From the IMG/VR virus record IMGVR_UViG_3300003375_000002: 62,394 bases of DNA, one strand, 5' to 3'. The notes under the pieces were generated by a model, which saw nothing but the letters and a program-made list of their open reading frames with translations, did no database searches and was not told the origin of the DNA. The translations under genes and the position numbers were made by a program. Positions 1-62,394 of the stretch are shown here, piece after piece. The number at the start of each line of letters is the position of its first letter. Positions within the stretch are counted from its first letter, which is position 1. The DNA is from a virus.

Positions 1-130
1 AGCCGTCGCCGTAGCCGTAGCCGTAGCCGTCGCCGTTGCCGTAGCCGTAGCCGTTGCCGTAGCCGTAGCCGTTGCCGTAGCCGTCGCCGTTGCCGTAGCC
101 GTAGCCGTAGCCGTTGCCGTAGCCGTCGCC
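1..130. repeat. Tandem 6-nt coding repeat (units gccgta / gccgtc / gccgtt)
   Basis: Direct reading: uninterrupted hexanucleotide units from base 1 to about 130. The same repeat family occurs at 62262..62394. Confidence 0.95.
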
Positions 131-154
131 GACAGGCTTAAAATTTTCGCTCAT
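1..154 (-). CDS. Gly-X dipeptide-repeat protein, N-terminal part (runs off the window start; continues at 62394..62218 if circular)
   Basis: ATG at 154-152 overlaps the TGA of ORF 151..456 (ATGA). My translation is MSENFKPV followed by GDGYGNGYGYGYGNGDGYGN... Too short in-window to appear in the ORF track. Confidence 0.6.
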   Translation of the reverse strand, partial: MSENFKPVGDGYGNGYGYGYGNGDGYGNGYGYGNGYGYGNGDGYGYGYGDG

Positions 155-456
155 TTGATTCCCCAATCGTCAGAAACTTGAACTGCGAAAATCTCCGCTC
201 CAGCAGGAATATCGACATCTTCAACCGGGCGAAGATCTGCCTTGGCCTTCTTAGGATCTTCGATCATTCCCGCGAAACCGATACTCTCCCATTTGAAAAC
301 ATGAAGTGCACGAGAGAGCTTTATTCTGCCATTCTCCCGCGTGACGTCGCCAGCAAAAATCCATCCGCGATCGACGACGATCACTGCACGATTTCCATTG
401 CTCTTGACAGGAGCATATTCAACGCCATTGATTGTGATGATATTCGACATTTCCAT
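151..456 (-). CDS. Hypothetical early protein (101 aa)
   Basis: ORF track. GAGGAG Shine-Dalgarno upstream (a second ATG at 450 has better spacing). Stop overlaps the start of the repeat ORF. Confidence 0.7.
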   Translation of the reverse strand: MEMSNIITINGVEYAPVKSNGNRAVIVVDRGWIFAGDVTRENGRIKLSRALHVFKWESIGFAGMIEDPKKAKADLRPVEDVDIPAGAEIFAVQVSDDWGIK

Positions 457-463
457 TCTCCTC

Positions 464-505
464 TAAAAAAGATTCCGGCAGAGAACCTTCGCTCCCTGCC
501 GGAAT
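464..505 (-). terminator. Rho-independent terminator-like hairpin
   Basis: Perfect 10-bp stem attccggcag (472-481) / ctgccggaat (496-505). In minus sense it is followed by CTTTTTT (465-471). Confidence 0.55.
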
Positions 506-508
506 TTA

Positions 509-1327
509 TCACATGGCAGCAGTGTCGGAGTCAACTTCCGGCGCAGCGATGTCGCCCTTGATCTCGCCCTTCTTCAGGCTTTCGCGGAATGAAAGCGCAT
601 CACGATAAAGCGCTTCCCAACCTTCGAGTTCGGAGAGCTTCTTGCCGCGCTCGATCTTCCAGCCCATCCAGTCGCCTTCGGCGTTGCTTTCATCGGCGAC
701 GGAAATGTCATACACCCGATAAAACAACGGGGGCGTATAGCTGGTGCCGTCGGAGCGGACGACCTTTTCCGACGTCGCGAGCGTCAGCCACTTCCGCGAC
801 TTCTTGAGCTGGGTGGAGGCCATCGGTAGGAAGCATCGCCTTCCACCCGCAGACAGGTTGAGGCCGAAAAATTGGGCAGTCTCCTGCACCAGATTTCCGT
901 CTTTCGTAAAGGGCCGGTTCTTTTCGTCGCGGGTGCAAGCTTCAAGAATGTCAGCATTCTCGTGAACGGCCACAAGACCCTTGCCGGTGGAGCGCGGTGC
1001 CCATTCCAGCCATTGCTTGACGTAATGAACAGGCAGGAACAAAAGCGGCGGATCGAAAATCTCCTGAGTTCCGACATCGCAGATGTCTCCGATGCTGGCG
1101 CCAGCGATGTATTCGGGCTTTTTTGGTTGGACCTGAGGGCTCAGCGCCTGAAGGATCGTCAAACGAGGAATGATCAAATCGGTCGACTTGACATTCTCAA
1201 GGCCTGAACCGGCTTCAGCCTCGAAAACATCGAGGCTCGTGGCGAGGGCTGTGCTCTTGGGGGTGACGGTGGCGAGGGCCGGTTCGGTTTTCTCCGGCTC
1301 TTTCTTCACAGTTGGCGATTTGGCCAT
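509..1327 (-). CDS. Conserved phage early protein, function unknown (acidic C-terminal tail; possibly ssDNA-binding or recombination-associated)
   Basis: ORF track, 272 aa. First gene of the minus arm. C-terminus is EVDSDTAAM. No motif I can name with confidence. Confidence 0.65.
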   Translation of the reverse strand: MAKSPTVKKEPEKTEPALATVTPKSTALATSLDVFEAEAGSGLENVKSTDLIIPRLTILQALSPQVQPKKPEYIAGASIGDICDVGTQEIFDPPLLFLPVHYVKQWLEWAPRSTGKGLVAVHENADILEACTRDEKNRPFTKDGNLVQETAQFFGLNLSAGGRRCFLPMASTQLKKSRKWLTLATSEKVVRSDGTSYTPPLFYRVYDISVADESNAEGDWMGWKIERGKKLSELEGWEALYRDALSFRESLKKGEIKGDIAAPEVDSDTAAM

Positions 1328-1580
1328 ATTTACACTCCTTGCATGCTTGGGGTCCGACTACCGGAGATCCACTTTTGATGCGATTTGAAGCTTGCCTCGG
1401 ATTTTTATAAAAAGCGCGCTGATTTTTGTAAAATTTTCGAAAAAATTTTCAGCCATTGAAATCATTGATGAATTTCTGAACATTTTTCGCCAAACTGATG
1501 AAAAAGTTGTTTTCTTTTCTGATGAATTGGCGCATAATGCCTTTGTTGGTTCGAGGGAACCTTCTAGATTGGAGACTGAA
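1328..1580. promoter_or_regulatory. AT-rich divergent control region between the two transcription arms
   Basis: 253 nt non-coding, flanked by divergently oriented first genes. Contains the promoter-like site below and three TGATGAA motifs (1467, 1496, 1520). Confidence 0.6.
1404..1432 (-). promoter_or_regulatory. Sigma70-like promoter candidate for the minus arm
   Basis: Minus-sense TTTACA (1432-1427), exactly 17 nt, then TATAAA (1409-1404). Lies about 75 nt upstream of the ATG at 1327. Confidence 0.5.
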
Positions 1581-1859
1581 ATGAGCATCGAACTTAATTC
1601 GCTGGAACGCCGCACACGCGAGCTTTTCGAAAAAGCTGATAAGCCTTTCGGCGAGATGAATCACATCATGCTTTCAAAAGTTTTTGCCACGATGTGGGCG
1701 CACTCTCTTTCAATAAATCGGATAATTAAGATCGCCAAGGCAATTTACGACATTGATGGTCCGATCGATTTTGATCCTGCGCTCAAAAATCTTGTTAAGC
1801 AGAAAGTTCTGCGCACCAGAAAAGTGCAGAACGTCACCCTTTACGAAGTCAATTATTGA
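1581..1859 (+). CDS. Hypothetical protein (92 aa)
   Basis: In-frame ATG at 1581 preceded by GGAG. The ORF-track start at 1392 would lie in the AT-rich intergenic region. Confidence 0.6.
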   Translation: MSIELNSLERRTRELFEKADKPFGEMNHIMLSKVFATMWAHSLSINRIIKIAKAIYDIDGPIDFDPALKNLVKQKVLRTRKVQNVTLYEVNY

Positions 1860-1869
1860 GGAGCTCCGA

Positions 1870-2229
1870 ATGACTCGCATCAATCTCGTTCCGCCGGAAG
1901 AGCTCCACGACAAGCACCTGTTGGCCGAATACAGAGAACTGCCGCGCATCTTCCGACTGGCAAGGCGCGCGCCGGAGGCTCCTGAGGTTTACACGCTCGG
2001 GCGCGGGCATGTCATGTTTTTCTACGACAAGCTGGCATTCCTCGCGCAGCGTCAGCGCTCTCTGATCAATGAAATGATCCGGCGAGGCTTCCGGCCGCAA
2101 TTCACAAATATCGATGAATTGATGAATTCGTGCCCGGATGAATTCAAGGGCGATTACGTACCGACGCCTGCCGCCCTCGACCTCAACCGCGCGCGCATCC
2201 TCGCCCGTCAGCCTCAGGAGCGGAAATGA
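1870..2229 (+). CDS. denV: Pyrimidine-dimer DNA glycosylase (T4 endonuclease V family)
   Basis: [27 protein letters not shown]... and [15 protein letters not shown] closely match my memory of T4 DenV ([42 protein letters not shown]). Thr2, Arg3, Arg22, Glu23 and Arg26 are all present. Confidence 0.9.
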   Translation: [119 protein letters not shown]

Positions 2230-2636
2230 CCACTGTCAATTGCATTCCTCTCGAAGAGTTGACCGATCGTCAGCTCAAAGCCGAATATTACGAAATCCAG
2301 CGGGTTTTCAAATGGGTCAACGCGAGCCTGAAAAACGGCAAGCCGATGAAAATTCCTGAGACCTACAGTTTCGGCCCCGGTCATGCGAAATTTTTCTACG
2401 ACAAACTGCAATATTGTGCTGACAGGCTGATCGAAATAATCGACGAGCTGAAATTCAGAAAAATGCGCGTTCAACCGCTCGAACGATTGCCGACTGGCAT
2501 CCCGAAAAGGTTTTTCGGCCGATGGCAACCGACGTCCGCCGATCAGGAGCTGAACCGCGAATGGCTGGCCCGGCGCGCAGCTCTCCAGCCGGAGAAGCCC
2601 AAAAGGCCAGTTTTGACTCCCCGAAACTGGGACTGA
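2226..2636 (+). CDS. Divergent second endonuclease V-like paralogue
   Basis: MTTVNCIPLEELTDRQLKAEYYEIQRV and GPGHAKFFYDKLQY keep Thr2, Glu23 and Arg26 but replace Arg3 and Arg22. ATGA overlap with denV. Confidence 0.8.
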   Translation: MTTVNCIPLEELTDRQLKAEYYEIQRVFKWVNASLKNGKPMKIPETYSFGPGHAKFFYDKLQYCADRLIEIIDELKFRKMRVQPLERLPTGIPKRFFGRWQPTSADQELNREWLARRAALQPEKPKRPVLTPRNWD

Positions 2637-2643
2637 TAAAAAT

Positions 2644-2679
2644 AATTCGTCCTATTGGACGAATTTTGTTTTCTTTTTC
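2644..2679 (+). terminator. Rho-independent terminator
   Basis: Stem aattcgtcc (2644-2652) / ggacgaatt (2657-2665), loop tatt, followed by ttgttttctttttc. Confidence 0.7.
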
Positions 2680-2739
2680 TAAAAAATCAGGCATAACTCT
2701 TTTATCGGTCAACGGGACCGATCAGACAGGAGACACGAG

Positions 2740-3306
2740 ATGAAGATTTACGCTTTCGACTTCAAAAACCTCACCATCACCGCTTATCCCACGGTCGCCG
2801 ATGCTCAGGCTGCCGGCAACGGACGCACCCTCGCCGCGAATGCCGACGACCTTATGAAGGCGCTGGTTTCGGGAGATCAGATGGTCAATCTCTACAACAA
2901 TTACGTCCCCGATTTCCCCATCAAGAAGTTCGAGACCAAGCTCAAGGGCGCCGAGCGCCTGATCCTTCTCGCTCAGTCGAAGGCGACTGAGGGGAAAACC
3001 GCCCCCAAGGAGGCTGAACCAGTGGCAAGCAAGACCAATCCTGAGTCTGTCAAGAAGTCCCCGACCAAGAAGGCCGAAGGCGAAGGCAAGCGCGGTCGCA
3101 CTTCCGAATTCGTCGGCAAGCGCATTTTCCCTGTCGAAGGGCTGGAGGGCAATCCCCGGCGCGAGGGAACTGGCGGATACAATTCGATGAGCATCATCAT
3201 CTCGGCCGGCAAGCGCGGCATCACCTTTGAGAATTTCATCGAAAAGGGTGGACGCGCGGTCGATCTGCGCTGGGACCTCGCCCACGGCAGCGTCATCGTC
3301 GAGTGA
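2740..3306 (+). CDS. Hypothetical protein (188 aa) with a Lys-rich central linker
   Basis: ORF track. AGGAG-type Shine-Dalgarno (caggagacacgagATG). Confidence 0.7.
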   Translation: MKIYAFDFKNLTITAYPTVADAQAAGNGRTLAANADDLMKALVSGDQMVNLYNNYVPDFPIKKFETKLKGAERLILLAQSKATEGKTAPKEAEPVASKTNPESVKKSPTKKAEGEGKRGRTSEFVGKRIFPVEGLEGNPRREGTGGYNSMSIIISAGKRGITFENFIEKGGRAVDLRWDLAHGSVIVE

Positions 3307-3317
3307 TGCAACAGCTT

Positions 3318-3338
3318 GGGGCCGGAATTTCCGGCCCC
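3318..3338 (+). terminator. GC-rich hairpin without U-tract (possible terminator or RNA stabiliser)
   Basis: ggggccggaa t ttccggcccc, a near-perfect palindrome 12 nt after the stop at 3306. Confidence 0.35.
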
Positions 3339-3376
3339 AGTCCGATGCACCATCCGCATCAAGATAGGAGATTCAA

Positions 3377-4042
3377 ATGGAAGAGAAAATCGAAATCAAA
3401 AAGCGCCTTACCGGCGAGGTAATTTTTTCCGCCAGCATTGATTGCGAACCCGGCGCGCTGCCATCTGTTAAATTAGGTTTGGCCGTTATGTTGGCTATTA
3501 AAAGCCGCGCGTACCTCAGCCGCGCGGACCTCAGTGGCGCGGACCTCAGTGGCGCGGACCTCAGTGGCGCGGACCTCAGCCGCGCGGACCTCAGTGGCGC
3601 GAACTTCAGTGGCGCGAACCTCAGTGGCGCGAACCTCAGCCGCGCGGACCTCAGTGGCGCGAACTTCAGTGGCGCGAACCTCAGTGGCGCGAACCTCAGT
3701 GGCGCGGACCTCAGTGGCGCGGACCTCAGCCGCGCGTACCTCAACGGCGCGAACCTCAGCGGCGCGGACCTCAGCCGCGCGAACCTCAGCCGCGCGAACC
3801 TCAGCCGCGCGAACCTCAGCAGCGCGAACCTCGTTGATGGTGGTCAAAGATCAGACGGTTATCGTTTTATTGGGTGGGTGAAAGATTCAATCCTTCAAAT
3901 TCTCGCAGGTTGTCGCGATTTTTCAATTATTGAAGCGCGCGCGCATTGGCTTGCCACGCGCGGGGGGACGCCGCTTGGCGATGAAACGATCTGTATTCTA
4001 GATCACATCGAAGCTGTTGCAAAGATTCGCAAACTTATCTGA
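3377..4042 (+). CDS. Pentapeptide-repeat protein with a conserved C-terminal domain
   Basis: About 22 consecutive A(D/N)(L/F)S(G/R) pentapeptides. The C-terminal ~65 aa is shared with ORF 10107..10820. Confidence 0.9.
3505..3832 (+). repeat. Tandem 15-nt coding repeat (pentapeptide array)
   Basis: Near-identical units such as gcgcggacctcagtg / gcgcgaacctcagtg, read directly. Confidence 0.95.
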
Positions 4043-4097
4043 AATAAATCGTCCTATCGATGATGTAATTTAAAATCCAAACGAAAAGGAACATAAA

Positions 4098-5057
4098 ATG
4101 TCGCACGAAGTTGAAACAATGGCCTACGCCAACGCAGTACCATGGCATGGTTTGGGCAACAAGGTCGACCCAAAAACGACCGTCGACGAAATGCTCGTCG
4201 CTGCTGGTCTTGATTGGCAGGTCAAGCTGCGTCCCCTTTTCGCCCAGACGGAAAACGGCGAAATGATCAAGCTGCCATTGCGGCGGGCGCTGGTCCGCAG
4301 TTCCGACAACAAGATCATGTCCGTCACTGGCGACATCTGGAAACCCTTCCAGAACAAGGACGCCATGGAATTCTTCCGCGACTACACTGAGGCCGGTGGC
4401 GCGCGGCTGGAGACAGCCGGCAGCCTTCATGGCGGAAAGTTGATCTGGGCTCTCGCCTCGATCAACGAGGGCTTTACCGTCAAGCGCACCGACCACACAA
4501 AAGGCTACATTCTGCTGACGTCGCCCCATGAAGTCGGCAAGGCCATCACTGTCCGCACCACGACAGTGCGCGTGGTCTGTGCCAACACGATGGCTATGGC
4601 CGTCAATGGATCTCAGGCGTCTTATTCGCAGAACCACCTGACGAAGTTCAACGCTGCCGCTGCCAAGGAGACCATCGTCCTCGCTCGCGCCCAAGTGCAT
4701 CAGGCGCACATCGATGCTCAGGCTCTGACTCAGCTGCAGCTAAGCGAATTCGACACTGTGCGTTTTCTGGCGCGCTTTTTTCAGCCTGCTCCTGAAGGCG
4801 TCAAGGAGGACGCCCATGCCGAAACCCTCCTCAATGTCCACAACGAGCGCTCCAAGGTCTTCGATGCCATTCTGAAGAGCGTCAACGATGCGCCGGGTGC
4901 CGATCCGGGCACAGGCTGGGGTGTGCTGAATGGCGTCACCCATTGGGCCGACCATGTCGCTGGCAACCAGTCTGCCGCCCGGCTCTACAACGCATGGCTG
5001 GGTGAGCGTGCCGCGACAAAGCTCAAGGTTCGAGATGCCTTGCTCCAGATGGTTTAA
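4098..5057 (+). CDS. DUF932-family phage/plasmid protein
   Basis: N-terminal MAYANAVPWHGLGN and later VVCANT motifs. Length and pattern match my memory of DUF932 (TIGR03299-like). Confidence 0.75.
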   Translation: MSHEVETMAYANAVPWHGLGNKVDPKTTVDEMLVAAGLDWQVKLRPLFAQTENGEMIKLPLRRALVRSSDNKIMSVTGDIWKPFQNKDAMEFFRDYTEAGGARLETAGSLHGGKLIWALASINEGFTVKRTDHTKGYILLTSPHEVGKAITVRTTTVRVVCANTMAMAVNGSQASYSQNHLTKFNAAAAKETIVLARAQVHQAHIDAQALTQLQLSEFDTVRFLARFFQPAPEGVKEDAHAETLLNVHNERSKVFDAILKSVNDAPGADPGTGWGVLNGVTHWADHVAGNQSAARLYNAWLGERAATKLKVRDALLQMV

Positions 5058-5073
5058 ACCTAAGCAATTGAAA

Positions 5074-5097
5074 GGCCGGAGAAATCCGGCCTTTTTC
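5074..5097 (+). terminator. Rho-independent terminator
   Basis: ggccgga gaaa tccggcc followed by ttttt. Confidence 0.8.
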
Positions 5098-5116
5098 CTG
5101 TTTTCAAAATCTCGGT

Positions 5117-5218
5117 TCCGTTTCCATTCTATAGGCATTTCTCACCTCTACAGACGACAACACAGAGAAAAAGAATTTTATATAGAGAAGGAAAACTGGG
5201 GTTAAGAATGGAAACGGA
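5117..5218 (+). promoter_or_regulatory. Conserved ~100-nt element, copy A (leader of the helicase gene)
   Basis: Gapless alignment to the reverse complement of 51452..51553 with a 26-nt identical core (5139-5164). Closed by the inverted repeat tccgtttccattct / agaatggaaacgga. Confidence 0.7.
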
Positions 5219-5248
5219 TCCAGCCGATGCAGCCCTGTTGAGGAGCCG

Positions 5249-6946
5249 ATGAACATCAAGATTGAGGGCAATCGCTGCCGAACGACCAGCGCTTACAATG
5301 TGAGGGTGCTGCGCGCATTGCCGAAACTCGAAGGGATGAAGCGCTGGGGCGCGGAGCGGACGCTCTCGTTCGAAAATACGCCTTACAATCTCGAAATTTG
5401 GCGCCAGACGTTCCCTGAGGCGACGATTGAGGGCGGAATGCCGATCGCGCCAACAGGCGTGGTCGCTGACGCCCTTTTCGACCTCAAGGGCGACCGCCCT
5501 AGGTTCGCCTACAGAACCCAGCCTAGAGCCCATCAGAGGGCCGCGCTTGAAAAGCTAGCTGGGAAACCGGCTGTCGGCCTTTTCATGGACATTGGCACCG
5601 GGAAAAGCTGGACAGCGATCGCGATGATCGGGATGCGCTGGTGCGCTGGTCAGTCCGAACACGTCCTGTTGATCGCCAAGAACGGAGTGCACCAGCAATG
5701 GGTGAGTGAACAGATCCCTCAACACATCAGTCCTGTTGTCCCTTGGAAGGCTTGGGTTTGGAAAGAGGGCAAGACTGCCGCAGCGAAATTTGAAACAATG
5801 CTCAAATTCGATGGCCTAAAGATTTTCGCCATCAACATCGACGCCATCAGAACGAAAAAGGCCGAAGCTTCCATCCTACGATTCCTTCAGGCGGCCAATG
5901 GAACTGCCACAATTATCGAGGACGAAAGTCAGGACATCAAAAATCTCTCGTCCGAGCGCACCAAGGCAGCCATAAAATTTCGCAAATTGTGCAAATATGC
6001 AATGATCATGACTGGCACCCCAATAGCCAAGGATCTTGTCGACCTTTTCAGCCAGTTCGCATTCCTCGACGAAAGTATCATTGGTCATCGATATATGACC
6101 ACATTCAAGAATCAATATTGTGTTTTGCAACCGAACCCATTCAGCCCCAAGCCCAAAGTCGTCGGCCACAAGAATGTTGAAGAGTTGTACAAGCGGATTG
6201 ATCCTTACATTTTCCGAATAACGACCGAAGAGGCTCTCGATCTGCCGCCCAAGGTTTTCATTTCCAGGCCATTCGTGTTGAGTGCCGAACAGATCAAAAT
6301 AATGAAGGACCTCAAGGAGCAATTTTTCTCCGATTTCGGAAATGACGACGCTGCATCAGTCAGAAACGCTGCATCCCTTTTGACCAAACTGCAGCAGGTC
6401 AGCTGCGGTTTTCTGCCGATGGATGATGGATCATTCCGCGAGTTGCCAAATCCTCGCCTCGACGAATTGATGACGATACTCGAACAGCGTGAGGGCAAGG
6501 CGATTGTCTGGTGCCGGTTCAATCGTGACATAATTAATGTCAAGAATGCATTGAACAAGATAGAGCCGGAAAGCGCAGTCGATTATTACGGCAAAACGAG
6601 TGCCGCGATGCGCGCCGAAAACAAAGACAATTTCCTCGATTCAAAATCCGGCGTCCGCTATCTCGTCGCTTCGCCAGAGGCTGCCGGCACCGGCCTCAAC
6701 CTGCAAGGCATCTGCCGGACGAATGTCTATTATTCCAACAGCTTCAATTCGCTCGCCCGTTGGCAGAGTGAGGGGCGCACATGGCGCGATGGAACCACTG
6801 GCACCGTCACCTATTTTGATCTGGTGGCGCGGAAAAGTCCAGACGCCAAAATCTTGGCCAATCTGCGAGCCAAGAAAGATATCAGCACTCTGACATTGGA
6901 CGACTATCGCAAGCTCCTGCTCATGGAGGAAGAAGATGAGATTTAG
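5249..6946 (+). CDS. SNF2/DEAD-like superfamily-2 helicase
   Basis: Walker A DIGTGKSWTA, DExx box IIEDESQD, MTGTP, AAGTGLNLQ, and motif VI QSEGRTWRDG. Confidence 0.85.
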   Translation: MNIKIEGNRCRTTSAYNVRVLRALPKLEGMKRWGAERTLSFENTPYNLEIWRQTFPEATIEGGMPIAPTGVVADALFDLKGDRPRFAYRTQPRAHQRAALEKLAGKPAVGLFMDIGTGKSWTAIAMIGMRWCAGQSEHVLLIAKNGVHQQWVSEQIPQHISPVVPWKAWVWKEGKTAAAKFETMLKFDGLKIFAINIDAIRTKKAEASILRFLQAANGTATIIEDESQDIKNLSSERTKAAIKFRKLCKYAMIMTGTPIAKDLVDLFSQFAFLDESIIGHRYMTTFKNQYCVLQPNPFSPKPKVVGHKNVEELYKRIDPYIFRITTEEALDLPPKVFISRPFVLSAEQIKIMKDLKEQFFSDFGNDDAASVRNAASLLTKLQQVSCGFLPMDDGSFRELPNPRLDELMTILEQREGKAIVWCRFNRDIINVKNALNKIEPESAVDYYGKTSAAMRAENKDNFLDSKSGVRYLVASPEAAGTGLNLQGICRTNVYYSNSFNSLARWQSEGRTWRDGTTGTVTYFDLVARKSPDAKILANLRAKKDISTLTLDDYRKLLLMEEEDEI

Positions 6947-7193
6947 CCGTCGCGAAAGGACATTGATCAAAAGGCTGCAAGTTCTTGAAGGAGATTATTT
7001 CACATTCGAGAAATTGACTGTCAATTGCGAGAACAAAAGGCGCGCCAAATATTTTCGTCAATCACTGCTAATCGGGATACGCAAACTGATGAAAAAGCTC
7101 GACGCAATGGGCATTGAGTTCAAGCGCGTCACCCCAATCGGCCGTGGACATCGCAGCCTTTTCCGGGTAAGTGATAAAATTCACGAAATATAA
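6936..7193 (+). CDS. Hypothetical small basic protein (85 aa)
   Basis: ORF track. 11-nt overlap with the helicase stop. Confidence 0.55.
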   Translation: MRFSRRERTLIKRLQVLEGDYFTFEKLTVNCENKRRAKYFRQSLLIGIRKLMKKLDAMGIEFKRVTPIGRGHRSLFRVSDKIHEI

Positions 7194-7271
7194 AATAACA
7201 GTTTTCTAAGAGGCAAAAACCGGGCAGAATAAAAATTCCTTCGGGACAGATTTTAGATTTGGAGACATCAA

Positions 7272-7691
7272 ATGAGCTACCGCTTCAGCAACAATGGCGA
7301 AAAATCCAACACTCAGCTAGTCTATGAAGAGATCGTCAACCGGCACAAGCTCGGGATTTTGCCGGTTGAGTTTACGTCGAAAAATTTCGTCGAATATCTC
7401 GGGATCAGCATCAACAAAATTTCGAGCTCTTTTAGATATCTCGAAGGAAAAGGTGTTCTTGAGATCAAAAAACAAGGTCTCAACAGCTTGTTCTTTTATT
7501 CTTTTGTCGAAGAGAAAGATTTGGTTTTTCACTCGAAGCCAATTTTCTCGAACAGAAACATTATCAAGGGCGTCCATCGCCCAAGGAGAAAATTCGAGAC
7601 CGAAGATCAAAAAAGCAAGCAGTCAATAAAAACTCTGCTGAATGAGATTTTTGACATAATCTGCGAAATCGAAAAACTTCTGGATCAATAA
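7272..7691 (+). CDS. Hypothetical protein, possible winged-helix DNA-binding
   Basis: ORF track, in an AT-rich block. The segment FVEYLGISINKISSSFRYLEGKGVL resembles an HTH/wHTH recognition unit (weak). Confidence 0.55.
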   Translation: MSYRFSNNGEKSNTQLVYEEIVNRHKLGILPVEFTSKNFVEYLGISINKISSSFRYLEGKGVLEIKKQGLNSLFFYSFVEEKDLVFHSKPIFSNRNIIKGVHRPRRKFETEDQKSKQSIKTLLNEIFDIICEIEKLLDQ

Positions 7692-7692
7692 A

Positions 7693-8064
7693 ATGAAATT
7701 CAAGCGCGCCTTCCTTATGAATCCGAATTTCCGTTTTGAAACGGAAAAGATCCGGCAAGTCGCGGACGAGCTGATTTACGTCTGCGATACGCCAATGTTC
7801 GACAATTTGATCGGTCAGAACAATCGCCGCAGATTTGAAGACAAGATAGCTTCAGCGATGGCAGATTTCGATTTCGAAAATGACGTCATTGTCGTTTACG
7901 GAGATCCGATCATTATGGCGATTATGATAATGTTCGCTTGCATCATGCAATCGCCAACGGAAATTAAACCGATCAATATCGCACGCTGGTCGGCCAGCGA
8001 AGACAAATATCTTGTGCGTCAAATCTCGGAGGAATTTTTCCCCGAAGAAACTGTGGAGAGATGA
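7693..8064 (+). CDS. Hypothetical protein (123 aa)
   Basis: ORF track. Starts 2 nt after the previous stop. Confidence 0.6.
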   Translation: MKFKRAFLMNPNFRFETEKIRQVADELIYVCDTPMFDNLIGQNNRRRFEDKIASAMADFDFENDVIVVYGDPIIMAIMIMFACIMQSPTEIKPINIARWSASEDKYLVRQISEEFFPEETVER

Positions 8065-8065
8065 A

Positions 8066-8398
8066 ATGTCAGGACAGTATGAGAAAACAGCAAGAATTCA
8101 ATCTGGCGACTGGCAAGCTGCTGCAAAATCTGCTGAAAAGCCGAACAACAATGATGCTGAATTGCAGCGCGCTGCGGCTGCTCTGGCTGCGATCATGATG
8201 GTCATGACGCAAGGTGGAAGAACTGTCCCGAACACCAATGATGTTCGAGGCCTCGACATCATTCGTTCGACACTCAATCGCGTTCATGCTCAAGAGTTGC
8301 AGGGCGCATCCCCGACAGGTTTCACTGGCTCGGAGGATCAATTTAAAACGGAAACCGACCCAAAACTCGCCGCTGTTCGTGAGGCGCTGGAAATCTAA
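8066..8398 (+). CDS. Hypothetical protein (110 aa)
   Basis: In-frame ATG at 8066 with GGAGAG 6 nt upstream. The ORF-track start at 8012 overlaps the previous gene. Confidence 0.6.
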   Translation: MSGQYEKTARIQSGDWQAAAKSAEKPNNNDAELQRAAAALAAIMMVMTQGGRTVPNTNDVRGLDIIRSTLNRVHAQELQGASPTGFTGSEDQFKTETDPKLAAVREALEI

Positions 8399-8400
8399 CA

Positions 8401-8916
8401 ATGGCAATAATTTACCGAACTCCTGAAAATCTCGAAAAATTGCGCAAGATGGCAGCCGCCAAGGTGCCAACAATCGAGATCGCTAGGGAGTTCGGTTGTC
8501 GCCACAACACTGTCCGCGCTTGGGCACGTCAGATGAATATAAAATTGAATAGTCAGATGGATTCTTCAAAAGACCCCTCTGTCAAGAAAAATAGAACGGA
8601 AGGCATCATTGCAGCTTGGCGCCGTCCGGAAGTCCGCGCAAAGGTTAAAGCCTATTGGTCAAGCGAACAAGCCAAAATTCATCAGAAACTTGCTGCACTC
8701 GGTAAAAGGCGCAAATATCTCGCGCGCAAGGCGCAGCTGTCTGTACCCAGTTGGGTTCCGGAGCAGTTAAAACAAAAATACATCAATCGTGCCCACAAGA
8801 ATGGAGAGCTGGAAGCAGCCGCTTGGGCAAGAAAACAGAAGCAAAAAATGAATGTTTCTGGCACTCAAGAAAAGCGTAAAATTCAGTTTCAGCAGAAGGA
8901 GAATAACATTGAATAG
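8401..8916 (+). CDS. HTH-containing DNA-binding protein
   Basis: N-terminal VPTIEIAREFGCRHNTVRAWARQ is a helix-turn-helix-like segment. Confidence 0.6.
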   Translation: MAIIYRTPENLEKLRKMAAAKVPTIEIAREFGCRHNTVRAWARQMNIKLNSQMDSSKDPSVKKNRTEGIIAAWRRPEVRAKVKAYWSSEQAKIHQKLAALGKRRKYLARKAQLSVPSWVPEQLKQKYINRAHKNGELEAAAWARKQKQKMNVSGTQEKRKIQFQQKENNIE

Positions 8917-9526
8917 ATCGATCGTTGTCGGTGTTATTTGCGCCTTGAGTTCGAGCGCAGTCAGCTCTCTGGCTTGGGAGGGTGACGATATACCAGCATT
9001 GTTTTTTGCGCGGGATCGTGGACAGATCCCGAGGTCTGTTCAAATTCTGCAGCCTTATGGCAATCTCGACAGCTCTCGCACGCGCAATGCATTGCTCGTC
9101 GCTGAGGCGGTCCGCGCAAGGGTCGGAGAGCGTTGGGTTGCTTCCGCTCTGAAAATAACAAAGATCGAGAGCAACTACCGTTGCAACGCTGTAAACCGGA
9201 AATCCGGCGCAACAGGTCTAGGCCAATTGATGTTCTATTCCGCGAGGGCGCTTGAACCCGGCTCGGAATATCACAGAGACGACTGCGAAACAGGCGCGCG
9301 ATTGATCGCGCTGCATATGCAGGCCTGCCTTTCGGCAGGAGTCACTAATGAAGCAGAGATGGCGAAATGCCATGTTGCAGGAATTCGCGGATGGAATCAT
9401 CGCCTCGCGCGCTGGGCCGAACGATACAAAGCCTCGTATTCGCGCATGGTTTCTGGCGCACATCCAGTTCAACTCGCAGATGCCAGCGGATGGATCGTCC
9501 GTGGAACAATTTCAATATTTAGATAG
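8909..9526 (+). CDS. Exported lytic transglycosylase (SLT domain)
   Basis: TTG start at 8909 after GGAGAA. N-terminal hydrophobic segment IVVGVICALSSSAVSSLA. SLT signature IESNYRCNAV...SGATGLGQLM. Confidence 0.75.
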   Translation: MNRSIVVGVICALSSSAVSSLAWEGDDIPALFFARDRGQIPRSVQILQPYGNLDSSRTRNALLVAEAVRARVGERWVASALKITKIESNYRCNAVNRKSGATGLGQLMFYSARALEPGSEYHRDDCETGARLIALHMQACLSAGVTNEAEMAKCHVAGIRGWNHRLARWAERYKASYSRMVSGAHPVQLADASGWIVRGTISIFR

Positions 9527-9547
9527 AAGAAGTTAGATTGAAAAACA

Positions 9548-9895
9548 ATGAAAAAGCCAATTGAAATGGGAAAACAATATCGCACCGAGGACGGGCGCGA
9601 GGTCAGGATTTACGCGGTGGATGGCTACAAACCGTATCCCATTCATGGCGCAATAAAATTTAGCGATGGGTTTGGAACCGCATATTGGACAGAGCATGGC
9701 GAAAATGCCGCTACGCCAAATTACAGCCTCATCGAAATCAAGCCGAAGCGCAAGATCGAGTTCTGGGTGAATGTGTATCCAGATTGGGGGACTGAATGTC
9801 ATTCAACAAAAGCCGATGCCGACGGGTGCGCGGCTAGTAATCGTCTGGCATGCCTTCACTTCATCCGCGAGTACGAGGAAGGAGAAGGGCTATGA
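9548..9895 (+). CDS. Hypothetical protein (115 aa)
   Basis: ORF track. Confidence 0.6.
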   Translation: MKKPIEMGKQYRTEDGREVRIYAVDGYKPYPIHGAIKFSDGFGTAYWTEHGENAATPNYSLIEIKPKRKIEFWVNVYPDWGTECHSTKADADGCAASNRLACLHFIREYEEGEGL

Positions 9896-10110
9896 CCATC
9901 CGCGACCGCATAGCACGGGCGATAGCGCCATACGAGCTAGAGCCGACGCCGGAGACACTGGCGACCGCTGATCGCGTGATTGAGGCGTTGCGCGAGCCGG
10001 GCGAGGCGACGATTGAACGGATGTGGGAGCGTTTCGTGTTCTCACCAAGTCTGACGGCGATACAAACGAGATTGCGCGCCGCCTACGCGGCCATATGGAG
10101 CGAGAAATGA
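9892..10110 (+). CDS. Hypothetical protein (72 aa)
   Basis: ATG at 9892 overlaps the previous stop (ATGA). First gene of the GC-richer block. Confidence 0.6.
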   Translation: MTIRDRIARAIAPYELEPTPETLATADRVIEALREPGEATIERMWERFVFSPSLTAIQTRLRAAYAAIWSEK

Positions 10111-10820
10111 GCGAACAACGCAAATACGAATTTACCGGCGAAACCAAGGAATGGTGCGGCATCACGTTGCGCCAAATCCGCGCCGTTCGCGCGATTGGTT
10201 GGATCGCTGCCGGAACTGTTGGCGGCTGGATCGAAAGTGAAGAAAATCTCGATCAAGTTTCCGGCAATGCGTGGGTCTACGGCAATGCGTGGGTCTACGG
10301 CAATGCGTGCGTCTCCGGCAATGCGCAGGTCTCCGGCAATGCGTGGGTCTCCGGCAATGCGCGGGTCTACGGCAATGCGCAGGTCTCCGGCAATGCGTGG
10401 GTCTTCGGCAATGCGTGGGTCTACGGCAATGCGTGGGTCTACGGCGATGCGCGCGTCTACGGCGATGCGCGCGTCTCCGGCGATGCGTGGGTCTCCGGCA
10501 ATGCGCGGGTCTACGGCAATGCGCAGGTCTCCGGCAATGCGTGGGTCTTCGGCAATGCGTGGGTCTACGGCAATGCGCGGGTTGTGTCAAAAATTATCGT
10601 TGCAACGCGATCTGACGGCTACACGTTTTTACTAACCCCCGACAAAGACAATATTTTGCGGATTATCGCGGGTTGTCGGTATTTCGACATTGAACAAGCG
10701 CGCAAACATTGGCGCGAAACGCGCGGCGGAACGCAATTAGGCGACGAAAGCCTAGCGATTGTCGATCATTTGGAGCGCATGGCTAAGATTTGCGGGCTTA
10801 TAAATGGAGGCGACAAATGA
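10107..10820 (+). CDS. Hexapeptide-repeat (G-N/D-A-x-V-x) protein with the same C-terminal domain as 3377..4042
   Basis: About 18 consecutive hexapeptides (GNAWVY GNAWVY GNACVS GNAQVS ...). C-terminus is RSDGYTFLL...ILRIIAGCRYFDIEQARKHWRETRGGTQLGDESLAIVDHLERMAKICGLI. Confidence 0.85.
   Translation: MSEQRKYEFTGETKEWCGITLRQIRAVRAIGWIAAGTVGGWIESEENLDQVSGNAWVYGNAWVYGNACVSGNAQVSGNAWVSGNARVYGNAQVSGNAWVFGNAWVYGNAWVYGDARVYGDARVSGDAWVSGNARVYGNAQVSGNAWVFGNAWVYGNARVVSKIIVATRSDGYTFLLTPDKDNILRIIAGCRYFDIEQARKHWRETRGGTQLGDESLAIVDHLERMAKICGLINGGDK
10259..10582 (+). repeat. Tandem 18-nt coding repeat (hexapeptide array)
   Basis: Units such as tccggcaatgcgtgggtc / tacggcaatgcgtgggtc, read directly. Confidence 0.95.
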
Positions 10821-11128
10821 GCGAGAGCAAGCACACGCCGGGGCCGTGGGAAGTCCATCACGGAACCGATGTAACTGGCTATCCATGTTATTTCATTCAC
10901 GGCTTTGGTGGTGACGAAAAACATGACACAGCCATGCACGAAGCCAACGCCCGCCTCATCGCCAGCGCGCCCGATCTGCTTGCCGAGGTCGAGCGGTTGC
11001 GCGCAAGCAACGCGGAACTGCTGGCGGCGTTGAAAGAGTGTTTAGCTTTTGCGACGCGAAATGAACTCGGCAATTTTGCAAAACGATGCCGCGCCGCCAT
11101 CGCCCGCGCGGAAGGAGGCGAGGGATGA
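10817..11128 (+). CDS. Hypothetical protein (PGPW ... ANARLIASAPDLL type)
   Basis: ATGA overlap start at 10817. The motif is common in small phage proteins of unknown function (from memory). Confidence 0.6.
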   Translation: MSESKHTPGPWEVHHGTDVTGYPCYFIHGFGGDEKHDTAMHEANARLIASAPDLLAEVERLRASNAELLAALKECLAFATRNELGNFAKRCRAAIARAEGGEG

Positions 11129-11376
11129 GCGAAAAAACCATTTGGCACAACATGAGCGACGCGCCCACGTCAGGTTCGCGCATTGTCGCGATTTATAACG
11201 ATGGAAGCGGTGCAAGTTGCTTCATTGCTTTAGATGGCAGCCAGCTTCTTGATGCGGATGGATATGAATTGAGTTTTTTGGACATAGCCGAAAACTATGG
11301 CCAATGGGCTTATTTGCCTGACAACATGAAGCTGTGGTGCGAAATTCGCGAACATGACCCGGTGACGCTGCCATGA
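11125..11376 (+). CDS. Hypothetical protein, DUF551-like
   Basis: ATGA overlap start. W..MSDAP..G..IVA pattern. Confidence 0.5.
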   Translation: MSEKTIWHNMSDAPTSGSRIVAIYNDGSGASCFIALDGSQLLDADGYELSFLDIAENYGQWAYLPDNMKLWCEIREHDPVTLP

Positions 11377-11591
11377 CCCGCCGCCCCGCCACGCGCCAGC
11401 AAGTCGCGCGCGCGATAGCCGCGATAGAGGCCATTGGCAAGCCGGTTGCCGCCGTGTCTGTCCACAAGGACGGGACAATCACGGTTCGCATAGGCGATCC
11501 GCTGGACAGGTCAACCGAGAGCCGCGACGATGCCGAATTTGAAAATATCATCGCCGGGGCGAAACATGGTCAGAATCGCCATGCGAATTAG
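11373..11591 (+). CDS. Hypothetical protein (72 aa) directly upstream of the integrase
   Basis: ORF track. ATGA overlap start. Confidence 0.55.
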   Translation: MTRRPATRQQVARAIAAIEAIGKPVAAVSVHKDGTITVRIGDPLDRSTESRDDAEFENIIAGAKHGQNRHAN

Positions 11592-12621
11592 GTATGTGCA
11601 AATCATCCGATCCAAGGGGATCGAGTTTGCCTATTACCGGCGCGACGGTCGCCGTGTGCCGATCAAGGCGCGTCCGATTGCGTCGCCAGCCTTTGCCGCC
11701 GAGGTTGAGGCAATCGAGAAAGCATGGAAAACGACGCCGATTCCCGCGCCCAAGAACACGGTTGGCGTTTTGATCGCGGCTTATAAGAAATCCCCGCGCT
11801 GGAATGAAATCAAGCCCGCGACCCGGGCAAGCTATGAGCGCGCCTTTGCTGCGCTTAAGCCATTGGAGAATTTCCCCGCCGCGTCGCTGGATCGCCCCAA
11901 GATTTTCCGCTTTCGGGATTCCGTGGTGTTCCCAAAAAATGGCCGATGGATGGCGAACTATGCCGTGACCGTTCTAGGGCTGCTGCTGGCCTTTGGCGTT
12001 GACGCTGGCATGGTCAAGGCCAACCCCCTTGCCGAGCCCGTCAGGAAGCTACGGAAGGCCAAGGGAAGCGCAAGGGCGAATAGGCCATGGACCGCCGAGG
12101 AACGCGCCGTGGTGCTCGCCGAGGCCCCTAACCATGTCTTACTGCCCTTGGCCCTGCTGATGACAACCGGGATGCGGAAGGCCGATGTGTTCAAGGCCAC
12201 GCTAGGCGCGATCAAGGACGGCATGATTTCCGTCAGGACCAGCAAGACAGATCAACTGGTTTCCCTGCCCGTTCACCCCGTTCTGGCGTCCGCGTTGGCG
12301 ACGCGCCCGACCGCCCGGAGCCTCCAAATCGCCCTGAACAGCGACAAGAAACCTTGGACGCCGGATGGTTTCGATACCGTATGGCATAGGTTCCGAGGCC
12401 GCTTGGAAGCCGAGGGCAAGGTTGCGCCCGGGCTGACCCTGCATGGCCTTCGCCACACTCTCGGGACGCTCTTGAAAGAAGCCGGGCTAGACGACGGCGC
12501 GATTGCGGACGTTCTAGGCCAATCATCAACCAGCATGGCCCGGCATTACAGCCGGGAGGCGCAACTATCGACGGACACGAAAGCCAAGGTCCGGGCGATC
12601 AATTTTGGAGGCGGCAAATGA
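11566..12621 (+). CDS. int: Tyrosine recombinase / phage integrase
   Basis: C-terminal catalytic region LHGLRHTLGTLL...MARHYS (R-H-R-Y type). Start chosen at ATG 11566 (GGGG 7 nt upstream); 11581 is also possible. Confidence 0.85.
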   Translation: MVRIAMRIRYVQIIRSKGIEFAYYRRDGRRVPIKARPIASPAFAAEVEAIEKAWKTTPIPAPKNTVGVLIAAYKKSPRWNEIKPATRASYERAFAALKPLENFPAASLDRPKIFRFRDSVVFPKNGRWMANYAVTVLGLLLAFGVDAGMVKANPLAEPVRKLRKAKGSARANRPWTAEERAVVLAEAPNHVLLPLALLMTTGMRKADVFKATLGAIKDGMISVRTSKTDQLVSLPVHPVLASALATRPTARSLQIALNSDKKPWTPDGFDTVWHRFRGRLEAEGKVAPGLTLHGLRHTLGTLLKEAGLDDGAIADVLGQSSTSMARHYSREAQLSTDTKAKVRAINFGGGK

Positions 12622-12857
12622 ACAACAAAATACCTTGCGGTCATTGCGATTCAGGAACCTATTGCGTTATTCCTGTTCTCCATGGCCTTTCAGCTTTTGG
12701 AAATTGCAAATCCACCCGGGAAGCTTTGAAAAAAGCGCCGCGTTGCAAACATGACGATAAACATATTTGTTATGGCGCTCGCGATTGGATTGCAGCGACA
12801 CAATTCCCCTTAACGGAAAATAAGCGCAAGGAAATATTTAACGCATGTTTTGTGTAA
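12618..12857 (+). CDS. Hypothetical Cys-rich small protein
   Basis: ORF track. ATGA overlap with the int stop. Confidence 0.45.
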   Translation: MNNKIPCGHCDSGTYCVIPVLHGLSAFGNCKSTREALKKAPRCKHDDKHICYGARDWIAATQFPLTENKRKEIFNACFV

Positions 12858-12884
12858 AAAAATTTCCGAACACGCCCTGAACAA

Positions 12885-13073
12885 AAGTGGCAAACCAAAG
12901 TGGCAAACCGTAGAAGCGAAATTTAAGTTATTGGTGCCCGGGGGCGGAATCGAACCACCGACACTGCGATTTTCAGTCGCACCCTACGCGCGCCGCATCA
13001 ATTACTTAGCCGAAAACCAGAATGGCAAACGGCCCAAAACGGCCAATAGGTTGCGCGAGATTTGGCAAACCGG
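12885..13073. other. attP-like module 1: tRNA-Phe 3' fragment flanked by TGGCAAAC repeats
   Basis: AGTGGCAAACC twice in tandem (12886-12909), the tRNA fragment at 12932-12981, then atGGCAAACgg (13021-13032) and tTGGCAAACc (13061-13072), all in the same orientation. Lies next to int. Confidence 0.6.
12932..12981 (-). other. 3' portion of a tRNA-Phe(GAA) (anticodon arm to CCA); not a complete tRNA
   Basis: The reverse complement reads TGCGA CTGAAAA TCGCA GTGTC GGTGG TTCGATT CCGCC CCCGGGC ACCA. No D-arm or 5' acceptor strand upstream. Confidence 0.8.
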
Positions 13074-13082
13074 AGAGACAAT

Positions 13083-13538
13083 ATGAGCAACAGACCTTGT
13101 TACATTTTCGACATTGACGGGACGTTGGCGGACCTGACGCATCGGCTTCCACATATTCAGAAAAGCCCGAAGGATTGGGATGCTTTTTTCGAGTCGTGCG
13201 ATGACGACGACCCGATTGAGCATGTTTGCACTTTGGCAAATTCGGTGCGGCGCGCGGCGTCGAGCGTGATTTTTGTTTCAGGTCGCAGCGACCGCGTTCA
13301 TGGCAAAACGCGCAAGTGGCTGGAAAGGCATGTCGGATTGTGGGCGCTCACCGCGCCGCTCTACATGCGCCGCGACGGCGACCACCGGCCCGATCATGTG
13401 GTCAAGCTGGAATTGCTGGAGGAAATCCGGGAGCACGGATACGAGCCAATCATGGCTTTCGACGACCGGGACCAGGTTGTGAAAATGTGGCGCGAGGCGG
13501 GCGTTCCATGTGCGCAAGTCGCGCCGGGGGATTTCTGA
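13083..13538 (+). CDS. HAD-superfamily phosphatase (polynucleotide 3'-phosphatase / nucleotidase-like)
   Basis: Motif I FDIDGTL, SGR, and AFDDRD. ATG at 13083 after GGAGAG. Paralogue of 59149..59595. Confidence 0.75.
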   Translation: MSNRPCYIFDIDGTLADLTHRLPHIQKSPKDWDAFFESCDDDDPIEHVCTLANSVRRAASSVIFVSGRSDRVHGKTRKWLERHVGLWALTAPLYMRRDGDHRPDHVVKLELLEEIREHGYEPIMAFDDRDQVVKMWREAGVPCAQVAPGDF

Positions 13539-13546
13539 TCCGCCAA

Positions 13547-13757
13547 TTGATAGAGCACCGATAGAGCACCACCAACCGTCAGAAAGCCTTTAAAATTGGT
13601 CGGAGTGAGAGGATTCGAACCTCCGACCCCCTCGTCCCGAACGAGGGAACCGCGCGCGAAAACAGCGGTTTTATTGGCTTTTCGCGAATTGTGCGGTGCT
13701 CTAAAAGCGCGAACAGAACCGAAACGTGATCTCGTTAAAGCACCGATAGAGCACCCG
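13547..13757. other. att-like module 2: tRNA-Pro 3' fragment flanked by GATAGAGCACC repeats
   Basis: GATAGAGCACC at 13549-13559, 13560-13570 and 13745-13755. An inverted ggtgctcta sits at 13696-13704. The tRNA fragment is at 13597-13647. Confidence 0.55.
13597..13647 (-). other. 3' portion of a tRNA-Pro(CGG); not a complete tRNA
   Basis: The reverse complement reads CCTCG TTCGGGA CGAGG GGGTC GGAGG TTCGAAT CCTCT CACTCCG ACCA. No 5' acceptor strand. Confidence 0.8.
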
Positions 13758-13770
13758 AAGGAGCGAGCAA

Positions 13771-13971
13771 ATGAAATCCAACCTGATCGACATAACCGTG
13801 GTGAAGCATGCGGAAACAACCAAGGCCGTGCTCGTGAGCGACAACGGCGACAAGTCTCGCGGCGTGTGGGTTCCGCTGTCGCAATGCGAGATCGAGCCGG
13901 AAGACGGCGAGAAGGACATTTACGTCCTGACGCTTCCCGAATGGCTGGCGATCGACAAGGGGCTGATCTAG
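13771..13971 (+). CDS. Hypothetical small protein (66 aa)
   Basis: ORF track. GGAG upstream. Confidence 0.6.
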   Translation: MKSNLIDITVVKHAETTKAVLVSDNGDKSRGVWVPLSQCEIEPEDGEKDIYVLTLPEWLAIDKGLI

Positions 13972-14023
13972 GGCGCCCGCCCTGTGGATTACGGGGATTG
14001 ATGGCGGCGCCGGGGCCGCTGGA

Positions 14024-14230
14024 GTGAGGGGATGGAAAGCGATGCGCCGCGAAAAAGAAATGTACGCTGAATATCGCCTGTCTTTTGGGCAGCATGTCGT
14101 AGTCATCTATCAATGGACAACAGACAAAGGCGGATCGTGGCGAACCATAACGAACCTGTTTTGCCCCGACGAGCCTTACGCGCGCGGAATCGTGGCCGCA
14201 TTTCCCGAACGCAAGGGAGACAAGGAATGA
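14024..14230 (+). CDS. Hypothetical small protein
   Basis: ORF track. Start uncertain (14024 or 14042). Confidence 0.45.
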   Translation: MRGWKAMRREKEMYAEYRLSFGQHVVVIYQWTTDKGGSWRTITNLFCPDEPYARGIVAAFPERKGDKE

Positions 14231-14433
14231 CGCAAGAGGATAAGGCTCGCCAGTGGGATTTGAACGCGGCAAAGAATGCGGAGATTAAGCGCCTTCGCGC
14301 CGCGCTGGGCGAAATGCGGGAGTGGCTGCATGACCCGAAACTTGCAATGTGGAGCTATGTTGAAAGCGTCGAAATGTACGATGACATAGTTAAATTGCGC
14401 GCCACAATCGACAAGGCGATGGGGGAAGGGTGA
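14227..14433 (+). CDS. Hypothetical small protein (68 aa)
   Basis: ATGA overlap start at 14227. Confidence 0.55.
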   Translation: MTQEDKARQWDLNAAKNAEIKRLRAALGEMREWLHDPKLAMWSYVESVEMYDDIVKLRATIDKAMGEG

Positions 14434-14633
14434 TGGAATGGCAACCGATTGAGACAGCGCCCAAAAAAGATAATATTGATATTTTAGTTTATCGGCCAAC
14501 ATGCGAGCCAAATGCAAACATCCCCGAGGTCGGGGTTGATTATTATTCAACCCGCCTTGGCGGGTGGGCGAAATCAAATCACGTTCACCAACCTACTCAT
14601 TGGATGCCGTTGCCCAAACCGCCGAAGCCCTAA
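14433..14633 (+). CDS. Hypothetical protein, DUF551-like
   Basis: MEWQPIETAPK...HWMPLPKPP pattern. ATG at 14433 overlaps the previous stop. Confidence 0.55.
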   Translation: MEWQPIETAPKKDNIDILVYRPTCEPNANIPEVGVDYYSTRLGGWAKSNHVHQPTHWMPLPKPPKP

Positions 14634-14685
14634 CCCCAAACACAAAAACCCCGCCCGGCGAACCGGACGGGGCGAAAGGAGATAG

Positions 14686-14940
14686 ATGATGGCAATGAGA
14701 ACCGAACAACAATGGTTTGACGCTATGCGCGCCAAAGGCCATATGCCTTGTGTTGAAAGCACCGGCTATTTAGATATTTTTGTGTGCGATGAAGGGTTTC
14801 ACAACGGCCCCGGCTGCGAAACTTGCCATTGGTCGATATGCTATCATTGTTACGATTTGAAAGACATTCCAGAATGCAAAAACCCCGTTTTGGAATTGCA
14901 AGCATCCGATCAATGCGGCGGCGTTGACGCGCTCAAATGA
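14686..14940 (+). CDS. Hypothetical Cys-rich protein (84 aa); last gene of the plus arm
   Basis: ORF track. GGAG 5 nt upstream. Confidence 0.55.
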   Translation: MMAMRTEQQWFDAMRAKGHMPCVESTGYLDIFVCDEGFHNGPGCETCHWSICYHCYDLKDIPECKNPVLELQASDQCGGVDALK

Positions 14941-14941
14941 A

Positions 14942-15211
14942 TCAATGACCCGTTACCTTCTGCATGAAACCTGAATACAGCATTGCCAATGCTCCTGCTC
15001 CCAGGAAACCGAGTGCTGCAATGAGGCCCTTGGATTTAACAGTTTCAACGCTTACACGCCAATCGCGCAAATGCTGAAAATCTCTCTGCATTTCGAGCAC
15101 GTCTGCGGGCTTGGAAATGTCGACACCTAATGTGACGAAAAATTCAACGAGAGCCTCCTTGGCAGCTCGTTTGGCAATGGCCTCATGTTCATTTTCTCGC
15201 TGAGCAGGCAT
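14942..15211 (-). CDS. Membrane protein with a C-terminal TM segment (lysis-cassette member?)
   Basis: ATG at 15211 after GGGGA. C-terminal GLIAALGFLGAGALAMLYSGF. Last gene of the minus arm. Confidence 0.5.
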   Translation of the reverse strand: MPAQRENEHEAIAKRAAKEALVEFFVTLGVDISKPADVLEMQRDFQHLRDWRVSVETVKSKGLIAALGFLGAGALAMLYSGFMQKVTGH

Positions 15212-15265
15212 CAATAATCCCCAGTCAAAATTATAATTGAGCGACCAAAAGTCGCTCAATTTTAG

Positions 15266-15577
15266 TCAACGGCCGAACTCATTAGAAACTTCCGCATCAT
15301 GAACAGACTTGCCAGCTTCAATTGGAGAGAGATTGATTGTTCGTCCGACAGTGTAAAGCATCGGTCCGTATTCTATCAAAATGTCTGCGACTGCCATTCC
15401 CTGCTGAATTCCGGGAATGAATGCCGCGATCTCGCTCGTCAAATGGCCGAGCGACGGAAACTTGGAGATCACATCGATTGCAGCGGTCGATTGCGTCAGG
15501 TGCTGATAGCCAGCGATGACGTTTTTCAACACGCTTTCGACTGTTCGCTCTCCGTTGATTAGGGTTTGGACGTTCAT
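15266..15577 (-). CDS. Hypothetical protein (103 aa)
   Basis: ORF track. Confidence 0.55.
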   Translation of the reverse strand: MNVQTLINGERTVESVLKNVIAGYQHLTQSTAAIDVISKFPSLGHLTSEIAAFIPGIQQGMAVADILIEYGPMLYTVGRTINLSPIEAGKSVHDAEVSNEFGR

Positions 15578-15578
15578 T

Positions 15579-16043
15579 TCAAGACCCCGCAGTCGGTGCA
15601 GAGACAGCGGCGACCGCTGTAATCTTGCTGTTGGCAGCCTTCACGGCGGCGACTGCCTGAAGGACACCTGTGGCGATCGTCAACGGGTTCTGGCCCGTCA
15701 ATGTGCCGTTGGCTTCCGACTGGACGATCGGCGAAGAGGCGAGCGCGGCAAGCGTCTTGACAGCAGCTTTGTTCGGAGAAATCTGCCCTAGATTTACGGC
15801 AGCCTGCGTCAGATTGTTGACTGCAATGCAGACATTGCACACGGTCTGGATGTCGGCCGCGATCTGTGGCGCAGCGGAGACGATGGCTGCATCACCTTTC
15901 GCAACCGCAGCGTCAATAGCAGCAGCGATTTGACGCAATTTCGCGGCGTCCGTGTTAATGGATGCTTGAATAGAAGACAAATTGCAACCGCCGAGAGCGA
16001 GCGGCGCGAGGGCGATGAAGTGACGACGATTAAACTTGTTCAT
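15579..16043 (-). CDS. Predicted lipoprotein with a twin-arginine-like signal (possible outer spanin or exclusion protein)
   Basis: N-terminus MNKFNRRHFIALAPLALGGC carries an RR motif plus a lipobox Cys. ATGA overlap with the upstream gene. Confidence 0.6.
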   Translation of the reverse strand: MNKFNRRHFIALAPLALGGCNLSSIQASINTDAAKLRQIAAAIDAAVAKGDAAIVSAAPQIAADIQTVCNVCIAVNNLTQAAVNLGQISPNKAAVKTLAALASSPIVQSEANGTLTGQNPLTIATGVLQAVAAVKAANSKITAVAAVSAPTAGS

Positions 16044-16375
16044 TGTGACACCACCTTTTCAGAGGGAACAACAGCTGCGACATCGGGCGTTGTGACGACC
16101 GATTGCACAGCAGGGTTTTTCGAGACCGCGATGATCTGCCAAAGCGGCGAGGCAGTCAAAGCTGCGTACAAGCCCGACCCAAGCCCGATAAGCGTCGTCG
16201 CCCCAGCGATGATGGACTTGACGCCTGTGCTTATCTGATCGATAGCGCCGGTCGCCGAAGCTGCATCCGCAGGCTTAAGAATTGAAAGAACAGCGAGCGT
16301 CGTTACAACAGACGCTGATGCTGTCAGCACATGTCGCCCGAAGGCGGATATTTGAGCAGTTGTTGGGGCTTGCAT
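16040..16375 (-). CDS. Multi-TM membrane protein, holin candidate
   Basis: Hydrophobic stretches VLTASASVVTTLAVLSIL, IIAGATTLIGLGSGLYAAL, LWQIIAV. Directly downstream of the endolysin. Confidence 0.5.
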   Translation of the reverse strand: MQAPTTAQISAFGRHVLTASASVVTTLAVLSILKPADAASATGAIDQISTGVKSIIAGATTLIGLGSGLYAALTASPLWQIIAVSKNPAVQSVVTTPDVAAVVPSEKVVSQ

Positions 16376-16476
16376 TGCGTTTCTCCAAATTGCATTCGCC
16401 TCGGATTGAGTTCGCTCCCGTACCGACAGGAGCGAGCGCGCAGCTCACCGGGCGAACAGGCTGCGCGAAGTTGAAT

Positions 16477-17049
16477 TCATGATGTTAGAGCATGATAGAA
16501 GTGAAGTGCATATCCGGCGATCAGTGCAGCGCGGTCATGACCGTTGATGATGGCGCGCGCATCGACCCAATCGGCGCGAGTTCCGATGAAAAAATCGGCG
16601 AACTTGCGCCCAGTAAACCATCCTTCCGCCATTCCGAACACCATGACAGCGGCAGCAATGTCCGGCCGCATAGCGAGGTCGGGCGAACGCGCGAGATCGA
16701 CATCGTCGCCGATGACGCCATGGGCGCGCAGGCGCGTCGTGGCGCGCTGATAATTCGCGAGCCATGTCAACTGAACGTCGCCGCGTCCGTCGTAGATCAG
16801 GTGCCAAGGGCCAGCAGGATGACCATAAGCTAAGCCGCGCCCATGACCGATCTCTTCGATTGGCTGCATCGTCGAGGCAGTCTCGTGAAAGGCAGTTGCC
16901 AGTGCATAAGCGACCCATCGCGGATCAGCGCCGGGCATGTGCGCGGAAAACGCAGCCAGAATGCTCTCGCAGCCCTCGACTTGAGAATTGGAAATGACTC
17001 CATGAAAGATCGTCGAGCGCAGCGCGTTGTAAAATGCCTGTGAAGCCAT
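16477..17049 (-). CDS. Endolysin, glycoside hydrolase family 19-like
   Basis: AFHETASTM and YDGRGDVQLTWLANY match the GH19 signature (GRG-x-Q-L-T-x-x-x-NY). ATG at 17049 after GAGGGG. Confidence 0.75.
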   Translation of the reverse strand: MASQAFYNALRSTIFHGVISNSQVEGCESILAAFSAHMPGADPRWVAYALATAFHETASTMQPIEEIGHGRGLAYGHPAGPWHLIYDGRGDVQLTWLANYQRATTRLRAHGVIGDDVDLARSPDLAMRPDIAAAVMVFGMAEGWFTGRKFADFFIGTRADWVDARAIINGHDRAALIAGYALHFYHALTS

Positions 17050-17053
17050 CTTT

Positions 17054-17356
17054 TTACCCCTCAATAAGAGCCTGTTTGCGCTGCTCTGAGATCCTGACAA
17101 ATCGCTCGATTGGATCATTTTTTTGAGCAGCTTTTATAACTTCATTGCGGAAACTTTCGGTCGCTGCAGCGCCTTGACGAACTTCATTGGCTGTGTTGAT
17201 CATCAACATAGGCATTGCAGAGATCGAACACATCCATTCGTCAACGTCCTTGCCGGTGTTTGGATTGCGGCCACGCAGAAGGATGAAAAAAGAGCATTTC
17301 AGCTGAATGCAATCTTTCTTAATCAGCGGGCAGAATGTTCCGTTTTTCAGTTCCAT
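17054..17356 (-). CDS. Hypothetical protein (100 aa)
   Basis: ORF track. Confidence 0.55.
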   Translation of the reverse strand: MELKNGTFCPLIKKDCIQLKCSFFILLRGRNPNTGKDVDEWMCSISAMPMLMINTANEVRQGAAATESFRNEVIKAAQKNDPIERFVRISEQRKQALIEG

Positions 17357-17358
17357 GT

Positions 17359-18219
17359 TCAGCTCTTCTGACAGATGATTGCGTCGACATAATTGACCGC
17401 CAAATTGATTGGCGTGCCAGTGAAAGGATGATTGTGGCCTAGGCCGCCACCAGCGCTGCTTGTCCCAGAGGAGGATCCGGTCGGGTAATAAAGTCCGCCA
17501 TTGGCGAAGCCCGGATTGCTGCCTGTGTTGGCAGTGATGAATGTAGCAGTGGCATGAGAGTGAGAAGGAATTTGCGTAATATCGAGAACGGTCGATCCGA
17601 CTGTTCCATTTACAACTTGAGAGGTGAATGCCGCACTGAATGCGACCCCTCCGCCGCTGGCGGCAGTTCCGCTGACGATGCGCAAGGCATAATCATTGTA
17701 CGTCGTCTGCTTGACCCAGCCTGTCGGTGCAGCGCTTTGCACGAAGAGCATTAGCGTTCCACTAGGGATCAGCGGCGTCTGGACCTGCGTATCGGCGAAA
17801 ATGATATTCGTTCCGTCGCTGACGATCGAGCGAGTCTGACCTTGGGGGACGATCAGGTTCGTTCCAGCTCCTCCAGAGACAAATGTTATGTCGCTGTATG
17901 AACCAATACCGCATGCATTGCGCACCACCCACTGACCGCAGACTGTCGAAGGAATGGCGATGGTCGTCGCGCCGACAGGTGTGCCTGTCAGACTTAAGAT
18001 CATCGGGATGTAAGACAATGAAGTCAACGGCGAAGTTACCGGCGGATTGGCAGTGTTGTTGGTCAGAGTTATTGTTCCGCCTGCATATGAAGTCAGATTG
18101 ATCGGCTGAACCGAACCGAGTGCCATGTCAATCGAAGAGAAATCCAGATTCAGCGGAACATCCCAGTTTGAGCTGTTGTTCGCGGGCTGCGTCAGATTCT
18201 TGTTCTGGGTTGTGGTCAT
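17359..18219 (-). CDS. Tail fibre protein with a tail-collar-like C-terminal domain
   Basis: PTGWVK ... LDITQIPSHSH ... GHNHPF resembles the phage tail collar / MdpB-type pattern. Confidence 0.65.
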   Translation of the reverse strand: MTTTQNKNLTQPANNSSNWDVPLNLDFSSIDMALGSVQPINLTSYAGGTITLTNNTANPPVTSPLTSLSYIPMILSLTGTPVGATTIAIPSTVCGQWVVRNACGIGSYSDITFVSGGAGTNLIVPQGQTRSIVSDGTNIIFADTQVQTPLIPSGTLMLFVQSAAPTGWVKQTTYNDYALRIVSGTAASGGGVAFSAAFTSQVVNGTVGSTVLDITQIPSHSHATATFITANTGSNPGFANGGLYYPTGSSSGTSSAGGGLGHNHPFTGTPINLAVNYVDAIICQKS

Positions 18220-18228
18220 TTCAATTCC

Positions 18229-20634
18229 TCAAATCGATTGATTGGCGACATGCAGCGCCTTGGCGACTGCGTTGTCATTGGCATCGAGGAGACTTTCGGT
18301 CCCAGATTTTTCAGCGCGCTTGGCAGATTCGACGAGCCTCATAAGTCTGTCGACGAGATGCTGGTGCCCGACTTTTCCGCCGCGCGCTCGCCCTTCTCTG
18401 CCGTACATCGGAGGCTCCGGTTGTTGAACAAAAGGCGAGCTCGGATTGTTCTTCTCCTGGATGCGGCCCATTGAGGCCGACATTCCCATTTCTGCATTGC
18501 GGATTGCTTCTCTGATCTTATATGACTGAACAGAGGCGTTGTTAATTCTACGGATGTCAGCAGGATCATTTGACGTCAAAAGGCGCGCAATCTGAGGTGC
18601 GAGCGTGCGATCCATGTTATGGTTGTATTTGATCAGAGCTCCAGTCGCGAGCGCAACCGCAGCCGCCCCAGCAGCCTTGAATGGATGGTCGACGATATCC
18701 TCTTTGTTCTCCCAGAGAGCTTTCACTCCCTCTCCGCCAGCCATGCCGAGAGCGATTAACTGCGCAGCAGTGGAGGAATTTCCGCCGACTGCTGTCCGCA
18801 TCATGTTCATCATGCTTTCGCGACGCAAATAACTTTCAATTGCATTCGCGCGATCTGTCCCCATCCCCAGCGCCATTTTTTCGCGCGATTGAGGGCTGTT
18901 GAAAAGACGAACGATGTTGGTTGTGTCTTTTGAATTGGCTGCATCATGCGCTATAGCGCTGGCCATTCCAGTTCCGAACAACTCTTTTTCCGCAGGCGAA
19001 GCTGCAGCGAGCGCTTTCTTGGCCTCTGCAAAATCGAAAACATTCATCCTTTTCATAAAATTCGTGCCAGCTTCAAGCATATCATCTGCCTTGAAGAACT
19101 TGGCAGCGCCAGCGCGCGCGTCGCTGTAGTTCGGAACTTTTGAGTCAAGCGTCTCCCGCAAGCGATCGCGAACATTCTTGACGGAATTTGCTGCGTTGCT
19201 CCCGCTGGAATATAGGCTTTGGACTTGGTCGTCGAGGGCTTGCTTAACTTTGTCCCAGAATTGAAGATTTGGGATTGCGACTGACCCATCCGGGTTTTTG
19301 CGCAGCTGCCATGTTCCATCGTCGCTTTTGACGAATGGATTGACGACGGGCGGCGTGCCTGTCGCGGCGGCATAATTGTTGCCAATTCGTTCGGCATCGC
19401 CGATAGCACTCTGAACAGCCGGAGATGCTGTCATCTGTTCAAATTCTGGGCCCCACATAGCCTGCGCATTCGGGTGCGAATATGCAGCATCATAAGCATT
19501 CTTGTTCTGAGCCTTCGCAGCAACTTTCAATTGATCGCGAATGTCCGGCGCTGATCCGCTGAAAAGATTATTAGCGAAATCAGAGAACCTTGCACCTTGA
19601 GACTGAAACCTGCCCTCCAGCGGAGATTGAAGAATCGTCTTTGCTGTCGGGGAAACATTGGCGACTTGACGCGCCAGATTGCGAGTGTTTTCTCCGCCGA
19701 TGTCTCCAATCATCCAAGGCTGCTGCGCATTATTTGCACCAACAACATCTGAAGCTCCCATGCCCAGCGCCGGAGATTGTGGATTGATCGGCCCGAGCTC
19801 TGCGCGAGTTGCGGCGTCACTTTGCAAGGCGTTTTTGACTTTTGATCCAGCAGCATCGCCCGAGAAAAGCGGCATGCCTGCGCCGACTTCAATGCCCTTG
19901 CCTGCGAGAGGCAATGCAGCGGCCAGCGGAATCTGATAGCCGTAAATGTTAGGTCCAGCTAAGGCCCCTTCCTTGGCGGAGCGGACAGCATTGGCTGCTC
20001 GTTCCCCAAGAGTGTCGCCGGTTTCCGCTCCGCTGGCAGCGCCGTAGGCTGCTGAGAGGCCTCCAGCGCCAGCAATATCTCCGAGAATTCCTCCTGCAGA
20101 GGACACGATCCCCGGTGCGCCTCTTGAGGTAAGATTTGATGCAATGGCAGGTCCGAGCTTGGCTGCACCAAAAGTCGGCAGAACCGGCGAAATAGCCAAA
20201 TCACCGACTGTATTGGCGACAGGGTTACGGGCCTCTGATATTGCTTGTTCTGCTTCGGCCTTGCGGCCGAGATCTGCGTAACGTTCCGACCACGTTGAGC
20301 CGTTGCCTGCACCCATTGCGGCGCTGGCTGCGCGGGCGGCAGCGTCGACCGCTGGAGAGAGGAGGGGGATTTTTGAGGCAGGGTTTGAAGCGTTGATGGC
20401 GGCAGCTGCGCCAGCAGTTGGTCCAAACTCTGAGAATTGATTTGTTTCATTTTTGGAGGCCTCCGCAAGATACGGGGCCATTTTGTCCCGTCGTTCCTTG
20501 GCATGAATGGTCAGGGGCAGCGCGCCGCCTGTGTCAGAAGCAGCATTGTCCAGTGCATCCCAATCCGGAACAGATCCAGAGGGTTGAGAATTGGCACTGT
20601 CCAGTGCATCCCAATCAGGTACGTCCGGCATCAT
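18229..20634 (-). CDS. Large Ala/Gly-rich virion (internal/ejection?) protein, 801 aa
   Basis: ORF track. Position after the 1380-aa protein. N-terminal duplicated VPDWDALD motif. Confidence 0.6.
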   Translation of the reverse strand: MMPDVPDWDALDSANSQPSGSVPDWDALDNAASDTGGALPLTIHAKERRDKMAPYLAEASKNETNQFSEFGPTAGAAAAINASNPASKIPLLSPAVDAAARAASAAMGAGNGSTWSERYADLGRKAEAEQAISEARNPVANTVGDLAISPVLPTFGAAKLGPAIASNLTSRGAPGIVSSAGGILGDIAGAGGLSAAYGAASGAETGDTLGERAANAVRSAKEGALAGPNIYGYQIPLAAALPLAGKGIEVGAGMPLFSGDAAGSKVKNALQSDAATRAELGPINPQSPALGMGASDVVGANNAQQPWMIGDIGGENTRNLARQVANVSPTAKTILQSPLEGRFQSQGARFSDFANNLFSGSAPDIRDQLKVAAKAQNKNAYDAAYSHPNAQAMWGPEFEQMTASPAVQSAIGDAERIGNNYAAATGTPPVVNPFVKSDDGTWQLRKNPDGSVAIPNLQFWDKVKQALDDQVQSLYSSGSNAANSVKNVRDRLRETLDSKVPNYSDARAGAAKFFKADDMLEAGTNFMKRMNVFDFAEAKKALAAASPAEKELFGTGMASAIAHDAANSKDTTNIVRLFNSPQSREKMALGMGTDRANAIESYLRRESMMNMMRTAVGGNSSTAAQLIALGMAGGEGVKALWENKEDIVDHPFKAAGAAAVALATGALIKYNHNMDRTLAPQIARLLTSNDPADIRRINNASVQSYKIREAIRNAEMGMSASMGRIQEKNNPSSPFVQQPEPPMYGREGRARGGKVGHQHLVDRLMRLVESAKRAEKSGTESLLDANDNAVAKALHVANQSI

Positions 20635-23600
20635 TGTCTCTGATAGGCTTTGAGGGCGTCTTCATCTTGCAATGGCTCAACGGGGCTGTTCCTGCCATTG
20701 TAACGGAAAACCTGACCGGGCTTGACGCCCATGACATCAAGTTGCTTTTTCAATTCAGGAGAAGGCTTGACTGGAGCGACATATGTCGAGCCTTCAACCC
20801 ATTCTTTCGTCGGAGGCAGGCTCGATCCTCTGAAATTGCCAATCTGCCTTTGTGCAGCAACGACGAACCCATCCAATGGATTTTGGATCTGCCATTGCTG
20901 ATAATAGGCGGACGGACTTGCCCATCCATCGGGTTTGCCGCGAGTTGCCCAATCGTTCTGAAATTTCTGCTGTTGCAGAAGGGTGCCCAGCGTTTCTGCG
21001 ACGAGGCGCTGATTTGCCTCGGGCCGATTTGTCGTATTCGGTACACCGTCAGCTGCGAGAGCTTTAAATTCCTGCTGAGCAAATTTCGGCTGTTTTGCAG
21101 AAAGAGTGTCAAGCGTCAAATTGACGCCCTCTTTCTTGACCCATTCATAAGCAGCAGTCGCCTGCGGTCCGCCGCCAAGAGCTTTTTCAGCAATGTCGGG
21201 TCGGCCATAAGCTGTCGCATAAGCAGCGATGGCATGCATTGTGTCTTGACCTGCGCCGCTCTGGAATGTCTTGTAGGCTTGACCGAGCGCGCGCAACCTT
21301 TCAATTCCCTGCTGAACAACAGGCGCATTGCCGAGCATGGTCTTGTTGAATTCTGCGTCAGTCTTGGCGAGCTCCTTGGCAGGCTCGCCAATCTCTGTCA
21401 TTTTTGCGCCAGCTGGCAATTTCGGTATCGGGAAACCGCCACCCGGTGGCGGAGGCGGAGAAACAGTTTGAGGCTCTGCAGTCTTCGGATCGATGGTCAT
21501 TTTTTGAGCAGCAGCCGAAGAATTGGCAGCCGGAGCTTCAGCATTGGAGTTGTCGCCTCCTGGACCTGGAAGATATTTCGCACCTTCCGGATTGGCACCA
21601 GCGGCATATTTCTGCTCAATCTGTTTTTTGTTCGTTTCATTGAGCTTGGCGATTTCGGGAGCGGCGAGTTGTTCGCGCTGCGTCATCATATTCTGACGGT
21701 ATTGCTGAGCCAGTGAACGGTTCTGGCCCGCTTGCGCGGTCAGGCGCGCAGCCGCAGCCTCGCCTTGCGGACCGGTGCCGGCCAGCCTTTGGGCCTTTTC
21801 GAGAAGATTATCGGCCTGAGCATCATACCGATCGGCCGTATCTTTCAGATTTTTGATCTGAGGGAGGCTTTCAACTCGGGCATAAATGGCATCTTCTGGG
21901 TGATCGCTGTCGGGCGAGGCTCCAGAATCCGGCTGAATGGGCTTTGCGCTGGCTACGGTGGTCGAGGAAGCCGATGGATTGGTCGGACTAGGGTTTCCTT
22001 CCCCAGAAGAATTTGTCGGCTGGAGGATGGCCGTAGGGCTTGCAATGTTACCGACGATCGCCGACCGCTGTTCCGGGGTCACAATTTTGCCAGTGACTTG
22101 GTCGAAATAAGCCAGATTGTTCTGATGGTCGGTCGTCGGCGTAAACCGCTGCTGCATCAGGCCGAGCGTATTCTTGGCGATCTGAGACTGCTGAAGCTGC
22201 TGTCTGTTGTAAGCCTGAGCCCCGCCTCCGAGGCCCTGAAGAAGCGCCGAACCCAGATATCGGCTTGGAGAAGAGGCCATCGTCCCCAATCCGGTGAGAA
22301 CCGGGACGAGCCAGTTTTGATTCTTGCTAAACCAATCGCCGACGCCGGAGGCGGCATTGCCGATGTTGTCGAGCAATGCCGGAGAATTGTCGTTTTGGCC
22401 ATCGTCTGTCTGGCTAGGAGCAGCGAGACCGATGGCGCGTGAAGCGGGAACATCCGCTGCACTCGGAGGCTTGCTAGAATAAGAATTTACTGAAGCGGCA
22501 TTGCCTGCATCAGCCATTTGAAAATGCGAAGGATCGCCGAAATCGGCACCCGCCTTGATTCCGCGCCAAGGTTGTTTTGCCATGGCGACGAGTGCAGATT
22601 GCTGATTTGGATCATCAGCCGGAATGTCCGCTGCAAGACCCAACTCGTGCATCGAATGACCAGGAGGTGCAGCAAGATTCCCTCCAGCAAGATATTTGGC
22701 GTAAAGGCCAGCCTGCTGAGGGGTGCTGCGGTATCCAGAAATCATATGTGTCGGAATGCCTTCGTCCGATGCATCCTGCTGAAGATCTTGAACGCGATCA
22801 GCGAATGTCGGATCAAGATCTGCGACGTCTGTGTTCTGAGCGATGTTTTCAGCGTAATCACTGAATGTTCTGCCGCCCGGCGCACGATAAACCTTTCCGC
22901 CTCTTTTTAAGAAGATTAAGGGCAGAAGATCTGCAGCACTCTCTCCACCTGCCGCAGCAGCACCTGAGAGCTCCATTGGTGCACTCGTTGCCGCACCGAG
23001 GCCAGAAGTTAAATCTCCGATGCCCGAGGCGGCACTTTTGGCGAGGCCGGGCAATTTTGAAAGTGAAGCGAGATCTCCGAGGTTGCTCGAAGAGTTGTTC
23101 GATTGAGTTCCTGTTCCAGCTCCTGCAGGAACAAGCTTAGCGCTCGGAGCATCATCAGGAATGTCAAGACCATTGTCATTCGAATATGGCATTCCGCCAC
23201 TCGAATATCCGACCAATCCGCCGCGCTTGCGATTGAGCAATTCATCGGACGCCTGCGATGCAGGGTTGTTGTCCTGCGTCATGGCATCAGGTTTATTGAG
23301 CCAAGCGAGAACATCACTGCCAGCATTCTTGGCGCCGCTGGCGAGACTGCTGAGGCTCTGAGCATCTTTCAAAGTGCCCATGACCTGCGACATGCCTGTC
23401 GGGTTTGTGTGCTGGGGAATCTGGGGAGTTTGCATGCGCGCCATGTTTTGAACTGGCGCAGGAACATATCCATGACCATTGCCAGGAATGCCGCCCGGCA
23501 TCCCGCCATAAAATCCATTTTGATTCGGATCGAACATTACCGGCGCATATCCGCCGCCCGCATAAGCGCGCCGCGCCCCAAGTCCCGGTTCAACAAAGCC

Positions 23601-24773
23601 CCCCATCGATGCAGCGTCTTTTGTGGCTTCATCGTAATCAACAGTCTTGTATCCGCCTGCCAGGCCGACAGCTTCAGGATGATGCTTTTCAACATCCTGC
23701 GCAGAAAGTCCGATTTGCTTTGGGCCTTTGTTTCCTTTGTAGCGGAATTTAATGATTTTCTGACCGTCGTGCGTACGACCGATGTCTTCGATTTCCTCCT
23801 TGAGGCGCTCGTCTGAAAAGAATGGTGCAGGAGATGTGGTCGTAGTTGTGCTGCCAGAGTTTGCACCAGTTCCTTCGGCGATGTTCGCCTGGAATTGAGC
23901 GACCTGGAAAGGGTAAGATTGCTGCTGTTCAAACTGATTGTAAAGGGCTGTGAGACCAGCTTGCTGCGTTGCCTGACCGACCTGACCAGCTGCCAGCTGA
24001 GCAGCGCCGCCTTGAAGGCCAGCAGTTTGAGCGCCTGCCCCAAGATTGGCAATTTGAGCACCACCAGCCTGCTCGCGCGCAAGATTGGCTTGCTGCTGAG
24101 AAAGATCGAAACCTTGCTGCTGTTGAGCTGCACCCAGACCAGACGTGTATGCACTTTCATACAATGGATTAATGGCATTGGCAAACGCTAGGCTCTGCTG
24201 TCCAGCGAGATTGGCTGCCGCGATGCCTGCCCTGTCGCCACCGAATGCGCCGCTCTGGATAGCATTGCCAGTCTGGCCGGACATCTGAGATTGTTGCTGC
24301 TGATTTAACAGCTGGGCTGCAGGCGTCACAACGCTCTGAACGAATGGGTTCATATATTTCGAAATGTCAGCACTCGTCAGCTGGCCAACATTCGTCGGGC
24401 CAGAGCCTTGCGCGGTCATTCCAATGCCGGCTGCGAATGCCGGCTGCGCTTCATTAGCGGAAGCATTCGTATTCGCAACGCCTGCATTCTGTGTTGCATT
24501 CATCGGCGCGACGAATGCATTCGGATCTGTGCTATATTGCTGGAATGGAGTTTGAGCAGCTTGGGCTGCTATGTCGTTGACTTGGTTGTAGCGAGCGAGA
24601 ACTTCTGGAGGAACGGTCGTGGTGGAAGTTGACTGCTGAGTTTTTCCGCCGCCGCCGAAAAATTCATGAACAACCCAACTGGGCAAACGCTTCAGACGAA
24701 CATTGTCTGTCTCAACGAAAAATTCATTTCCGTCGAAAAAACTATGACGCCGATCCAGCAGTAAATTGCTCAT
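20631..24773 (-). CDS. 1380-aa virion protein with an internal S74-like autoproteolytic chaperone motif and an M15 (VanY-like) peptidoglycan peptidase domain
   Basis: FFSDERLKEEIEDI at about residue 320. SGYRS...HSMHELGLAAD...DPSHFQ (H-x6-D ... H) at about residues 680-750. Confidence 0.75.
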   Translation of the reverse strand: MSNLLLDRRHSFFDGNEFFVETDNVRLKRLPSWVVHEFFGGGGKTQQSTSTTTVPPEVLARYNQVNDIAAQAAQTPFQQYSTDPNAFVAPMNATQNAGVANTNASANEAQPAFAAGIGMTAQGSGPTNVGQLTSADISKYMNPFVQSVVTPAAQLLNQQQQSQMSGQTGNAIQSGAFGGDRAGIAAANLAGQQSLAFANAINPLYESAYTSGLGAAQQQQGFDLSQQQANLAREQAGGAQIANLGAGAQTAGLQGGAAQLAAGQVGQATQQAGLTALYNQFEQQQSYPFQVAQFQANIAEGTGANSGSTTTTTSPAPFFSDERLKEEIEDIGRTHDGQKIIKFRYKGNKGPKQIGLSAQDVEKHHPEAVGLAGGYKTVDYDEATKDAASMGGFVEPGLGARRAYAGGGYAPVMFDPNQNGFYGGMPGGIPGNGHGYVPAPVQNMARMQTPQIPQHTNPTGMSQVMGTLKDAQSLSSLASGAKNAGSDVLAWLNKPDAMTQDNNPASQASDELLNRKRGGLVGYSSGGMPYSNDNGLDIPDDAPSAKLVPAGAGTGTQSNNSSSNLGDLASLSKLPGLAKSAASGIGDLTSGLGAATSAPMELSGAAAAGGESAADLLPLIFLKRGGKVYRAPGGRTFSDYAENIAQNTDVADLDPTFADRVQDLQQDASDEGIPTHMISGYRSTPQQAGLYAKYLAGGNLAAPPGHSMHELGLAADIPADDPNQQSALVAMAKQPWRGIKAGADFGDPSHFQMADAGNAASVNSYSSKPPSAADVPASRAIGLAAPSQTDDGQNDNSPALLDNIGNAASGVGDWFSKNQNWLVPVLTGLGTMASSPSRYLGSALLQGLGGGAQAYNRQQLQQSQIAKNTLGLMQQRFTPTTDHQNNLAYFDQVTGKIVTPEQRSAIVGNIASPTAILQPTNSSGEGNPSPTNPSASSTTVASAKPIQPDSGASPDSDHPEDAIYARVESLPQIKNLKDTADRYDAQADNLLEKAQRLAGTGPQGEAAAARLTAQAGQNRSLAQQYRQNMMTQREQLAAPEIAKLNETNKKQIEQKYAAGANPEGAKYLPGPGGDNSNAEAPAANSSAAAQKMTIDPKTAEPQTVSPPPPPGGGFPIPKLPAGAKMTEIGEPAKELAKTDAEFNKTMLGNAPVVQQGIERLRALGQAYKTFQSGAGQDTMHAIAAYATAYGRPDIAEKALGGGPQATAAYEWVKKEGVNLTLDTLSAKQPKFAQQEFKALAADGVPNTTNRPEANQRLVAETLGTLLQQQKFQNDWATRGKPDGWASPSAYYQQWQIQNPLDGFVVAAQRQIGNFRGSSLPPTKEWVEGSTYVAPVKPSPELKKQLDVMGVKPGQVFRYNGRNSPVEPLQDEDALKAYQRQ

Positions 24774-25267
24774 TGAAGCGTCTCTTTTTCAGGCTCACTT
24801 TTCCCACGATAGACCCAATAAGCGCCACTCGGCTGACCGAATTGGCGTTCGTAAAGTCTGACTTTACCCGCAGCACGATGCTCAGAGATGACGCCAATTA
24901 CAAGAGCGAGCTCCAGTGTGTCGGCAACCTTTTTGGCAAACTCGCAGAGAAGCCTCGCTCTGCCGCCTTTGGCAGATCTGAATTCCGGAGCAACAAAAAT
25001 TGCTCGCTCAACGAGGCTCGTTTTGTCGGAATACCAAAGTTGATCGATTCGCAGGAGGATTGCAGCTTCTATTTTTTCGCCGGGCTTGCCGATGATGCCG
25101 ACGATTCCGCGCTGATGGGTAAGACCTGCCCAAATTTCAGTCAGCATCTTTGGGACGCTTGGATCGATGAGCCCGTTGTCCTGACAAGCTGCAGCAGCGA
25201 GCTCCATCATCGCATCAATGTCTTCGGGAGTGCCTGTGCGAACAGTTATCTGATCGGTCATGTTCAA
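24770..25267 (-). CDS. GNAT-family N-acetyltransferase
   Basis: 165 aa. The segment VERAIFVAPEFRSAKGGRARLLCEFAKK resembles the GNAT motif A (acetyl-CoA site). Confidence 0.65.
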   Translation of the reverse strand: MNMTDQITVRTGTPEDIDAMMELAAAACQDNGLIDPSVPKMLTEIWAGLTHQRGIVGIIGKPGEKIEAAILLRIDQLWYSDKTSLVERAIFVAPEFRSAKGGRARLLCEFAKKVADTLELALVIGVISEHRAAGKVRLYERQFGQPSGAYWVYRGKSEPEKETLQ

Positions 25268-25842
25268 TCCTGTGCCGGTCCAGGGAGATTTTTCAATGTT
25301 TTGATCGTTTTATCACGATATTGTTTTACGAAATCGTCGAGAACCTTGTGGCCGGTTTCCATGTCGCCATCACCTGCCCAAGCCACTTCATGCGGGGCGA
25401 CGACATGCTCTCCCCCGGCCACAACGCAAGGCACCCCGGACACTTCGCCGCCATCCGCCTTGCCGGGCAATTTTCCGCCGTAGGGTCCGCTGCCGCTGCC
25501 TTTGTAGGGCAGCCCTGCACCACCGTAAGGCGCTCCTCCGAACACTCGTTTAAGCGTCTTGAAACCAGCGATTGTGTTTCCCTCGCCGATTGCGGAAGTT
25601 ATGTCTGCTGGGATTACATAGCTGCCGCTCGGAACATGAACAGGCAGGTGGTCTGTTCTGCCAGCGACAACGGAATGGATCGGCCCAGTATGGAATTTTG
25701 TGACTGTGCCACCGATGGCGCGCGAGTGACGCGCTGTATTCAAGGCAGCTGCAACAGCCTGATTTTTCGGATGGCCAGCCGAAATCATTTCCCGAATGTT
25801 ATTCGAGATTGTGGATTTCGATTTGCCTTTCGACAATGGCAT
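25264..25842 (-). CDS. Hypothetical virion protein (192 aa)
   Basis: ORF track. Gly-rich. Contains RAIGGTV and KADGGEV motifs. Confidence 0.55.
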   Translation of the reverse strand: MPLSKGKSKSTISNNIREMISAGHPKNQAVAAALNTARHSRAIGGTVTKFHTGPIHSVVAGRTDHLPVHVPSGSYVIPADITSAIGEGNTIAGFKTLKRVFGGAPYGGAGLPYKGSGSGPYGGKLPGKADGGEVSGVPCVVAGGEHVVAPHEVAWAGDGDMETGHKVLDDFVKQYRDKTIKTLKNLPGPAQD

Positions 25843-25895
25843 CGTTTGGCTCCGCCCATCTATTATGCTCTGATTTTTTTGCCTTGGAAACTGTG

Positions 25896-26234
25896 TCAGG
25901 AATAGCTTAAAGAAAATGTTTGCCCAGCTCCTGGCGCTGCCACAATTCCGTTCGCGACTGGCATATTGATAACATAAACGCCGACAACCGCCGGAACAAC
26001 CGCTATAGGAGCGGTGGTTACAGAGGTGCTGTTCGAATCGTAAATTACGCCTGCTGCCCCAGCCACTGTTACGCTGATGTTCACGATTCGCCCTGCGCCC
26101 GTCCTAACAACAGTCGCAGAGCTTATGGACGTCTTTGTGGCAGTGCCTTGAACGTTCATATAGTCTTGGCCAATGGTCGAAATCGCCGTAACGATATTCT
26201 TGGCTGTTGTAAAAATGTCAGTCAGCGATGACAT
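25896..26234 (-). CDS. Hypothetical small virion protein (112 aa)
   Basis: ATG at 26234 overlaps the upstream TGA (TGATG). Confidence 0.5.
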   Translation of the reverse strand: MSSLTDIFTTAKNIVTAISTIGQDYMNVQGTATKTSISSATVVRTGAGRIVNISVTVAGAAGVIYDSNSTSVTTAPIAVVPAVVGVYVINMPVANGIVAAPGAGQTFSLSYS

Positions 26235-28369
26235 CAATATTTCCCATCTGGTTGATACCGATAGCGATTGCCACCGAGCCGCCACCAAGTTCCGACGTCA
26301 TTGCTCGATATTGTTATTGAAACGAGCCGACCCCTTATTCTCGGAGTGAAATAAGTGGTGGCTTGGGTGACTGTGTATGGACCATAGGTCCGAGGTGTCT
26401 GACCAGGAAAATCGACAACATTGAAAGTTATGTTCAGAGTCGCATTCTGAGAAGAGCCTTGATACCCGAATTTGAAATCGGGCCACCATTGGTCGATGAA
26501 TGTTTTCACATCAGCTTCAGAGAGTGCGAAATACCCAGTCGTAAACGTCGCCAACAACGGTTGACCGTCGGCGTCTGTAGATATTTCGTGTTGATAGATG
26601 TAGAGGCTGTTCGGATCTGCGCCGATCGGCGGTCCGAGGACACTCTCATTCGTCCAAGCTGTGCGCGCCATGGTTCCGAAATCCCATTTGTCGAGTACAA
26701 CGTTGTATTTAACGTAATTGGTGTTTTCACCCGAGCCTGTCGTCGGATAGAACCAAGATATTTCTCCGAAACGAGAATTCGGTGCAATTCGAATTTTATC
26801 AAGATTGGTCAGATCAAGGTTCTGAAAAACAATGTCCCAGATCGGACAGAACAATGGCTCAACGCCATTCGCTCCAAGTCGATAAAACTGACTTTGACCC
26901 ATCCAATAAACAACACCGCTAAGCGAGCCGGCAGCGCGCTTGGCAATGAGGCCACAGCCTGTGCCGATCTCGTTGAAACTGTAAATGTATGGCTGGCCAA
27001 TATATTGCATTGACCAAAGGGCAAGGTCAGTCCATATCAAACCTTGTTGTGGACCTTGAATTCCGCCGACAATCTTTGAACCTTTCGGAATGCGATATGA
27101 TCCAGCCTGATTGGTGATCAAACCAATCCATGCATTGAAATTATTCACATCGCACCAACGCACAAGCAGCGGATCCTGAATTCCAGTGAATGTTGATCCG
27201 AGTGCAATTATCTGGCGCTGCGGCATCGCAACAAAACAGCTATCATTGACAGGCGGAGCCTGAGCGATGATTGATGCAGTCGGAGAATTTGTCGTTGGGT
27301 CCCACTGATAAATTCCAGTGAATGGAACACCATCAACAAAAGTCCCAGAAGGAGAAGATATCAGGATCTGGCCCCAATTGTCGAGGCTCCAGCTGTCGGC
27401 CGGAATGGCGGAGCCTGTTGTTGCGACAACAGGAGAGCCCACGCCATAGCCTCCGATGCCATAGCCTCCGACGCCGTAACCTGTTGAAGCGATGGCAGGG
27501 CCAACCGTTATGCTGTAAATGAAACGAGCGTTGCCGCCATTTTCGGAAACTGTCGCTCCGGATGTTGCAGTTTGAGGACTTTGGATTGTGAAAGAATTCG
27601 CGTTAGTTACATTCTGAACGATCAAATTGCCATAAAGCGTGACACCGCCAACAGTGGTCGGAACAAGAACCGGGAATGTTGAGCCGACCGACAAGCCATG
27701 GGCTGCGAGCGCCACCGTCACAATTGAAGATGCATTGGTCGTTGTGAATGTCGCGACCGCTCCGCCATTCGTCACATTGCCTGTCGCCGGAACGAGATTT
27801 CCGAGAATGTCGGTCGCCTGAATTTGATACTGTGTCGATCCGACGTTCAATGCAACAGGATAAAGACCATAAAGAACAAGACCGCCGACTGCAACATGTG
27901 TCGCGATGTAAACGCTGTCGTAAGGTGTTATGCCGGTCGTCGTTGAATCTGTGATTGTTACGTTCGGGCTTCCGGTTGTTGTTGTGAATGAAACGGCAAC
28001 ATCATCGCTGATAACTCTCGGAGTTATATCTGCCAGAGATGAAGCTGTCGTTATTCCGTTCGATCCGAGGACACCATTCATAACTGCGAGTTGCGATTGG
28101 CCGGTCAGAGCTCCAGAGGTCCGCGACTGAGAGCCTGATGCGAGCCATTTGTTGGCATTTGTATCTTCCCAAGCCCAAAGCCCGCGAACAATTGAAGCCA
28201 TCTGGGCAGAAAAATAACGCGCCCATCCGCCGATCTTCTGCGGCAGGCCGATGCCCTTTTCGTCTGGAATAAACCGGATCAGATTTGAAGATGAAATTCC
28301 TGCTTCATTCAAGGCAGGCGTTTCATTCAAATCGACGCCGGGGCGAAGCTTGAGGCTGGCATGGGGCAA
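26234..28369 (-). CDS. Large tail/virion structural protein (711 aa; tail-tube/nozzle-like by position)
   Basis: ORF track. Size and position only. Confidence 0.55.
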   Translation of the reverse strand: MPHASLKLRPGVDLNETPALNEAGISSSNLIRFIPDEKGIGLPQKIGGWARYFSAQMASIVRGLWAWEDTNANKWLASGSQSRTSGALTGQSQLAVMNGVLGSNGITTASSLADITPRVISDDVAVSFTTTTGSPNVTITDSTTTGITPYDSVYIATHVAVGGLVLYGLYPVALNVGSTQYQIQATDILGNLVPATGNVTNGGAVATFTTTNASSIVTVALAAHGLSVGSTFPVLVPTTVGGVTLYGNLIVQNVTNANSFTIQSPQTATSGATVSENGGNARFIYSITVGPAIASTGYGVGGYGIGGYGVGSPVVATTGSAIPADSWSLDNWGQILISSPSGTFVDGVPFTGIYQWDPTTNSPTASIIAQAPPVNDSCFVAMPQRQIIALGSTFTGIQDPLLVRWCDVNNFNAWIGLITNQAGSYRIPKGSKIVGGIQGPQQGLIWTDLALWSMQYIGQPYIYSFNEIGTGCGLIAKRAAGSLSGVVYWMGQSQFYRLGANGVEPLFCPIWDIVFQNLDLTNLDKIRIAPNSRFGEISWFYPTTGSGENTNYVKYNVVLDKWDFGTMARTAWTNESVLGPPIGADPNSLYIYQHEISTDADGQPLLATFTTGYFALSEADVKTFIDQWWPDFKFGYQGSSQNATLNITFNVVDFPGQTPRTYGPYTVTQATTYFTPRIRGRLVSITISSNDVGTWWRLGGNRYRYQPDGKY

Positions 28370-29152
28370 TTAGCTCTCCCTCGGAGGCTGTGCCATCGGA
28401 GAAGTCGAAGAAGACGACCAAGCGTCGCCCTCGAACTTTTTGCGGAATTCTTCGCCCATTGCACCCTTCAGAAGGATCTGATAATTCGACTCGTATGTCG
28501 GACCCATCTGGGGATCGTTGCTGGTCGGACCGAAATTGCGCTGGAATTGGCTTATGTAGATCATGCTCGCCTGAATCAGCAGATCTGGAAGATAAGCTGA
28601 AATGAAAGTTGTTGCAGTCGAAGCCAGCGCTGTTGTCGCATTGTAATATAACGAGGGCAAACGAGCAGTTCCAACCAGATGAACAGGATAATTCTGATCA
28701 GGATAAGGCCCAACAAGAATGCTCTGCGTCACATTTCCTGTTGCGTCGCCAGAATAAATGGCGAAATATTTCGGCTGCGCGTAATTAGCGGGTGCACTGT
28801 CGTTGTAAACATTTTGCATCCACTCCATCGCAACTGGCAAAAGTGGTATCGTCGCGGTTCCGTTCACGACGCCAACTGTCTGAAGAGTTACATAATCATT
28901 GATGGAAAATTGAAGCTGATTGCTGCCAGTCGTAAGCGAATGTGTGTCATTGACGACTTGAGCATTTTGCAAATCCATGTCGCGCTGGATCCGCAATTCA
29001 GCATAATTTAGCATCTGAGGAATGATGTTGTTGAACGCAGGATCAACCCCGACAATGACGCCATTTACTTTGGTCGTATCGACGATCGCGAGTGTTGCGA
29101 TCTGAGTTACGTAGTCGTTGTAGCTTAGGGGGTTTGTGTTCGGAGCACTCAT
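28370..29152 (-). CDS. Virion structural protein (260 aa)
   Basis: ORF track. Abuts the next gene with no gap. Confidence 0.55.
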   Translation of the reverse strand: MSAPNTNPLSYNDYVTQIATLAIVDTTKVNGVIVGVDPAFNNIIPQMLNYAELRIQRDMDLQNAQVVNDTHSLTTGSNQLQFSINDYVTLQTVGVVNGTATIPLLPVAMEWMQNVYNDSAPANYAQPKYFAIYSGDATGNVTQSILVGPYPDQNYPVHLVGTARLPSLYYNATTALASTATTFISAYLPDLLIQASMIYISQFQRNFGPTSNDPQMGPTYESNYQILLKGAMGEEFRKKFEGDAWSSSSTSPMAQPPRES

Positions 29153-29386
29153 CTAGTTTCTCCACTGGAGGCCAAGAAGGCGCTTCACAATGAAATTTGA
29201 CATGTGGCACCGCCCGTCTTCGCTGACCTCCCAAGTGCCGACAGTTTGTGTTGACCCTGGGTCGTAGGCGGCGCAACGCGCATCCTGTCGCATCAATATC
29301 CAGTCGCCGTGCATGCTCATGGAAGCCATGAAACCGCAGAAGGTTGCTACAACCCAAACTAAAAGGAAAATTGCGAAAGGTTTCAT
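29153..29386 (-). CDS. Small protein with an N-terminal signal/TM segment (77 aa)
   Basis: ATG at 29386 after GAGGAA. MKPFAIFLLVWVVATFCGFMASMSM. Confidence 0.5.
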   Translation of the reverse strand: MKPFAIFLLVWVVATFCGFMASMSMHGDWILMRQDARCAAYDPGSTQTVGTWEVSEDGRCHMSNFIVKRLLGLQWRN

Positions 29387-29393
29387 GAATTCC

Positions 29394-31016
29394 TCAATTC
29401 GGTGCAATGGTTGTGACGTTTGTTCCTGATATCGAGTTTGCAGCCCATGTTTGAGTTGTCGTTCCGACATTGCCTTTCATGTTCGGACCGATAACTGCAT
29501 TCGCAACATTTGACAATGTCGCGATAAAAGTGTTTGTGCTGACTGTCGCCATCGCGACATTGTAAGCAACAAGGAGCTCTCTCACATTGTCTATATAAAA
29601 AACATAATTGCTGGCAGATCCATCATCATACCAGTAATTGTTTGTTATGATCATCGCTTCAATCCATGGCGATCCGCCAGTGTTGACGGAAACTCCGAAA
29701 TGAGCTAGATTCATGCCATTGTTTGTTATGATGATTCTTCCATAAGAGCCGACGCTGCCTGCCCTTGAAAAAGACATGCAGGCTGTCGCGCAAGCTCCAT
29801 CGAATGTGTTGTAGCCGATGAAGAGTTGGCCTGTGTTTATTGTTTGGCCAGAGTTTGATCCGCCTGCAAGCACAGCGTAGATTCCGAAAAAGCTGCTCAA
29901 GCAAGTGTTGTTGATGAAATGAAACCCGCCAGAGCTGTTCCACTGAACGCAAGCAGTAGATGTCCCAGGAATTCCTTGAATATAAGAGTTTGTGACCTTG
30001 CTGTCGCCGGCATCTCCAAGGCCATAGCCGCCGTCGCCTGTTTCCGCAACGATTATTCCTGCAGAGCTGTAATTTAGACATTTTAGATTGTCAATATTCC
30101 ATGCGAATGCTGCAACTGTCGTGAAACAGGTTGATGCATTCCGGATGACAAGGTCTCGGAAAATAGACTGAGAATTGCCTGCGCCGGTCGGTCCAGTAAG
30201 TGAGATTGCAAATTTACCAGAATTTGCTGCGCCGACATAAATAATGCCGAATTGCTCGAAAACAACAGGCAGATTTGTGTTTACGTCGATGCCATCAATC
30301 GCGACCGAAGGCTGGATAACTGTCGCGTTTCCGCCTCCGCCGACCATCTGGCAAGAGCCAGAAAATGAAAGAGGCGAAGAGGTAATTGATGTTCCAGGAC
30401 TCGCTTCAACGCGGCCATTTGTTGCCTGACACTGATTGACTGCAGCTTGCCAAGCTGTTGTGTCGTCTGTTCCATAATAAAAAATCTTTCCGCTGACAGT
30501 CGTAACAGCTGCAGCGGCAAGCGTAACTGCATGTGCACTAACATAAGCAGAAATTGTCGTTTCGAATGTTGCCCCAGCAGATCCTGCTCCAGATATTCGA
30601 ATCGTTTTATTCACATCTGCATTCGTAAATGTCGCAGAAGCAGAAGTGAAAGCAGTTGATGATGCATTTACAGCACCGTCAGAAAATCCTATCGTGTTCG
30701 TGACTGCGCCATAATCTGTCGGGCTTAGATGAAGAGTCAGGAGCTTGGCGTTGACATTTGAAGTGACTGCGCCGGTTCCCGCCTGCGTAAACGGAATGCT
30801 CGTGCCAGGAAATGTTCCTGTCAGAACGCTCGTCGGGATCGTCGTCGCGAAACTCGCCGCGCTCGCGCCATTGCCATAGAAATAACCAGTTTTCGAAGGA
30901 GTGTAGAAATTTCCATTGACGGTTGTGTTATTGTACGTCGGCGAAGGATAAGACTGAGCCAGCGCCACAGACGCTGCAAAAAGCCAGATCAAAAATGAGC
31001 GACCAAGCATGTTCAT
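29394..31016 (-). CDS. Right-handed beta-helix (pectate-lyase-fold-like) protein with a signal-peptide-like N-terminus; depolymerase/tailspike candidate
   Basis: N-terminus MNMLGRSFLIWLFAASVALAQSYPSPTYN. Long Gly/Asn/Thr-rich repetitive body. Paralogue of 31299..32945. Confidence 0.6.
   Translation of the reverse strand: MNMLGRSFLIWLFAASVALAQSYPSPTYNNTTVNGNFYTPSKTGYFYGNGASAASFATTIPTSVLTGTFPGTSIPFTQAGTGAVTSNVNAKLLTLHLSPTDYGAVTNTIGFSDGAVNASSTAFTSASATFTNADVNKTIRISGAGSAGATFETTISAYVSAHAVTLAAAAVTTVSGKIFYYGTDDTTAWQAAVNQCQATNGRVEASPGTSITSSPLSFSGSCQMVGGGGNATVIQPSVAIDGIDVNTNLPVVFEQFGIIYVGAANSGKFAISLTGPTGAGNSQSIFRDLVIRNASTCFTTVAAFAWNIDNLKCLNYSSAGIIVAETGDGGYGLGDAGDSKVTNSYIQGIPGTSTACVQWNSSGGFHFINNTCLSSFFGIYAVLAGGSNSGQTINTGQLFIGYNTFDGACATACMSFSRAGSVGSYGRIIITNNGMNLAHFGVSVNTGGSPWIEAMIITNNYWYDDGSASNYVFYIDNVRELLVAYNVAMATVSTNTFIATLSNVANAVIGPNMKGNVGTTTQTWAANSISGTNVTTIAPN
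30931..31002. repeat. 72-nt segment identical to 32866..32937
   Basis: Compared base by base. Encodes the shared N-terminus SFLIWLFAASVALAQSYPSPTYN. Confidence 0.9.
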
Positions 31017-31298
31017 CCTAACGAAATCGAGATAACGCTTCCATCGACGTTGATTATGGTTTGCGTGTCCATCATTGACCTCGGCTGGAAAACAAAAGAC
31101 AAAGCAATAGGATGAATTCCTATCGCTTATCAGTCACAACCCAACTATTTTCATTGACCATCCGCATATACTCCGCGACGGTCATATATCCGGCTTCAGC
31201 TAGGGCAAAAGACATTTCCTGCGTCATAATTCTCTCCCGTTACTGTGTGGGCACAAACGAAAAAGCAATTTTGATGCTTTTCATTTTTGATGCTCACC

Positions 31299-32945
31299 TC
31301 AATCAATCTGATAAGTTATGTGGATGACGTAGCTGTAAGGAGCGCCTCCTGTGAAAGTTCCATTAAAAAACTGCGCAGTCAGCGTGCTCGAACCCTGTAT
31401 CGCCTTGATCGCGAGAGCGTAGCCAGTTCCTTGTGTCTCGACGCCGCTTCCAGCCGTGTAGTGATTTGAATTGTTCGCGATTGGGAGGTTTATCGAAAGG
31501 TAGGATGTGCATGACGAGTTTGCTGTCTGCTGGATCTGCAAGTCCAAATTGACGGTCTTATAATTGACGGTGTACTGGCCCGCATTTGTGGTCGTGAAGG
31601 TTCCCGACCCGCTTCCGCAGGTTACCGTTGGCGTATATGAAACCGGCGTATTTTGATTTGTCTGGCCATTGGTTGTTGTCCAGAACAAAGTGCTCCCGGT
31701 TCCGATTGTTGGAAGCGGAGTGCCATTGGTAACATCGTATCCAATAATCTGATTTTGGACCGCGGCGTAAGTGCCGGAACCTGTCCCCTCACTCAAAACG
31801 CCATTGGACCCCGGAGAAAGGTGCACGAAGGTGTTGGCGTTGGCACCTCCATACAAATATCCGGTTTGAGAGGTCGCGCGCAGAACGACACCATACCCAG
31901 AACCCGTCGTGTAGTTTCTGACGTTTATAAAGGTATTGTTGTCGCAAAATTTGCAATCAATACCGTGACCATTCGCGGTCAGCGTATCGATGTTTTCAAA
32001 TGTATTGAATGAGACATTTCCCGAAAATGTTGTGCCGTCGCTTTCGAGGGACAGCGCCGGTGCGCCGCTAGCCGACACGTCAATTGTCCGAACGGAAATA
32101 TTCCGAAACAGATTCATCTGTGTCCCAGTCGGATCGCCGCCAGCTGCATTTGTCGCGATCCTGATCGCCTTGCCGGTTGTGAGCGGGTTCGCGGCCATCA
32201 AATTTTCAAAATCGCCGCCGTACCAATTCACAATTTCAAGGCAAACTGCAGCTAGGCTATTGCAGTCAAATTTGATTTGAGAGACTCCGCCACGCGAACG
32301 ATTCCAAGCTGACGCGCCGCCAGTAAATGAAAACGAAACCATCGTGCCGCCAGACGACCCGGCCCATATAAATCGGGTGCCATTCGGCGCGAACGATACG
32401 TTATGATTGGAGTCCCCGCCGCAGCCCTGCAATTTTACGTTAGTGGTGTTCACGACAAGCCCGCTCGCGAGCTTATACTGTCCGCAACCATAAACGACTA
32501 CCGTACCTGCGCCGCTCAATGCGTAAGAATCGGCCTGATTGATCGCGTTTTGCCAAGCCGTTGCGCTGTCGTTGGTTCCTGTCGGATCGGCGCCATAAGC
32601 GTCGGCCGGAAGAAAAATGTCCTTGAAAATGTTGGAAGTTGGGGTCTGCACCCCCCCTGTCCCGGCAGGCGTCCATACGGCGCTCAGGGACCCGCCGTAT
32701 AAAAGCGTACTGACGCCGTCTGGCGCAGCTCCCGTAAGAAAACCGCTTGTTCCATTTACCGCGTTGCCGAGCGCGGATGCGACGCCGGTTCCTGGCCCAA
32801 TAGCCGAAATAGGCGAGCTTCCATTGCCAACAATAAGACCATTTTTACTTGTAAGGGTAATTGTGTTGTACGTCGGCGAAGGATAAGACTGAGCCAGCGC
32901 CACAGACGCTGCAAAAAGCCAGATCAAAAATGAGCGAATGAACAT
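31299..32945 (-). CDS. Second beta-helix protein with the same signal-peptide-like N-terminus
   Basis: ATG at 32945 after GAGGGGAAA. MFIRSFLIWLFAASVALAQSYPSPTYN. The body is rich in parallel beta-helix-like turns. Confidence 0.6.
   Translation of the reverse strand: MFIRSFLIWLFAASVALAQSYPSPTYNTITLTSKNGLIVGNGSSPISAIGPGTGVASALGNAVNGTSGFLTGAAPDGVSTLLYGGSLSAVWTPAGTGGVQTPTSNIFKDIFLPADAYGADPTGTNDSATAWQNAINQADSYALSGAGTVVVYGCGQYKLASGLVVNTTNVKLQGCGGDSNHNVSFAPNGTRFIWAGSSGGTMVSFSFTGGASAWNRSRGGVSQIKFDCNSLAAVCLEIVNWYGGDFENLMAANPLTTGKAIRIATNAAGGDPTGTQMNLFRNISVRTIDVSASGAPALSLESDGTTFSGNVSFNTFENIDTLTANGHGIDCKFCDNNTFINVRNYTTGSGYGVVLRATSQTGYLYGGANANTFVHLSPGSNGVLSEGTGSGTYAAVQNQIIGYDVTNGTPLPTIGTGSTLFWTTTNGQTNQNTPVSYTPTVTCGSGSGTFTTTNAGQYTVNYKTVNLDLQIQQTANSSCTSYLSINLPIANNSNHYTAGSGVETQGTGYALAIKAIQGSSTLTAQFFNGTFTGGAPYSYVIHITYQID
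32866..32937. repeat. 72-nt segment identical to 30931..31002
   Basis: Compared base by base. Confidence 0.9.
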
Positions 32946-32952
32946 TTTCCCC

Positions 32953-34035
32953 TCACGAGATCGAGATGACGCCGCCATTGTTCCAAAGCACACCCGAAGT
33001 TCCGGGCAGCGTTGTCGGCAGAGAATTCGCCAGTGAAGTCATTATCGTCAAAAGAGTCTGCCAAGTTGGAGCAGCACCTGTGTTGCCAGTCAACACTTGG
33101 CCTGTTGTTCCGACTGCAGTGGTATTCGGAGGTGCGCCTGCGCCGCCGCCGTACATCACCCCATATTGATTCAAAAGTGCAGAGCTCGCCCAAGTTGAAG
33201 CGCTGTTGAAATATGGAATGCCGCCAGAAGTTCCTGCGACAGTCAGAGATGGTGTCGTCGAAGGAGTGTTGACAGATATCAGTCCACCAGTGAATGAGAC
33301 ATTCGTGACTGTCCCCGAAGAAGGAGATGCCCAGACCACGTCTATTCCATTGGAAGAAAGAACATAGCCCGAGGTGCCAATCGGCAGCCTCACAGCGCTA
33401 TTTGTTCCGTTGCCGACAATCAAATCGCCGCGTGTCGTGACTGGCGACAGAGCATTGAATGCAGAAGTCGCATTGCTCTGGCCTGTTCCGCCGTTAACAA
33501 TCGGAACTTGCGAAATCGCAGATACATTTGATCCGTTGCTTGAAAGAATTTGACCTGCAGAAAAACCGCTCGTGAGCGTTGATCCGGCGGTTATTGTGAC
33601 TGTGGTGCTGCCAGGAGAGGCCCAGACTGCTGTCGCGCCATTTGAAGTCAATATATAGCCGTTCGCGCCAATCGGAAGGCGTGTGGCGCTGTTGGCTCCA
33701 TTGCCAATTATGAAATCGCCATTCGAAGTTATTGGTGAAAGAGCATTGAATGCAGCTGTGGCATTTTGCTGGCCTGTTCCGCCATTGGCAATGTTGAGAG
33801 TTCCGCCGAGAGTGAATGTTCCATTACTGGTTATAGGCGAACCAGCAAAAGTCATTCCTGTTGCACCGCCAGAAGCTGAAACGCTCGTGACAGTGCCAGT
33901 AAAATTTCCCGTCACCCAAGAGGCGAATTGGAATGCAGTTATTCTGACCGAAACTCCGCCCTGAACAGCCGCAATCTGTTCAGATCCATTGACTGAAATG
34001 GCAGCTGGCAGATTCGGTATTGTTATGTTTGACAT
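32953..34035 (-). CDS. Tail fibre protein with internal ~85-aa duplication
   Basis: NGGTGQ(Q/S)NAT.AFNALSP.T..GD.I.GNG.NSA.RLPIG..GY.L.SNG...VWASP occurs twice. Confidence 0.7.
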   Translation of the reverse strand: MSNITIPNLPAAISVNGSEQIAAVQGGVSVRITAFQFASWVTGNFTGTVTSVSASGGATGMTFAGSPITSNGTFTLGGTLNIANGGTGQQNATAAFNALSPITSNGDFIIGNGANSATRLPIGANGYILTSNGATAVWASPGSTTVTITAGSTLTSGFSAGQILSSNGSNVSAISQVPIVNGGTGQSNATSAFNALSPVTTRGDLIVGNGTNSAVRLPIGTSGYVLSSNGIDVVWASPSSGTVTNVSFTGGLISVNTPSTTPSLTVAGTSGGIPYFNSASTWASSALLNQYGVMYGGGAGAPPNTTAVGTTGQVLTGNTGAAPTWQTLLTIMTSLANSLPTTLPGTSGVLWNNGGVISIS

Positions 34036-34038
34036 TGA

Positions 34039-34773
34039 TTAAAGTCCAGTTTCTGGAATTTGATCGTAACCTATTGGCAGGCCAACTTGAGCGGTGAAAA
34101 TTTCTGTCGTTGACGTCAGAAGAGATCCAGCGCTTATTGCTCGATTCAATTCATAATTGAATGCGACTGCAGTCGTAACTGTCACAGACCAAATTCCATC
34201 GGCTGAAGAATTGCTTAGCCCTTCTGCAGCAATTTGGCTACCTGTGGAAAGATTGTGCGGAGAAGAGCAAGTCACACTGACGATCGTTGTTCCGAGGACT
34301 ACGACAGAAATCAGATTGAGCGGAATTCTAAAATTTGTTTTGCCATAAAGAGGCATCACTGCGTTGGCGTCCATACCTGTCGGCGTTCCAGTAACTTGCA
34401 TTGTCATATTTTTTCCGTCTTCGGTGACCAAATTTGTCGTCGAAAGAATTGGCAGGCCAGTTCTCGGATCAGTTACAAGGGGCAAGGATATCGTTTGATA
34501 ATTCGTTTCAGCATCCTGGAAATTCTGCGTGCGCGGATTCAGGATCGGCACAGGATCAGAAGGAACAACAATTGCCCTCAACTGGTCTTGAGGAGTGTCG
34601 AGGCAATGTCGACAAACAAGAAGCTGTTTGTTGATCAGGCCAGATCCAGCGAAATCATATTGCCACTGAAGATCGACATGATTAAATCGGAAACCGCACC
34701 TGTCGCAAATGGCATGAGCCTGCGGGCTGCGCAGGCTTGTTCTTGCTCTTCCGGATTGTGAAGCATAGGCCAC
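34039..34773 (-). CDS. Virion/tail protein with an N-terminal CxxC...CxxC zinc-ribbon-like motif
   Basis: CDRCGFRF ... CRHC. ORF track. Confidence 0.5.
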   Translation of the reverse strand: MAYASQSGRARTSLRSPQAHAICDRCGFRFNHVDLQWQYDFAGSGLINKQLLVCRHCLDTPQDQLRAIVVPSDPVPILNPRTQNFQDAETNYQTISLPLVTDPRTGLPILSTTNLVTEDGKNMTMQVTGTPTGMDANAVMPLYGKTNFRIPLNLISVVVLGTTIVSVTCSSPHNLSTGSQIAAEGLSNSSADGIWSVTVTTAVAFNYELNRAISAGSLLTSTTEIFTAQVGLPIGYDQIPETGL

Positions 34774-34787
34774 GTTTTAACCTTCTT

Positions 34788-35465
34788 TCACACTCTGAAA
34801 TAAGAGGAGAGCATTGGTGTTATGTAAGTCTGAGCATTTTCCTCATTCTGACGAGCGGCAATTCCGTAGGCTTCATCTGCAGCCGATTTGAGCATCATCA
34901 CGCGCGGAACCGCGTAAGTCATCGCCAGCCGCGCCGCAAGACCGAATGCAAATGCCTCCCAAAAATAGTATGGGATCTCGACGCTCTGGCCGTTCGAGAA
35001 TTCGCTGTCCTGGATCTGCCTTACGCGATAATAACTGAAACTTGTCTGACTTCCGTCCGGCACATACCAAAGGGTAACTGTCGGAGACAAAAGCCGATCA
35101 AACCAGAAAACTGTCGGTGTTCCAGTCTGATTTGGATTTGGGTAGCTCGCGTATTCTGTTCTGCTTATCGGAAGCATAACGCGGTTCGTTCCGCCTGCTG
35201 TAAAATAAGCATCCAGCATCGCAACAGTGTTGGCTGGCACATTGTAGGTCGACTGACCGGCAACAAGTGGAACAGTTTGAAGATCAACCGACCAAAGGTT
35301 TACGCCGTCAGAAGACCAACGCCCAAGCATCAAATTTGATGCCATGCGAGCAGTTTCCATGTGCTCTTGGAGGATTGCGGTTCCTCGAATGCCGCACATT
35401 CCGAGAGCATAAATCGTCACTTCGCCGAGCGACGGATTGAAATTGTATGTGCCGCTCGTCGTCAT
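34788..35465 (-). CDS. Virion protein (possible head-tail adaptor)
   Basis: ORF track. Position between capsid-side and tail-side genes. Function is a guess. Confidence 0.45.
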   Translation of the reverse strand: MTTSGTYNFNPSLGEVTIYALGMCGIRGTAILQEHMETARMASNLMLGRWSSDGVNLWSVDLQTVPLVAGQSTYNVPANTVAMLDAYFTAGGTNRVMLPISRTEYASYPNPNQTGTPTVFWFDRLLSPTVTLWYVPDGSQTSFSYYRVRQIQDSEFSNGQSVEIPYYFWEAFAFGLAARLAMTYAVPRVMMLKSAADEAYGIAARQNEENAQTYITPMLSSYFRV

Positions 35466-35653
35466 GCAATCGCTCCGTAAGGAGGCTGCACATAGCCGTC
35501 AGGCATGCCGGGGATTCCGAGAGTCAGATATGTCGATAATGCAGGTCTGATTGCAAAACCAAGAAAAGTCAGTTCGTTTCCAAGCGAATTCCTCGACACA
35601 GGAGTGAGCTCCAGGCCGACGCTTGTGCTGTTCCCGTTTGAGAACCCTGCCAT
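35462..35653 (-). CDS. Hypothetical small virion-module protein (63 aa)
   Basis: ORF track. Overlapping start and stop with neighbours. Confidence 0.45.
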   Translation of the reverse strand: MAGFSNGNSTSVGLELTPVSRNSLGNELTFLGFAIRPALSTYLTLGIPGMPDGYVQPPYGAIA

Positions 35654-36304
35654 TTATCGAGGCCCATTGCTGCTCTGCAAAAACGTGCTGACGACCGATC
35701 CAGTTCCGCTGTTGAGTGTTACACGAACGAAAATTGGCTGAAACAGAAAATTGCTCTGCTGAGTTGTCGTTGCAGCAACAACATTTGTGTCTAAAGAGCT
35801 GACCCAAGTCATCAGCGCAGGCACAACAGAGCGGACGGCCTTGTTCGGATCGTCCATCGATGTCTGAACAGTATAATTGACAGTTCCAGTGACTGTACAC
35901 TGAAATGCAATGTTGCTCGGAGCGAAATCGTTGAAGCGCACCCAAGGGCTGGAAGCGACACCTGATGTTCCGACAGTCAACGCATTCGCTGCATTGCCAG
36001 AGATTGTGATCGAGGTGACGGTCTTGTAATCAAGCACCGACTGACCAGTCGTCGCGTTCGGTCCAGTGATCGTTTCAGAGATCGGGCTGTTGGCCCAATC
36101 TGTTCCTGTGATTGTAAAAGTGCGCGAGCTCTCATTGCCTGTCGTGGTGATCAACACACGGCGCGGCACATCGAGCGTCGCGATGCCGCCCGTCGCCAGC
36201 GCGCCATTCAGCGTCAGCGCACCAACAGTCGGTGTTTGCGAAAGGGCAATATTGTTGGCTGATGCAGCAGCAAGAGGGCCAACAGAAACGACAATAGGCG
36301 TCAT
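35654..36304 (-). CDS. Virion structural protein (216 aa)
   Basis: ATG at 36304 after GGGAAGAAGG. Confidence 0.55.
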   Translation of the reverse strand: MTPIVVSVGPLAAASANNIALSQTPTVGALTLNGALATGGIATLDVPRRVLITTTGNESSRTFTITGTDWANSPISETITGPNATTGQSVLDYKTVTSITISGNAANALTVGTSGVASSPWVRFNDFAPSNIAFQCTVTGTVNYTVQTSMDDPNKAVRSVVPALMTWVSSLDTNVVAATTTQQSNFLFQPIFVRVTLNSGTGSVVSTFLQSSNGPR

Positions 36305-36357
36305 GGCCTTCTTCCCTGCAGATTTAAATGGCGCTGGACATGTCCAGCGCCGACGAA

Positions 36358-36705
36358 TCAATCGCGACCCATCGTCTGGCGCTCGAACTTCCGACCTTTG
36401 GCCGGGGTGCCATGCTCAGCGTGCGAGAATGGGCTGGACTCAACCATTCCACCCGCCTTGCGCATTTTCTTGCCGGCGTGGTGCTTGGCCTTTTTGCCTT
36501 CGACCTTGCCGCCTTCCTTGCGCTCTTCGGCTTCCGCGTCGACTTTCTTCGCGTTGGTGCGAGCTTCAGGCTTTTCCTTGAGGTCCTCTTCTTCCTCGTC
36601 CTTGCCGCGCATGGGCGATTCGGCTTTGCCACCCGCCTTGCGATGCTTGGCGATGTGATGCTCAATCTTCTGAGCAGTGTGATGGTGAGCTTTGTGACCC
36701 TTCAT
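36358..36705 (-). CDS. Small highly basic His/Lys-rich protein with K-x-G-G-x-V motifs
   Basis: AGGAG Shine-Dalgarno. KAGGKA, KEGGKV, KAGGMV. HKAHHHTAQKIEHH. Confidence 0.6.
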   Translation of the reverse strand: MKGHKAHHHTAQKIEHHIAKHRKAGGKAESPMRGKDEEEEDLKEKPEARTNAKKVDAEAEERKEGGKVEGKKAKHHAGKKMRKAGGMVESSPFSHAEHGTPAKGRKFERQTMGRD

Positions 36706-36716
36706 GATTCCTGCTC

Positions 36717-37913
36717 CTAGAAGTTGGCGTACTGGGTAACACCAAACAGGCCTGCGGTCGTTGTGATGTTGTAGGCCTGCGGCGACTGGTGAATGACGAG
36801 CTTGTTTGCGCCAGTCCCAGAGGTGAAAGCGGCATAGGTTCCGCGCACGTCGCCGGTGGTCGAGGTTGCAACCGTTCTGTCGCTCGGAAGATAGTTGGTC
36901 GCGGCAGTGATGCCAGTGACCGCCGTCAGAGAAGTCGCGTAGTTGACCGAGATGTCAGCGAAATTGTCGGATCGCAGTGGCAGGCCAAAAACATCCGTTG
37001 TGTCGACCGAATAGGCATGCGTTGTGTCAGCAGTGCCGCCCGAAAGGACAACAGACTTGATATAACGGAATGCTTTCTTGCCAGAAACCTGCGAGCCGGC
37101 AGTGAGGGTGATCGCCTCGACCATCGGATAGCCATAGATATCGTAGCCGGAAACCGTAGCGGTCGCGTAGGTGGCTCCGGAGGCTGCCGTCACCGCGACC
37201 GCACGGCCGATCAAAGCCTGCGCATTCCAAAGATAAATGCTGGGCGTAGGGCCGAGCGGAATAGCGCAGGCGAAAGGATTCGGCAACGCCAGTGTGACGG
37301 TTCCGGAGTTGGCCGAAAGAGCGCTGTTGTTGGTCGAATACGTACCAGCGACACCCTGACCGCCAGTGCCACCAGTCAGCTGACCAGTAATAATGGTGCC
37401 AGCCAATGTGCCAGAAGTGACAGTTCCGCCCGTCAGAACGACCATGCCAGGAGTGATCGGCATGGCGCTGTTGGCAGTGACAGTCATCACACCATTCGCG
37501 AACGACGCAGTCGCCGACGTGTAAGCGTCGAGCGCCACAAGGCCAGCGCCGCCATTTGTGTCGACAACGCCCGTATCAGAACGGGTGATGCTCGGAGTAA
37601 TGTAAACGCCAGTCGTCGCCGAATTGGCGCTGACGAGAGTAAGCGTCGCCGAGGTCGGATTGGCCGAAGCAACAATAGCGCCAGCAGCCTTGGTATAAGG
37701 GACGATGCTGAGCGTGGTGATATCGTCCGTTCCGAGCCAGCCGAAATCGGGCGCAGCCTGAGCCTCGCCCGGCAGGTAAGTGTAAATCGGGCGAGGATCG
37801 AGCAAGCCGATCCCGCCCCAGAAAAGCGACGTCCCAAGATCCGGATTGTATTCGGCACTATATGGATTCTGGCCGAATACAACAAGCGGACCGGAAAAAG
37901 CAGTGATTGCCAT
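36717..37913 (-). CDS. Virion structural protein (398 aa)
   Basis: ORF track. Immediately downstream of the capsid gene. Confidence 0.6.
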   Translation of the reverse strand: MAITAFSGPLVVFGQNPYSAEYNPDLGTSLFWGGIGLLDPRPIYTYLPGEAQAAPDFGWLGTDDITTLSIVPYTKAAGAIVASANPTSATLTLVSANSATTGVYITPSITRSDTGVVDTNGGAGLVALDAYTSATASFANGVMTVTANSAMPITPGMVVLTGGTVTSGTLAGTIITGQLTGGTGGQGVAGTYSTNNSALSANSGTVTLALPNPFACAIPLGPTPSIYLWNAQALIGRAVAVTAASGATYATATVSGYDIYGYPMVEAITLTAGSQVSGKKAFRYIKSVVLSGGTADTTHAYSVDTTDVFGLPLRSDNFADISVNYATSLTAVTGITAATNYLPSDRTVATSTTGDVRGTYAAFTSGTGANKLVIHQSPQAYNITTTAGLFGVTQYANF

Positions 37914-37925
37914 TGTGCTTTCTCC

Positions 37926-38840
37926 TCAGGAGGTGGGGAACGAGCCGTAGATCGAGCGCCAGTTGTAATAACCGAAGCTGTAGCGCTCGTAGCCCTTGAC
38001 CAGCAGGTTGTCGGTGACAAAATCGACCTGCATGTCAGTTTCGAATTTGATGCGCTCCATGTAGGAGAGACCATCAATGTTCGTGAGCAAGAACCAAGCG
38101 TACGCCGAAGTCAAGAAGTCATTCACCATGTAGCCTTCGGGCAGACCGCCCGCAGTCGTCATGATGGCATTTACGTCGTTGTCGGCGGTTCCGGGGCGCA
38201 GCTCCGTTTTGGTCAGGCGGATGGCGACCGGCTCAAGCTGCGGCGGAACGATGAGCTTGCGGCCACGAGCGAACACTTTCAGACCAGCTTGGTCCTTGAA
38301 GTTCGTGCGGATCGCGATCATCGAATTCAGCAACGTGGCTTCATTCAGATCGACCTGCGTGGTCGGCGTATTGGCGACAGTTCCGCCATCGATTGGATGC
38401 GCTGTCGAGCAGAGCGCCACACCGTCACCCGACACCGCGCCGGAGTAAGTCGTCGCGGTGTTCAGGACATTGGCGCCGTAAATCTCCTTGGTCTGCTGAA
38501 AAGATTCAATCAGGCCGAGATTCGACGGATGGAACTGGGTCTTGTAGAGATTGTCGTCGATGGCCTTGCGCGTGATGGCATAGCCGAGGCCGATCTCAGT
38601 GTGTTCCTGGTTGTAAACGTAGCGCTCACCCGCGCCATTGTCGAAGGAGGTCTGACCGCCTTCTGTCTTCAACTGCGCCAGACCCAAGAAGCGCATTTCC
38701 GCCGTGCGCTCAAGCGCCATCTTGGAGTCATGCTTGGTGAAGATCTTGTCGTACTGAGATGGGATCATCTCGTACTTGCCTTCAATTCCCCGGAGACCAG
38801 GAAGGAGAAGGTCTTTGATGGCAGAAAGATTGACAGCCAT
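37926..38840 (-). CDS. Major capsid protein (HK97-fold type, by size and position)
   Basis: 304 aa. Follows the scaffold and a terminator/strong-expression region. Composition is typical of coat proteins. Not verified by search. Confidence 0.65.
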   Translation of the reverse strand: MAVNLSAIKDLLLPGLRGIEGKYEMIPSQYDKIFTKHDSKMALERTAEMRFLGLAQLKTEGGQTSFDNGAGERYVYNQEHTEIGLGYAITRKAIDDNLYKTQFHPSNLGLIESFQQTKEIYGANVLNTATTYSGAVSGDGVALCSTAHPIDGGTVANTPTTQVDLNEATLLNSMIAIRTNFKDQAGLKVFARGRKLIVPPQLEPVAIRLTKTELRPGTADNDVNAIMTTAGGLPEGYMVNDFLTSAYAWFLLTNIDGLSYMERIKFETDMQVDFVTDNLLVKGYERYSFGYYNWRSIYGSFPTS

Positions 38841-38853
38841 TTACCTGCTCCTA

Positions 38854-39468
38854 TCAGCTGATGCCAGTCGGGCCAGCACCATTGCTGCGACCCAACAGGT
38901 TGTTGAAGGCGACGATGACGTAGTTGTAGCCACCAGCACTCAAGTCGGTGCCGTTTTGGCCGGGCGGTTCCGTCACCACATCAACGATTCGGAAAGGCAG
39001 TGTGACAGTCGTCGCCGGATTTTCGACATACATGCCGGAAATTCCGTTGGACGAATTGCCGGTACCGACATTCAGCTGAATGTACTGCCCGACGAGCGAA
39101 GCAGTGACTGTGGTTCCACCTGCCTGACAAAGGAACTGCGCATTCGGGTCATTGACGACATAAGCCGTAACATCGTTGCCCGAGGCAACATCGCTGCCCG
39201 GCCAATAATTGGACCAGACAGTTCGCTTCTGCGCGACAGAGAGATATTTGCAGCCGACGAAGATGCCAGCGAGCGCGACAGTCGAGGCAGTCGCCTGAGC
39301 GATGTAGCCAGTGGCCGAGCCAGTGACCGGAACAACCGCATCGCCAAAATAGATCGGGGTCGAATTGTTGTAGGCGATCTTCATGACCACCTGTTCGTAG
39401 GTCGGCGCGGAGCCGGTGCCTCGAATCTGACGGAAACCGAATGGGCCTTTGGTGTTGTTGTTGGCCAT
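38854..39468 (-). CDS. Capsid-associated protein (decoration/cement candidate)
   Basis: 204 aa directly upstream of the capsid gene. Function is by position only. Confidence 0.45.
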   Translation of the reverse strand: MANNNTKGPFGFRQIRGTGSAPTYEQVVMKIAYNNSTPIYFGDAVVPVTGSATGYIAQATASTVALAGIFVGCKYLSVAQKRTVWSNYWPGSDVASGNDVTAYVVNDPNAQFLCQAGGTTVTASLVGQYIQLNVGTGNSSNGISGMYVENPATTVTLPFRIVDVVTEPPGQNGTDLSAGGYNYVIVAFNNLLGRSNGAGPTGIS

Positions 39469-39575
39469 AGCGGGATCTCCTTTTCAGGAGGTCTGTCGCT
39501 GGCACGCCGGGGCCGCTTCAGATCTGGGATTGGTTAATCCTTCGCACCGGGGAAGGATGGGAGATTATTCTTTGA

Positions 39576-39621
39576 TTTGCAAAAAATGAAAAGGGGATGA
39601 AAAGAAAATTTTCATCCCCTT
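39576..39621 (-). terminator. Rho-independent terminator
   Basis: 13-bp stem aaggggatgaaaa (39591-39603) / ttttcatcccctt (39609-39621). In minus sense it is followed by TTCATTTTTTG. Confidence 0.7.
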
Positions 39622-39627
39622 GTTGAT

Positions 39628-40146
39628 TCACTCCTTGGGGATTGGCATGGCCTCGTAGGATTTCTTTACCTTGATCAAGGGAGAATCCTTGTTCGAGCGT
39701 TCAAACTGACCAGCCGGCGCAGCTGACAGCTGCTCCTCCTTGGCGCGGACCTGATTGCGAGCGCGCCGATTTTCAATGCTGCGAGCTTCTTCCGTCAATT
39801 CGAGGGGACGCTCCATGAGGACCATGCCCTTGCGGGTGATTTGGACGTCCTTGGAATTGACAGGCATCAGCTCCGGATGACGCGAGGCCGGCACAGGCTC
39901 CCAGCCCTTGCGCGCCAAGGCGACCTGATAAGCAGGATCTTCAGCACCCATTACGGTGCGAGTTTTCCATTCGTAACTCCAGCCGTCGGGAATGATCGCA
40001 CTGTCGATGTAAAAATCGTCAGTGCCTTCATCCATGACGCCAATGTGGCCACGGACTTCCGCTGCGCGGCGAGCAGCTCGCTCGCGAGGATCCTCCGCAT
40101 TCATCGGCGGACGAATTGCAGGACGAGTGTTCTTTTCAATGTTCAT
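39628..40146 (-). CDS. Hypothetical head-module protein (172 aa)
   Basis: ATG at 40146. ORF track. Confidence 0.55.
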   Translation of the reverse strand: MNIEKNTRPAIRPPMNAEDPRERAARRAAEVRGHIGVMDEGTDDFYIDSAIIPDGWSYEWKTRTVMGAEDPAYQVALARKGWEPVPASRHPELMPVNSKDVQITRKGMVLMERPLELTEEARSIENRRARNQVRAKEEQLSAAPAGQFERSNKDSPLIKVKKSYEAMPIPKE

Positions 40147-40159
40147 GGCATAATTCCCT

Positions 40160-41074
40160 TCAGTTGAGCTTGCCTTCTTTTTGCAAGGCGGACTTGTTTT
40201 TAGCATATTCAACGTCCGACATTCCCATCATGCTCGCCATCTCGCGCTCTTGCGCTGTCAGGCGGACGATGTTTGGGCGCTTGTCGGGTGCACTGCCGGA
40301 GCGCGAAACTGGCGCTTCAGGCGGAGCATAACGACGCTGAGTGACTTGAGCGGCAGCTTGCGTCGGATCTTCATCATCAACTCTCTGCGGAGCCTTCCGA
40401 GAAATCTTCAGTGTGTTCTCGACTTCACTGAAATAATCGTCAGTGTCCGCAACCAAGCCATCCGCGATCGCCAAATTGTGAGCAGCGATCATTTTTGCAT
40501 TCAGACGCGGATCTGTCGCATATTCAGGATGTGCCCTGACCCATGCAGCGGAACGTGGCGTCAGCTGACTTGCCAATGCCTCAACCGGATCCGCTGCGCG
40601 CGGGCGCTGGGGAGCCTCCTTTGGGCGAGACTCCATGGCTGCCTTGCCATTTTCGAGTTGCAGGAGCTTGGCTGAATTGTCAGCCATGGCATCCTGAATC
40701 TCTGCAGCCTTTTCATAGTCGCCAACTGACATGGCTGCGCTGTATTGGCTGCGCAGAATTTTCTTGTTCTGTGTAACGGTGGCGATGGCATTGTTGACGA
40801 GCTGAAGATTTGTGTCTTCAACTTCACTTTTGGCTGCGTTGACCTGACTGACTGCCTCATTGGCGCGATGTTCGGCCTCTGCACGAGCCTTGCGCTCATT
40901 GTCGAGTTGTCGCTTCAGCTCGGCGATGCCTTCTTCAGCCGGAATTTCGCGCTTCGCAGCGACTTCTTGCTCTTTTTCGGCTTCGACGACCTGAATTTCT
41001 GGCTCTTTTGCTTGATCTTTTGAAAGGTCAAGTTCAATGCCATCTTCTTCGTTCTTTTTCGGTTCTTTTGCCAT
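40160..41074 (-). CDS. Scaffolding-like coiled-coil protein
   Basis: ATG at 41074. Glu/Ala/Lys-rich with long predicted helices. Positioned between the GroES-like gene and the capsid genes. Confidence 0.55.
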   Translation of the reverse strand: MAKEPKKNEEDGIELDLSKDQAKEPEIQVVEAEKEQEVAAKREIPAEEGIAELKRQLDNERKARAEAEHRANEAVSQVNAAKSEVEDTNLQLVNNAIATVTQNKKILRSQYSAAMSVGDYEKAAEIQDAMADNSAKLLQLENGKAAMESRPKEAPQRPRAADPVEALASQLTPRSAAWVRAHPEYATDPRLNAKMIAAHNLAIADGLVADTDDYFSEVENTLKISRKAPQRVDDEDPTQAAAQVTQRRYAPPEAPVSRSGSAPDKRPNIVRLTAQEREMASMMGMSDVEYAKNKSALQKEGKLN

Positions 41075-41075
41075 G

Positions 41076-41465
41076 TTACCAAATCCTATCTGGGTGATCG
41101 ACACGTCCGCGCACGGAAATATCATCCAAAATTCTGCAGAGTTTGCCGTTGACCGTTATCTGCCAACCGTCAGACGGTCGGAAAATGATCCAGTCTCCCT
41201 CGTTGATTGTGACGCCCTTGAACCATTTTCCGTCATCTTCAAAGGCAGACGCACCTTTTTTGATCACGAGGCCGATTTTTGACTGGTGACGGTCTTCATC
41301 GGTCGTTTTGTCAGTCAGGATGATGCCTGACTTGGTCTTTTGTGGTCGGATATAAACAGCGACTAGCGCCTGATTGTTGAAAATTTCAACATTCGTCAGA
41401 TCGCCGACCTCTTGACGCAGCATTTCGGCTGGATCTTTTTCGTGCATCATTATCATTGCTGGCAT
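41076..41465 (-). CDS. GroES/Cpn10-like co-chaperonin
   Basis: ALVAVYIRPQKTKSGIILTD ... GLVIKKG ... INEGDWIIF ... ILDDISVRGRV parallels the GroES pattern (V.V...e.kT.gGI.L.. ... G.V.avG ... v.vGD.V.f ... i.e.dIla). Confidence 0.6.
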   Translation of the reverse strand: MPAMIMMHEKDPAEMLRQEVGDLTNVEIFNNQALVAVYIRPQKTKSGIILTDKTTDEDRHQSKIGLVIKKGASAFEDDGKWFKGVTINEGDWIIFRPSDGWQITVNGKLCRILDDISVRGRVDHPDRIW

Positions 41466-41477
41466 TTCAACTCTCCC

Positions 41478-41681
41478 CTATCGATTGGATTGATCAGCGA
41501 GCTCGCGAGCTTGACTGAACATTTCATTCTTGACAATATTTAGCGCTTCCGCTTGGCCAACGTATTTGGCATAATGGTCATGCGGATGAACGTGCGAGAT
41601 CGCATTGGTCTTGACTCGCTCGATTGCTTCATCAATCAGTTTTCCCAACTCATGCTCAAACAGGCTACTGACAGTTTGCAT
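41478..41681 (-). CDS. Hypothetical small protein (67 aa)
   Basis: ORF track. GGAAAGGAG Shine-Dalgarno. Confidence 0.55.
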   Translation of the reverse strand: MQTVSSLFEHELGKLIDEAIERVKTNAISHVHPHDHYAKYVGQAEALNIVKNEMFSQARELADQSNR

Positions 41682-41704
41682 TGCATTTCTCCTTTCCCAG
41701 AAAT

Positions 41705-41789
41705 GCCCTCCCCGATTTCAACCCGGCAGCGGAGCGGGGAGGGCGACTCCGCTGCCGGGGATCCAGAGGAGAGAGGCGAAACTCTCCTC
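41705..41789 (-). promoter_or_regulatory. Cluster of strong intergenic RNA hairpins with pseudoknot / alternative-pairing potential
   Basis: 13-bp perfect stem 41722-41734 / 41747-41759. Its loop (41735-41744) is perfectly complementary to 41705-41714. An extra 8-bp hairpin is 41766-41773 / 41782-41789. Confidence 0.55.
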
Positions 41790-41797
41790 CGAACTGG

Positions 41798-42538
41798 TTA
41801 ACGGACAGGCTTCAAGCCATAGGCTTTCGGCTTTTCGAGCCGCGCCTCCCCGCCACCCGATCCATTTTCGATCGGGTAAGCTCGACCACCGCGCTTCCGC
41901 CCCATCATCTGTGGCGGGAGGCCTCCAGGACCAGCAGGCATGGGCGGAGGACCGCCTGCACCAGCGCCGGGCGGCAACCCCTGCGGCGGCATCGGGACCG
42001 GCATAGGCGGCTTCGGCTGCATGGGCGGCATCGTCGGTTGACCGGCCATGGGCGCAGCGCCATTGGCGCCTTCCGGCGACTTGTGAGCGATGATGATGTT
42101 GACATTGGTTTTTCCACCAGCCTTTCCGCCGCGCTTGCGGGCGAGGGCGTCGGGCTTGACCATGCGCTTGATCATGGCGCGATCTTCGGCCGCGTCAGGA
42201 TGAACACTGCCGCCCTTCTTCAGAGCGCCGACCTGCTTAATGCCAGAGCGCTCTTCATTGGCGGATTTTTCATTCCGATTGATCATCTTTTCAGCAGTCA
42301 GGCTGCCGCCTGCCTTGCGCGCCCGACGACCAGCGTTGGGCTTGCAAATTTCGCCGTCGACCTTACCGCCCGCCTTGAAAGCGCGCTTGGAGACTGGACG
42401 CATGCCAGTCTTGACGCTGCCTTCAACAGGCGGTTCCGGTGTGAAATCAGAGGCATCGATCTTACCTTTGTGACCTTGGACGTAGCGTTCGGCCTTGGCC
42501 TTGTTGGCGGCGCGGGCAGATTTGCTCATTTCTGACAT
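41798..42538 (-). CDS. Basic Lys/Gly/Pro-rich protein with repeated K-x-G-G-x-V motifs (internal head protein candidate)
   Basis: KAGGKV, KAGGSL, KKGGSV, KRGGKAGGKT, KRGGRA, plus a Pro-rich tract PPMQPKPPMPVPMPPQGLPP. Confidence 0.6.
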   Translation of the reverse strand: MSEMSKSARAANKAKAERYVQGHKGKIDASDFTPEPPVEGSVKTGMRPVSKRAFKAGGKVDGEICKPNAGRRARKAGGSLTAEKMINRNEKSANEERSGIKQVGALKKGGSVHPDAAEDRAMIKRMVKPDALARKRGGKAGGKTNVNIIIAHKSPEGANGAAPMAGQPTMPPMQPKPPMPVPMPPQGLPPGAGAGGPPPMPAGPGGLPPQMMGRKRGGRAYPIENGSGGGEARLEKPKAYGLKPVR

Positions 42539-42547
42539 GATTGGCTC

Positions 42548-45500
42548 CTATGATTTGCGCGCGTCCGCGCTCCGCTTGAGTGATTGCACAGCTGCGTGCG
42601 GATCCGCGCTGAATTTGCTGGTTATTGATAGGGCTCGATCGAGGGCAGATTGTTTTTTGATCGGGCGAGTTGTGTCATTGTGCTTGAGCCATTGCTTAAA
42701 TTCTGAAACAGTTAGACGAGAGACATGGCGAGCACGCTCTGGCCCTTTTCCATCGCTAAAGCCGGCAGAATAATTGCTGAGAGCCTCTTCGCGAGAGTTA
42801 AAGCCGAGCATTGCCTTGTGTTCATCGAACTTGCCAGTGCGATGATCGTGCTGATCGATCAGGAAAACCTGATTCGACATTTTATCCGGACCTATGCAAA
42901 CGTCAACATTATCCCCGTCAGCACCCTCAGTGCGCTTCACATATCCGTAATCGTAGGGCAGCGTCACCGACCAACGCTTGCCATTCGGATCAGTGCCCGA
43001 GCGCTCTGAACCTTTTTTGTTTTCAATCGAAATTGGCAGACCTTGAAACGAGATATGCTCCTTGGCATAATTGCCAGCAGCTTTTTGAGCCTCGCTGGGA
43101 GCAGGATTGACTCTGCCGCCAAGGGCGAATGCCGTCTGCCCTTTCAAGATGCGCGCACGCATCTCCGGGGTGATGCGGATTGATTGGGCGTGAATATTTT
43201 CTCCAGGCTCATAAGTTCCGCGTTCCCCAGAAGGTTCATTGGTTCTAATTCTAGGTTTACCGCTTTTTGGAATTTCGAAAGGCTCAATCTCTCCAGTTCC
43301 GCCAAGCTTCTTGGTCAACTCTTTCAATCGAGTTGGGACGATCTTGTCATAATAGCTCTTCATTCCCTCGCCGCCGATGGAGAGGTCATCACCTTTCAAT
43401 ATTTTCATTCCATGTTCATTTGCAGAATCAGAATTAATAAGTTTCTCGGCAGGCTCCTTGCCGATCAAATCGGCTAATTTTTTAGGCTCAACATCAAATT
43501 TATTCAAAATTATTCTATTATTTTTATCATAAGCTGTAATGGTTTTTAATTGAGGAGAATAACGTATTTCGCTAATCTGCTTGCTCAAATCATAACGCTT
43601 GGCCTGTTCAATTCCAGGCGTCCATGTCAGCCTGTCGTAGCCGCCTTCCGCCGCCTCTTTCAAGGCGCGCTTGAGCCCGAGGTCGGTCCATGCCTGCGTG
43701 TTGGTGACGTAGGGGGCAGGAGGAACTGCTCTGGAAGGTTCATTCAAAGATTCTTGCCATCTTGCATTCGCTTCATCTCTTTTCTGAATTAATTCATTCA
43801 ATTTTTCACGGTAATTGGGATCATTGGCGTGATTATCTCGCCAATTTTCAATTTCTTTTGAAATTCGATCGTGATCCTGCTGGGCCTTTTCTGCGTTTCC
43901 TGTTTTGAATCCCTCTTTCCGGCCTTTCTGCCCCCAATCGCTCTGCAATTCCTCCATGTGGAGGATTTTTTCGTTATTCGGGCCTGTGCGATCGCTCAAG
44001 CGCAGATGCGCAAGGACATTAGGATCGTCCCAGTGAGAGGAGTTAAATTGCTCGTTTTGTTCAAGTTTGTCTTTTGTCTGAGCTATTGAGTCCCATTTTT
44101 TCTGCATTTCTGGCGGAAGAATTCCAATCCTGCCTTCATTTTTGTGTTTCACAAAAAATGACAAATCTTCGCCTGTTATTTTTTGTGCCGGCAGCTTCAG
44201 CAGCACCTCACGATAATTCTGTCCACCAGGAAGAGCGTATGATTCGAATTTTGGAGGCTTCTGGCCTTCATATTTGCCGCGAACATAATGATCAAGATCT
44301 TCAAGATTCTCATAGGTCAGAAAATCTTCACGTTCTGTCGGATTGGCAAATTCATGAAAATTTCTTTCCGTTATTTTTTTCCACAACTGTTCGTCTCTGG
44401 CTGCTTTTTCTGCAATTTCTCCCATTTTTTCTTCTGGAGAAGATCCGCCAAGAACATTTTCCTCGACCTTCGGCATGCTGTCGCGGAAATGCTGAGCGAC
44501 TTCTTCGCGAGTGACGGAATTGCGCCCGGCGAATGCCTGATCGAATCCAGAATTCTCGAATTCTGCAGGCTTGACGCCAGCCTTCTGGAGCATCGCCTTG
44601 AACTGCTGGGGAGAGCCCTTGGCCTGAGGCAAGGCATCAGCAGCCTCCGCACCATGGCTGTAGAGGCCGACGTCATTCAGCTGACGCGGTTGCGCCATGG
44701 CGGATGGGCCAGTTTGGCCGGGCAATCGCTCCCACAAATGCTCTTCAGGGATTGGATCGCCGCGCATCGTCTTCCAATTATTGAATGGAGCATTCTGGCG
44801 GCGCATTTCCATCGGCCAATGTTGACGCTCCTGCGCGGCGCGCGCCATTGCCTCGCCGAAATTGTGCTCGTAGAAATCCTGCGGCGAGCGAATGTTGAAT
44901 GCCTGATAATGAGATTTCAGGAGTTCTTTTGATGCATTGGGATTTTCGGCCGCCCATTTGTCGTAGGCTGCACGCTGAGCATCCTGAAAACGAGGATCCA
45001 TGACATGATCAGCATCATTGGGATTGAACCCCTGACGCATGAGTTGACCATTGACGTAATTGTCTGCGTGGCCTGTTATCCGGTCATATTGGTTGTTCGC
45101 ATTATTGTACATTGCGCGATGAGCATTGATCAATTCAGGATCCAACGGATTGGCGCCCGGAGAAAATCCTTCATTCGCCTGCGCGAGGTGCTGAGTTTCA
45201 TGAAGGGCAATTGAACCAGCTTGATCTTGGTCCTGACCGCGTGCATCAATCGTTGGAGGAAAACCCGGCTCTTCGCGATAGAAAGTGCCAGTCGGCTTTT
45301 CTCCTGTCATTATTTGCTGTTGAAGTTTTCTGTATGTGCCAGGATAGCCTGCTTCAATTTCTGGATGAAATGATCTCAAATTGCCAGCAGGTCCAGGAGC
45401 AAGTTTAAATCCAGCATCAGGATGCTCAGTGTACCATTGGCCACCGGGCGTTTGAGCCCACATCGTCTTCTGCCAGATCTCGTTGCGGTCGACGCCTTGA

Positions 45501-46288
45501 GCGGCTAGCTTTTGAGCAGTGGCCAAGGCGTTGCGGTCGACGTTTGCTGCCATCGGCCCGAGGAAGATGGCATGGCTGAGTGCGCCCGCTGGCACAGCGC
45601 CGGTCGCTGCCAAGGCAGCCTCAATGGGCTTCTGCTGCTTCGCGAAATCGATCAAATCGGAGATTGCTCCGACCGGCGTCAGGCCGAGGATGGAGTTTAG
45701 ACCGCTGGCGACGTTTGAACGCTCCAAGGATGGCTTCCCTTGGCCCTCCAGGGCTGTCTGCAGGAGGTCCCTTTGGGTTGGTGCCGGTCCCGGCTGAAGT
45801 CCGCCGTAGGCCACGCTACCGGCCGAATTTGAGGGGCGCTGCGCCTCGCCGGACTGAGCAACGTCCATGGCATTCCAGAACTGCTCATCTTTATTCAGCG
45901 GCACATTGTTGTTGAAGCTCGGCGTCACATCTATCGGCATTGAGCCAGAGCCTTCTGGCACCGAATAGGTGAAAGCCTGCTTGGGTGTTGGAGGGAGTGT
46001 GCTACCTTCAAGCGTTCGCGTGCGCGCCAGCGCCTTGGCGACGACCGGATCAGTCACTGTGCCATTGCCAGAGAGCTCTGGCGGAATTTCATTGCCGACC
46101 GGCGCTAGGTCGCCTTCATGAACAGTTTCGCCGACTGGCAGATCGGCCTTGTGGATTGTGACGCGCGGAATGTCCGGATACAAATTGTCAGCATCGTCCG
46201 ATCCATCATCAGTCGGTCCGCCGTCGGCGCGCTTACGCCGGGCGATCAACAAAGCTGCTCTGGAAGCTTTGGCGCGATCTTGTTTCAT
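42548..46288 (-). CDS. Large polyvalent virion protein (1246 aa): zincin HExxH domain, central AT-rich domain, C-terminal pyrophosphatase-like domain
   Basis: ALHETQHLAQ (HExxH, residues about 363-367). EELQSDWGQKGRKEG. C-terminal EGADGDNVDVCIGP resembles the inorganic pyrophosphatase DGDPxDV motif. Lies directly after the portal. Confidence 0.7.
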   Translation of the reverse strand: MKQDRAKASRAALLIARRKRADGGPTDDGSDDADNLYPDIPRVTIHKADLPVGETVHEGDLAPVGNEIPPELSGNGTVTDPVVAKALARTRTLEGSTLPPTPKQAFTYSVPEGSGSMPIDVTPSFNNNVPLNKDEQFWNAMDVAQSGEAQRPSNSAGSVAYGGLQPGPAPTQRDLLQTALEGQGKPSLERSNVASGLNSILGLTPVGAISDLIDFAKQQKPIEAALAATGAVPAGALSHAIFLGPMAANVDRNALATAQKLAAQGVDRNEIWQKTMWAQTPGGQWYTEHPDAGFKLAPGPAGNLRSFHPEIEAGYPGTYRKLQQQIMTGEKPTGTFYREEPGFPPTIDARGQDQDQAGSIALHETQHLAQANEGFSPGANPLDPELINAHRAMYNNANNQYDRITGHADNYVNGQLMRQGFNPNDADHVMDPRFQDAQRAAYDKWAAENPNASKELLKSHYQAFNIRSPQDFYEHNFGEAMARAAQERQHWPMEMRRQNAPFNNWKTMRGDPIPEEHLWERLPGQTGPSAMAQPRQLNDVGLYSHGAEAADALPQAKGSPQQFKAMLQKAGVKPAEFENSGFDQAFAGRNSVTREEVAQHFRDSMPKVEENVLGGSSPEEKMGEIAEKAARDEQLWKKITERNFHEFANPTEREDFLTYENLEDLDHYVRGKYEGQKPPKFESYALPGGQNYREVLLKLPAQKITGEDLSFFVKHKNEGRIGILPPEMQKKWDSIAQTKDKLEQNEQFNSSHWDDPNVLAHLRLSDRTGPNNEKILHMEELQSDWGQKGRKEGFKTGNAEKAQQDHDRISKEIENWRDNHANDPNYREKLNELIQKRDEANARWQESLNEPSRAVPPAPYVTNTQAWTDLGLKRALKEAAEGGYDRLTWTPGIEQAKRYDLSKQISEIRYSPQLKTITAYDKNNRIILNKFDVEPKKLADLIGKEPAEKLINSDSANEHGMKILKGDDLSIGGEGMKSYYDKIVPTRLKELTKKLGGTGEIEPFEIPKSGKPRIRTNEPSGERGTYEPGENIHAQSIRITPEMRARILKGQTAFALGGRVNPAPSEAQKAAGNYAKEHISFQGLPISIENKKGSERSGTDPNGKRWSVTLPYDYGYVKRTEGADGDNVDVCIGPDKMSNQVFLIDQHDHRTGKFDEHKAMLGFNSREEALSNYSAGFSDGKGPERARHVSRLTVSEFKQWLKHNDTTRPIKKQSALDRALSITSKFSADPHAAVQSLKRSADARKS

Positions 46289-48600
46289 TTATCAACACCC
46301 TTGGCAGCGGTGTGAGCCTTGGCAGCGATCTTTTCTTTCTCGATGTCCATTAGATCAGAGGTGTGATCCTTTTGAGCATCAATCGCGCTGATTCGTTCTT
46401 TTGTCGCATCCTCGGCAGCGCGGCTTTGTGCCTCGATCTGAGCCTCCTGAATGCGGACAGCGAGTTCCTTGGCCTTGGTCTTTGCATCCTCGGCCTTGAT
46501 CTGCAATTCAGCAGCCGCATTTGGATCGGCCTGCGGTGCCACCGACTCAGGCTTCTGAGCGAATGCACCTTGTTGGATCTTGGCTTGGGTTTCGGCCTGC
46601 TTGGATTGAGCACTGATCATGGAGGCTTGAGCCTTGACGGTGTCAGCTTGAGCAGCAGCCTGCTTCTGCACATCTTCAGGAGAAGGCTTGGATTGTGCGC
46701 TCGGAGGCGCGAAGAACTGCTGCGGATTTGACCAACCCATAGCCTGCAGGGCAGCAGTGTCGATGGCGATCGCGTCGTACATGTTCGGATTGCCCGCCTG
46801 CAGCTGCTTGAGGCCCATGATCTTCATGACGCGCTGGCTGTGACTGGCGGTGTTCGGATCGGCCTGCGGCACAAGATCGCAATCGTCCAGCGCCTTGAGG
46901 AAGGTTTCTTGGTCCCATTGGCGAGCAGGCTTCTTGTTGCGCTGCCAAAAGCTCTCCGGATGCTCCCTGAAACATTCGACCAGCAAACGGAATTCTTCGG
47001 CCTGCGCAGCGTGCATGCGTTTGTGAACAGAGTTTAGAACCTTGGTCGCTTGATCAATCATTGCCAGCGTTGTGCCGACTGGCGCATCCGGCCGACCCTC
47101 GCCGACTTGCGTCTCGCTGGTGCCGCCGACGCGCATGCCAGTTTGAGATATGTCATTCACCAACGCCATCAATGCCTGAGATGGCTCCTTGTAAGGCAGC
47201 GGCATCACAGCCTGATTGATCGGCATGCCGCCTGTCTTGATCTTTGCGCCACCACCCGGTGGCACGCGGAAGATCGTCGTCTCCTGACGTCCGCCAGCAT
47301 CTGAGAACAAGAAGCCAGGGAAATTCGAGAACATTCCAGCATCAAGCAACTCTCGCCAAGCTGCAGTAATGGCATTGGTGGTATTGCCCAATATGTGAAG
47401 CAATCCAATGTCGTAAAAACCCATTCCTGGAACGAACGTGTATTTGACGAAACGCATCCGGGCTTCGGGCAGATCTTTTGTGTCTTCATTGAAGTTGCGG
47501 ACAATGGATAGAATTTCACGAGACGAAACATCGATCGTAACCCTGTATGGAATTTCGAGGCCTGTCGGCTTGCCCTTGATCTTGTGCTCGAAACCTGGAA
47601 TGTCAAGCTCGCAATAACATTCGTAGATTTCACGATCTCGATCTTCGGGATTTGAACTGCTGGCAGAGATGCCTTGCTGATCTTTCTTCGCGTCGCGGAC
47701 GGCATCCTTTTTCGGAGCGAGCGGAATCGAAAGATCAATGTCGCGATAAACGCCAAGAATCTGCAGGCGTTTGACGGTGCTGGGGCGCATCATTGATCGA
47801 TGAGTGATGCGCTTGGCATTTCGAAGATCGGTGGCAGCCTCGTTGACAATCAGATCATCGGCGTCAACCGTTTCGCTGACTGGGCGATTGCGCAATGGGC
47901 AAAAATAGACTTTCTTGAACGCAGTTCCACCAAAACCGAGCATCAGAAGCATTCTGTCAGTGTCAGGATAATATTCCGTCGCTGTGCTGGTCAGATAATG
48001 ATTCATGTCGCGCTCAAGCGCATTGGCGAGTTGATCTTCGCCAAGGGTGGCATTGTTGTCGTCGTTGCGGATCTTCATCGGTCCGTCAGTCGGCAACAAC
48101 TCAGAACGCGCATTTGCTTGAAAGCGCAGGACAGCTTCTTGCAGCAGAGGATGCTGAACGCGGCTCATCCCTTCAACTGGTGCGCCATCGGAGCTGCCGC
48201 CGATGCCGGGCAACTGGACAGTCAGTCCGAGGAGTTTTATGCCTTGGCTACGGTTCTCGATCCAATCAATGCGGCTCTTCAGATCGTCGTCAACGCCGCG
48301 CAAAAGATCGTTGGCGATTAGGCCCAATTGATTCTGATCGATCTTTTCAACCAGATTGTCGAACCAAGCGAGAGGCTTGTCGTCGGCTGCATCCTCAATC
48401 GGCTTGCCGTCAAGACTTACAGTGATCGATCCATCATCGTGCTCGATCTTGATGACTGCGCCACTTTGATCAAACTCAGGAACGTCTCCGCCTTCATCTA
48501 CCATTTGGACGATGATGTCATTGTCATTGACAGATTGATCATCGCCTTGCGGCAATTGGCGAATGTTGGTCGCAGCTCCGAGGCCGGGCGTCATTGGCAT
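46285..48600 (-). CDS. Portal protein
   Basis: 771 aa, immediately downstream of terL (one small ORF between). C-terminal coiled-coil tail. Called by position and size. Confidence 0.7.
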   Translation of the reverse strand: MPMTPGLGAATNIRQLPQGDDQSVNDNDIIVQMVDEGGDVPEFDQSGAVIKIEHDDGSITVSLDGKPIEDAADDKPLAWFDNLVEKIDQNQLGLIANDLLRGVDDDLKSRIDWIENRSQGIKLLGLTVQLPGIGGSSDGAPVEGMSRVQHPLLQEAVLRFQANARSELLPTDGPMKIRNDDNNATLGEDQLANALERDMNHYLTSTATEYYPDTDRMLLMLGFGGTAFKKVYFCPLRNRPVSETVDADDLIVNEAATDLRNAKRITHRSMMRPSTVKRLQILGVYRDIDLSIPLAPKKDAVRDAKKDQQGISASSSNPEDRDREIYECYCELDIPGFEHKIKGKPTGLEIPYRVTIDVSSREILSIVRNFNEDTKDLPEARMRFVKYTFVPGMGFYDIGLLHILGNTTNAITAAWRELLDAGMFSNFPGFLFSDAGGRQETTIFRVPPGGGAKIKTGGMPINQAVMPLPYKEPSQALMALVNDISQTGMRVGGTSETQVGEGRPDAPVGTTLAMIDQATKVLNSVHKRMHAAQAEEFRLLVECFREHPESFWQRNKKPARQWDQETFLKALDDCDLVPQADPNTASHSQRVMKIMGLKQLQAGNPNMYDAIAIDTAALQAMGWSNPQQFFAPPSAQSKPSPEDVQKQAAAQADTVKAQASMISAQSKQAETQAKIQQGAFAQKPESVAPQADPNAAAELQIKAEDAKTKAKELAVRIQEAQIEAQSRAAEDATKERISAIDAQKDHTSDLMDIEKEKIAAKAHTAAKGVDK

Positions 48601-48785
48601 TTGGATGTTCCTGTCTTTCGCGCTTCTGATTCAAAGCGCTCAAGGCCAATCTTCGCAGCCTCGTCATCGCTCTTGGCGAAAATCCTGTAGCTTTTGTTCA
48701 TTGACAATGGCAATGCAGCACGAACATTCACCTGCCACAGCATTGGGCTGATCAGATCAACAGTCGCCTGCGCAGGGATTTTCAT
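48591..48785 (-). CDS. Hypothetical small protein (64 aa)
   Basis: ATGA overlap with the terL stop. Confidence 0.5.
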   Translation of the reverse strand: MKIPAQATVDLISPMLWQVNVRAALPLSMNKSYRIFAKSDDEAAKIGLERFESEARKTGTSKCQ

Positions 48786-50416
48786 GATGGATACAATGCC
48801 GAGGGAGGCTTGCCGATGTGGCGCATGCTGTCATTGATCTCATTCAAGCGTTCAGGCGCACGCTGAAGCAGTCCGAGTTCGCGCAAATGACGCAAGGCCA
48901 TCGACACAGTGTCGACGAGATCGTCGTGCTTGCCTTTCGGGAAAACAGCAACCTGAGTAATGACCATATCTGCCCAGCTCATGTCTGGCGCCCAGATCAT
49001 CCCTTCAGCGAATAAATGCTGAACAGAATAGAGCCTGCTCAATTTGTCAATCGTTTTTGGATCATACATTCTTACGGCGAAATCTTCATTGCCGAACAAG
49101 CGCCTCAACTCTTGAGCGACAGAGTGACCAGCTGCCTTATTTTCAATCAAGATCATGTCGACCTTGAATTTCTTGCATGTTGTGGCAACCTTTTCGACCA
49201 ACTCATGGAGCTCAAGCCGCTGCTGCCAAGCGTTCATCAGCATGACATTCGGCGCACCCTCAGCATACACTCGCTCTATCTGCTGAGGACGACCATTGTG
49301 GCCAATGATCTTGTTGGCATGGGCGACAACGTCGTTAGTAAACACACCCCAAACACTCAAGGCGCTGAAGTCGTTCTCCTGCTTGGTGGTGTAGGCAGTG
49401 TCGAGGCTCGCCACAACAAAGTCCATCGGCGGAAATGTCTCGCTGTTCCACAGCGCCCACCATTCGCGCTTGATTACGCCGCCGCCCTTCACTTCTGGTC
49501 TTTGCTGCAACTGGCCTGCAGCCGCATAAGGGCCGAGCGTGCGCTCAAGCAACTCAACTTCGTCGTCGCCAAATCGATCGGGCCAAAGGAGCTCGCCCTC
49601 CTGTGTGCGCCAATCTTGCCAGCCTATTGATGTCACGAATGATCTGTCTGACTCATAACGCATCGGCAAGCAAAGATGTGTCCAGTCGCCAATGTCCTTG
49701 CTCAAGATGTGGCCTGTTAGATCGTCCTCAGCGAGGCGCTGCTGAATGACGATGAAGGCGCCAGTCTTGGGATTGTTGAGGCGGGTGCTCAAGGCGCTGT
49801 CCCACCAATCGATGGTTGTCTGAATTGTGGCTTCGCTGAATGCCTCTTGAGCAGCATTCGGATCGTCAATGATGATGATGTCGCCGCCTTCACCCGTCAG
49901 CGTCGATCCGACAGATGTGCAAAGGCGTGATCCAGTTCTGCTATTGTCGAAGCGCGTCTTTGTGTTTTGGTCTGAAGTGAGACGGAAATTTTGCCCCCAA
50001 TACTTCTGATACCAAGGACTTTCGATCAATCTCCGACATTTCACAGAATCTCTCAAGCTCAGCATCTGTGAGTATGAAGCATGCAAGAAGTGAGCGCCCG
50101 GCCCAGAGGTCGGCGATGTGCGCCTCTGTGCCCAGACCCACGCAGGAAATGAGACCGAAGTCATCGAGGATTTCGACATACGCGGCGGAATGTTGATGAT
50201 GAGTCGCTTGATGTCGCCGGAGCATACTGCCTCCAGATGTTCGCAGACTGCGTGAAGCGGCTTGCCGTCCATGAATGGCGAAGGATCAAAATATTTCCAA
50301 CCTGCCTTGAAGAATTCGTACAGGCTCTCTTCGTATTCGAGCCTCTCCAATTCAATCAACAGATCTTCTGGCGTAATTCCTTCGAGCGCGGAACTGAAAT
50401 CAAACGCCGCACTCAC
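48782..50416 (-). CDS. terL: Terminase large subunit
   Basis: INIPPRMSKSS (Walker A-like), GGDIIIIDDP (Walker B). C-terminal RNaseH-like nuclease segment ASLDTAYTTKQENDFSALSVWGV. Confidence 0.85.
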   Translation of the reverse strand: MSAAFDFSSALEGITPEDLLIELERLEYEESLYEFFKAGWKYFDPSPFMDGKPLHAVCEHLEAVCSGDIKRLIINIPPRMSKSSMTSVSFPAWVWAQRRTSPTSGPGAHFLHASYSQMLSLRDSVKCRRLIESPWYQKYWGQNFRLTSDQNTKTRFDNSRTGSRLCTSVGSTLTGEGGDIIIIDDPNAAQEAFSEATIQTTIDWWDSALSTRLNNPKTGAFIVIQQRLAEDDLTGHILSKDIGDWTHLCLPMRYESDRSFVTSIGWQDWRTQEGELLWPDRFGDDEVELLERTLGPYAAAGQLQQRPEVKGGGVIKREWWALWNSETFPPMDFVVASLDTAYTTKQENDFSALSVWGVFTNDVVAHANKIIGHNGRPQQIERVYAEGAPNVMLMNAWQQRLELHELVEKVATTCKKFKVDMILIENKAAGHSVAQELRRLFGNEDFAVRMYDPKTIDKLSRLYSVQHLFAEGMIWAPDMSWADMVITQVAVFPKGKHDDLVDTVSMALRHLRELGLLQRAPERLNEINDSMRHIGKPPSALYPS

Positions 50417-50913
50417 TTGATCACCTTGTAGCTCGGCTCTGATTCGTCCTTGCCTTGGAGCTGGGCGACAAGCGTTCTGCGCAGTTGCGAACGCGCTTCA
50501 GCAGTCAATTGCGAGAGATCGATGCGCTGAGTGTTGGTCACATTGGCATTGATGTCCTGCGTAACACGCTCGCCGTATTTGCGCGGGTTCATCTTTGAAG
50601 CGTGCCAGCGTCGAGCGTCCATCCTGTTTCTCGCCATAGGAACATTGGTGTCGTCGTCTGCAATCTCAACAGTTTCATCAGCATAATAATCGGCTTGCAT
50701 CTGCTTTGAACGCGCGTATTTCTCGTAGAGTTTTGGGTCCTCAAGGATCCATCCCATCAACGCGCTATACTCAGGCATTCCTGGTTCTTTGCAGATCTTC
50801 GTTAACGCAACGCCATTCGCCATTCTATGCATGGCTGCATCAAATTTCACCTGATCAAATTTGCGAGACTCAAGGAACACTTCTCGCGGGCGTCGATTTC
50901 TCGTCCCAGCCAT
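50413..50913 (-). CDS. terS: Terminase small subunit
   Basis: GVALTKICKEPGMPEYSALMGWI ... YARSKQMQADYYADETVEIADD matches the common terS pattern. ATGA overlap with terL. Confidence 0.7.
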   Translation of the reverse strand: MAGTRNRRPREVFLESRKFDQVKFDAAMHRMANGVALTKICKEPGMPEYSALMGWILEDPKLYEKYARSKQMQADYYADETVEIADDDTNVPMARNRMDARRWHASKMNPRKYGERVTQDINANVTNTQRIDLSQLTAEARSQLRRTLVAQLQGKDESEPSYKVIK

Positions 50914-50964
50914 TTTCCCCTCAAGGCGAAACGCAATCGCCCGCAGAAACTTCTACGGGCACTC

Positions 50965-50993
50965 GATTATGCATCGAAAATGGGTTTTTGCAA
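50965..50993 (-). promoter_or_regulatory. Sigma70-like promoter candidate upstream of terS
   Basis: Minus-sense TTGCAA, N17, ATAATC, with TGc immediately upstream of the -10 (extended -10 like). Confidence 0.5.
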
Positions 50994-51001
50994 AAGAAAA
51001 T

Positions 51002-51424
51002 TCAAGACAACAAATTTTCCTTTAGCCAAAAGGAAACCTGCTCTTTCATCTTTTCAGGCTCGCCCGAGAGCTCCAAGCATTCACCAATGGAATAGCCCTT
51101 TTTCCAATCACTCATGCGCCTGCCATTGATCAGCGCTGGAATCCATTTGATCTTGCTCAAATTTGAAATCCCGATCAGCATCGCCGAAACGCCACCTGCG
51201 TCCGCGAATGTCCTGTGCCAAGCTATCTGAACCGGCCGCACTTCATTCGGATAAATTCGACCGCTCTTCAATTTCCCAACTTTCAATTCAATTGGCAAAA
51301 CTCTCCCAGAAACCAAAATCTGAATATCGGGAATTCCAATCCCACCTCCAGTCCTCGGCTCGTAACTTTCCAGCCAACCGGACCAGCTTGACCTAAGCCA
51401 TCTTTTAAAATCAATTTCATTCAT
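51002..51424 (-). CDS. VRR-NUC / PD-(D/E)xK nuclease
   Basis: GIPDIQILVSGRVLPIELKVGK (PD...E-x-K) and a downstream Q..W. ATG at 51424 after GGAGGG. Confidence 0.75.
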   Translation of the reverse strand: MNEIDFKRWLRSSWSGWLESYEPRTGGGIGIPDIQILVSGRVLPIELKVGKLKSGRIYPNEVRPVQIAWHRTFADAGGVSAMLIGISNLSKIKWIPALINGRRMSDWKKGYSIGECLELSGEPEKMKEQVSFWLKENLLS

Positions 51425-51451
51425 CAAAAAACCCTCCAAAACCCGAAAAGT

Positions 51452-51553
51452 TCCATTTCCAATCTGGAACCAATTTTCCCTTCTCTAGATAACTTTCTTT
51501 TTCTTTGTGTTGTCGTCTGTAGAGGTGAGAATTATGTTTAGAATGGAAATGGA
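51452..51553 (-). promoter_or_regulatory. Conserved ~100-nt element, copy B (leader of the VRR-NUC gene)
   Basis: The reverse complement aligns without gaps to 5117..5218. The 26-nt identical core is at 51506-51531. Closing arms are 51452-51465 / 51540-51553. Confidence 0.7.
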
Positions 51554-51600
51554 TCCAGCGATTTCTCAATGATTTCAATGCAAGCTTGACCTGAGCCATT

Positions 51601-53886
51601 TCACATCGCCCGCCTCAGGACCTCATCGGCCGATTTCACCATTGACCTCACCTCATTGAAAAAATCGGCCTTTCTAAGCTTGAGCTTGTCGGTACTTTCA
51701 TCCGTTTGTCGACCCAAGATCGCCTCCTGACGAATCAATTTGAGCCCAAATTTCTCCTTCAATTGGTCAAATGCAGCCCTGTTCATTCCAACCAATTGGA
51801 GCCTGTCATTGACCTTTAAACGATCGTCCGTCCATATCACGCCGCATTCTTTCATGACCTTGCGCAGATCGAGATCAGTGTCGAAACTGTTCCTCCTAGA
51901 ATTGTTTTCGTTGACCCAGGAGGCGATGTCTTTCATGCCGAGGGCGACCGGATCCTCCCGACAATTCATCGCCTCAGCGAGCTCTGCAGCCTCTTGCTGG
52001 CCTTCGGAGCGCGAGGAGATGATCAATTCCTTTTTCCGCTCAGTCATCGGCGCAGGCTGGCCAGCGGTGACGTAATCCTTGAAATTCTCTGCCCAATAGC
52101 GAATGACCGAAGGACCACCCGACTGCAGCCAATTGTGAAAGCTGTCGAAGCGCTCACGCGGCCATTTGTCCTCAGTCACCTCGGGATAGAACCATCGCCG
52201 ATCGCTCTCCTCAACCTTGAGCGCCCGCAATGAATTGGAGCAAGCGAACATATGGCACCAATTTTCAACAGTGTAAGTTCGCTGGAATTTCTCGTTGACT
52301 TCAACGGTTCTGTCGGTGATGGCTGATTTCAATTTGTTGTAAGCCTTCCACGAATGACCGGAATAAATCTCATTGACGATGCAGAGGCGCTTGTTGGCCA
52401 GCCAACCGTTGAATTCGCTTTGAACGATAATTCCTTCGGTCGGATAGCTGACGTTTGAAGCGCCAACGAGCGGAGCGAGGATCGACGAGCCGAGGGTTGT
52501 CTTGCCGACGCCTTGCTGCTCGCTCACCAGCAGCAGCCCATATTCCATATGAATATCCGTCCGAGCGATCAGCGTCGCGCACCACCTCATCACCTCATAA
52601 CGCTCGCTCTCATTGGGGAACATGTAGGTCATGAAATCGATGAATGGCTTGATTGAGCCTGCCCGAGACTTGATGGAGGTCGGAGTGTGAAGATTGATGG
52701 CAGAGTTGGATCCGTCATTCACTTTGCGCCCTTTTATATCAGGACGATAGCACATGCGGACGGAATTGCCAGTGTATGCCTTCACAATCAGCGAGCATGT
52801 CGAATTGGTATGGCTGAATGAGGCAAGCATTTTATTCAGCACAGGCTCGGAGCGAATGATCTCTGGCATCTCCGAGCAGACGAACAAATCTGACTCTTCG
52901 ACGTAGGCCCACATGTCCTTGAAATTATCGCGGAGGATTGTTGTGGGCTTGCCTTTTGGATTGGGAACTTGGTCGGTCGCCCATGTGGCCGGATAGAGGC
53001 ATGATCGGAAACTCGGCCCGACATAAAAGCGCTGACCTTCGATGACCTTGAACATTGAGGCAGGGAATTCGTCCGCCAGATCGAAGCCTCCCGGCCATTC
53101 TGTCGAGAATTGAACATGCATTGTCGGTATGCGCAGGTGGAAGGCGATTGAGGGCACCGCCGCCACACCCGGTGCATCATTGTCACTGACGATGTAGGCG
53201 CGCTTGACGCCTGCCTTTTTGAGCGCTGACCAATCTGTCCGGCCCGGCGACAATGCGCCGCCGATCCACCCCACATGCGCGGCAGCCTTCATCTCCTCGC
53301 CCCAAGGATGAGCAGCGCATGCTGCCCGAGCCTCCGGCGTCTCACCCTCGACCATCCAGCGCATGGCGCGAGCAGCCTTGGCTCCTTCATGGATGAAAAC
53401 GGTCGACTGATCCTTCAATTGATCAAGACCCCAGAGCGGCAAATTGCCTTCCGGCTCCATGCGGCGCCACTCATCATCGTCCCAATAGGTCAGCGGAATG
53501 TAGGACCGTTCGCCCTTGCGCTCAATCCGCACTTGGACCATGATGATCTTGCCGTCAAGATCCTTAAATTGAAAAACATCCTTCTCTGGAACATTCCTGA
53601 ATTCCTCCGGCAGATCGATCATCCTCGGCAGCAGTTTCATCTTCGGCCATGAGACAGTGGCGCATTCGGCTTCAATGGCTGCCTTTTCGAGCTCGCTCGG
53701 CGCGTATTCTGGCGGGGCGACGACCTTTCCTTCGGGCGTAATGGAAATGATCGCCACATCGCGCCAATATTTCCCGCTCATCTCGCGGACAGCCGCCTTG
53801 CGCATTGAACGCGGTTCAGCGCCAATCCGCTTCAAATACGAATTGACAGAGTTTATATCAGCCAGCGAACGGATTTTCATTGACAT
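51601..53886 (-). CDS. Primase-helicase (Toprim domain plus SF3/D5-type NTPase)
   Basis: FIHEGAKAARA and IVSDNDAPG (Toprim E and DxD). Walker A SEQQGVGKTT. Start moved to ATG 53886 (AAGGGA Shine-Dalgarno) because a small upstream ORF occupies 53909..54082. Confidence 0.8.
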   Translation of the reverse strand: MSMKIRSLADINSVNSYLKRIGAEPRSMRKAAVREMSGKYWRDVAIISITPEGKVVAPPEYAPSELEKAAIEAECATVSWPKMKLLPRMIDLPEEFRNVPEKDVFQFKDLDGKIIMVQVRIERKGERSYIPLTYWDDDEWRRMEPEGNLPLWGLDQLKDQSTVFIHEGAKAARAMRWMVEGETPEARAACAAHPWGEEMKAAAHVGWIGGALSPGRTDWSALKKAGVKRAYIVSDNDAPGVAAVPSIAFHLRIPTMHVQFSTEWPGGFDLADEFPASMFKVIEGQRFYVGPSFRSCLYPATWATDQVPNPKGKPTTILRDNFKDMWAYVEESDLFVCSEMPEIIRSEPVLNKMLASFSHTNSTCSLIVKAYTGNSVRMCYRPDIKGRKVNDGSNSAINLHTPTSIKSRAGSIKPFIDFMTYMFPNESERYEVMRWCATLIARTDIHMEYGLLLVSEQQGVGKTTLGSSILAPLVGASNVSYPTEGIIVQSEFNGWLANKRLCIVNEIYSGHSWKAYNKLKSAITDRTVEVNEKFQRTYTVENWCHMFACSNSLRALKVEESDRRWFYPEVTEDKWPRERFDSFHNWLQSGGPSVIRYWAENFKDYVTAGQPAPMTERKKELIISSRSEGQQEAAELAEAMNCREDPVALGMKDIASWVNENNSRRNSFDTDLDLRKVMKECGVIWTDDRLKVNDRLQLVGMNRAAFDQLKEKFGLKLIRQEAILGRQTDESTDKLKLRKADFFNEVRSMVKSADEVLRRAM

Positions 53887-53908
53887 TTTCCCTTGGGCAT
53901 TTGTTGGA

Positions 53909-54082
53909 TCAATTCTTCCGCTTGTGCTTTTTGATTCTTGGCTCTGATTTATAATCATTGTCGCTGCCAGAATAATATATATATTTGAACTTAAAAATGT
54001 TCACTTTGTGTGAACTAATCAGCGGACCCTTCCACTTTTCCTCGCACCAGAGCTTGATCTGTTCGGCTGTCATATCAATCAT
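53909..54082 (-). CDS. Small ORF (57 aa), not in the ORF track
   Basis: My translation: MIDMTAEQIKLWCEEKWKGPLISSHKVNIFKFKYIYYSGSDNDYKSEPRIKKHKRKN. Fills the gap between the TM ORF and the primase. Confidence 0.4.
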   Translation of the reverse strand: MIDMTAEQIKLWCEEKWKGPLISSHKVNIFKFKYIYYSGSDNDYKSEPRIKKHKRKN

Positions 54083-54085
54083 CGT

Positions 54086-54250
54086 TCATCCCTTTCTGGC
54101 TGATTCGATAAACATCCACATCAGCAAAACGCTGCAAATTGCACAAATCCAGAAAATTCCAATGGCTGCTGCAACTCCGTAATTCAACACAACGCAAACG
54201 ATCGTTGCTATATAAATCAAGAACAGCAACTCGAAAACAAATCCGACCAT
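54086..54250 (-). CDS. Small two-TM membrane protein (54 aa), not in the ORF track
   Basis: My translation: MVGFVFELLFLIYIATIVCVVLNYGVAAAIGIFWICAICSVLLMWMFIESARKG. GGAGGA Shine-Dalgarno directly after the dnaE stop. Confidence 0.5.
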   Translation of the reverse strand: MVGFVFELLFLIYIATIVCVVLNYGVAAAIGIFWICAICSVLLMWMFIESARKG

Positions 54251-54252
54251 CT

Positions 54253-57200
54253 TCAATCCTCCATATCGCCGATGTAACGCACTGCGGAGATTCGCAGCAT
54301 GCGGAAGCCCTTGGGCACAGTGCCCTTGAAAGCGTAGAGTGCCTTGCCCGGTCGGCCGCGCTCGACGATTTGTCGACCTAGCTTCTCGAACATGTAGCGA
54401 TCAACCTTCCCGAAAATTCTGTCTGTGTCGTCTGCTATTGTCAGATTTAGGCTCTGTGTTGGGCCAGTGAGAACCTTACCGTTGCGCTTGGCAATGTTGA
54501 CCTGCTCATTTTCGTCGCGCGGCTTGATCTGAGCGACAGTCGCGATCACCAATGCATCATAATCCTGATCCTTGCACTGGAGCTTGATCACATTGGTCGG
54601 AACGGTGAAAATGCTGCGCGCCTTCGGATCAGGCATCAGCCGGTCAACTGCATCCTGGATTGGCCAAAGACTATCAATTTCCGTCTGTGCATTTTTCATC
54701 ATCTTTTCCGCACGCGGCGGCAGCGGTTCGCCCCGCGCTCGCGAAGACATGATTGCGCTGACCATCTTGGGGCCGATGCCCTTCACATTCTGGATAGGAC
54801 CGATCAGCACTTTCTTCCCATTCCTGAAACCGGCTGTCCATTTGTCAGTCGACAATTCGGCATCAATCGGAACATAATCGAAACCCTCTGCCTTCATCTC
54901 GCGCAGAATTCGGATCTGCTTCTCCGGATCGTTCTCGTGAGTCAATGTGGCTGCAGCGAATTCGAATGGGTGATGCGCCTTCATGTATGCGCACCAATAG
55001 CTGATAATTCCATAAGCGACAGAATGACTGCGGTTGAACGCCCACGAGCCATAGGCGCAATTATGAACAACTATTCCATTCGCAAGAAAATTGTGATGTG
55101 GTGCCGGCATGTGAATGTCATATACATCTTCAAATCCATGCGGAACGATTGAAACTATTTTATCGCTAAAAATAGCTCTGCCTTTTTTCCAAGGATTTGG
55201 ATTGCTTTCAAGGGCTGCATGGAGTTTCTTGTGGCACTTTCTGCAAACTGCCATCAAATTGTCTATTCTATCATTGCTGTGGTCCATATCAATGTGGTGA
55301 GTCTCCTCATAAGGTGAAATGTGGCAATGCTGACAATTCTTGTAATTGGCTTTTAAATATCTTTTTCCCTCTGCGAGTGTCGGTATACCTTGCTTAATCT
55401 TATACCACCAATTGTGGCCTCCAGAGCCACTCTTTTTTGGAGATTTCCTTTTTGTCGGAATAGTGCCTGCATCGCTGACGACAGAATCTCCAACCTTAAG
55501 ATCTTGCAACGCAGAATAGGAAAGATCTGGCATCAAGAATTTGTGCTCTTTAGTGGCCTTGATTCTGTTTCCACTTTCTGTTGTAAGAAGATATGTCATC
55601 TTCTTGCCAGAATATGTCACCCCGAAATTTTCAAATGGTTTAAGAGACTCTCCATCGAACATCAATATTTTCTGCCTCTTTCTTTTGGCAGAATTTTTTT
55701 CTGTTGGACCGAGTCCTCCTCGATCGTAGAGTTGCTTAATGGTAAATTTTCTGTATCTTCCTTTTGATGGGAATGGATTTTCAATCTCCGTATCTCCAGA
55801 AAGACACAAATCGTCCCACACCTTTCCGCAAACTTCCGCTGGAACGCCCCGCTCAATCGCGCCTTTCTTGAATCTGTCTCCGTATTGGTCGAAATATTCC
55901 TTGCCTAAGCTCTTGCTCATCGCCTTGCGCAATGCGGTCACATCGTCCCAGCTGAGTCCGCCAATCTCGCGACTGACCTGCATTACCTGCTCTTGATAAG
56001 CGACAATTCCGAGTGTATTCTTCAAATAAGGCTCAAACAGCGGATGCGGATAAGTCAGCGGAGATTGACCGTTCTTGCGCTTGACCCATTCGTTGGTGCC
56101 GCCGCTGGCCATCGGCCCTGGACGGGCGAGGGCTGTGATGGCGATGATGTCTTCGAGGCTGCGGACCTTGACCTGATTGGTGATGGATTGAAGGGCTGCA
56201 CCCATGAACTGAAATATTCCGGAGAACTGACCCTTGTTCAAAACGTCGAAGGCTGCCTTGTCGTCCAGCGGAACACTCTCCAAATGATGCATCGGCAGAC
56301 CGGCCATCGTCAATGCATCCTCGAACACACTCAACTGCGTCAGCCCGAGCGCGTCAATTTTCAAAAGGTTGAGCTCTTCGGCATCCTTTTTGTCGCACAT
56401 GGTGGCGCCAGTGCGCGCGTCCACAGCCACATAATCCGTCACTGGGGTCTCAGTGATCACGATGCCGGCTGCATGCTGGCCGAAGTGACGCGGATGGCCC
56501 TCCATCCGCGCTGCGATCATGATCTCCGGATTTTTCTTGAGCAACTCTTGGCCGGATGGCGTTGTGTTCAGCGTGTCCTCAAGCGTCGACAGCGCGCGTG
56601 AGTCGCCGCCCGAGCGAACAATCAGCGAGTCGACGACCTTGTCGCACAGCCACTTCGGAACACCGAGTGCGGTTCCTGCCTCTTCAATGGCTGAACGCGG
56701 ACGGAACAGTGCAACTGTCCCGAGGCGCGCAATGTGATCGCGGCCATATTTATGCTCCATATATTCGAACACGAGATGGCGCTTCTGATCCGAGAAATCG
56801 ACGTCAATGTCTGGCAGATCGGAGCGAGTGATGTCAATGAACCGCTCGAAAAGCAGGTCATACTTCAGCGGATCGATGGTCGTGATGTCGAGCAGATAGC
56901 AAACAAGACTGCCGCAGCTGGAGCCGCGCGCCGGTCCGCAGATCATGCGCTGACGCGCCCAAGTCATCATGTCTGCGACGATGAAAAAATAATCCTCGAA
57001 CTTTTTCTCAGCTATGAGGTCCAACTCGCGCTTGAGTCGGTCGGCATAAACGGGGTCCGTCAGGTCGGTGCCAGTGCGAATGGCGCCATTCCGGCACATC
57101 TTCTCCAGCGTCAGGGGCTTTTCCGGGCTGAGGAGCGTCGCAGTCTTTAGTCTTGCGTTGCAAAGGGTCGCTACATGGTCAGCCGTGGTCCAGGATGCCG

Positions 57201-57843
57201 CAAGAATGTCCGGCGTGACGATTCCCCCACAGGCGATTTTCCAGGCCTCCTGCCCCATCAGGGATTGATCGTAGGTTTGGACCGAAGCGCCACGTCCGCA
57301 GAGCACCTCGTAGAAACCTTCATCCTCCAGCCGTAGGAACTTGTTGTCGCTGACAGCGACCAGCCGGTGGCCGCGCTTCAAGGCTTGATTGATGTAGCCT
57401 TTTGAACAGGCTGGCCCCAGCCCGACATAAATGTCATCCTGAACATCAAAATTTTCCAACAGCGACCGATGGCCGACGATCTTGATGACGCCTTCAGCGA
57501 TGACCGCCTGTTCATAGGTCAACAGCGGCTCATAACGGAATTGAGAAGTCGCGAGCTCGACGAGCTGATTGATAAATTTAACATCATCAATCGCCAGAAA
57601 TGTCCAATAGTCAATTGTCGGCTTCTTGGCGTGAATTGATTCAGTCACTGCCAGTTCAACGCCATAGAGCGGCTTGAGCCCGGCCTTTTTCGACAGCTTG
57701 GCCCATCGCGTCCAGCCGAATGTGCTGGCGCGGTCAGTTATCGGTGCATAGGTCGCGCCATTTTCGATCAGGCGCTCCATCGTCTCATCGATCATTCCTG
57801 CTGCCGCGCGGAAGCTGTAGCCGGTGCGTACGCGGAGGGTCAT
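54253..57843 (-). CDS. dnaE: DNA polymerase III alpha subunit (DnaE-type) interrupted by an intein
   Basis: N-terminal PHP-like region. Core motifs GPARGSSCGSLVCYLL, DIDVDF, KIDALGL, AFNRSHSVAY. Intein at residues 680-928. Confidence 0.9.
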   Translation of the reverse strand: MTLRVRTGYSFRAAAGMIDETMERLIENGATYAPITDRASTFGWTRWAKLSKKAGLKPLYGVELAVTESIHAKKPTIDYWTFLAIDDVKFINQLVELATSQFRYEPLLTYEQAVIAEGVIKIVGHRSLLENFDVQDDIYVGLGPACSKGYINQALKRGHRLVAVSDNKFLRLEDEGFYEVLCGRGASVQTYDQSLMGQEAWKIACGGIVTPDILAASWTTADHVATLCNARLKTATLLSPEKPLTLEKMCRNGAIRTGTDLTDPVYADRLKRELDLIAEKKFEDYFFIVADMMTWARQRMICGPARGSSCGSLVCYLLDITTIDPLKYDLLFERFIDITRSDLPDIDVDFSDQKRHLVFEYMEHKYGRDHIARLGTVALFRPRSAIEEAGTALGVPKWLCDKVVDSLIVRSGGDSRALSTLEDTLNTTPSGQELLKKNPEIMIAARMEGHPRHFGQHAAGIVITETPVTDYVAVDARTGATMCDKKDAEELNLLKIDALGLTQLSVFEDALTMAGLPMHHLESVPLDDKAAFDVLNKGQFSGIFQFMGAALQSITNQVKVRSLEDIIAITALARPGPMASGGTNEWVKRKNGQSPLTYPHPLFEPYLKNTLGIVAYQEQVMQVSREIGGLSWDDVTALRKAMSKSLGKEYFDQYGDRFKKGAIERGVPAEVCGKVWDDLCLSGDTEIENPFPSKGRYRKFTIKQLYDRGGLGPTEKNSAKRKRQKILMFDGESLKPFENFGVTYSGKKMTYLLTTESGNRIKATKEHKFLMPDLSYSALQDLKVGDSVVSDAGTIPTKRKSPKKSGSGGHNWWYKIKQGIPTLAEGKRYLKANYKNCQHCHISPYEETHHIDMDHSNDRIDNLMAVCRKCHKKLHAALESNPNPWKKGRAIFSDKIVSIVPHGFEDVYDIHMPAPHHNFLANGIVVHNCAYGSWAFNRSHSVAYGIISYWCAYMKAHHPFEFAAATLTHENDPEKQIRILREMKAEGFDYVPIDAELSTDKWTAGFRNGKKVLIGPIQNVKGIGPKMVSAIMSSRARGEPLPPRAEKMMKNAQTEIDSLWPIQDAVDRLMPDPKARSIFTVPTNVIKLQCKDQDYDALVIATVAQIKPRDENEQVNIAKRNGKVLTGPTQSLNLTIADDTDRIFGKVDRYMFEKLGRQIVERGRPGKALYAFKGTVPKGFRMLRISAVRYIGDMED
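55060..55806 (-). mobile_element. Class-1 intein (249 aa) with an HNH endonuclease insert
   Basis: Starts CLSGDTEI. Block B is ATKEH. HNH motif is CQHCH...HHIDMDHSNDRIDNLMAVCRKCHKKLH. Ends GIVVHN followed by +1 Cys (CAYGSWAFNRSH). The segment is markedly AT-rich. Confidence 0.9.
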
Positions 57844-58067
57844 CCTTCCTCTCCAGGAGATTTTCCGTCATTTAGACAAGCCCAAAATTCAGGCTTGGTA
57901 TATGTCATGAAAAGTTGCTCGCAATCCTTGCAGAAATGATATCGCATTTCTTGCAATTCCTCGATGCGACCAATTGGCTGAATTCTGAAAAATCTGCACA
58001 AATATTCATTGCTTGGGCCGATTTCCTTTTTGCATCCATCGCAGATGTAGGCGGTCTTCTTCATCAC
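57840..58067 (-). CDS. Zinc-ribbon small protein (75 aa)
   Basis: CDGC ... CKDC. Overlaps its neighbours by 4 nt on both sides. Confidence 0.6.
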   Translation of the reverse strand: MMKKTAYICDGCKKEIGPSNEYLCRFFRIQPIGRIEELQEMRYHFCKDCEQLFMTYTKPEFWACLNDGKSPGEEG

Positions 58068-58591
58068 ACAATCTCCCTTTTCCGTAGCTCAATGAAACAG
58101 CGCGCCAGCGCTCTGACGTCGACTTCGGCCCGATGAGCGCCTTCGAATGCCTCGCCGAACAACTCTTGATGAAGCGCTGAAAGCGAAAGTCTATACCCTT
58201 TTAAAAATTCGGTACACTCGACTGTGCAAATTAATCTAGGCCAACGCACTGTCAATCCGCATCGCTTCATCTCAATGTCGACCATCATTTTGTCGAAGCT
58301 AAGATTGTGCGCGACAATCTCATCGCTATTTTCGATCAGCTCCTTGATTGCTCCGGCCATCTGATCAAACTTCGGCGCATCTTTTAAATCTTCATCTGTC
58401 AGCCGTGTGATCTCAGTGATCTTCTTGTCTAGCTTTTCGCCCGGATTGAACAGGAATGAAACTGACCCATCTTCCTCAAGACCTTCCAGCCCAAGACCAA
58501 AGAATTCAATGATCTTCGGCTGGCGAGCGATCGGCGTCAGCGTGCTCTTGAGCAGCCCTGTCGTTTCAGTGTCGAAAATGAGGGTGTTCAT
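58064..58591 (-). CDS. DnaQ-like DEDDh 3'-5' exonuclease
   Basis: ExoI FDTETTGL, ExoII VAHNLSFDKMM, ExoIII HRAEVDVRAL. Confidence 0.85.
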   Translation of the reverse strand: MNTLIFDTETTGLLKSTLTPIARQPKIIEFFGLGLEGLEEDGSVSFLFNPGEKLDKKITEITRLTDEDLKDAPKFDQMAGAIKELIENSDEIVAHNLSFDKMMVDIEMKRCGLTVRWPRLICTVECTEFLKGYRLSLSALHQELFGEAFEGAHRAEVDVRALARCFIELRKREIV

Positions 58592-58600
58592 GAAAGAACC

Positions 58601-59152
58601 TCAAAACGGATAATTTCCATCGACTTCGCGCGCAGCGATGTCGAGCTCCTTGAGCATCATGGCATAGACTGCCAGATCGTCGAGCGAGTCATCGTGGCCG
58701 CCGCGCTTAAAATTCTCACCGTAGCGTGTGATCTTGGCGAGGACTTGCACGAGGATGCCGAACCGATTGAAATCCTCCGCACTCTTCAATTCAACATTGC
58801 CAAGGATCTCGCGAGCGACAGTGCCGAATCGGAAATAATTATTCCCATATATTTTATTCCTTTGTTCATAAATGTCCGCAGCACTGCAGAGCATTTGGGG
58901 GACAGTTTGCTTGGTTGACATTTTCGGCTCTCCTGAGAAAACTTTTCGCAACTCTTCCAACGACATTTCATTTGTTTCCTCCTTTTCTTGAAATTCATGA
59001 AATAAAGAATCATTAATATTCGTTTTTTGTAATTCCCCAATTTTGAATAATGTTTTATTTACTTCCTCTTTTATTTTGTCTTTTATAAAGTCGAAAATAT
59101 TTCTATTTCCTTCGGTCTTTTCAAGCTTCAAAATTCCAACATCCATCTTCAA
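58601..59152 (-). CDS. All-alpha NTP-pyrophosphohydrolase-like / DUF1599-like protein (nucleotide-modification associated?)
   Basis: The C-terminal half YEQRNKIYGNNY...LAKITRYGEN...HDDSLDDLAVYAMM resembles DUF1599/MazG-like patterns from memory. The N-terminal 80 aa is AT-rich, so the start is uncertain. Confidence 0.45.
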   Translation of the reverse strand: MKMDVGILKLEKTEGNRNIFDFIKDKIKEEVNKTLFKIGELQKTNINDSLFHEFQEKEETNEMSLEELRKVFSGEPKMSTKQTVPQMLCSAADIYEQRNKIYGNNYFRFGTVAREILGNVELKSAEDFNRFGILVQVLAKITRYGENFKRGGHDDSLDDLAVYAMMLKELDIAAREVDGNYPF

Positions 59153-59595
59153 AATCCTCCTGCTGCCGGCTGCAACACTGTCAGCCCATAATTCCGCAGC
59201 CCTTCGACGACGCTGTCGCGGTCATCAATGACGAGCCAAACATTGTCGAGGACATTCTGCTTGCTTCCGAGCGCCTTTTCCAAAAGGGCAATCTTCATTT
59301 CGTGATCCGGACGCCAATCATCATCCGGCCGCATCAGCAGCATATCATGATGCTCGTAGAGGCCTGCTCGAACAAGCCACTGCTCAGTCAGATGCCTGTA
59401 TTTGTTGTTCCGTCCGGTCAAAAGAATGATTAAATGGTGCTTCTCCATTTGGAGCAAAAGGTCAGCAATTGCAACAATTACCGGATCCTCCAAACATCGC
59501 TGATGAAACTCATCCCATTGCTTGGAGTGAGCGTATTGAATGCGATGGGAGCAATCGCTAATTGTCCCATCAATGTCGAACACGACGTACTTCAT
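59149..59595 (-). CDS. HAD-superfamily phosphatase (paralogue of 13083..13538)
   Basis: FDIDGTIS, TGR, IDDRD. Shares RPDDDWRPDHEMK vs RRDGDHRPDHVVK with the other copy. Confidence 0.75.
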   Translation of the reverse strand: MKYVVFDIDGTISDCSHRIQYAHSKQWDEFHQRCLEDPVIVAIADLLLQMEKHHLIILLTGRNNKYRHLTEQWLVRAGLYEHHDMLLMRPDDDWRPDHEMKIALLEKALGSKQNVLDNVWLVIDDRDSVVEGLRNYGLTVLQPAAGGF

Positions 59596-59602
59596 TTTCG
59601 CC

Positions 59603-60331
59603 TCACCTTTTGAGCAGATCAGCCGCCTTGGCCAATTGAGTTCTCAGCTCCTTATCCTCAAGACCCTTGGCGACCGACTCAATGATTTCGATGGCCTTTT
59701 TGTCCTTGGGTTCAAAGAACGGCTCCGCCCATGGCCAGATCTTGAAAACTTCGGCGCGCATGGCCTGAGCGATGAGCGAATATTCGCCCTGCACCCGCAG
59801 GCTGTCGCGCGCGCGCAGCAATTCAACCAGCGATCGCAGATTGTACTTAGCAATCAGATTGCAATGAATATTCATCGGCAGCAAACCGCGCGCATCCTCC
59901 ATTGACTCGCCAGATTCGAGGGAGAGCTTGTAATTCAATATATTCGATTTCATCTTGAAATTATACATCGACTTCGATCTGACACTGTCCGGCACATGCC
60001 AGCTGGCAGCCCGCATATCGGTCACGCGCTGGCTCTGCATGGCGTAGCTGGCCGTCCGAGTGCGAGTTATCTGCTGGGCGCAGGCGCGCGTGACGTCATT
60101 GATGGCGAATGTGACATCAGCAAATTCCCACGAGCTCGGAATTGAATTGCTCATGTAGAGCAATTCCTTCTGAAGCTGATCGATCGGCATCTGGCGAAAA
60201 TGCTCCCAACCGTCGGGCGTCATTTGAAGGCGAGTGTTCTTTGTGTACGCCAGAATTCTGGCCGCGAGCCAAGTCTCGTCCTGCGTGCCTTGACCGGTGA
60301 AATAAAGAATGCTTACTTTTGGATCGTTCAT
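59603..60331 (-). CDS. thyX: Flavin-dependent thymidylate synthase
   Basis: RTRTASYAMQSQRV matches the ThyX signature RHRxxSxxxQSxR(Y/V). Confidence 0.8.
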   Translation of the reverse strand: MNDPKVSILYFTGQGTQDETWLAARILAYTKNTRLQMTPDGWEHFRQMPIDQLQKELLYMSNSIPSSWEFADVTFAINDVTRACAQQITRTRTASYAMQSQRVTDMRAASWHVPDSVRSKSMYNFKMKSNILNYKLSLESGESMEDARGLLPMNIHCNLIAKYNLRSLVELLRARDSLRVQGEYSLIAQAMRAEVFKIWPWAEPFFEPKDKKAIEIIESVAKGLEDKELRTQLAKAADLLKR

Positions 60332-60340
60332 TGTTGTCTC

Positions 60341-61117
60341 CTATTTCCTGTGATTGTAGTTGCCGGAATTTATGATCTTACGTATTACGCGTACATCATT
60401 CACAACATCATCCATCAGTAGTCCCGGTCGCCATGTTGCGAACCTTCCGAGGGAATAGATGTTGAACTTGTCGGTCGCCCACATGATGAAATTTCGGCGA
60501 ACCTTTTCGTCAATCGGTAGGATCTTCGAATATTGCTGTAGCTTGATCTCACCGCTCGAATGATCGACGCTCAAATTTCCGAGGCCGAACATCTCCAGCG
60601 CCTGATCAACCGCTGTCGATTTGTAAATCGGCATGGTCTTAAAATTTTCGACGCGGCCATGAACGTGCTCAAGCGGCATTCCTGGAAATGAAAATTCAAT
60701 CGTCAGTCGGTTGCCGGTGATCGAGATACGATTGAAACCGATCTTGGGATCAGGCACATAAATGCTGGCGTAAACGTCAGCATCCGGAATTTCGACATTT
60801 ATGTTCATGCCGTGAACATATTTGAACTCAGGAATATCAGGATATTCGATCAGTTTCATCAATGAAGGCATCGGAATTGTCGAAATTATATGGAGCCTTT
60901 TGTTGTTAAAAATATCCTTAGCTTCTGTATTAAACCAGCATGTTCCATTTATCCTGTCTGCCATCGCCTGAATAAGATTAGGCGGAGCGATGTAGCGCGT
61001 TTGAGGGGTGCTGTCAGCGCTCAAAATTGAACGCAGAGTCGCGCTGCCATTCGTTTTCATTGAATAGGCGAGGCTGTCCGCGACCGGATTCTTCCATTGC
61101 TGAACGGTCTTGACCAT
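60341..61117 (-). CDS. C-terminal 258-aa part of an FAD/NAD(P)-binding-type protein (separated from its Rossmann N-terminus by an in-frame TAG)
   Basis: ORF track. The ATG at 61117 directly follows, in the same frame, the TAG at 61118-61120. Confidence 0.6.
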   Translation of the reverse strand: MVKTVQQWKNPVADSLAYSMKTNGSATLRSILSADSTPQTRYIAPPNLIQAMADRINGTCWFNTEAKDIFNNKRLHIISTIPMPSLMKLIEYPDIPEFKYVHGMNINVEIPDADVYASIYVPDPKIGFNRISITGNRLTIEFSFPGMPLEHVHGRVENFKTMPIYKSTAVDQALEMFGLGNLSVDHSSGEIKLQQYSKILPIDEKVRRNFIMWATDKFNIYSLGRFATWRPGLLMDDVVNDVRVIRKIINSGNYNHRK

Positions 61118-61291
61118 CTAGACAGGCTTAAACGGAATGTCCAGCGCATCCCCGACGACCGAAGATCTGAACCTGAGCACAGCACTGTGATTGTTCGGCA
61201 ATGAGGCATTGGCCTCATATATCTCGACCTTTCGGTCTCTGATCATTCCTCCGGCCAAAAGGCCGCTCATTCCTGCGCCGACGATTATCAT
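61118..61291 (-). CDS. 57-aa dinucleotide-binding (GxGxxG) fragment, not in the ORF track
   Basis: My translation: MIIVGAGMSGLLAGGMIRDRKVEIYEANASLPNNHSAVLRFRSSVVGDALDIPFKPV-TAG. GGAGAA Shine-Dalgarno. Confidence 0.55.
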   Translation of the reverse strand: MIIVGAGMSGLLAGGMIRDRKVEIYEANASLPNNHSAVLRFRSSVVGDALDIPFKPV

Positions 61292-61405
61292 CTATTTCTC
61301 CTGTTTATTTCCGAAAATCATCGAAACAAAAGTAACAAAATTCATGACTCCTAAACCCATTAAAAAGCCAATCCAAAATGTTGCATCCTCTCCTTTTGTC
61401 CACAT
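61292..61405 (-). CDS. Small TM protein (37 aa), not in the ORF track
   Basis: My translation: MWTKGEDATFWIGFLMGLGVMNFVTFVSMIFGNKQEK. GGAGAA Shine-Dalgarno. TAG directly followed by the next ATG. Confidence 0.4.
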   Translation of the reverse strand: MWTKGEDATFWIGFLMGLGVMNFVTFVSMIFGNKQEK

Positions 61406-61416
61406 TTGCGCTTCTC

Positions 61417-61632
61417 CTAATAATCGCAAACGCGATCGTAAATTTCTTCTGCTTTTTGCTTGCTCAAATTTTCATTTTCGAGCATCATCTCCCCGACGAC
61501 CCAACTTTTGCGCTGTGCACGATGCATCTCGCGCCGCTGTTCAGGCGTCATCGCTTTCGCATCTTCAACATATTGACGCAAGCGCTCAAGGAGCTCAGGA
61601 TCCGTTTTGATTGGTTTCATTCTGAGCGTCAT
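61417..61632 (-). CDS. Hypothetical small protein (71 aa)
   Basis: ORF track. Confidence 0.55.
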   Translation of the reverse strand: MTLRMKPIKTDPELLERLRQYVEDAKAMTPEQRREMHRAQRKSWVVGEMMLENENLSKQKAEEIYDRVCDY

Positions 61633-61642
61633 TTATCCCTCC

Positions 61643-62206
61643 TCACTTTTTCTTGCTCGGAGCCTTGATCTTTGTCGTGCGACCGGCAAACAGCCCGAGC
61701 TTTTCCAGCGGAACAGGATCGCCTGCCTTCATTCGCTCGCGAATGTGCGCCAACAGCGTCTGCGGATGAACGCCCATCTTTGAGCTGACGTCGTAGCCTT
61801 CATTCTCAAGGCGTCCTGCGAGGTCCAAGGCCATGTTGTGCTCGGACTTCTTGAAATTGATCGATAGCTCAGTCTTGATGAGACTTTCTGCTCCATTCAA
61901 CTCAAGCCACTCAATGGCGTCGTCGCGCTCGACTTCATCCTTCGGCAAGCTGCCGGCCAAGAAGTCCTCGACCTTAAGACTCCAGCCACTGTCAAGCGTA
62001 ATGTTGGAAACGCCAGCCTCTGCCATCAAGTCCGGCAGGGCTTGTGTCTTGATGGCATTTAAACGGCGTTTCGCCTCGCTCAAACTTTCTTCCAATTCGG
62101 CGATAATCTGCTCGTTTGAAACAGCTTCTTCCGCTGCAGCGATCAACCGCTGCATGATTGGCGTGCCGTTGTCGGCTGGCTCTTGAAGATCGAAAACATC
62201 TGACAT
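61643..62206 (-). CDS. Hypothetical early protein with an N-terminal coiled coil (187 aa)
   Basis: ATG at 62206 with GGAG 9 nt upstream. The ORF-track start at 62221 is a TTG inside the upstream gene's stop region. Confidence 0.6.
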   Translation of the reverse strand: MSDVFDLQEPADNGTPIMQRLIAAAEEAVSNEQIIAELEESLSEAKRRLNAIKTQALPDLMAEAGVSNITLDSGWSLKVEDFLAGSLPKDEVERDDAIEWLELNGAESLIKTELSINFKKSEHNMALDLAGRLENEGYDVSSKMGVHPQTLLAHIRERMKAGDPVPLEKLGLFAGRTTKIKAPSKKK

Positions 62207-62217
62207 TTTTATCTCCA

Positions 62218-62394
62218 TCAAAAAATTCTTCGCATTCTGTTTGACGAAATTGTTCCTTGACCGTAGCCGTAGCCGTAGCCGTAGCCGTAGCCGTAGCCGT
62301 AGCCGTAGCCGTTGCCGTCGCCGTAGCCGTCGCCGTAGCCGTTGCCGTTGCCGTCGCCGTAGCCGTCGCCGTAGCCGTAGCCGTAGCCGTCGCC
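62218..62394 (-). CDS. Gly-X dipeptide-repeat protein, C-terminal part (enters from the window end)
   Basis: My translation: GDGYGYGYGDGYGDGNGNGYGDGYGDGNGYGYGYGYGYGYGYGYGQGTISSNRMRRIF then TGA at 62220-62218. Confidence 0.6.
   Translation of the reverse strand, partial: GDGYGYGYGDGYGDGNGNGYGDGYGDGNGYGYGYGYGYGYGYGYGQGTISSNRMRRIF
62262..62394. repeat. Tandem 6-nt coding repeat, same family as 1..130
   Basis: Direct reading. The last 34 nt equal the first 34 nt of the window. Confidence 0.95.

Follow-up and report, generated by a model that had tools for sequence, protein, structure and literature searches.

A mobile two-gene cassette of bacterial viruses pairing a predicted Sm-like small protein with a length-variable (Gly-X)n polypeptide

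Introduction

The two ends of the viral contig IMGVR_UViG_3300003375_000002 (62,394 nucleotides, in the following "the window", meaning the whole stretch of DNA that was analysed) carry the halves of an ORF that encodes little more than Gly-X dipeptides, with X being Tyr, Asn or Asp. The question raised by this locus is whether such an ORF is a gene at all and, if so, what a bacterial virus may use it for. The key fact about the Gly-X ORF (gene B) is its pairing with the adjacent 101-aa ORF (gene A), and it is very probably one half of a real, coupled two-gene module. This module is undescribed in the literature searched and in Pfam, NCBIfam, PHROGs and PADLOC.

Results and discussion

The Gly-X ORF at the contig ends

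The window is a phage contig closed circularly, the break point of which lies inside a (GGC-NAC)n hexamer array. Both halves of the Gly-X ORF read on the minus strand as originally predicted from the sequence alone, and the relevant features are the following.

1..154, minus strand: 5' part of gene B; ATG at 154..152, MSENFKPV, then (GGC-NAC)n, i.e. G-Y/N/D dipeptides, to base 1
62218..62394, minus strand: 3' part of gene B; G-X dipeptides, tail QGTISSNRMRRIF, TGA at 62220..62218
1..34 = 62361..62394, no strand: terminal overlap, exact over 34 nt, the removal of which restores the frame
151..456, minus strand: gene A, about 99 aa, likely start ATG at 450; its TGA overlaps the ATG of B (ATGA, 151..154)

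The ORF is indeed split over the window ends, but joining the two ends directly disrupts both the phase of the hexamers and the reading frame, and the 110 alternating residues implied by the full sum of the halves are reduced to about 80-88 once an overlap is removed. Removal of the 34-nt overlap yields a B of 98 aa, MSENFKPV-(G-Y/N/D)39-QGTISSNRMRRIF; removal of a second, shorter terminal overlap of 10 nt yields 106 aa, the contig having broken inside the array. The 98-aa protein contains 40 Gly, 23 Tyr, 10 Asn and 7 Asp residues, in strict G-X alternation and with zero GG pairs; its core is free of Lys and Arg. Its 39 hexamers are GGCTAC (23), GGCAAC (8), GGCGAC (7) and GGTCAA (1), and the first base of the X codon is the sole varying base of the 38 GGC-NAC units. 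Period-6 arrays were detected by Tandem Repeats Finder at 1..131 (score 199) and 62261..62394 (score 212), far beyond chance. A Shine-Dalgarno-like GGGGA site is located 7 nt upstream of the ATG of B, and the TGA of B is followed by an 11-nt spacer containing GGAGA and by the ATG at 62206; this spacer and the ATGA overlap with ORF 151..456 had both been correctly recognized.

An ORF of this kind could be an artefact, i.e. an assembly error or a simple repeat with a frame left open by chance, considering that the contig breaks within the array, that all but one of the six frames remain open throughout it and that the array length in this phage is not fixed by the assembly. Three further contigs of the same phage (L032, L033 and L131) likewise terminate within the array. 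Nevertheless, B is intact, with 86 aa, in an independent contig (L001, 96% identical), it also occurs in cultured phages that were sequenced individually, and its linkage to A is complete (88/88 loci, see below), so that an artefact can be regarded as effectively refuted. Two other reading frames were considered and rejected. The first, an Ala-Thr frame, makes all variation among the hexamers synonymous; it has no start codon, continues into the next gene and is lost in lineages using other codons. The second, an Arg-Leu frame, shares the frame of the neighbouring DUF7307 gene; it also lacks a start codon and is lost in the same lineages.

Linkage of B to gene A

The A+B cassette was defined as an A-family gene together with a (G-X)n ORF on the same strand, the start of which coincides with the stop codon of the A-family gene or precedes it by no more than 12 nt. 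The window carries such a cassette, with its ATGA overlap at 151..154. Relatives of A (61-93% identical) were accompanied by a (G-X)n ORF on the same strand in 88 of 88 loci, and the start of B always fell at the stop codon of A or 0-12 nt before it. This placement of the start, at or across the stop codon of A, argues that A and B are translationally coupled.

Complete B ORFs (71 sequences) range from 37 to 164 residues, and their cores from 16 to 144 residues with a median of 72; the X residues of the core are, in order of frequency, Tyr, Asp, Asn and Ser. The ends are conserved, with the N-terminal motif [FM][RK]P[VI]G (Pro in 66/70 and Gly in 70/70 sequences) and the C-terminal basic tail GT[VIC]S..R.RR. 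Both are found in the window, as FKPVG and GTISSNRMRRIF, respectively.

When all the ORFs of the 88 loci were clustered, no third gene common to them was found. Only A was shared; once A and its shadows in antisense or alternative frames are set aside, no independent ORF family was more widespread than one occurring in 7 of the 88 loci. This bears on the earlier suggestion that B may be a RiPP-like precursor. Such a precursor would be organized as leader, core and follower, its Tyr, Asn and Asp residues would be modified or cross-linked, and A would act as recognition element or enzyme. The short conserved N-terminal "leader", the repetitive core, the conserved C-terminal motif and the tight coupling to a small partner gene would all suit such a precursor. 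However, no radical-SAM enzyme, P450, cyclodehydratase, YcaO, protease or exporter/transporter is conserved near the cassette in the 88 loci, A is a predicted beta-barrel of about 99 aa that matched none of the enzyme families in Pfam, NCBIfam and PHROGs, and the cores are long for a RiPP. As no maturase or third gene travels along with the pair, a RiPP-like function appears very improbable.

Codons, reading frame and array length

In gene B, GGC accounts for 94% of the Gly codons and NAC for 93%, as compared with about 52-54% in gene A. This bias is independent of the GC content of the genome (0.38-0.69), and reaches 29/29 in a phage with 38% GC. A model based purely on the protein would not predict such a near-absolute choice of GGC and NAC; this choice poses a puzzle of its own, which may be connected with translation or tRNA biology.

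It is conceivable that the (GGCNAC)n DNA or mRNA is the functional element, for example as an A-binding array or as a recombination/slippage hotspot, its translation being secondary. The strength of the GGC/NAC constraint, unlike that in the adjacent gene A and regardless of GC content, would agree with this, as would the best fold matches of A, which are RNA-binding Sm/LSm rings (see below). On the other hand, lineages using GGG-TAC (L073), GGC-NAT (L100 and L082) or GGT-NAT (cthkR962) preserve the protein and not the DNA unit: only the G-X reading is kept, and the Ala-Thr frame becomes Gly-Thr or Ala-Met. The degenerate arrays of L119 and L081 still encode G-X, the peptide end motifs and the placement of start and stop are conserved, and the secondary structure of the B mRNA is ordinary (z = -0.25). 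A primarily nucleic-acid function is, on this evidence, improbable.

The NAY codons (Tyr, Asn, Asp and His) correspond to the queuosine-34 tRNA set, which is the target of colicin E5-type nucleases. Translation of B could report on, or buffer, these Q34 tRNAs, e.g. after attack by an anticodon nuclease, and it is true that X is nearly only Tyr, Asp or Asn, encoded almost exclusively by C-ending codons. Yet Tyr, Asn and Asp codons are also the products of single first-position mutations of TAC, and the association may be incidental; His (CAC) is some 15 times rarer, Ser, Phe and Cys are present too, the window contains no tRNA gene, and this explanation offers no mechanism for a role of A. We regard it as very improbable.

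The length of B changes readily. Where the first 270 nt of gene A are identical, B may have 94, 116 or 164 aa, and in isolates of the Rheinheimera "Barba" phages (see below) it has 69, 71, 79 or 83 aa. All the length differences among near-identical phages are multiples of 6 nt and in frame, which bears out the expectation that the repeat is length-variable and always preserves the frame.

Position and mobility of the cassette

In the window, the cassette is flanked by the following genes.

509..1327, minus strand: upstream flank, Pam3_Gp34-like protein (PF23977)
61643..62206, minus strand: downstream flank, DUF7307 / Pam3 gp33-like protein (PF23984)

The B gene of the window is situated in the replication region, and it had been described as tightly embedded in the replication/recombination operon. 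However, in L002-L008 A and B are both missing and the Pam3 gp34-like gene lies directly next to the DUF7307 gene, and A is 76-81% identical between contigs whose neighbour genes are unrelated. These comparisons show that A and B are not fixed in this operon, but form a self-contained, horizontally mobile cassette placed between the Pam3 gp34-like and gp33-like genes. Loss of the ORF from relatives with conserved flanks, which had been named beforehand as a sign that it was spurious, does occur in L002-L008, but reflects the mobility of the cassette and not a spurious ORF. Megablast of both window ends against 50,697 GenBank phages gave no match. The cassette is nonetheless present in at least hundreds of uncultured phage contigs and in several cultured phage lineages.

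Remote relatives and cultured phages

Remote A-like genes (25-31% identical), also paired with a (G-X)n ORF, occur in the Eggerthella phage PMBT5 (gp37/gp38), in 115 Rheinheimera "Barba" phages (gp018/gp017) and in the uncultured phage genome cthkR962. They were recovered by tblastn of A at E <= 10; at E <= 1e-5, this search returned nothing. In the RNA-seq data of Barba18A, the transcripts of gp017 and gp018 reach their maximum at the first one or two time points and belong to the early/replication cluster (PMC9305737, Suppl. Table 2); the repeat goes unmentioned in the paper on the Barba genomes. In PMBT5, gp38 sits between the genes for SSB and a DnaC-like loader. Its GenBank label (adsorption / Gly-rich adhesin) was not adopted, considering that it is positioned outside the tail/receptor-binding module and has no structural domain attached. 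A further copy (L119) was found in the genome of the isolate Novosphingobium sp. NPDC080210, where Nmad5 and DUF7838 are the only recognized flanks. The hosts on record include Alpha-, Beta- and Gammaproteobacteria and Actinobacteria, and further contigs with the cassette were binned with Chloroflexota and Methylacidiphilales genomes.

Genes for DUF6948 proteins have a similar companion. A downstream (G-[YSD])n ORF was found in 10 of 10 readable viral loci, and this open frame overlaps the stop codon of the DUF6948 gene in nine of them; in the tenth (L134), its start lies some 510 nt further on. B of the Barba, PMBT5 and DUF6948 types has neither the RPVG nor the RxRR motif, so that any docking through these ends would be lineage-specific.

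The complete linkage to A, the conserved end motifs, the maintenance of the G-X frame across different codons and the transcripts of a cultured relative support the view that B is a real gene, which is translated in the G-X frame and coupled to A, in keeping with the original prediction of an expressed gene.

The same data were considered in view of a decoy or inhibitor function, in which the flexible, acidic and Tyr-rich B would occupy or titrate a conserved host factor (candidates being a defence effector, a protease, a nuclease or a tyrosine-modifying enzyme), A would be its chaperone or adaptor, and the length changes would reflect an arms race. The cassette is moron-like, in that it occupies variable early-region contexts, is missing in close syntenic relatives and moves between unrelated phages; it is expressed early, the length of B is hypervariable, and the wide host range would imply a widely conserved target. 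In contrast, the PADLOC models gave no match (this library covers defence systems and not anti-defence), the strong purifying selection on A is atypical of arms-race proteins, and B varies by number and order of the repeats without acquiring new types of residue. All considered, a decoy function appears unlikely.

Gene A as a predicted small beta-barrel

Homologues of A are abundant in metagenomes, where ORF 151..456 retrieved 2439 clusters at 90% identity and 248 at 50%. With 70-80% identity within the family, A is under very strong purifying selection. The AlphaFold2 model of A has a pLDDT of 85.9, and its top Foldseek matches in the PDB are all Sm/LSm rings; these matches are weak (E 0.01-0.1, TM 0.4-0.5), none being below 1e-3. 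In BFVD, Foldseek matched the model of A to models of DUF6948 proteins (E from 1.7e-3 to 6e-3, TM up to 0.65). A is thus predicted, from its model, to be an Sm-like or DUF6948-like small beta-barrel.

At the sequence level, a comparison of A with Pfam matched no family even at E <= 10, and hence neither DUF6948 nor LSM; no match was found in NCBIfam, PHROGs, PADLOC or plasmids, a sequence search of the PDB was empty, and the Sm1 and Sm2 motifs are absent from A. Tandem A-A proteins exist (P0241 and P0242), which hints that A may self-associate. Fusions of A with B were sought as Rosetta-stone evidence, and the A family contained tandem A-A proteins only. A DUF6948 protein interrupted by a GY run (P0029) is a single sequence, perhaps an artefact, and was not relied on.

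A possible mechanism

B is predicted to be disordered and non-globular, as had been anticipated: its AlphaFold2 model has a pLDDT of 37 and no secondary structure, which, for a single sequence, is a weak test of disorder. Hits of B in Pfam and NCBIfam (TrAA12, keratin-associated and serine-rich proteins) were below cut-off and compositional, and were discarded. RTX-type, Ca-binding beta-rolls (nonapeptide GGxGxDxUx) were also discarded, as B lacks GG and has no Pfam RTX match.

The heptapeptides GYGYGYG, NYNYNYN and SYSYSYS form amyloid-like fibrils with polar zippers (PMC8163036, PMC10510724, PMC11093263). Because GYGYGYG forms such fibrils (PMC8163036), a FUS-like self-association of B is chemically plausible by analogy. 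We infer that B may be an intrinsically disordered, Tyr-dense sticker-spacer polymer, whose function would be set by bulk composition and valency and not by the exact sequence, and whose conserved ends may dock to A, to nucleic acid, or to both. Tyr-driven self-association would turn B into a condensate, a gel or an amyloid-like fibre; oligomeric A could nucleate, cap, solubilize or anchor this assembly in early infection; and the assembly might organize phage replication/recombination or sequester a conserved host component. It should be noted that Asp occupies about 20% of the X positions, and that its charges oppose aggregation.

The best explanation as a whole, a mobile A+B cassette in which the Tyr-driven assembly of B would be controlled by A, is a serious candidate that falls somewhat short of probable. 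The self-assembly of B under the control of A, taken by itself and drawn by analogy, is a tentative proposal, albeit the likeliest of the mechanisms considered, and still more tentative is the generalization that phages of many bacterial phyla share a two-component system in which an Sm-like A would anchor a hypervariable condensate or fibre of B.

Significance

As anticipated from the sequence, no phage function described in the literature searched matches B. Gene A has neither a name nor a Pfam, PHROG or NCBIfam model, despite its 2439 clusters. B is often lost, as assemblies break in the array, or it is annotated in the wrong frame (as MVMVMV in MW202566) or mislabelled (PMBT5), so that a common phage module has been overlooked.

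If B is truly a Tyr-driven polymer, the cassette would provide a simple bacterial-virus system for the study of low-complexity-domain assembly, in which the repeat lengths form a natural series and the polymer has a partner protein of its own. It would represent a prokaryotic-virus counterpart of the eukaryotic Tyr-based low-complexity assemblies, with a repeat number tuned by 6-nt slippage, and could reveal a new way in which phages organize replication or neutralize host factors. Cultured systems are at hand: the Barba phages, represented by 115 genomes and a published RNA-seq dataset, with Rheinheimera sp. BAL341 as host; PMBT5 with Eggerthella lenta; and the copy in the genome of Novosphingobium sp. 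NPDC080210.

Comparison with known systems

A chemical likeness is offered by the synthetic, prion-inspired (X-Tyr)n heptapeptides, the dipeptide motifs of which are the same as those of the B core. However, these are designed 7-mers studied in vitro, whereas B is 5-20 times longer, mixes Tyr, Asn and Asp, carries negative charge and has a partner protein.

The prion-like low-complexity domains of the FUS family, which consist of [G/S]Y[G/S] repeats, share with B the Tyr stickers spaced by Gly or small polar residues and, by prediction, the disorder; in B too, valency rather than exact sequence would set the function. Unlike them, B has a period of strictly two residues, and Tyr makes up about 25% of its residues (23/98 in this phage). 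The GGC-NAC units of this phage encode no Gln, Ser is nearly absent, and Asp accounts for about 18% of X (7/39). Moreover, B is a stand-alone protein of about 100 aa from a bacterial virus, with no RNA-binding domain in the chain.

Low-complexity tails are found in SmD1, with its (GR)n tail, in the yeast Lsm4, which is Q/N-rich, and in the Gly-rich Hfq of Acinetobacter. As in these Sm/LSm/Hfq proteins, a small barrel of bent strands, here a predicted one, is combined with a Gly-rich, repetitive and disordered segment. The cassette differs in that the repeat is a separate polypeptide and A lacks both the Sm1/Sm2 motifs and a Pfam LSM match.

DUF6948 (PF22253), on which no paper was found in the literature search, shares with A the signature R-[GD]-x-G/W-[IV]-x-F-G and a C-terminal Trp, in addition to the predicted fold (BFVD, TM 0.65) and the downstream (G-X)n ORF. 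Nevertheless, A scores under the Pfam gathering threshold, with E = 0.23 in BLASTP against a DUF6948 protein, and B of the DUF6948 type has a different N-terminus (MGVIRF.EYDPAKD), more Ser and no basic tail. Further (G-[YNDS])n architectures include those with DUF7666, with the 'SGAC' domain and with a C-terminal CxCH domain.

Silk fibroin and trematode eggshell proteins also have Gly at every second position, and the liver-fluke eggshell protein is Tyr-rich as well. These are secreted eukaryotic materials, in which X is mainly Ala or Ser (silk) or the protein is cross-linked by tanning, whereas B is a small cytoplasmic early protein of a phage, with no signal peptide.

Finally, B resembles contingency loci in containing a perfect short tandem repeat whose copy number varies among near-identical genomes. 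In phase-variable loci, such changes switch a gene ON or OFF; in B, with its 6-nt unit, slippage alters the length of the protein and never its reading frame.

Results

The Gly-X repeat gene, B, and its upstream neighbour, A, have the following layout in the window:

154..1, minus strand: 5′ part of B, from the ATG (154..152) to base 1; MSENFKPV, then G-X dipeptides
62394..62218, minus strand: 3′ part of B; G-X dipeptides, then QGTISSNRMRRIF and TGA (62220..62218)
151..456, minus strand: gene A, encoding a predicted small beta-barrel

Both predicted halves of B, its TGA and the 11 nt separating it from the next minus-strand ATG, at 62206, were reproduced. Tandem Repeats Finder placed period-6 arrays at 1..131 and 62261..62394; both termini of the window, a single whole contig, fall within one array. 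The original prediction of one ORF split across the ends holds with a correction: if the ends are abutted directly, the hexamer phase is lost and the frame broken, but trimming of their exact overlap (34 nt, or a second one of 10 nt) yields an intact ORF of 98 or 106 aa, respectively. The 98-aa version contains 39 hexamers (GGCTAC x23, GGCAAC x8, GGCGAC x7, GGTCAA x1), and the 38 GGC-NAC units vary solely in the first base of the X codon.

The array also truncates three more contigs of the window phage (L032, L033, L131). It is crossed by a 96%-identical independent contig, L001, whose intact B ORF (86 aa) shares the N-terminus MSENFKPVG and the tail GTISSNRMRRIF with the window, while the Y, N and D units differ in order and number. 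We give practically no credence to an assembly artefact, an earlier concern. In a Methylacidiphilales MAG, one binned contig of 76.8 kb (JBBAWA010000001.1; L121/L122) has an A gene and array at both ends, with a run of N within the repeat at L122; it probably represents, like the window, a circular phage genome whose assembly broke in the array.

It should be noted that the array leaves five of six frames open, and an open frame is therefore no proof of a gene. Two alternatives were rejected as lacking a start codon: the Ala-Thr frame, which would render every variant synonymous, and the Arg-Leu frame, in frame with the next gene. Some lineages encode (G-Y/N/D)n by other units (GGG-TAC in L073, GGC-NAT in L100 and L082, GGT-NAT in the uncultured phage genome cthkR962), and there the other frames shift to Gly-Thr/Val-Arg or Ala-Met/Trp-Leu while G-X is kept; selection thus acts on the G-X protein. 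Together with transcripts of a B relative in Barba18A, this bears out the proposal of a real expressed gene, and supports B as a translated protein. A misframed array of this kind, (GGT-NAT)n, is annotated as MVKVMVMV in UOF78669.1 (L126, MW202566.1 3111..3401); its G-X frame gives GYGYGEGYGNGYGDG...

Across 71 complete ORFs, B measures 37-164 aa (median 95), with a core of median 72 residues. It carries an N-terminal motif [FM][RMK]P[VI]G (Gly in 70/70, Pro in 66/70) and a tail G[TS][VIC][SNT]...[RK].RR. At 65 loci, X in the core is Y (1104), D (449), N (360), S (112), F (42), H (26) or C (18). Metagenome contigs with an identical first 270 nt of gene A have a B of 94, 116 or 164 aa, a spread that may derive partly from assembly error. 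In metagenome proteins P0002-P0090, (G-[YNDS])n runs are also fused to other small domains (either DUF7666, PF24703, or an N-terminal 'SGAC/FGAC'-motif domain before the repeat; a C-terminal 'VGCxCH..W' domain after it), and such architectures suggest that the repeat is a module open to reuse.

Codon usage in B is strongly constrained. Family-wide, 94% of the glycines in B are encoded by GGC, and ~93% of its Tyr, Asn and Asp residues by NAC, independently of local GC content (0.38-0.69); gene A of the same loci has 52% GGC and 54% NAC. The Barba phages (38% GC) have 29/29 GGC and 29/29 NAC in B, against 2/7 and 2/14 in A; the window gene A has 3/9 and 2/15. The bias could stem from translational selection acting on an ORF with such monotonous codons, from slippage that homogenises the array, or from a reading at the nucleic-acid level. 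It would suit a DNA- or RNA-level element, which we consider improbable; an unusual mRNA fold of B was looked for and not found. At X, His (CAC) occurs ~15 times less often than Asn or Asp, which points to protein-level selection there. Queuosine-34 tRNAs decode NAY codons, the family that includes those of the X residues Tyr, Asn and Asp. This match would favour a tRNA-linked device, but may be a mere by-product of first-position mutation from TAC, and such a device appears very unlikely.

A phmmer search with B retrieved 286 small metagenome proteins carrying (G-[YNDS])n runs. Best among them were P0001 and P0047, which share the pattern KPVG...repeat...S.HR.RR, and on their contigs the gene overlapping the start of B on the upstream side is 76-81% identical to A. 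Homologues of A form 2439 clusters at 90% identity; the best 120 are 72-100% identical to A, and none of these 120 has a Pfam domain or functional name. In 80 viral and eight genome loci with A 61-93% identical, a (G-X)n ORF starts 0-12 nt upstream of, or at, the A stop codon in 88/88; in at least 12 cases the contig stops within the array.

The surroundings of the pair differ, with an integrase and lysis genes in L034 and a helicase and SSB in L035, and clustering of all ORFs of the 88 loci revealed no third common gene. In relatives of the window phage (L002-L008; DUF7307 51-59% identical), genes like Pam3 gp34 and gp33 abut, without A or B. From these three lines of comparison, A and B are a self-contained mobile two-gene cassette. 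Loss of B between conserved flanks had been named as evidence against a genuine gene; it does occur in L002-L008, but A is gone too, and we read it as cassette mobility. B does sit in the replication region (ThyX, PNKP, exonuclease, intein-bearing DnaE, primase), but as a mobile insert rather than an embedded member of an operon.

No relative of A was found at E <= 1e-5 in 50,697 GenBank phage records. Relaxed thresholds revealed remote A-like genes (25-31% identical) in Eggerthella phage PMBT5, 115 Rheinheimera Barba phages and cthkR962, the PMBT5 and Barba proteins also matching the predicted A structure (BFVD). Each directly precedes a (G-Y/N/D)n ORF (PMBT5 gp38, Barba gp017, the cthkR962 array); GenBank gives the cthkR962 array in a wrong frame, as MVKVMVMV. 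Canonical DUF6948 genes (PF22253) are followed by a B-like ORF, starting MGVIRF.EYDPAKD, in 10/10 readable loci. As both kinds of gene are paired with a (G-X)n-type ORF, the partnership is conserved at the superfamily level, across phages of Proteobacteria and Actinobacteria. Some A-bearing contigs are binned with Chloroflexota and Methylacidiphilales genomes. The label 'adsorption protein' on PMBT5 gp38 (L124, NC_048022.1 27730..28056) is an error, as this Gly-Tyr repeat protein is of the B type and is encoded in the replication module. Among bacterial isolates, the cassette was found in a single genome, that of Novosphingobium sp. NPDC080210 (L119, NZ_JBNNWL010000002.1, ~278.7-285.0 kb), possibly in a prophage; its B has degenerated, with mixed Gly codons and with A, S, F and H among the X residues, and a neighbour has an Nmad5 nucleotide-modification domain.

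In published RNA-seq of Barba18A (MK719729), gp017 (B) and gp018 (A) were both transcribed and reached their highest levels at the first time point or the first two, in an expression cluster of replication/nucleotide-metabolism genes, with average log cpm at t1 of 10.1-10.9 and 13.0-13.4, respectively (PMC9305737, Suppl. Table 2). Over the 115 Barba genomes the B-spanning region varies only in multiples of 6 nt, as expected of the length-variable, frame-preserving unit originally proposed; B has 69, 71, 79 or 83 aa, and A shows at most a one-residue difference.

AF2 modelled A (58-sequence alignment; pLDDT 85.9, pTM 0.73) as a small all-beta barrel that carries a single helix. Its top PDB matches were all Sm/LSm proteins, and weak (E 0.01-0.1, TMq 0.4-0.5), a PDB sequence search gave no relative, and DUF6948 models in BFVD matched at E ~2e-3 and TM up to 0.65. 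Among 1.84 billion representative proteins, profile searching yielded 248 clusters, nearly all single-domain proteins of ~100 aa; two were tandem A-A proteins and none an A-B fusion. B alone (single-sequence run; pLDDT 37, secondary structure absent) is probably disordered.

The window phage encodes two further tandem-repeat proteins and other features of note:

2226..2636: pyrimidine-dimer glycosylase-like ORF
3377..4042, plus: 221-aa pentapeptide-repeat protein (PF00805, E 3e-43); period-15 DNA repeat 3503..3832
4098..5057: DUF932
5249..6946: SNF2-type helicase
10023..10820, plus: 265-aa protein, ~18 tandem hexapeptides GNAWVY/GNAQVS matching the YdcK beta-solenoid repeat (PF18836, E 7e-26); DNA repeat 10262..10582
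11530..12621, plus: phage integrase family protein (PF00589)
54253..57843, minus: DnaE-type DNA polymerase III alpha subunit, 1196 aa; intein with HNH endonuclease domain, ~residues 744-928

Because of the integrase, near which the glycosylase-like, DUF932 and helicase genes lie, the phage may be temperate. The cassette-carrying Barba phages also encode 'Pentapeptide' proteins (gp041, gp043).

Discussion

B is a Tyr-dense, length-variable protein, produced jointly with A, a small barrel protein that is conserved, and transcribed early in one cultured relative. Its function would be set by composition and valency, its conserved ends acting as docking motifs. Synthetic GYGYGYG, NYNYNYN and SYSYSYS peptides form amyloid-like fibrils (PMC8163036 and related papers). 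By analogy, B may self-associate through Tyr into a condensate, gel or fibre, which A would nucleate, cap, solubilise or anchor; we tentatively regard such A-governed self-association as the likeliest mechanism. B might instead be a decoy or inhibitor with A as its chaperone, a rather doubtful reading. The suggested RiPP-like precursor has little to commend it: no maturase was found, nor any third gene common to the 88 loci, and we hold it to be highly improbable.

The features tested speak against an adhesin, an RTX repeat and a RiPP. No description of the A+B module was found in the literature searched, and we rate it as new as a system. Unlike a contingency switch, B has a repeat unit of 6 nt, and is therefore not one. 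Its likeness to FUS-type [G/S]Y[G/S] domains and to silk-like (Gly-X)n sequences is confined to composition. The nearest named family to A is DUF6948, which has the same fold and the same gene pairing, although A falls below its Pfam threshold.

Follow-up and report, generated by a model that had tools for sequence, protein, structure and literature searches.

A C-terminal domain of no annotated family is shared by phage proteins with different beta-solenoid rods

Pentapeptide-repeat and YdcK-type beta-solenoids are proteins of already known kinds. Among the former, MfpA, Qnr and AlbG form head-to-head dimers via their C-terminal helices, and the solved pentapeptide proteins are capped by such helices and dimerise through them (PMC8145042, PMC10886550). 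The surface of MfpA has DNA-like electrostatics, and the Qnr proteins need two surface loops that project from the helix (PMC8145042, PMC10886550); PENT, the MfpA homologue of C. botulinum, has 8 coils and AlbG about 8-9 (PMC8145042). Np275/Np276, Rfr32, HetL and 'Beta1' keep to an almost ideal A(D/N)LSG consensus, and the cyanobacterial consensus proteins are cellular. YdcK/bactofilin-like phage solenoids combine a KYEFTGE...GGWIE N-terminal module with a rod of GNAxVx repeats. Ocr, ArdA and Gp5.9, anti-restriction DNA mimics of phages and plasmids, are small, strongly acidic proteins of unrelated fold whose early genes stand alone in these mobile elements.

The two genes considered here lie in a single stretch of 62,394 nucleotides (the window; IMG/VR record IMGVR_UViG_3300003375_000002), which is a phage genome. 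Its - strand encodes virion proteins and a DnaE-type polymerase, an integrase occupies 11530-12621, and 36 nt at 13597-13632 match a phage tRNA-Pro gene. Among 50,697 phage records there was no close relative of the window, nothing being matched beyond the repeat array and the tRNA fragment. The first gene (gene 1) has the rod of the consensus pentapeptide proteins joined to a C-terminal domain that the cyanobacterial examples do not have, and comprises the following features.

3377..4042, + strand: gene 1, a pentapeptide-repeat rod protein with the shared C-terminal domain, 221 aa (ORF list)
3366-3370, + strand: AGGAG ribosome-binding site of gene 1, 7 nt 5' of the ATG
3377..3505, + strand: N-terminal cap, residues 1-43, a predicted beta-hairpin and helix (AlphaFold model)
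3506..3835, + strand: array of 22 pentapeptide units of 15 nt, about 5.5 coils (register reading, Tandem Repeats Finder)
3833..4039, + strand: C-terminal domain, copy 1, residues 153-221, predicted as four strands followed by two helices (domain model)

An initial annotation of this DNA had described about 22 near-identical 15-nt pentapeptide units in gene 1, and the count was recovered both by Tandem Repeats Finder (period 15, 22.0 copies, 90% matches, 3503..3832) and by reading the translation in register, which showed residues 44-153 to be 22 contiguous (G/R)A(D/N/Y)(L/F)S pentapeptides. The units are also alike as DNA: variation is confined to 5 of the 15 nucleotide positions, GCG encodes Ala in 22/22 units and CTC encodes Leu in 20/20 Leu units, and the two TTC codons of the array both specify Phe. 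A higher-order period of 60 nt (5.4 copies, Tandem Repeats Finder) equals one coil of four pentapeptides, and one such coil, the 60 nt at 3581-3640, is duplicated exactly as 3641-3700. With a Pfam PF00805 match at E 3e-43 (145 bits against a cut-off of 20.2) and 22 contiguous units, where at least 8 of the form A(D/N)LXX are required, gene 1 counts as a pentapeptide-repeat protein; its top NCBIfam matches were the HetL and Alr5209 models, both below their family cut-offs.

The AlphaFold model of full-length gene 1 (pLDDT 95.7, pTM 0.88) supports, as a high-confidence prediction, a rod that is a right-handed quadrilateral pentapeptide beta-helix, the fold that had been proposed from the repeats. 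In the model the elements of the cap (E2-9, E15-22, H29-42) precede a solenoid with beta-bridges at five-residue intervals between 50 and 146, and strand 153-157, the first strand of the C-terminal domain, continues the last coil and joins rod and domain. The cap carries a motif, I(K/R)NRfTG..F.A.i....LGLAV, that is common to many family members. Foldseek matched the rod to solved pentapeptide-repeat structures, best of all to Np275/276 (2j8k, E 8e-10, 55% identity); Rfr32 (2f3l) aligned with an rmsd of 0.8 A over 95 columns, 2g0y likewise with an rmsd of 0.8 A, and the designed Beta1 solenoids were also among the top matches. QnrB1, AhQnr, MfpA and AlbG share the rod fold but ranked lower, at E 3e-6 to 8e-4 and 20-29% identity. 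Given that the near-consensus proteins rank above these four, the rod is predicted to be of the 'ideal consensus' kind and not of the Qnr kind.

The second gene (gene 2) has a rod of another type.

10107..10820, + strand: gene 2, a YdcK-type hexapeptide rod protein with the same C-terminal domain, 237 aa (ORF, with GGAG 5' of ATG 10107)
10260..10583, + strand: array of 18 hexapeptide units of 18 nt, (S/Y/F)G(N/D)AxV (register reading)
10584..10817, + strand: C-terminal domain, copy 2, residues 160-237 (BLASTP against copy 1, profile match)

ATG 10107, and not GTG 10023, is the correct start of gene 2, since its homologues begin M..KYEFTGETK; the N-terminal module and GNAxVx rod are those of the YdcK/bactofilin-like phage solenoids. 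Tandem Repeats Finder placed the array at 10262..10582 (18-nt units, 17.8 copies, 89% matches). Pfam PF18836, the YdcK beta-solenoid, matched gene 2 at E 2e-26 (90 bits against a cut-off of 30), whereas the NCBIfam YdcK_fam model scored only 84.6 bits against a cut-off of 350; on these sequence scores gene 2 appears to have the YdcK repeat type without being a YdcK orthologue. E. coli YdcK does not have the C-terminal domain of gene 2. Among the PHROGs, phrog_5070 and phrog_7964 match the N-terminal part and the rod. Acidovorax phage AP1 has a rod of the gene 2 kind, with 89% DNA identity over the array, but its C-terminus is different.

What genes 1 and 2 have in common is the C-terminal domain, as the initial annotation had noticed by eye. 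In BLASTP the two copies are 58% identical over 67 residues (E 4e-22), somewhat above the half or so that had been estimated, and a profile of the domain matches both genes (gene 1, E 2e-34; gene 2, E 4e-35). The same profile, run over all six frames, detected these two copies in the window and no others. The genome also contains a further, third gene with tandem repeats.

An alignment of 69 domain sequences was used for the model, the profile and the analysis of conservation. The AlphaFold model of the domain (pLDDT 97.4, pTM 0.86) has strands at 3-8, 14-20, 23-28 and 31-34, followed by helices at 35-46 and 50-68. Conservation is concentrated in three blocks, RSDGYxF, AGCRxF and AxxHWxxTRGGTxLGxE. 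Across the 69 sequences R9, D11, A28, C30, H41 and E54 are invariant, and S10, G12, Y13, F15, G29, R31, A38, W42, T45, R46, T49, L51 and G52 nearly so; 11 of these 19 positions are polar. On both helices the conserved positions are spaced i, i+3/4, i+7, as for core-facing residues. Taken alone, the domain carries little net charge (median +1).

The domain belongs to no annotated family in Pfam, NCBIfam, PHROGs, PADLOC or the PDB. Pfam gave no match for the window copy and, among the 69 members, three weak matches to DUF7196 (best E 0.005); NCBIfam gave no family, and PHROGs matched 0/69 isolated domains. PADLOC assigned neither gene 1 nor gene 2 to a family, its sole listing being at E 0.05 with the domain alone. 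The domain profile met only chance matches among PDB sequences (eL39 at E 0.12, BMP receptor at E 1.3), and Foldseek found nothing among PDB folds at E<=0.001 with the domain model, the best TM-score being 0.42. The search of sequence and fold libraries thus brought out no known annotated family, and we found no paper on the domain or on phage YdcK-like proteins.

Three candidate assignments were rejected. The match of gene 2 to phrog_20532 is apparently based on the repeats, since isolated domains do not match it. A ribbon-helix-helix fold was suggested by topology only (the order of strand, helix, Gly-x-Thr loop and helix), and no such family or structure was matched. Homology to the C-terminal part of the rod protein from Acidovorax phage AP1 was not significant (hhalign probability 6-16%); a Gly-Cys turn that the two have in common is a lead only.

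In BFVD, a library of predicted viral structures, the domain was matched at the C-termini of other phage solenoid proteins. TM-scores were 0.71-0.83 for close sequence relatives (26-54% identity) and 0.64-0.79 for distant matches (11-23% identity). The distant matches include pentapeptide, hexapeptide, 'polymer-forming cytoskeletal' and YdcK-like proteins, with examples from Bacillus phages phiAGATE and Bp8p-T and Listeria phage LMTA-57; Aeromonas phage PX29 matched more weakly, with a TM-score of 0.54.

The family defined by the domain is large. Run exhaustively, HMMER found 1,466 matches at E<=1e-3, and 495 at E<=1e-10, among 1.84 billion cluster representatives, which corresponds to about 1,470 clusters at 50% identity. 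The best 150 of the 1,466 proteins have 71-246 residues, with the domain at or very near the C-terminus in almost all, and in 111/111 first matches it is followed by 0-10 residues. It is preceded by at least five repeat classes, and occasionally by no repeats.

Pentapeptide repeats, with gene 1 among the members
YdcK-type GNAxVx hexapeptides, with gene 2 among the members
GGTIx pentads, as in L029, L030 and P0151
Cys-Ser-Asn or Cys-Thr-x triplets (CSN/CTN), as in L010, L020, P0107 and P0235
Classical isoleucine-patch hexapeptides, as in P0052 and P0154

The general plan is a short cap, an in-frame tandem-repeat beta-solenoid rod, and a C-terminal domain of about 65 residues stacked on the last coil; the domain is the sole part that stays constant while the rods differ. 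Two proteins (P0042, P0048) keep the cap and have no repeats, and one, P0029, is a true stand-alone domain in a stop-to-stop frame of 75 aa, the only such case verified. Two further apparent stand-alone domains, P0016 and P0056, proved to be artefacts with real ORFs of 182 and 188 aa, called short because the repeat array had confused the gene callers. Such arrays also misled gene calling, with wrong-strand or truncated calls, in Acidovorax phage AP1. The initial annotation had spoken of a modular two-member family; its modularity is borne out, but with at least five repeat classes and about 1,470 clusters the figure of two members does not stand.

Family members come nearly all from viromes and metagenomes. 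When one genome from each of 185,579 species was searched for the motif TRGGTPLGD, 13 stretches were found, 4 of them confirmed relatives, and in IMG/VR the same motif led to 27 confirmed loci; the family abounds in viromes and is seldom met in cells. Only three deposited or cultured phage records match, namely EBPR siphovirus 2, gp015 of Caulobacter phage GB2A and a spring-water metagenomic phage, and GB2A gp015 is the only member found in a cultured phage. This protein (WNV48047.1, annotated as 'pentapeptide repeat family protein'; profile E 6e-19) follows the same plan of cap, pentapeptide rod and domain and keeps the RSDGY and AGCR blocks, but its HW..TRGGT..LGDE block has diverged. Two published observations are leads to candidate members of the family: in a P100-like Listeria phage, a pentapeptide gene located in the early terminal-repeat region (PMC12282133), and recurrent mutations of a pentapeptide gene in Staphylococcus phages evolved for host range (PMC8065394).

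The near-identity of the repeats in gene 1 had earlier been read as a sign of recent expansion and variable length, and comparison of close relatives agrees with this across the family, the number of repeats differing between near-identical proteins. Among 19 protein pairs with N- and C-terminal flanks 80-100% identical, the two members differ in length by 4-100 residues, and in 17/19 the difference is a multiple of 5. The near relatives P0010, P0007, P0005, P0011 and P0124 span 113 to 143 aa, P0193 and P0208 differ by 70 aa, and the domain lies 100 aa further in when P0227 and P0238 are compared. Close relatives are 1 to 20 repeats apart, and rod length in the family ranges from 0 to >40 repeats. 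An array with a period of 9, 15 or 18 lies directly 5' of the domain at about 30/37 loci (Tandem Repeats Finder), with 75-100% identity between its units. Twelve contigs end inside an array, and assemblers evidently break at these repeats; one contig has a masked run within its array.

In the window, two denV-like genes and an unannotated 188-aa ORF precede gene 1, and a TIGR03299/DUF932 gene and an SNF2 helicase come after it. Two hairpins resembling terminators, 2644-2665 and 5070-5095, flank three genes, from 2740 to 5057, gene 1 included, in a scan for promoters and terminators whose overall site counts equal those of shuffled sequence. Elsewhere members occur among small early genes (L001-L003), next to a repressor/Cro region (L005), as two near-identical copies on either side of a DpdA gene (L006), and close to genes for a Tad2-like protein and a sliding clamp (L007); in Caulobacter phage GB2A the member adjoins the terminal repeat, among small early genes. 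All-against-all BLAST and clustering revealed no conserved partner gene. Given that no neighbour family other than the family itself recurs in >3/37 loci, the gene does not form part of a system of several genes; the family genes are stand-alone early accessory genes, similar in this to the small proteins Ocr, ArdA and Gp5.9.

We tentatively favour, with slightly less than even confidence, the reading that the domain is a functional head carried on a variable rod and that the protein interferes early in infection with a host process or with host defence. The domain is the only conserved element, persists without a rod and has a dense set of invariant polar residues, and it is for these reasons that we take it for the functional head. 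It would be the working part and bind a single conserved target or ligand, perhaps by means of the invariant Arg/Asp/Cys/His/Glu residues. The rod would then serve as a tolerant rigid carrier, whether as a spacer, as a steric bumper or as a scaffold for oligomerisation. Whole repeats would be gained or lost through slippage and unequal recombination in the array, with the fold unharmed, so that the kind and length of the rod could drift quickly. Early in infection the protein would interfere with a host process or a host defence; this part of the reading comes from the stand-alone early accessory position, the lack of a partner gene and the restriction to phages. Both the effector role of the domain and the role in host interference are what we infer from these patterns, and position in an early region is weak evidence for host interference. 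A bolder version, which we regard as doubtful, would make the domain a new fold that serves as a module of counter-defence or of host takeover, for instance as a ligand- or metal-dependent binder that employs the invariant Arg/Asp/Cys/His/Glu residues, and the array a phage 'contingency locus' in which rod length, varied by slippage, and swaps of rod type vary the reach of the warhead or hide it from the host.

The main rival to the functional-head reading, and one to be taken seriously though it seems to us distinctly less probable, is that the domain is a portable end-cap, perhaps a dimerisation module, that prevents aggregation at the solenoid end, with the function residing in the rod surface as a binding face, a polymer or a decoy. 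Solved pentapeptide proteins are indeed capped and dimerised by C-terminal helices (PMC8145042, PMC10886550), the first strand of the domain continues the last coil in the gene 1 model, and the spacing of conserved positions on both helices is core-like; the invariant polar residues could form a buried network of salt bridges and hydrogen bonds that stabilises a small cap, and not a binding site. The BFVD look-alikes, in which the same fold ends distant phage solenoids at only 12-20% identity, would also fit a general structural role as a cap. If the function lay in the rod, however, it would lie in the part whose type and length are least conserved; rod-less versions retain an intact domain, and 11 near-invariant polar residues in 65 positions are more than a simple cap usually needs. 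Since the window phage has an integrase, the gene might instead be expressed from a prophage for another purpose, such as protecting the lysogen through superinfection exclusion or defence. The integrase lies beside a tRNA-like site, gene 1 belongs to a three-gene cassette between two terminator-like hairpins, and the L005 member adjoins a repressor gene; but PADLOC matched nothing, members occur in phages with no integrase in the stretches examined (GB2A, the podovirus-like contig L001), and the family is rare in bacterial genomes, and we consider this reading improbable.

Two further explanations concern the array or rod itself. The initial annotation had labelled gene 1 a 'DNA-mimic type' protein with gyrase as a possible target, and such a protein would bind gyrase, or a restriction or defence enzyme, in the manner of Qnr, MfpA and AlbG. 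The quadrilateral beta-helix, which Foldseek aligns to QnrB1, AhQnr, MfpA and AlbG, the five Asp residues stacked on one face of the rod (units 1, 5, 9, 13 and 17) and the early-region position of the gene are in keeping with this proposal, but the remaining properties of the protein are not. From its composition gene 1 has a net charge of -1 and a pI of 6.1, with 10 Asp against 8 Arg in the rod, so that by contrast with the strongly acidic Ocr, ArdA and Gp5.9 it is neutral, and family members have a median net charge of 0 (range -25 to +19). The Qnr model NF033086 scored 53.1 bits against a cut-off of 240, the Qnr subfamily models 35-71 bits against cut-offs of 425-500, and the MfpA model NF000349 37.4 bits against 360. 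Because the 22 units run uninterrupted, loops A and B of the Qnr type are missing; the rod has 5.5 coils, compared with 8 in PENT and about 8-9 in AlbG; and where the mimics have a single C-terminal dimerisation helix, gene 1 has a 65-aa alpha/beta domain. The rod is, moreover, interchangeable, being replaced by a hexapeptide solenoid in the paralogue gene 2 and by other repeats or none in relatives, and with a rod type that swaps and a length that varies to this extent, fixed DNA-like dimensions fit poorly. Gene 1 is for these reasons unlikely to be a DNA mimic, and we give little credence to its binding gyrase or a defence enzyme in that way. Very improbable, finally, is the idea that the arrays act as DNA, as iterons or recombination hot spots, or are neutral expansions in which the encoded rod is incidental. 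The arrays are homogenised as DNA across the family and the same genome contains a third tandem-repeat gene, but every period is a multiple of 3 and keeps the reading frame of the domain, the units correspond to known protein solenoid motifs, and the array sequences differ wholly from class to class, which speaks against a DNA-binding function common to them all.

The new elements are the shared unannotated domain, the size of its family, the association with at least five repeat classes and the rapid turnover of repeats throughout the family. A compact, confidently predicted domain that is in no library searched is nevertheless represented by about 1,470 clusters in environmental phages, and rods of at least five unrelated repeat types that expand and contract on very short time-scales are an unusual evolutionary pattern. 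The turnover of the rods amounts to a natural experiment on how well beta-solenoids tolerate the gain and loss of coils. For annotation, the label 'Qnr-like', or a link to quinolone resistance, should be given to phage pentapeptide proteins only after the family cut-offs have been checked. If the domain is a module for host interference, GB2A gp015 would offer a cultured system in which its target could be sought.

The shared C-terminal domain that defines the family is carried behind different kinds of repeat, and in some members (L010, from Thalassobius sp. Cn5-15, L020, P0107 and P0235) the place of the solenoid is taken by long Cys-Ser-Asn or Cys-Thr-x triplets, which are encoded by 9-nt arrays of up to 23 copies and preceded by a conserved N-terminus, MTTWI.DENGNR..VE.FGSEEAAR.A. 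The sole verified stand-alone copy of the domain is P0029 (69 aa); in L041 (1137..3210) it comes immediately after an N6-methyltransferase/Eco57I-type gene (613 aa), and an IS1595 transposase gene is close by. On a 38.5-kb metagenomic phage contig, L006, two near-identical family genes (P0079 and P0081; 8001..9664) stand one on either side of the gene for DpdA, which belongs to 7-deazaguanine DNA modification.

In public gene calls, family genes are cut short at the repeat array (L005, 5689..6237; L042, 1681..2247), owing to competition between the true ORF and spurious ones in other frames and on the opposite strand. P0016 was called at 78 aa and is truly 182 aa long, and P0056 at 65 aa as against 188 aa.

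The YdcK-type repeat gene of Acidovorax phage AP1 (L040; OM049504.1, 3675..4553) is 89% DNA-identical to the hexapeptide array of the window, but its C-terminus, GPAKSSGRFT...CGCF...EF...TH, differs from that of gene 2, the family member that carries this array, and represents a separate family of at least 65 clusters. In the GenBank record, OM049504.1, the ORF UIS65439.1 is annotated over the AP1 array on the wrong strand.

Around gene 1, the pentapeptide-repeat member of the family, the window holds the following features:

1753..2636, + strand: two neighbouring paralogous genes, each matching phrog_1183, the family of the T4 pyrimidine-dimer glycosylase endonuclease V (denV)
2740-3306: 188-aa ORF, upstream of gene 1
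3319-3339: GC-rich hairpin GGGGCCGGAATTTCCGGCCCC, immediately upstream of gene 1
4098-5057: TIGR03299/DUF932 gene, downstream of gene 1

Terminator-like hairpins at 2644-2665 and 5070-5095 bracket the 188-aa ORF, gene 1 (3377-4042) and the TIGR03299/DUF932 gene.

Hexamer arrays of about 22 copies each occupy both window ends (1..154 and 62221..62394), and both are parts of a single gene, the third with tandem repeats, here of the Gly-(Tyr/Asn/Asp) kind:

Left end, - strand: start ATG at 154, beginning MSENFKPVGDGYGNGYGYG... and running off the end
Right end, - strand: ...GYGYGYGQGTISSNRMRRIF, stop near 62220

Probably this is a circular or permuted contig that was broken within the gene. Elsewhere in the window are:

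11530-12621: tyrosine integrase
54253..57843: DnaE-type polymerase of 1,196 aa with an HNH-like insertion

At 13597-13632, 36 nt match the Ralstonia phage RSL1 gene for tRNA-Pro with 97% identity. The window phage is probably temperate, and its kinship to known Proteobacteria phages is only distant (identity at most 38%).

Follow-up and report, generated by a model that had tools for sequence, protein, structure and literature searches.

A long palindromic DNA element forms the breakpoints of a 16-kb inversion between phage lineages and may be an iteron-type replication origin

We analyzed a 62,394-nt stretch of viral DNA (IMG/VR record IMGVR_UViG_3300003375_000002; hereafter the window) and show that two copies of a palindromic element, one ahead of an SNF2-family helicase gene (copy A) and one ahead of a VRR-Nuc-like nuclease gene (copy B), are the breakpoints of a 16-kb inversion that separates related phage lineages. 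The pattern of substitutions within the element indicates that it most likely acts in cis as DNA rather than being a gene for an RNA. As to its function we tentatively favor, with a probability of about 0.4, an iteron-type replication origin that is also a recombination junction.

A repeat search of the window showed that positions 5114-5218 and 51452-51556 form an inverted repeat of 105 nt, the longest in the window, with arms that are 82% complementary. The preliminary description had reported two copies of ∼100 nt, about four fifths identical and sharing a perfect 26-nt core, and this is borne out: the core, TTCTCACCTCTACAGACGACAACACA, is unique to the pair, with exactly two occurrences in the window (5139-5164 on the + strand and 51506-51531 on the - strand) and 0 matches in 100 shuffles, even with 3 mismatches tolerated. 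The segment CAGACGACAACACA inside the core was found in the window's lineage alone. The 13-14-nt inverted repeat described as closing each copy is also present, with 14/14 positions paired in copy A (TCCGTTTCCATTCT / AGAATGGAAACGGA) and 13/14 in copy B (TCCATTTCCATTCT / AGATTGGAAATGGA); from copy A to copy B, one G of the 5' arm has become A and, in compensation, a C of the 3' arm has become T. The covariance model places copy A at 5110-5224 (81.3 bits) and copy B at 51446-51560 (81.1 bits), and the GC content of the whole element is 37-43%, versus ∼52% for the genome. Because the window is a circularly permuted genome, the two copies lie one on each divergent arm. The features of the two loci are as follows.

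4098..5057, + strand: DUF932 / TIGR03299 gene, upstream partner of copy A
5070..5095, + strand: intrinsic terminator after the DUF932 gene, outside the repeat
5114..5221, + strand: copy A of the palindromic element, whole unit with outer GG..CC extension (repeat search, covariance model)
5117..5130, + strand: copy A 5' arm, TCCGTTTCCATTCT, TTCC-core hexamers in tandem
5139..5164, + strand: copy A 26-nt core, identical in copy B, CU-rich
5165..5204, + strand: copy A A/G-rich, AT-rich centre and 3' inner half (GAGAAAAAGAATTTTATATAGAGAAGGAAAAC...)
5205..5218, + strand: copy A 3' arm, AGAATGGAAACGGA, GGAA-core hexamers in tandem
5208..5252, + strand: 14-codon upstream ORF starting from an ATG in the copy A 3' arm
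5249..6946, + strand: SNF2-family helicase gene, downstream of copy A
51002..51424, - strand: PD-(D/E)XK nuclease gene, VRR-Nuc-like, first gene of the packaging module
51424..51456, - strand: 10-codon upstream ORF starting from the copy B 3' arm
51449..51556, - strand: copy B of the palindromic element (repeat search, covariance model)
51452..51465, - strand: copy B 3' arm, AGATTGGAAATGGA, one mismatch to the 5' arm
51506..51531, - strand: copy B 26-nt core
51540..51553, - strand: copy B 5' arm, TCCATTTCCATTCT
51601..53958, - strand: primase fused to an SF3 (D5/P4-alpha-type) helicase, candidate initiator

Both copies stop just short of a gene, at about the 30 nt first estimated: 30 nt before the SNF2 start codon for copy A (ATG 5249) and 27 nt before the nuclease start codon for copy B (ATG 51424). 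The stop codon of the 14-codon ORF overlaps the SNF2 start codon (ATGA), and that of the 10-codon ORF overlaps the start codon downstream of copy B (TGATG). Copy A was correctly described as lying after a terminator and before the SNF2 gene; in relatives, this terminator goes with DUF932 and not with the element. Copy B begins 47 nt past the stop codon of the primase-SF3 helicase gene, and the nuclease gene that it precedes is followed by TerS (50413-50913) and then TerL (48782-50416). This nuclease had been named VRR-NUC: its PD-(D/E)XK motifs are present and a profile search weakly matched it to a VRR-Nuc of known structure (4qbo, E = 0.006), but Pfam gave no VRR-NUC match for the gene, and we refer to it as VRR-Nuc-like. 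Two further resemblances in the window were discarded: a third arm-like site at 446-459 is a gene's Shine-Dalgarno sequence plus start codon and occurs at chance frequency, and the 25 nt at 1454-1478 resemble the flank of copy B no more than expected by chance.

The element is a regular feature of the phage family. With a covariance model built from alignment A3, we found it upstream of SNF2 in all of the relatives (at least 20) with SNF2 identity of at least 57%, with scores of 72-102 bits, and a weak match (29 bits) was detected upstream of the SNF2 gene of L059/L062, which is only 35% identical. The model also located the element ∼1 kb upstream of TerL in L077, L122, L130, L132, L139 and L144-147, a position that it occupies in L072 as well, and the VRR-Nuc-like gene is directly preceded by the element in 10 of the 11 loci that carry that gene. 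The surroundings of this gene vary: in L112 it comes first after a divergent AT-rich intergenic region, L003 and L007 have a VRR-Nuc with no palindrome and no spacer at the primase/VRR-Nuc junction, and in L005 and L151 palindromes unrelated to the element adjoin VRR-Nuc or packaging genes. Wherever it occurs, the element abuts the next start codon and is co-oriented with that gene. The window has two copies and relatives have one or two, placed at junctions between core modules; in most relatives the element occurs only once, between DUF932 and SNF2 and ∼16 kb away from the gene for the primase. We conclude that the SNF2-side position of copy A is most likely the ancestral site and that of copy B a second site, travelling with the VRR-Nuc-like gene. 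The proposal that the element is conserved at the nucleic-acid level ahead of replication and repair genes is thus upheld by the covariance model, and both the element and its stem are kept in related genomes.

BLAST searches, near and distant, with the element and its neighborhood matched nothing among deposited phages. IMG/VR was also scanned for the exact 26-mer, with no result because the closest contig differs inside the core. In 18-mer scans of metagenome and genome collections, true copies appeared in this phage population alone, with the other 17 loci being chance matches; no copy turned up in a bacterial genome or an unrelated context. With the SNF2 protein as a single query, IMG/VR also gave no matches; the SNF2 relatives there were retrieved with an alignment query. 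The family is uncultured and known from metagenome assemblies only (hundreds of contigs), and its closest cultured relative at SNF2 is 36% identical.

The role of the element as an inversion breakpoint is seen directly in the gene order of sister lineages, where the junctions read primase, element, SNF2 and DUF932..., element, VRR-Nuc. Compared with the window, L043/L044 and L146/L122 carry the two reciprocal junctions that an inversion produces, and all four combinations of upstream and downstream partners occur around the element. Similarity between the two loci is limited to the element itself, the flanks of copies A and B being unrelated. The copies within one phage are more alike than same-site copies of other phages: nearest neighbors cross site types (0.81, 0.87, 0.73 and 0.70, versus 0.5-0.65 between lineages), and rare arm variants are common to both copies of one phage, such as GTTTCGG/CCGAAAC in L043 and L146. 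We infer that recombination between the two copies flipped the ∼16-kb early/replication segment in a sister lineage, and that such recombination would also keep the copies similar, since they are inverted repeats. An invertible segment of the Gin/Hin/Cin type was considered and set aside: six near-identical contigs (L001, L009, L013, L019, L020 and L023) all have the window's junctions, in one orientation, and a non-exhaustive scan of the genes revealed a tyrosine integrase (11530-12621) and no serine invertase.

To characterize the element across the family, we treated it as an imperfect palindrome of 100-120 bp with 36 ladder pairs (alignment A6). In this ladder, 75.7% of cells are paired, compared with 67.3 ± 1.0% in shuffles, and the covariation score is 0.313, compared with 0.169 when shuffled; 0 of 500 shuffles reach either value. 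Shifted registers of the ladder give 35-60% pairing, both sides have changed in 26 of the 36 pairs, and virtually no other closing stem has this geometry. The mismatches in the stem distinguish between constraint on DNA and constraint on RNA. In 18 representatives, G.U mismatches, which pair in the sense strand only, number 45, and A.C mismatches, which pair in the antisense strand only, number 51 (p = 0.61); the outer stem gives 16 versus 18, and an independent census in which folding was performed with G.U forbidden gives 10 versus 11. This balance suggests that the constraint is of the Watson-Crick kind, on DNA and not RNA. Sense and antisense strands fold equally well across the family, where an early impression that the antisense folds better did not hold up. 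The preliminary description had matched the element to no named RNA family, and Rfam agrees: there is no family at the element at gathering thresholds, and permissive E-values yield only hairpin noise of the microRNA-precursor type (11-23 bits against thresholds of 40-200).

What the palindrome contains is a regular array of short motifs. Each half has two adjacent TTCC-core hexamers and a third ∼18 nt further in, and the halves are oppositely oriented, so that 2-3 TTCC-core hexamers on the 5' side face 2-3 GGAA-core hexamers on the 3' side, with spacing conserved in 18 representative copies. Between the halves lies an A/G-rich, easily melted centre of ∼50 bp, which is among the 0.5-1% least stable windows of 40-100 nt in the genome, without being the minimum; in many copies the centre is (GA)n, so that it is A/G-rich rather than simply AT-rich. 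Three functions had been offered at the outset (a promoter with its activator site, a structured 5' leader or sRNA, and a protein-binding site), and of these the last fits best because the arms consist of tandem hexamer motifs at conserved spacing.

A protein that might bind these motifs is encoded next to copy B. The primase-SF3 helicase matches PF19263 and PDB 6k9c/6k9e (E = 8e-9) and, weakly, the P4-family model TIGR01613. Its C-terminal ∼200 residues, from about 586 to 785, modeled with a pLDDT of 82.5, probably form a winged-helix domain: Foldseek matches are nearly all winged-helix, the best with a non-significant E of 0.09. In the origin reading, which we derive from this architecture, the protein would bind the hexamer iterons via its C-terminal domain, assemble on both sides and melt the centre, in the manner of SaPI and P4-type replicons. 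In L042-44, too, the element follows the primase gene, abutting its stop codon. The cumulative GC skew has a minimum plateau (3-8 kb) that includes copy A and a maximum about half a genome away, within a co-oriented gene block; this is weak evidence for an origin, and the signal was not reproduced in relatives, where L032 has a local minimum only and L033 has none. We found no further iteron-organized regions in the window, and the AT-rich gap between DnaE and primase, considered as an alternative origin, holds small ORFs and no repeats. Some observations point away from an origin. Proximity to the initiator gene is not general, given the distance between the universal copy and the primase gene in most relatives; the spacers between iterons take part in the complementarity, more than simple iteron binding calls for; and the abutted, co-oriented start codon, together with the divergent promoter region of L112, fits expression control equally well.

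Expression control could be exerted at the level of DNA, with the element serving as the control region of the SNF2 and VRR-Nuc/terminase (late) operons: a phage regulator would bind the inverted hexamer arrays to either side of a promoter in the A-rich centre, and the operons would be switched jointly. We regard this as possible, if on balance unlikely. The element stays with its downstream gene irrespective of the upstream neighbor, be it DUF932, primase or small ORFs, and copy A follows a terminator, so that SNF2 needs a new start site or read-through. The VRR-Nuc-like gene is at an operon head, as seen from its place after the divergent region in L112. DNA-level constraint and lineage-specific arms common to both copies are what regulator sites would show, and the SNF2 operon encodes small proteins of HTH or winged-helix-like type, although any of these is a candidate regulator only. 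TATA-like stretches occur in many centres (exactly TATAAT in L077 and L005), and the -10-like TATATA and TATCTA first noted in copies A and B are indeed there; but a consensus scan called no sigma-70-type site in either copy, and neither a -10-like hexamer nor any -35 is conserved in the family. The promoter suggested as ACGACA-N19-TATATA is not supported: this segment is unique to the window's lineage, and some relatives (L047 and L049) are without a T-rich hexamer; many B-type centres, moreover, are plain (GA)n, and operators have no need of complementarity through the spacers. Comparison by eye with sigma-70, EcfG-type GGAAC-N16-CGTT, DnaA-box, CtrA, GANTC and integron attC core motifs gave no consistent fit. 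Control could alternatively be exerted at the level of RNA, which we consider improbable: the element would be transcribed with the downstream gene as a long hairpin whose CU-rich 5' strand sequesters the GA-rich 3' strand and the start of a short leader ORF translationally coupled to the main gene, controlling translation or directing RNase III cutting. Its co-orientation with transcription at every site is as expected for a leader, covariance scores are higher for sense (72-102 bits) than antisense (29-60 bits), and folding z-scores range from -2 to -9. The core UCACCUC resembles an anti-Shine-Dalgarno sequence and the 3' strand a Shine-Dalgarno sequence; in L047-50 the 3' arm either abuts the start codon of SNF2 or overlaps it, and in L042-44 it supplies the start of a real ORF of 66-70 residues. 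Short upstream ORFs beginning at an (A/G)TG in the arm have their stop between -4 and +1 relative to the main ATG in copies A and B of the window and in L039, L045, L047, L051 and L072. This coupling, however, reaches only p∼0.01-0.05 against a null of 0.25-0.3 and is absent in L035, L052 and L048-50, and the two main genes of the window have strong Shine-Dalgarno sequences of their own outside the hairpin. The strong terminator 18 nt upstream of copy A leaves no room for a promoter between them, and the equal folding of the antisense, the Rfam search, with nothing beyond generic hairpin noise, and the lack of a G.U excess, unlike known structured RNAs, weaken the case for a leader or sRNA.

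A different kind of explanation makes the palindrome a dedicated substrate for the two proteins encoded beside it: torsion supplied by the SNF2 translocase would extrude a cruciform or hairpin and the dimeric VRR-Nuc junction nuclease would cut it, and the programmed break would lead to recombination-dependent replication or inversion. Copies do stand directly ahead of these two genes (linkage of 100% for SNF2 and 10 of 11 for VRR-Nuc), complementarity at the DNA level includes the spacers, the element has been a recombination breakpoint, and L005 and L151 have unrelated palindromes beside VRR-Nuc or packaging genes. We nevertheless find this highly improbable. The unpaired centre of 40-50 nt disfavors extrusion from duplex DNA, the evidence that the nuclease is a VRR-Nuc is weak, the element has no such nuclease alongside in most relatives, a VRR-Nuc occurs without the palindrome in L003 and L007, and ordinary homologous recombination between 100-bp repeats suffices for an inversion. 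That the element is a selfish, MITE-like element or a functionless repeat is barely credible. It is short, with terminal inverted repeats, sharp boundaries and unrelated flanks, and the primase/VRR-Nuc junctions of L003 and L007 are spacerless; but its SNF2-side position is syntenic down to 35-57% protein identity and shows compensatory evolution, it has 1-2 copies per genome with no target-site duplication at either copy, and the 18-mer scans place it in no bacterial genome and no unrelated context.

No conserved non-coding feature had been defined for this phage family before the element, which the covariance model detects reliably. Should it be an origin, it would provide, with the primase-helicase, a minimal replicon for a group without genetic tools, as well as a testable specificity code between iterons and initiator, and it would be an origin for a bacterial-virus SF3 helicase that is built as a true palindrome. 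If the palindrome were instead cut as a cruciform, the copies would be active inversion sites within a self-contained "site plus enzymes" cassette of a kind not described for phages. Whatever its function, a short repeated cis element is the hinge of a 16-kb inversion that joins the early and replication arms to the SNF2 and packaging operons in new pairings, with no gene broken, and the copies evolve in concert within each genome.

It is instructive to compare the element with known systems. Lambda nutL/nutR and HK022 putL/putR are likewise two related copies, one on each divergent arm, co-oriented with transcription and lineage-specific in sequence. In contrast to the element, which lacks wobble tolerance of the RNA type, nut and put act as RNA; copy A is preceded, not followed, by a terminator, a single copy is usual among relatives, and the element bears no resemblance to boxA/boxB. 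Among eukaryotic viruses, the SV40 site II pentanucleotide palindrome, the papillomavirus E1 site and HSV oriS/oriL place dyad motifs at an A/T-rich melting region, and some such genomes have more than one origin copy, with the inverted copies of HSV being associated with genome isomerization. Their likeness to the element is architectural only, the sequences and proteins being unrelated.

The PeSLs of T4-type phages are mobile regulatory cassettes of ∼100 bp in intergenic regions (PMC2839356, PMC4122927). Like them, the element ends at the Shine-Dalgarno sequence and ATG of the next gene, contains a stem-loop, is repeated within a genome, and has copies that act as points of homologous exchange, reshuffling flanking modules with the genes intact. 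PeSLs differ in having a sigma-70 consensus promoter, which neither the scan nor the family alignment revealed in the element, and a short GC-rich terminator stem where the element is one long AT-rich palindrome with hexamer arrays. They also occur in dozens of copies in hyperplastic regions, as opposed to one or two at core-module junctions, and mostly give rise to insertions, deletions and mini-circles, whereas the element mediated a large inversion.

The closest parallel to the origin reading is found in the SaPI/PICI replicons. SaPI origins consist of penta- or hexanucleotide iterons, at least two per side and opposed around an AT-rich centre, directly downstream of the rep ORF, and the initiator is a self-loading SF3 helicase, which can be fused to a primase and binds the iterons through a winged-helix C-terminal domain (PMC9371898). 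The phage element differs in that its universal copy lies beside SNF2 and not beside the primase-helicase, its halves are complementary through the spacers, making it a true long palindrome, its centre is purine-rich, its iteron sequences are unrelated, and the winged-helix of the phage protein is only predicted. Replication of P4 depends on two separate regions of iterons, ori and crr, and the same alpha protein binds both. What the element shares with the SaPI/PICI origins is the arrangement: hexanucleotide repeats, at least two per side, opposed in direction and element-specific in sequence; for copy B and in L042-44 only, a place just downstream of a rep or pri-rep ORF; and, in the same phage, an SF3 helicase with a predicted C-terminal DNA-binding domain.

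The two related stretches named in the preliminary description are real. A repeat search returned them as the longest inverted repeat of the window (arms 5114-5218 and 51452-51556, 105 nt, 82% complementary), and their 26-nt core occurs exactly twice in the window, with no match in shuffled sequences when 3 mismatches are allowed. The inverted repeat said to close each copy is present and is 14 nt long (14/14 in copy A, 13/14 in copy B), with a 5'-arm G-to-A change in copy B matched by a compensating 3'-arm C-to-T change, and the terminator placed before copy A is an intrinsic terminator at 5070-5095. The window represents a circularly permuted phage genome: both of its ends are spanned by one minus-strand Gly-Tyr-repeat gene, which implies that the genome is circularly permuted or closed. 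There are two divergent gene arms, starting near 1350-1392, and from the repeat gene the beginning of the minus arm is placed near 1327. DNA searches found no close deposited phage, and the best protein-level SNF2 identity is 36%.

Features of the window
1-153 and 62262-62394 (-): window ends, made of GCCGTA/GCCGTC/GCCGTT hexamer repeats; one Gly-Tyr-rich repeat gene, starting at ~153 and continuing over the window junction
1753-2229 and 2226-2636 (+): tandem Pyr_excise (pyrimidine-dimer DNA glycosylase) paralogues with a 55-nt repeat in common (1980-2034 and 2354-2408)
3377-4042 (+) and 10023-10820 (+): long tandem-repeat genes, encoding a pentapeptide-repeat protein (15-nt period, ~20 copies) and a phrog_7964 protein (18-nt period, ~18 copies)
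5114-5221 (+): copy A, in the plus arm, with a DUF932/TIGR03299 gene upstream and the SNF2 helicase gene (5249-6946) downstream
11530-12621 (+): tyrosine integrase gene; no integrase in the corresponding arm of the syntenic relative L032
12935-12993 (-): tRNA-like sequence near the integrase gene, just at the Rfam tRNA threshold (29.7 bits) and not called by ARAGORN; possible attP carrying a fragment of a tRNA
30931-31014 and 32866-32949: 84-nt direct repeat, 94% identical, forming the common 5' ends (N-termini) of neighbouring minus-strand genes (540 and 564 aa); perhaps a signal or anchor segment duplicated in tail or receptor-binding proteins
50994-50938 (-): sigma-70-like promoter match (TTGCAA-N16-CATAAT) in the gap from the nuclease gene to TerS, then a GC-rich hairpin; could be a late promoter, an attenuator or part of the pac region
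51449-51556 (-): copy B, in the minus arm, between the primase-SF3-helicase gene (51601-53958) and a small VRR-Nuc-like PD-(D/E)XK nuclease gene (51002-51424), after which come TerS, TerL, portal and structural genes
54253-57843 (-): DnaE-type DNA polymerase III alpha subunit with an intein (PF14890, residues about 744-928)

The only true copies recovered by scans with the exact core lie in near-identical contigs from the same population; a protein-guided search for the elements of related uncultured phages (loci with L-numbers) was more informative. The identity of SNF2 homologues falls from 97% straight to 66% or less, and every relative with at least 57% SNF2 identity has a related element in the same position. 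With a covariance model built from 17 copies, these SNF2-side elements score 72-102 bits and all keep the closing stem, bearing out the expected conservation; a weak homologue (29 bits) lies upstream of a 35%-identical SNF2 (L059/L062). The packaging-side site also occurs in L072 (81.5 bits), so it is not unique to the window phage, and in L077, L122, L130, L132, L139 and L144-147, ~1 kb upstream of TerL. Only 12 of 80 terminase loci carry the VRR-Nuc-like nuclease gene, and the element directly precedes it in 10 of the 11 with upstream sequence available; in relatives such as L003 and L007 the primase runs directly into a nuclease gene and there is no element. A further hit of the model, 3' of the VRR-Nuc gene in L005, is an analogue whose 25-bp arms are unrelated. 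Unrelated long palindromes occupy equivalent positions near nuclease/terminase genes in four loci:

L005, 5665-5775: perfect 25-bp arms, TATATATAAT centre
L151, 2764-2850: 31-bp arms with GGTGAC repeats
L148, 599-688, and L153, 2227-2360: paired TGTTTCACGTGAAACA palindromes

The closing stem, found in every copy, covers 99-126 nt; its arms measure 10-23 bp and differ in sequence from lineage to lineage. This stem geometry is essentially confined to the element, with 0-1 such stems in shuffled windows. On an alignment of 24 copies tested against 500 column shuffles, a ladder of 36 pairs was paired in 75.7% of cells (67.3 ± 1.0% in shuffles) with a covariation score of 0.313 (0.169 in shuffles), values reached by 0/500 shuffles in each case, and pairing fell to 35-60% in shifted registers. 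Changes on both sides were seen in 26 ladder pairs, and lineage-specific inner segments are also complementary (e.g. ACCCCC/GGGGGT and TACGGATT/AATCCGTA). Each arm is a tandem array of hexamers, (TTTCCR)n for the 5' arm and (YGGAAA)n for the 3' arm, and the motifs map as two adjacent TTCC-core sites plus a third ~18 nt inward, mirrored on the opposite side. Between the arrays lies a purine-rich centre of ~50 nt, (GA)n in many packaging-side copies, and the centres fall within the top 0.5-1% of the genome's least stable windows. Taken together, the comparisons describe an iteron-bearing palindrome conserved at the DNA level.

Variations on the arms were also observed. In L035 (2341-2385) and L045-L050 (about 2348-2400, locus coordinates) the 5' arm doubles as the 3' half of an upstream hairpin (e.g. 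GACGGAAACGGT...ACCGTTTCCGTC) occupying the position of the DUF932 terminator of other lineages, so that the motif has three copies and two mutually exclusive pairings. L059/L062 have an extra perfect 16-bp inverted repeat (2264-2279 and 2416-2431, CTAGGTTCCAAGTTCC / GGAACTTGGAACCTAG) that encloses terminator and element and ends at the SNF2 Shine-Dalgarno sequence. A third arm-like sequence in the window, AGAGGAGAATGGAAATG (446-459, minus strand), whose frequency is at chance level, supplies both the Shine-Dalgarno sequence and the start codon for a gene of 101 aa (456-151) that immediately follows a strong terminator (505-472, minus), which shows that the arm motif can act as a translation start.

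Could the element instead act as RNA? A leader would account for its co-orientation, for the overlap of its arms with start codons in L047-50 and L042-44, and for short upstream ORFs stopping at the main ATG in seven lineages. In structured RNAs, however, G.U pairs are normally tolerated and A.C purged, and the wobbles in the fixed ladder are balanced (sense-only G.U 45 vs antisense-only A.C 51, p=0.61); as a caveat, opposed CU-rich and GA-rich strands give some chance G.U/A.C in the inner part, but the outer stem is equally balanced (16 vs 18). An independent census, folding with G.U forbidden, gave 10 vs 11. Both strands fold equally across the family, and within the window the antisense folds better. 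An Rfam search gave nothing beyond generic hairpin noise, in keeping with the earlier remark that no named family was recognised. Together, the Rfam result, the equal folding and the balanced wobbles argue against a functional RNA, and this pure Watson-Crick constraint points to an element acting as DNA; we consider an RNA leader improbable. The observation in the preliminary description is confirmed and its interpretation is supported in part: the element is conserved at the nucleic-acid level, and the wobble test contradicts the RNA reading. Between element and SNF2, L042-44 carry a Cys-rich ORF of 66-70 aa (C-x-C ... C motifs; L042 2305-2518, L043 2317-2518, L044 2308-2518) with no Pfam match, starting at or beside the ATG of the 3' arm and running 17 nt past the SNF2 start; in other lineages the short ORFs upstream of the main gene share its opening residues, ME(T/M)E, and could be relics of it.

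An operator-flanked promoter, somewhat doubtful though less so than a leader, would explain why the element is so tightly linked to the genes that follow it, why a terminator precedes copy A and why the position in L112 is an operon head, but no promoter motif is conserved. The proposed -10 hexamer (TATATA/TATCTA) does exist, in the purine-rich centre; its promoter role found no backing, as a consensus scan called no sigma-70-type promoter in the element, the segment CAGACGACAACACA is restricted to the window's lineage, and some relatives lack any T-rich hexamer.

Copies from one phage or one metagenome sample pair with one another as nearest neighbours, across site types (A, SNF2 side; B, packaging side): similarity is 0.81 for the window's two copies, 0.87 for L044A-L122B, 0.73 for L051A-L077B and 0.70 for L043A-L146B, against only 0.5-0.65 between lineages. 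Rare arm variants are held in common (e.g. GTTTCGG/CCGAAAC in L043 and L146), and at such loci the similar DNA is confined to the element, with sharp boundaries. We attribute this continued likeness to recombination between copies. The element in front of SNF2 is abutted in L042-44 by a primase gene (67% identical) and not by DUF932; in L146 and L122 the order is a DUF932 gene (70% identical), the element, VRR-Nuc, TerS, TerL and portal. The window thus has the junctions DUF932-element-SNF2 and primase-element-VRR-Nuc, and the other lineage primase-element-SNF2 and DUF932...-element-VRR-Nuc, the reciprocal outcome expected from flipping a ~16-kb segment between inverted copies. Judged from these gene orders, the element is a recombination junction, and its role as the hinge in a large inversion of the genome is unusually clear. 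Within the window's population the six near-identical contigs all share its arrangement, giving no sign of a frequent switch. Synteny and copy number exclude a MITE, to which we assign almost no probability. That the element is a dedicated cruciform substrate of SNF2 and VRR-Nuc is quite unlikely, even though E...GxPD...ExK...Q motifs are invariant in the nuclease and its profile weakly matches 4qbo, one of the dimeric VRR-Nuc proteins that cleave four-way junctions (PMC4103454).

The most likely function, at a probability of roughly 0.4, is an iteron-type replication origin, a rating that follows from the fit of the element's architecture and its window to SaPI origins. In these origins, which sit immediately downstream of the rep ORF, iterons of five or six nucleotides flank an AT-rich centre, two or more per side and in opposite directions; a self-loading SF3 helicase, in some cases fused to the primase, recognises them through its winged-helix C-terminal domain (PMC9371898). 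The window's primase-SF3 helicase matches PF19263, PDB 6k9c/6k9e (E=8e-9) and, weakly, P4-family TIGR01613; for a model of its C-terminal 200 residues (pLDDT 82.5), Foldseek matches were almost all winged-helix, none significant. Only 47 nt separate the end of this gene from the start of copy B, and the primase gene of L042-44 directly adjoins the element. The minimum plateau of cumulative GC skew (3-8 kb) includes copy A, with the maximum half a genome off, inside co-oriented genes; the signal is not reproduced in L032 and L033. No other iteron-organised region was found in the window.

Among known systems, the PeSLs of T4-type phages are ~100-bp promoter/stem-loop modules lying between genes; they end at a Shine-Dalgarno sequence and ATG and serve as points of homologous exchange (PMC2839356, PMC4122927). 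The element lacks their defining sigma-70 promoter, GC-rich terminator stem and high copy number, but the PeSL cassette is its closest analogue in behaviour; in anatomy the closest would be the SaPI/P4-type iteron origin, a likeness of architecture.
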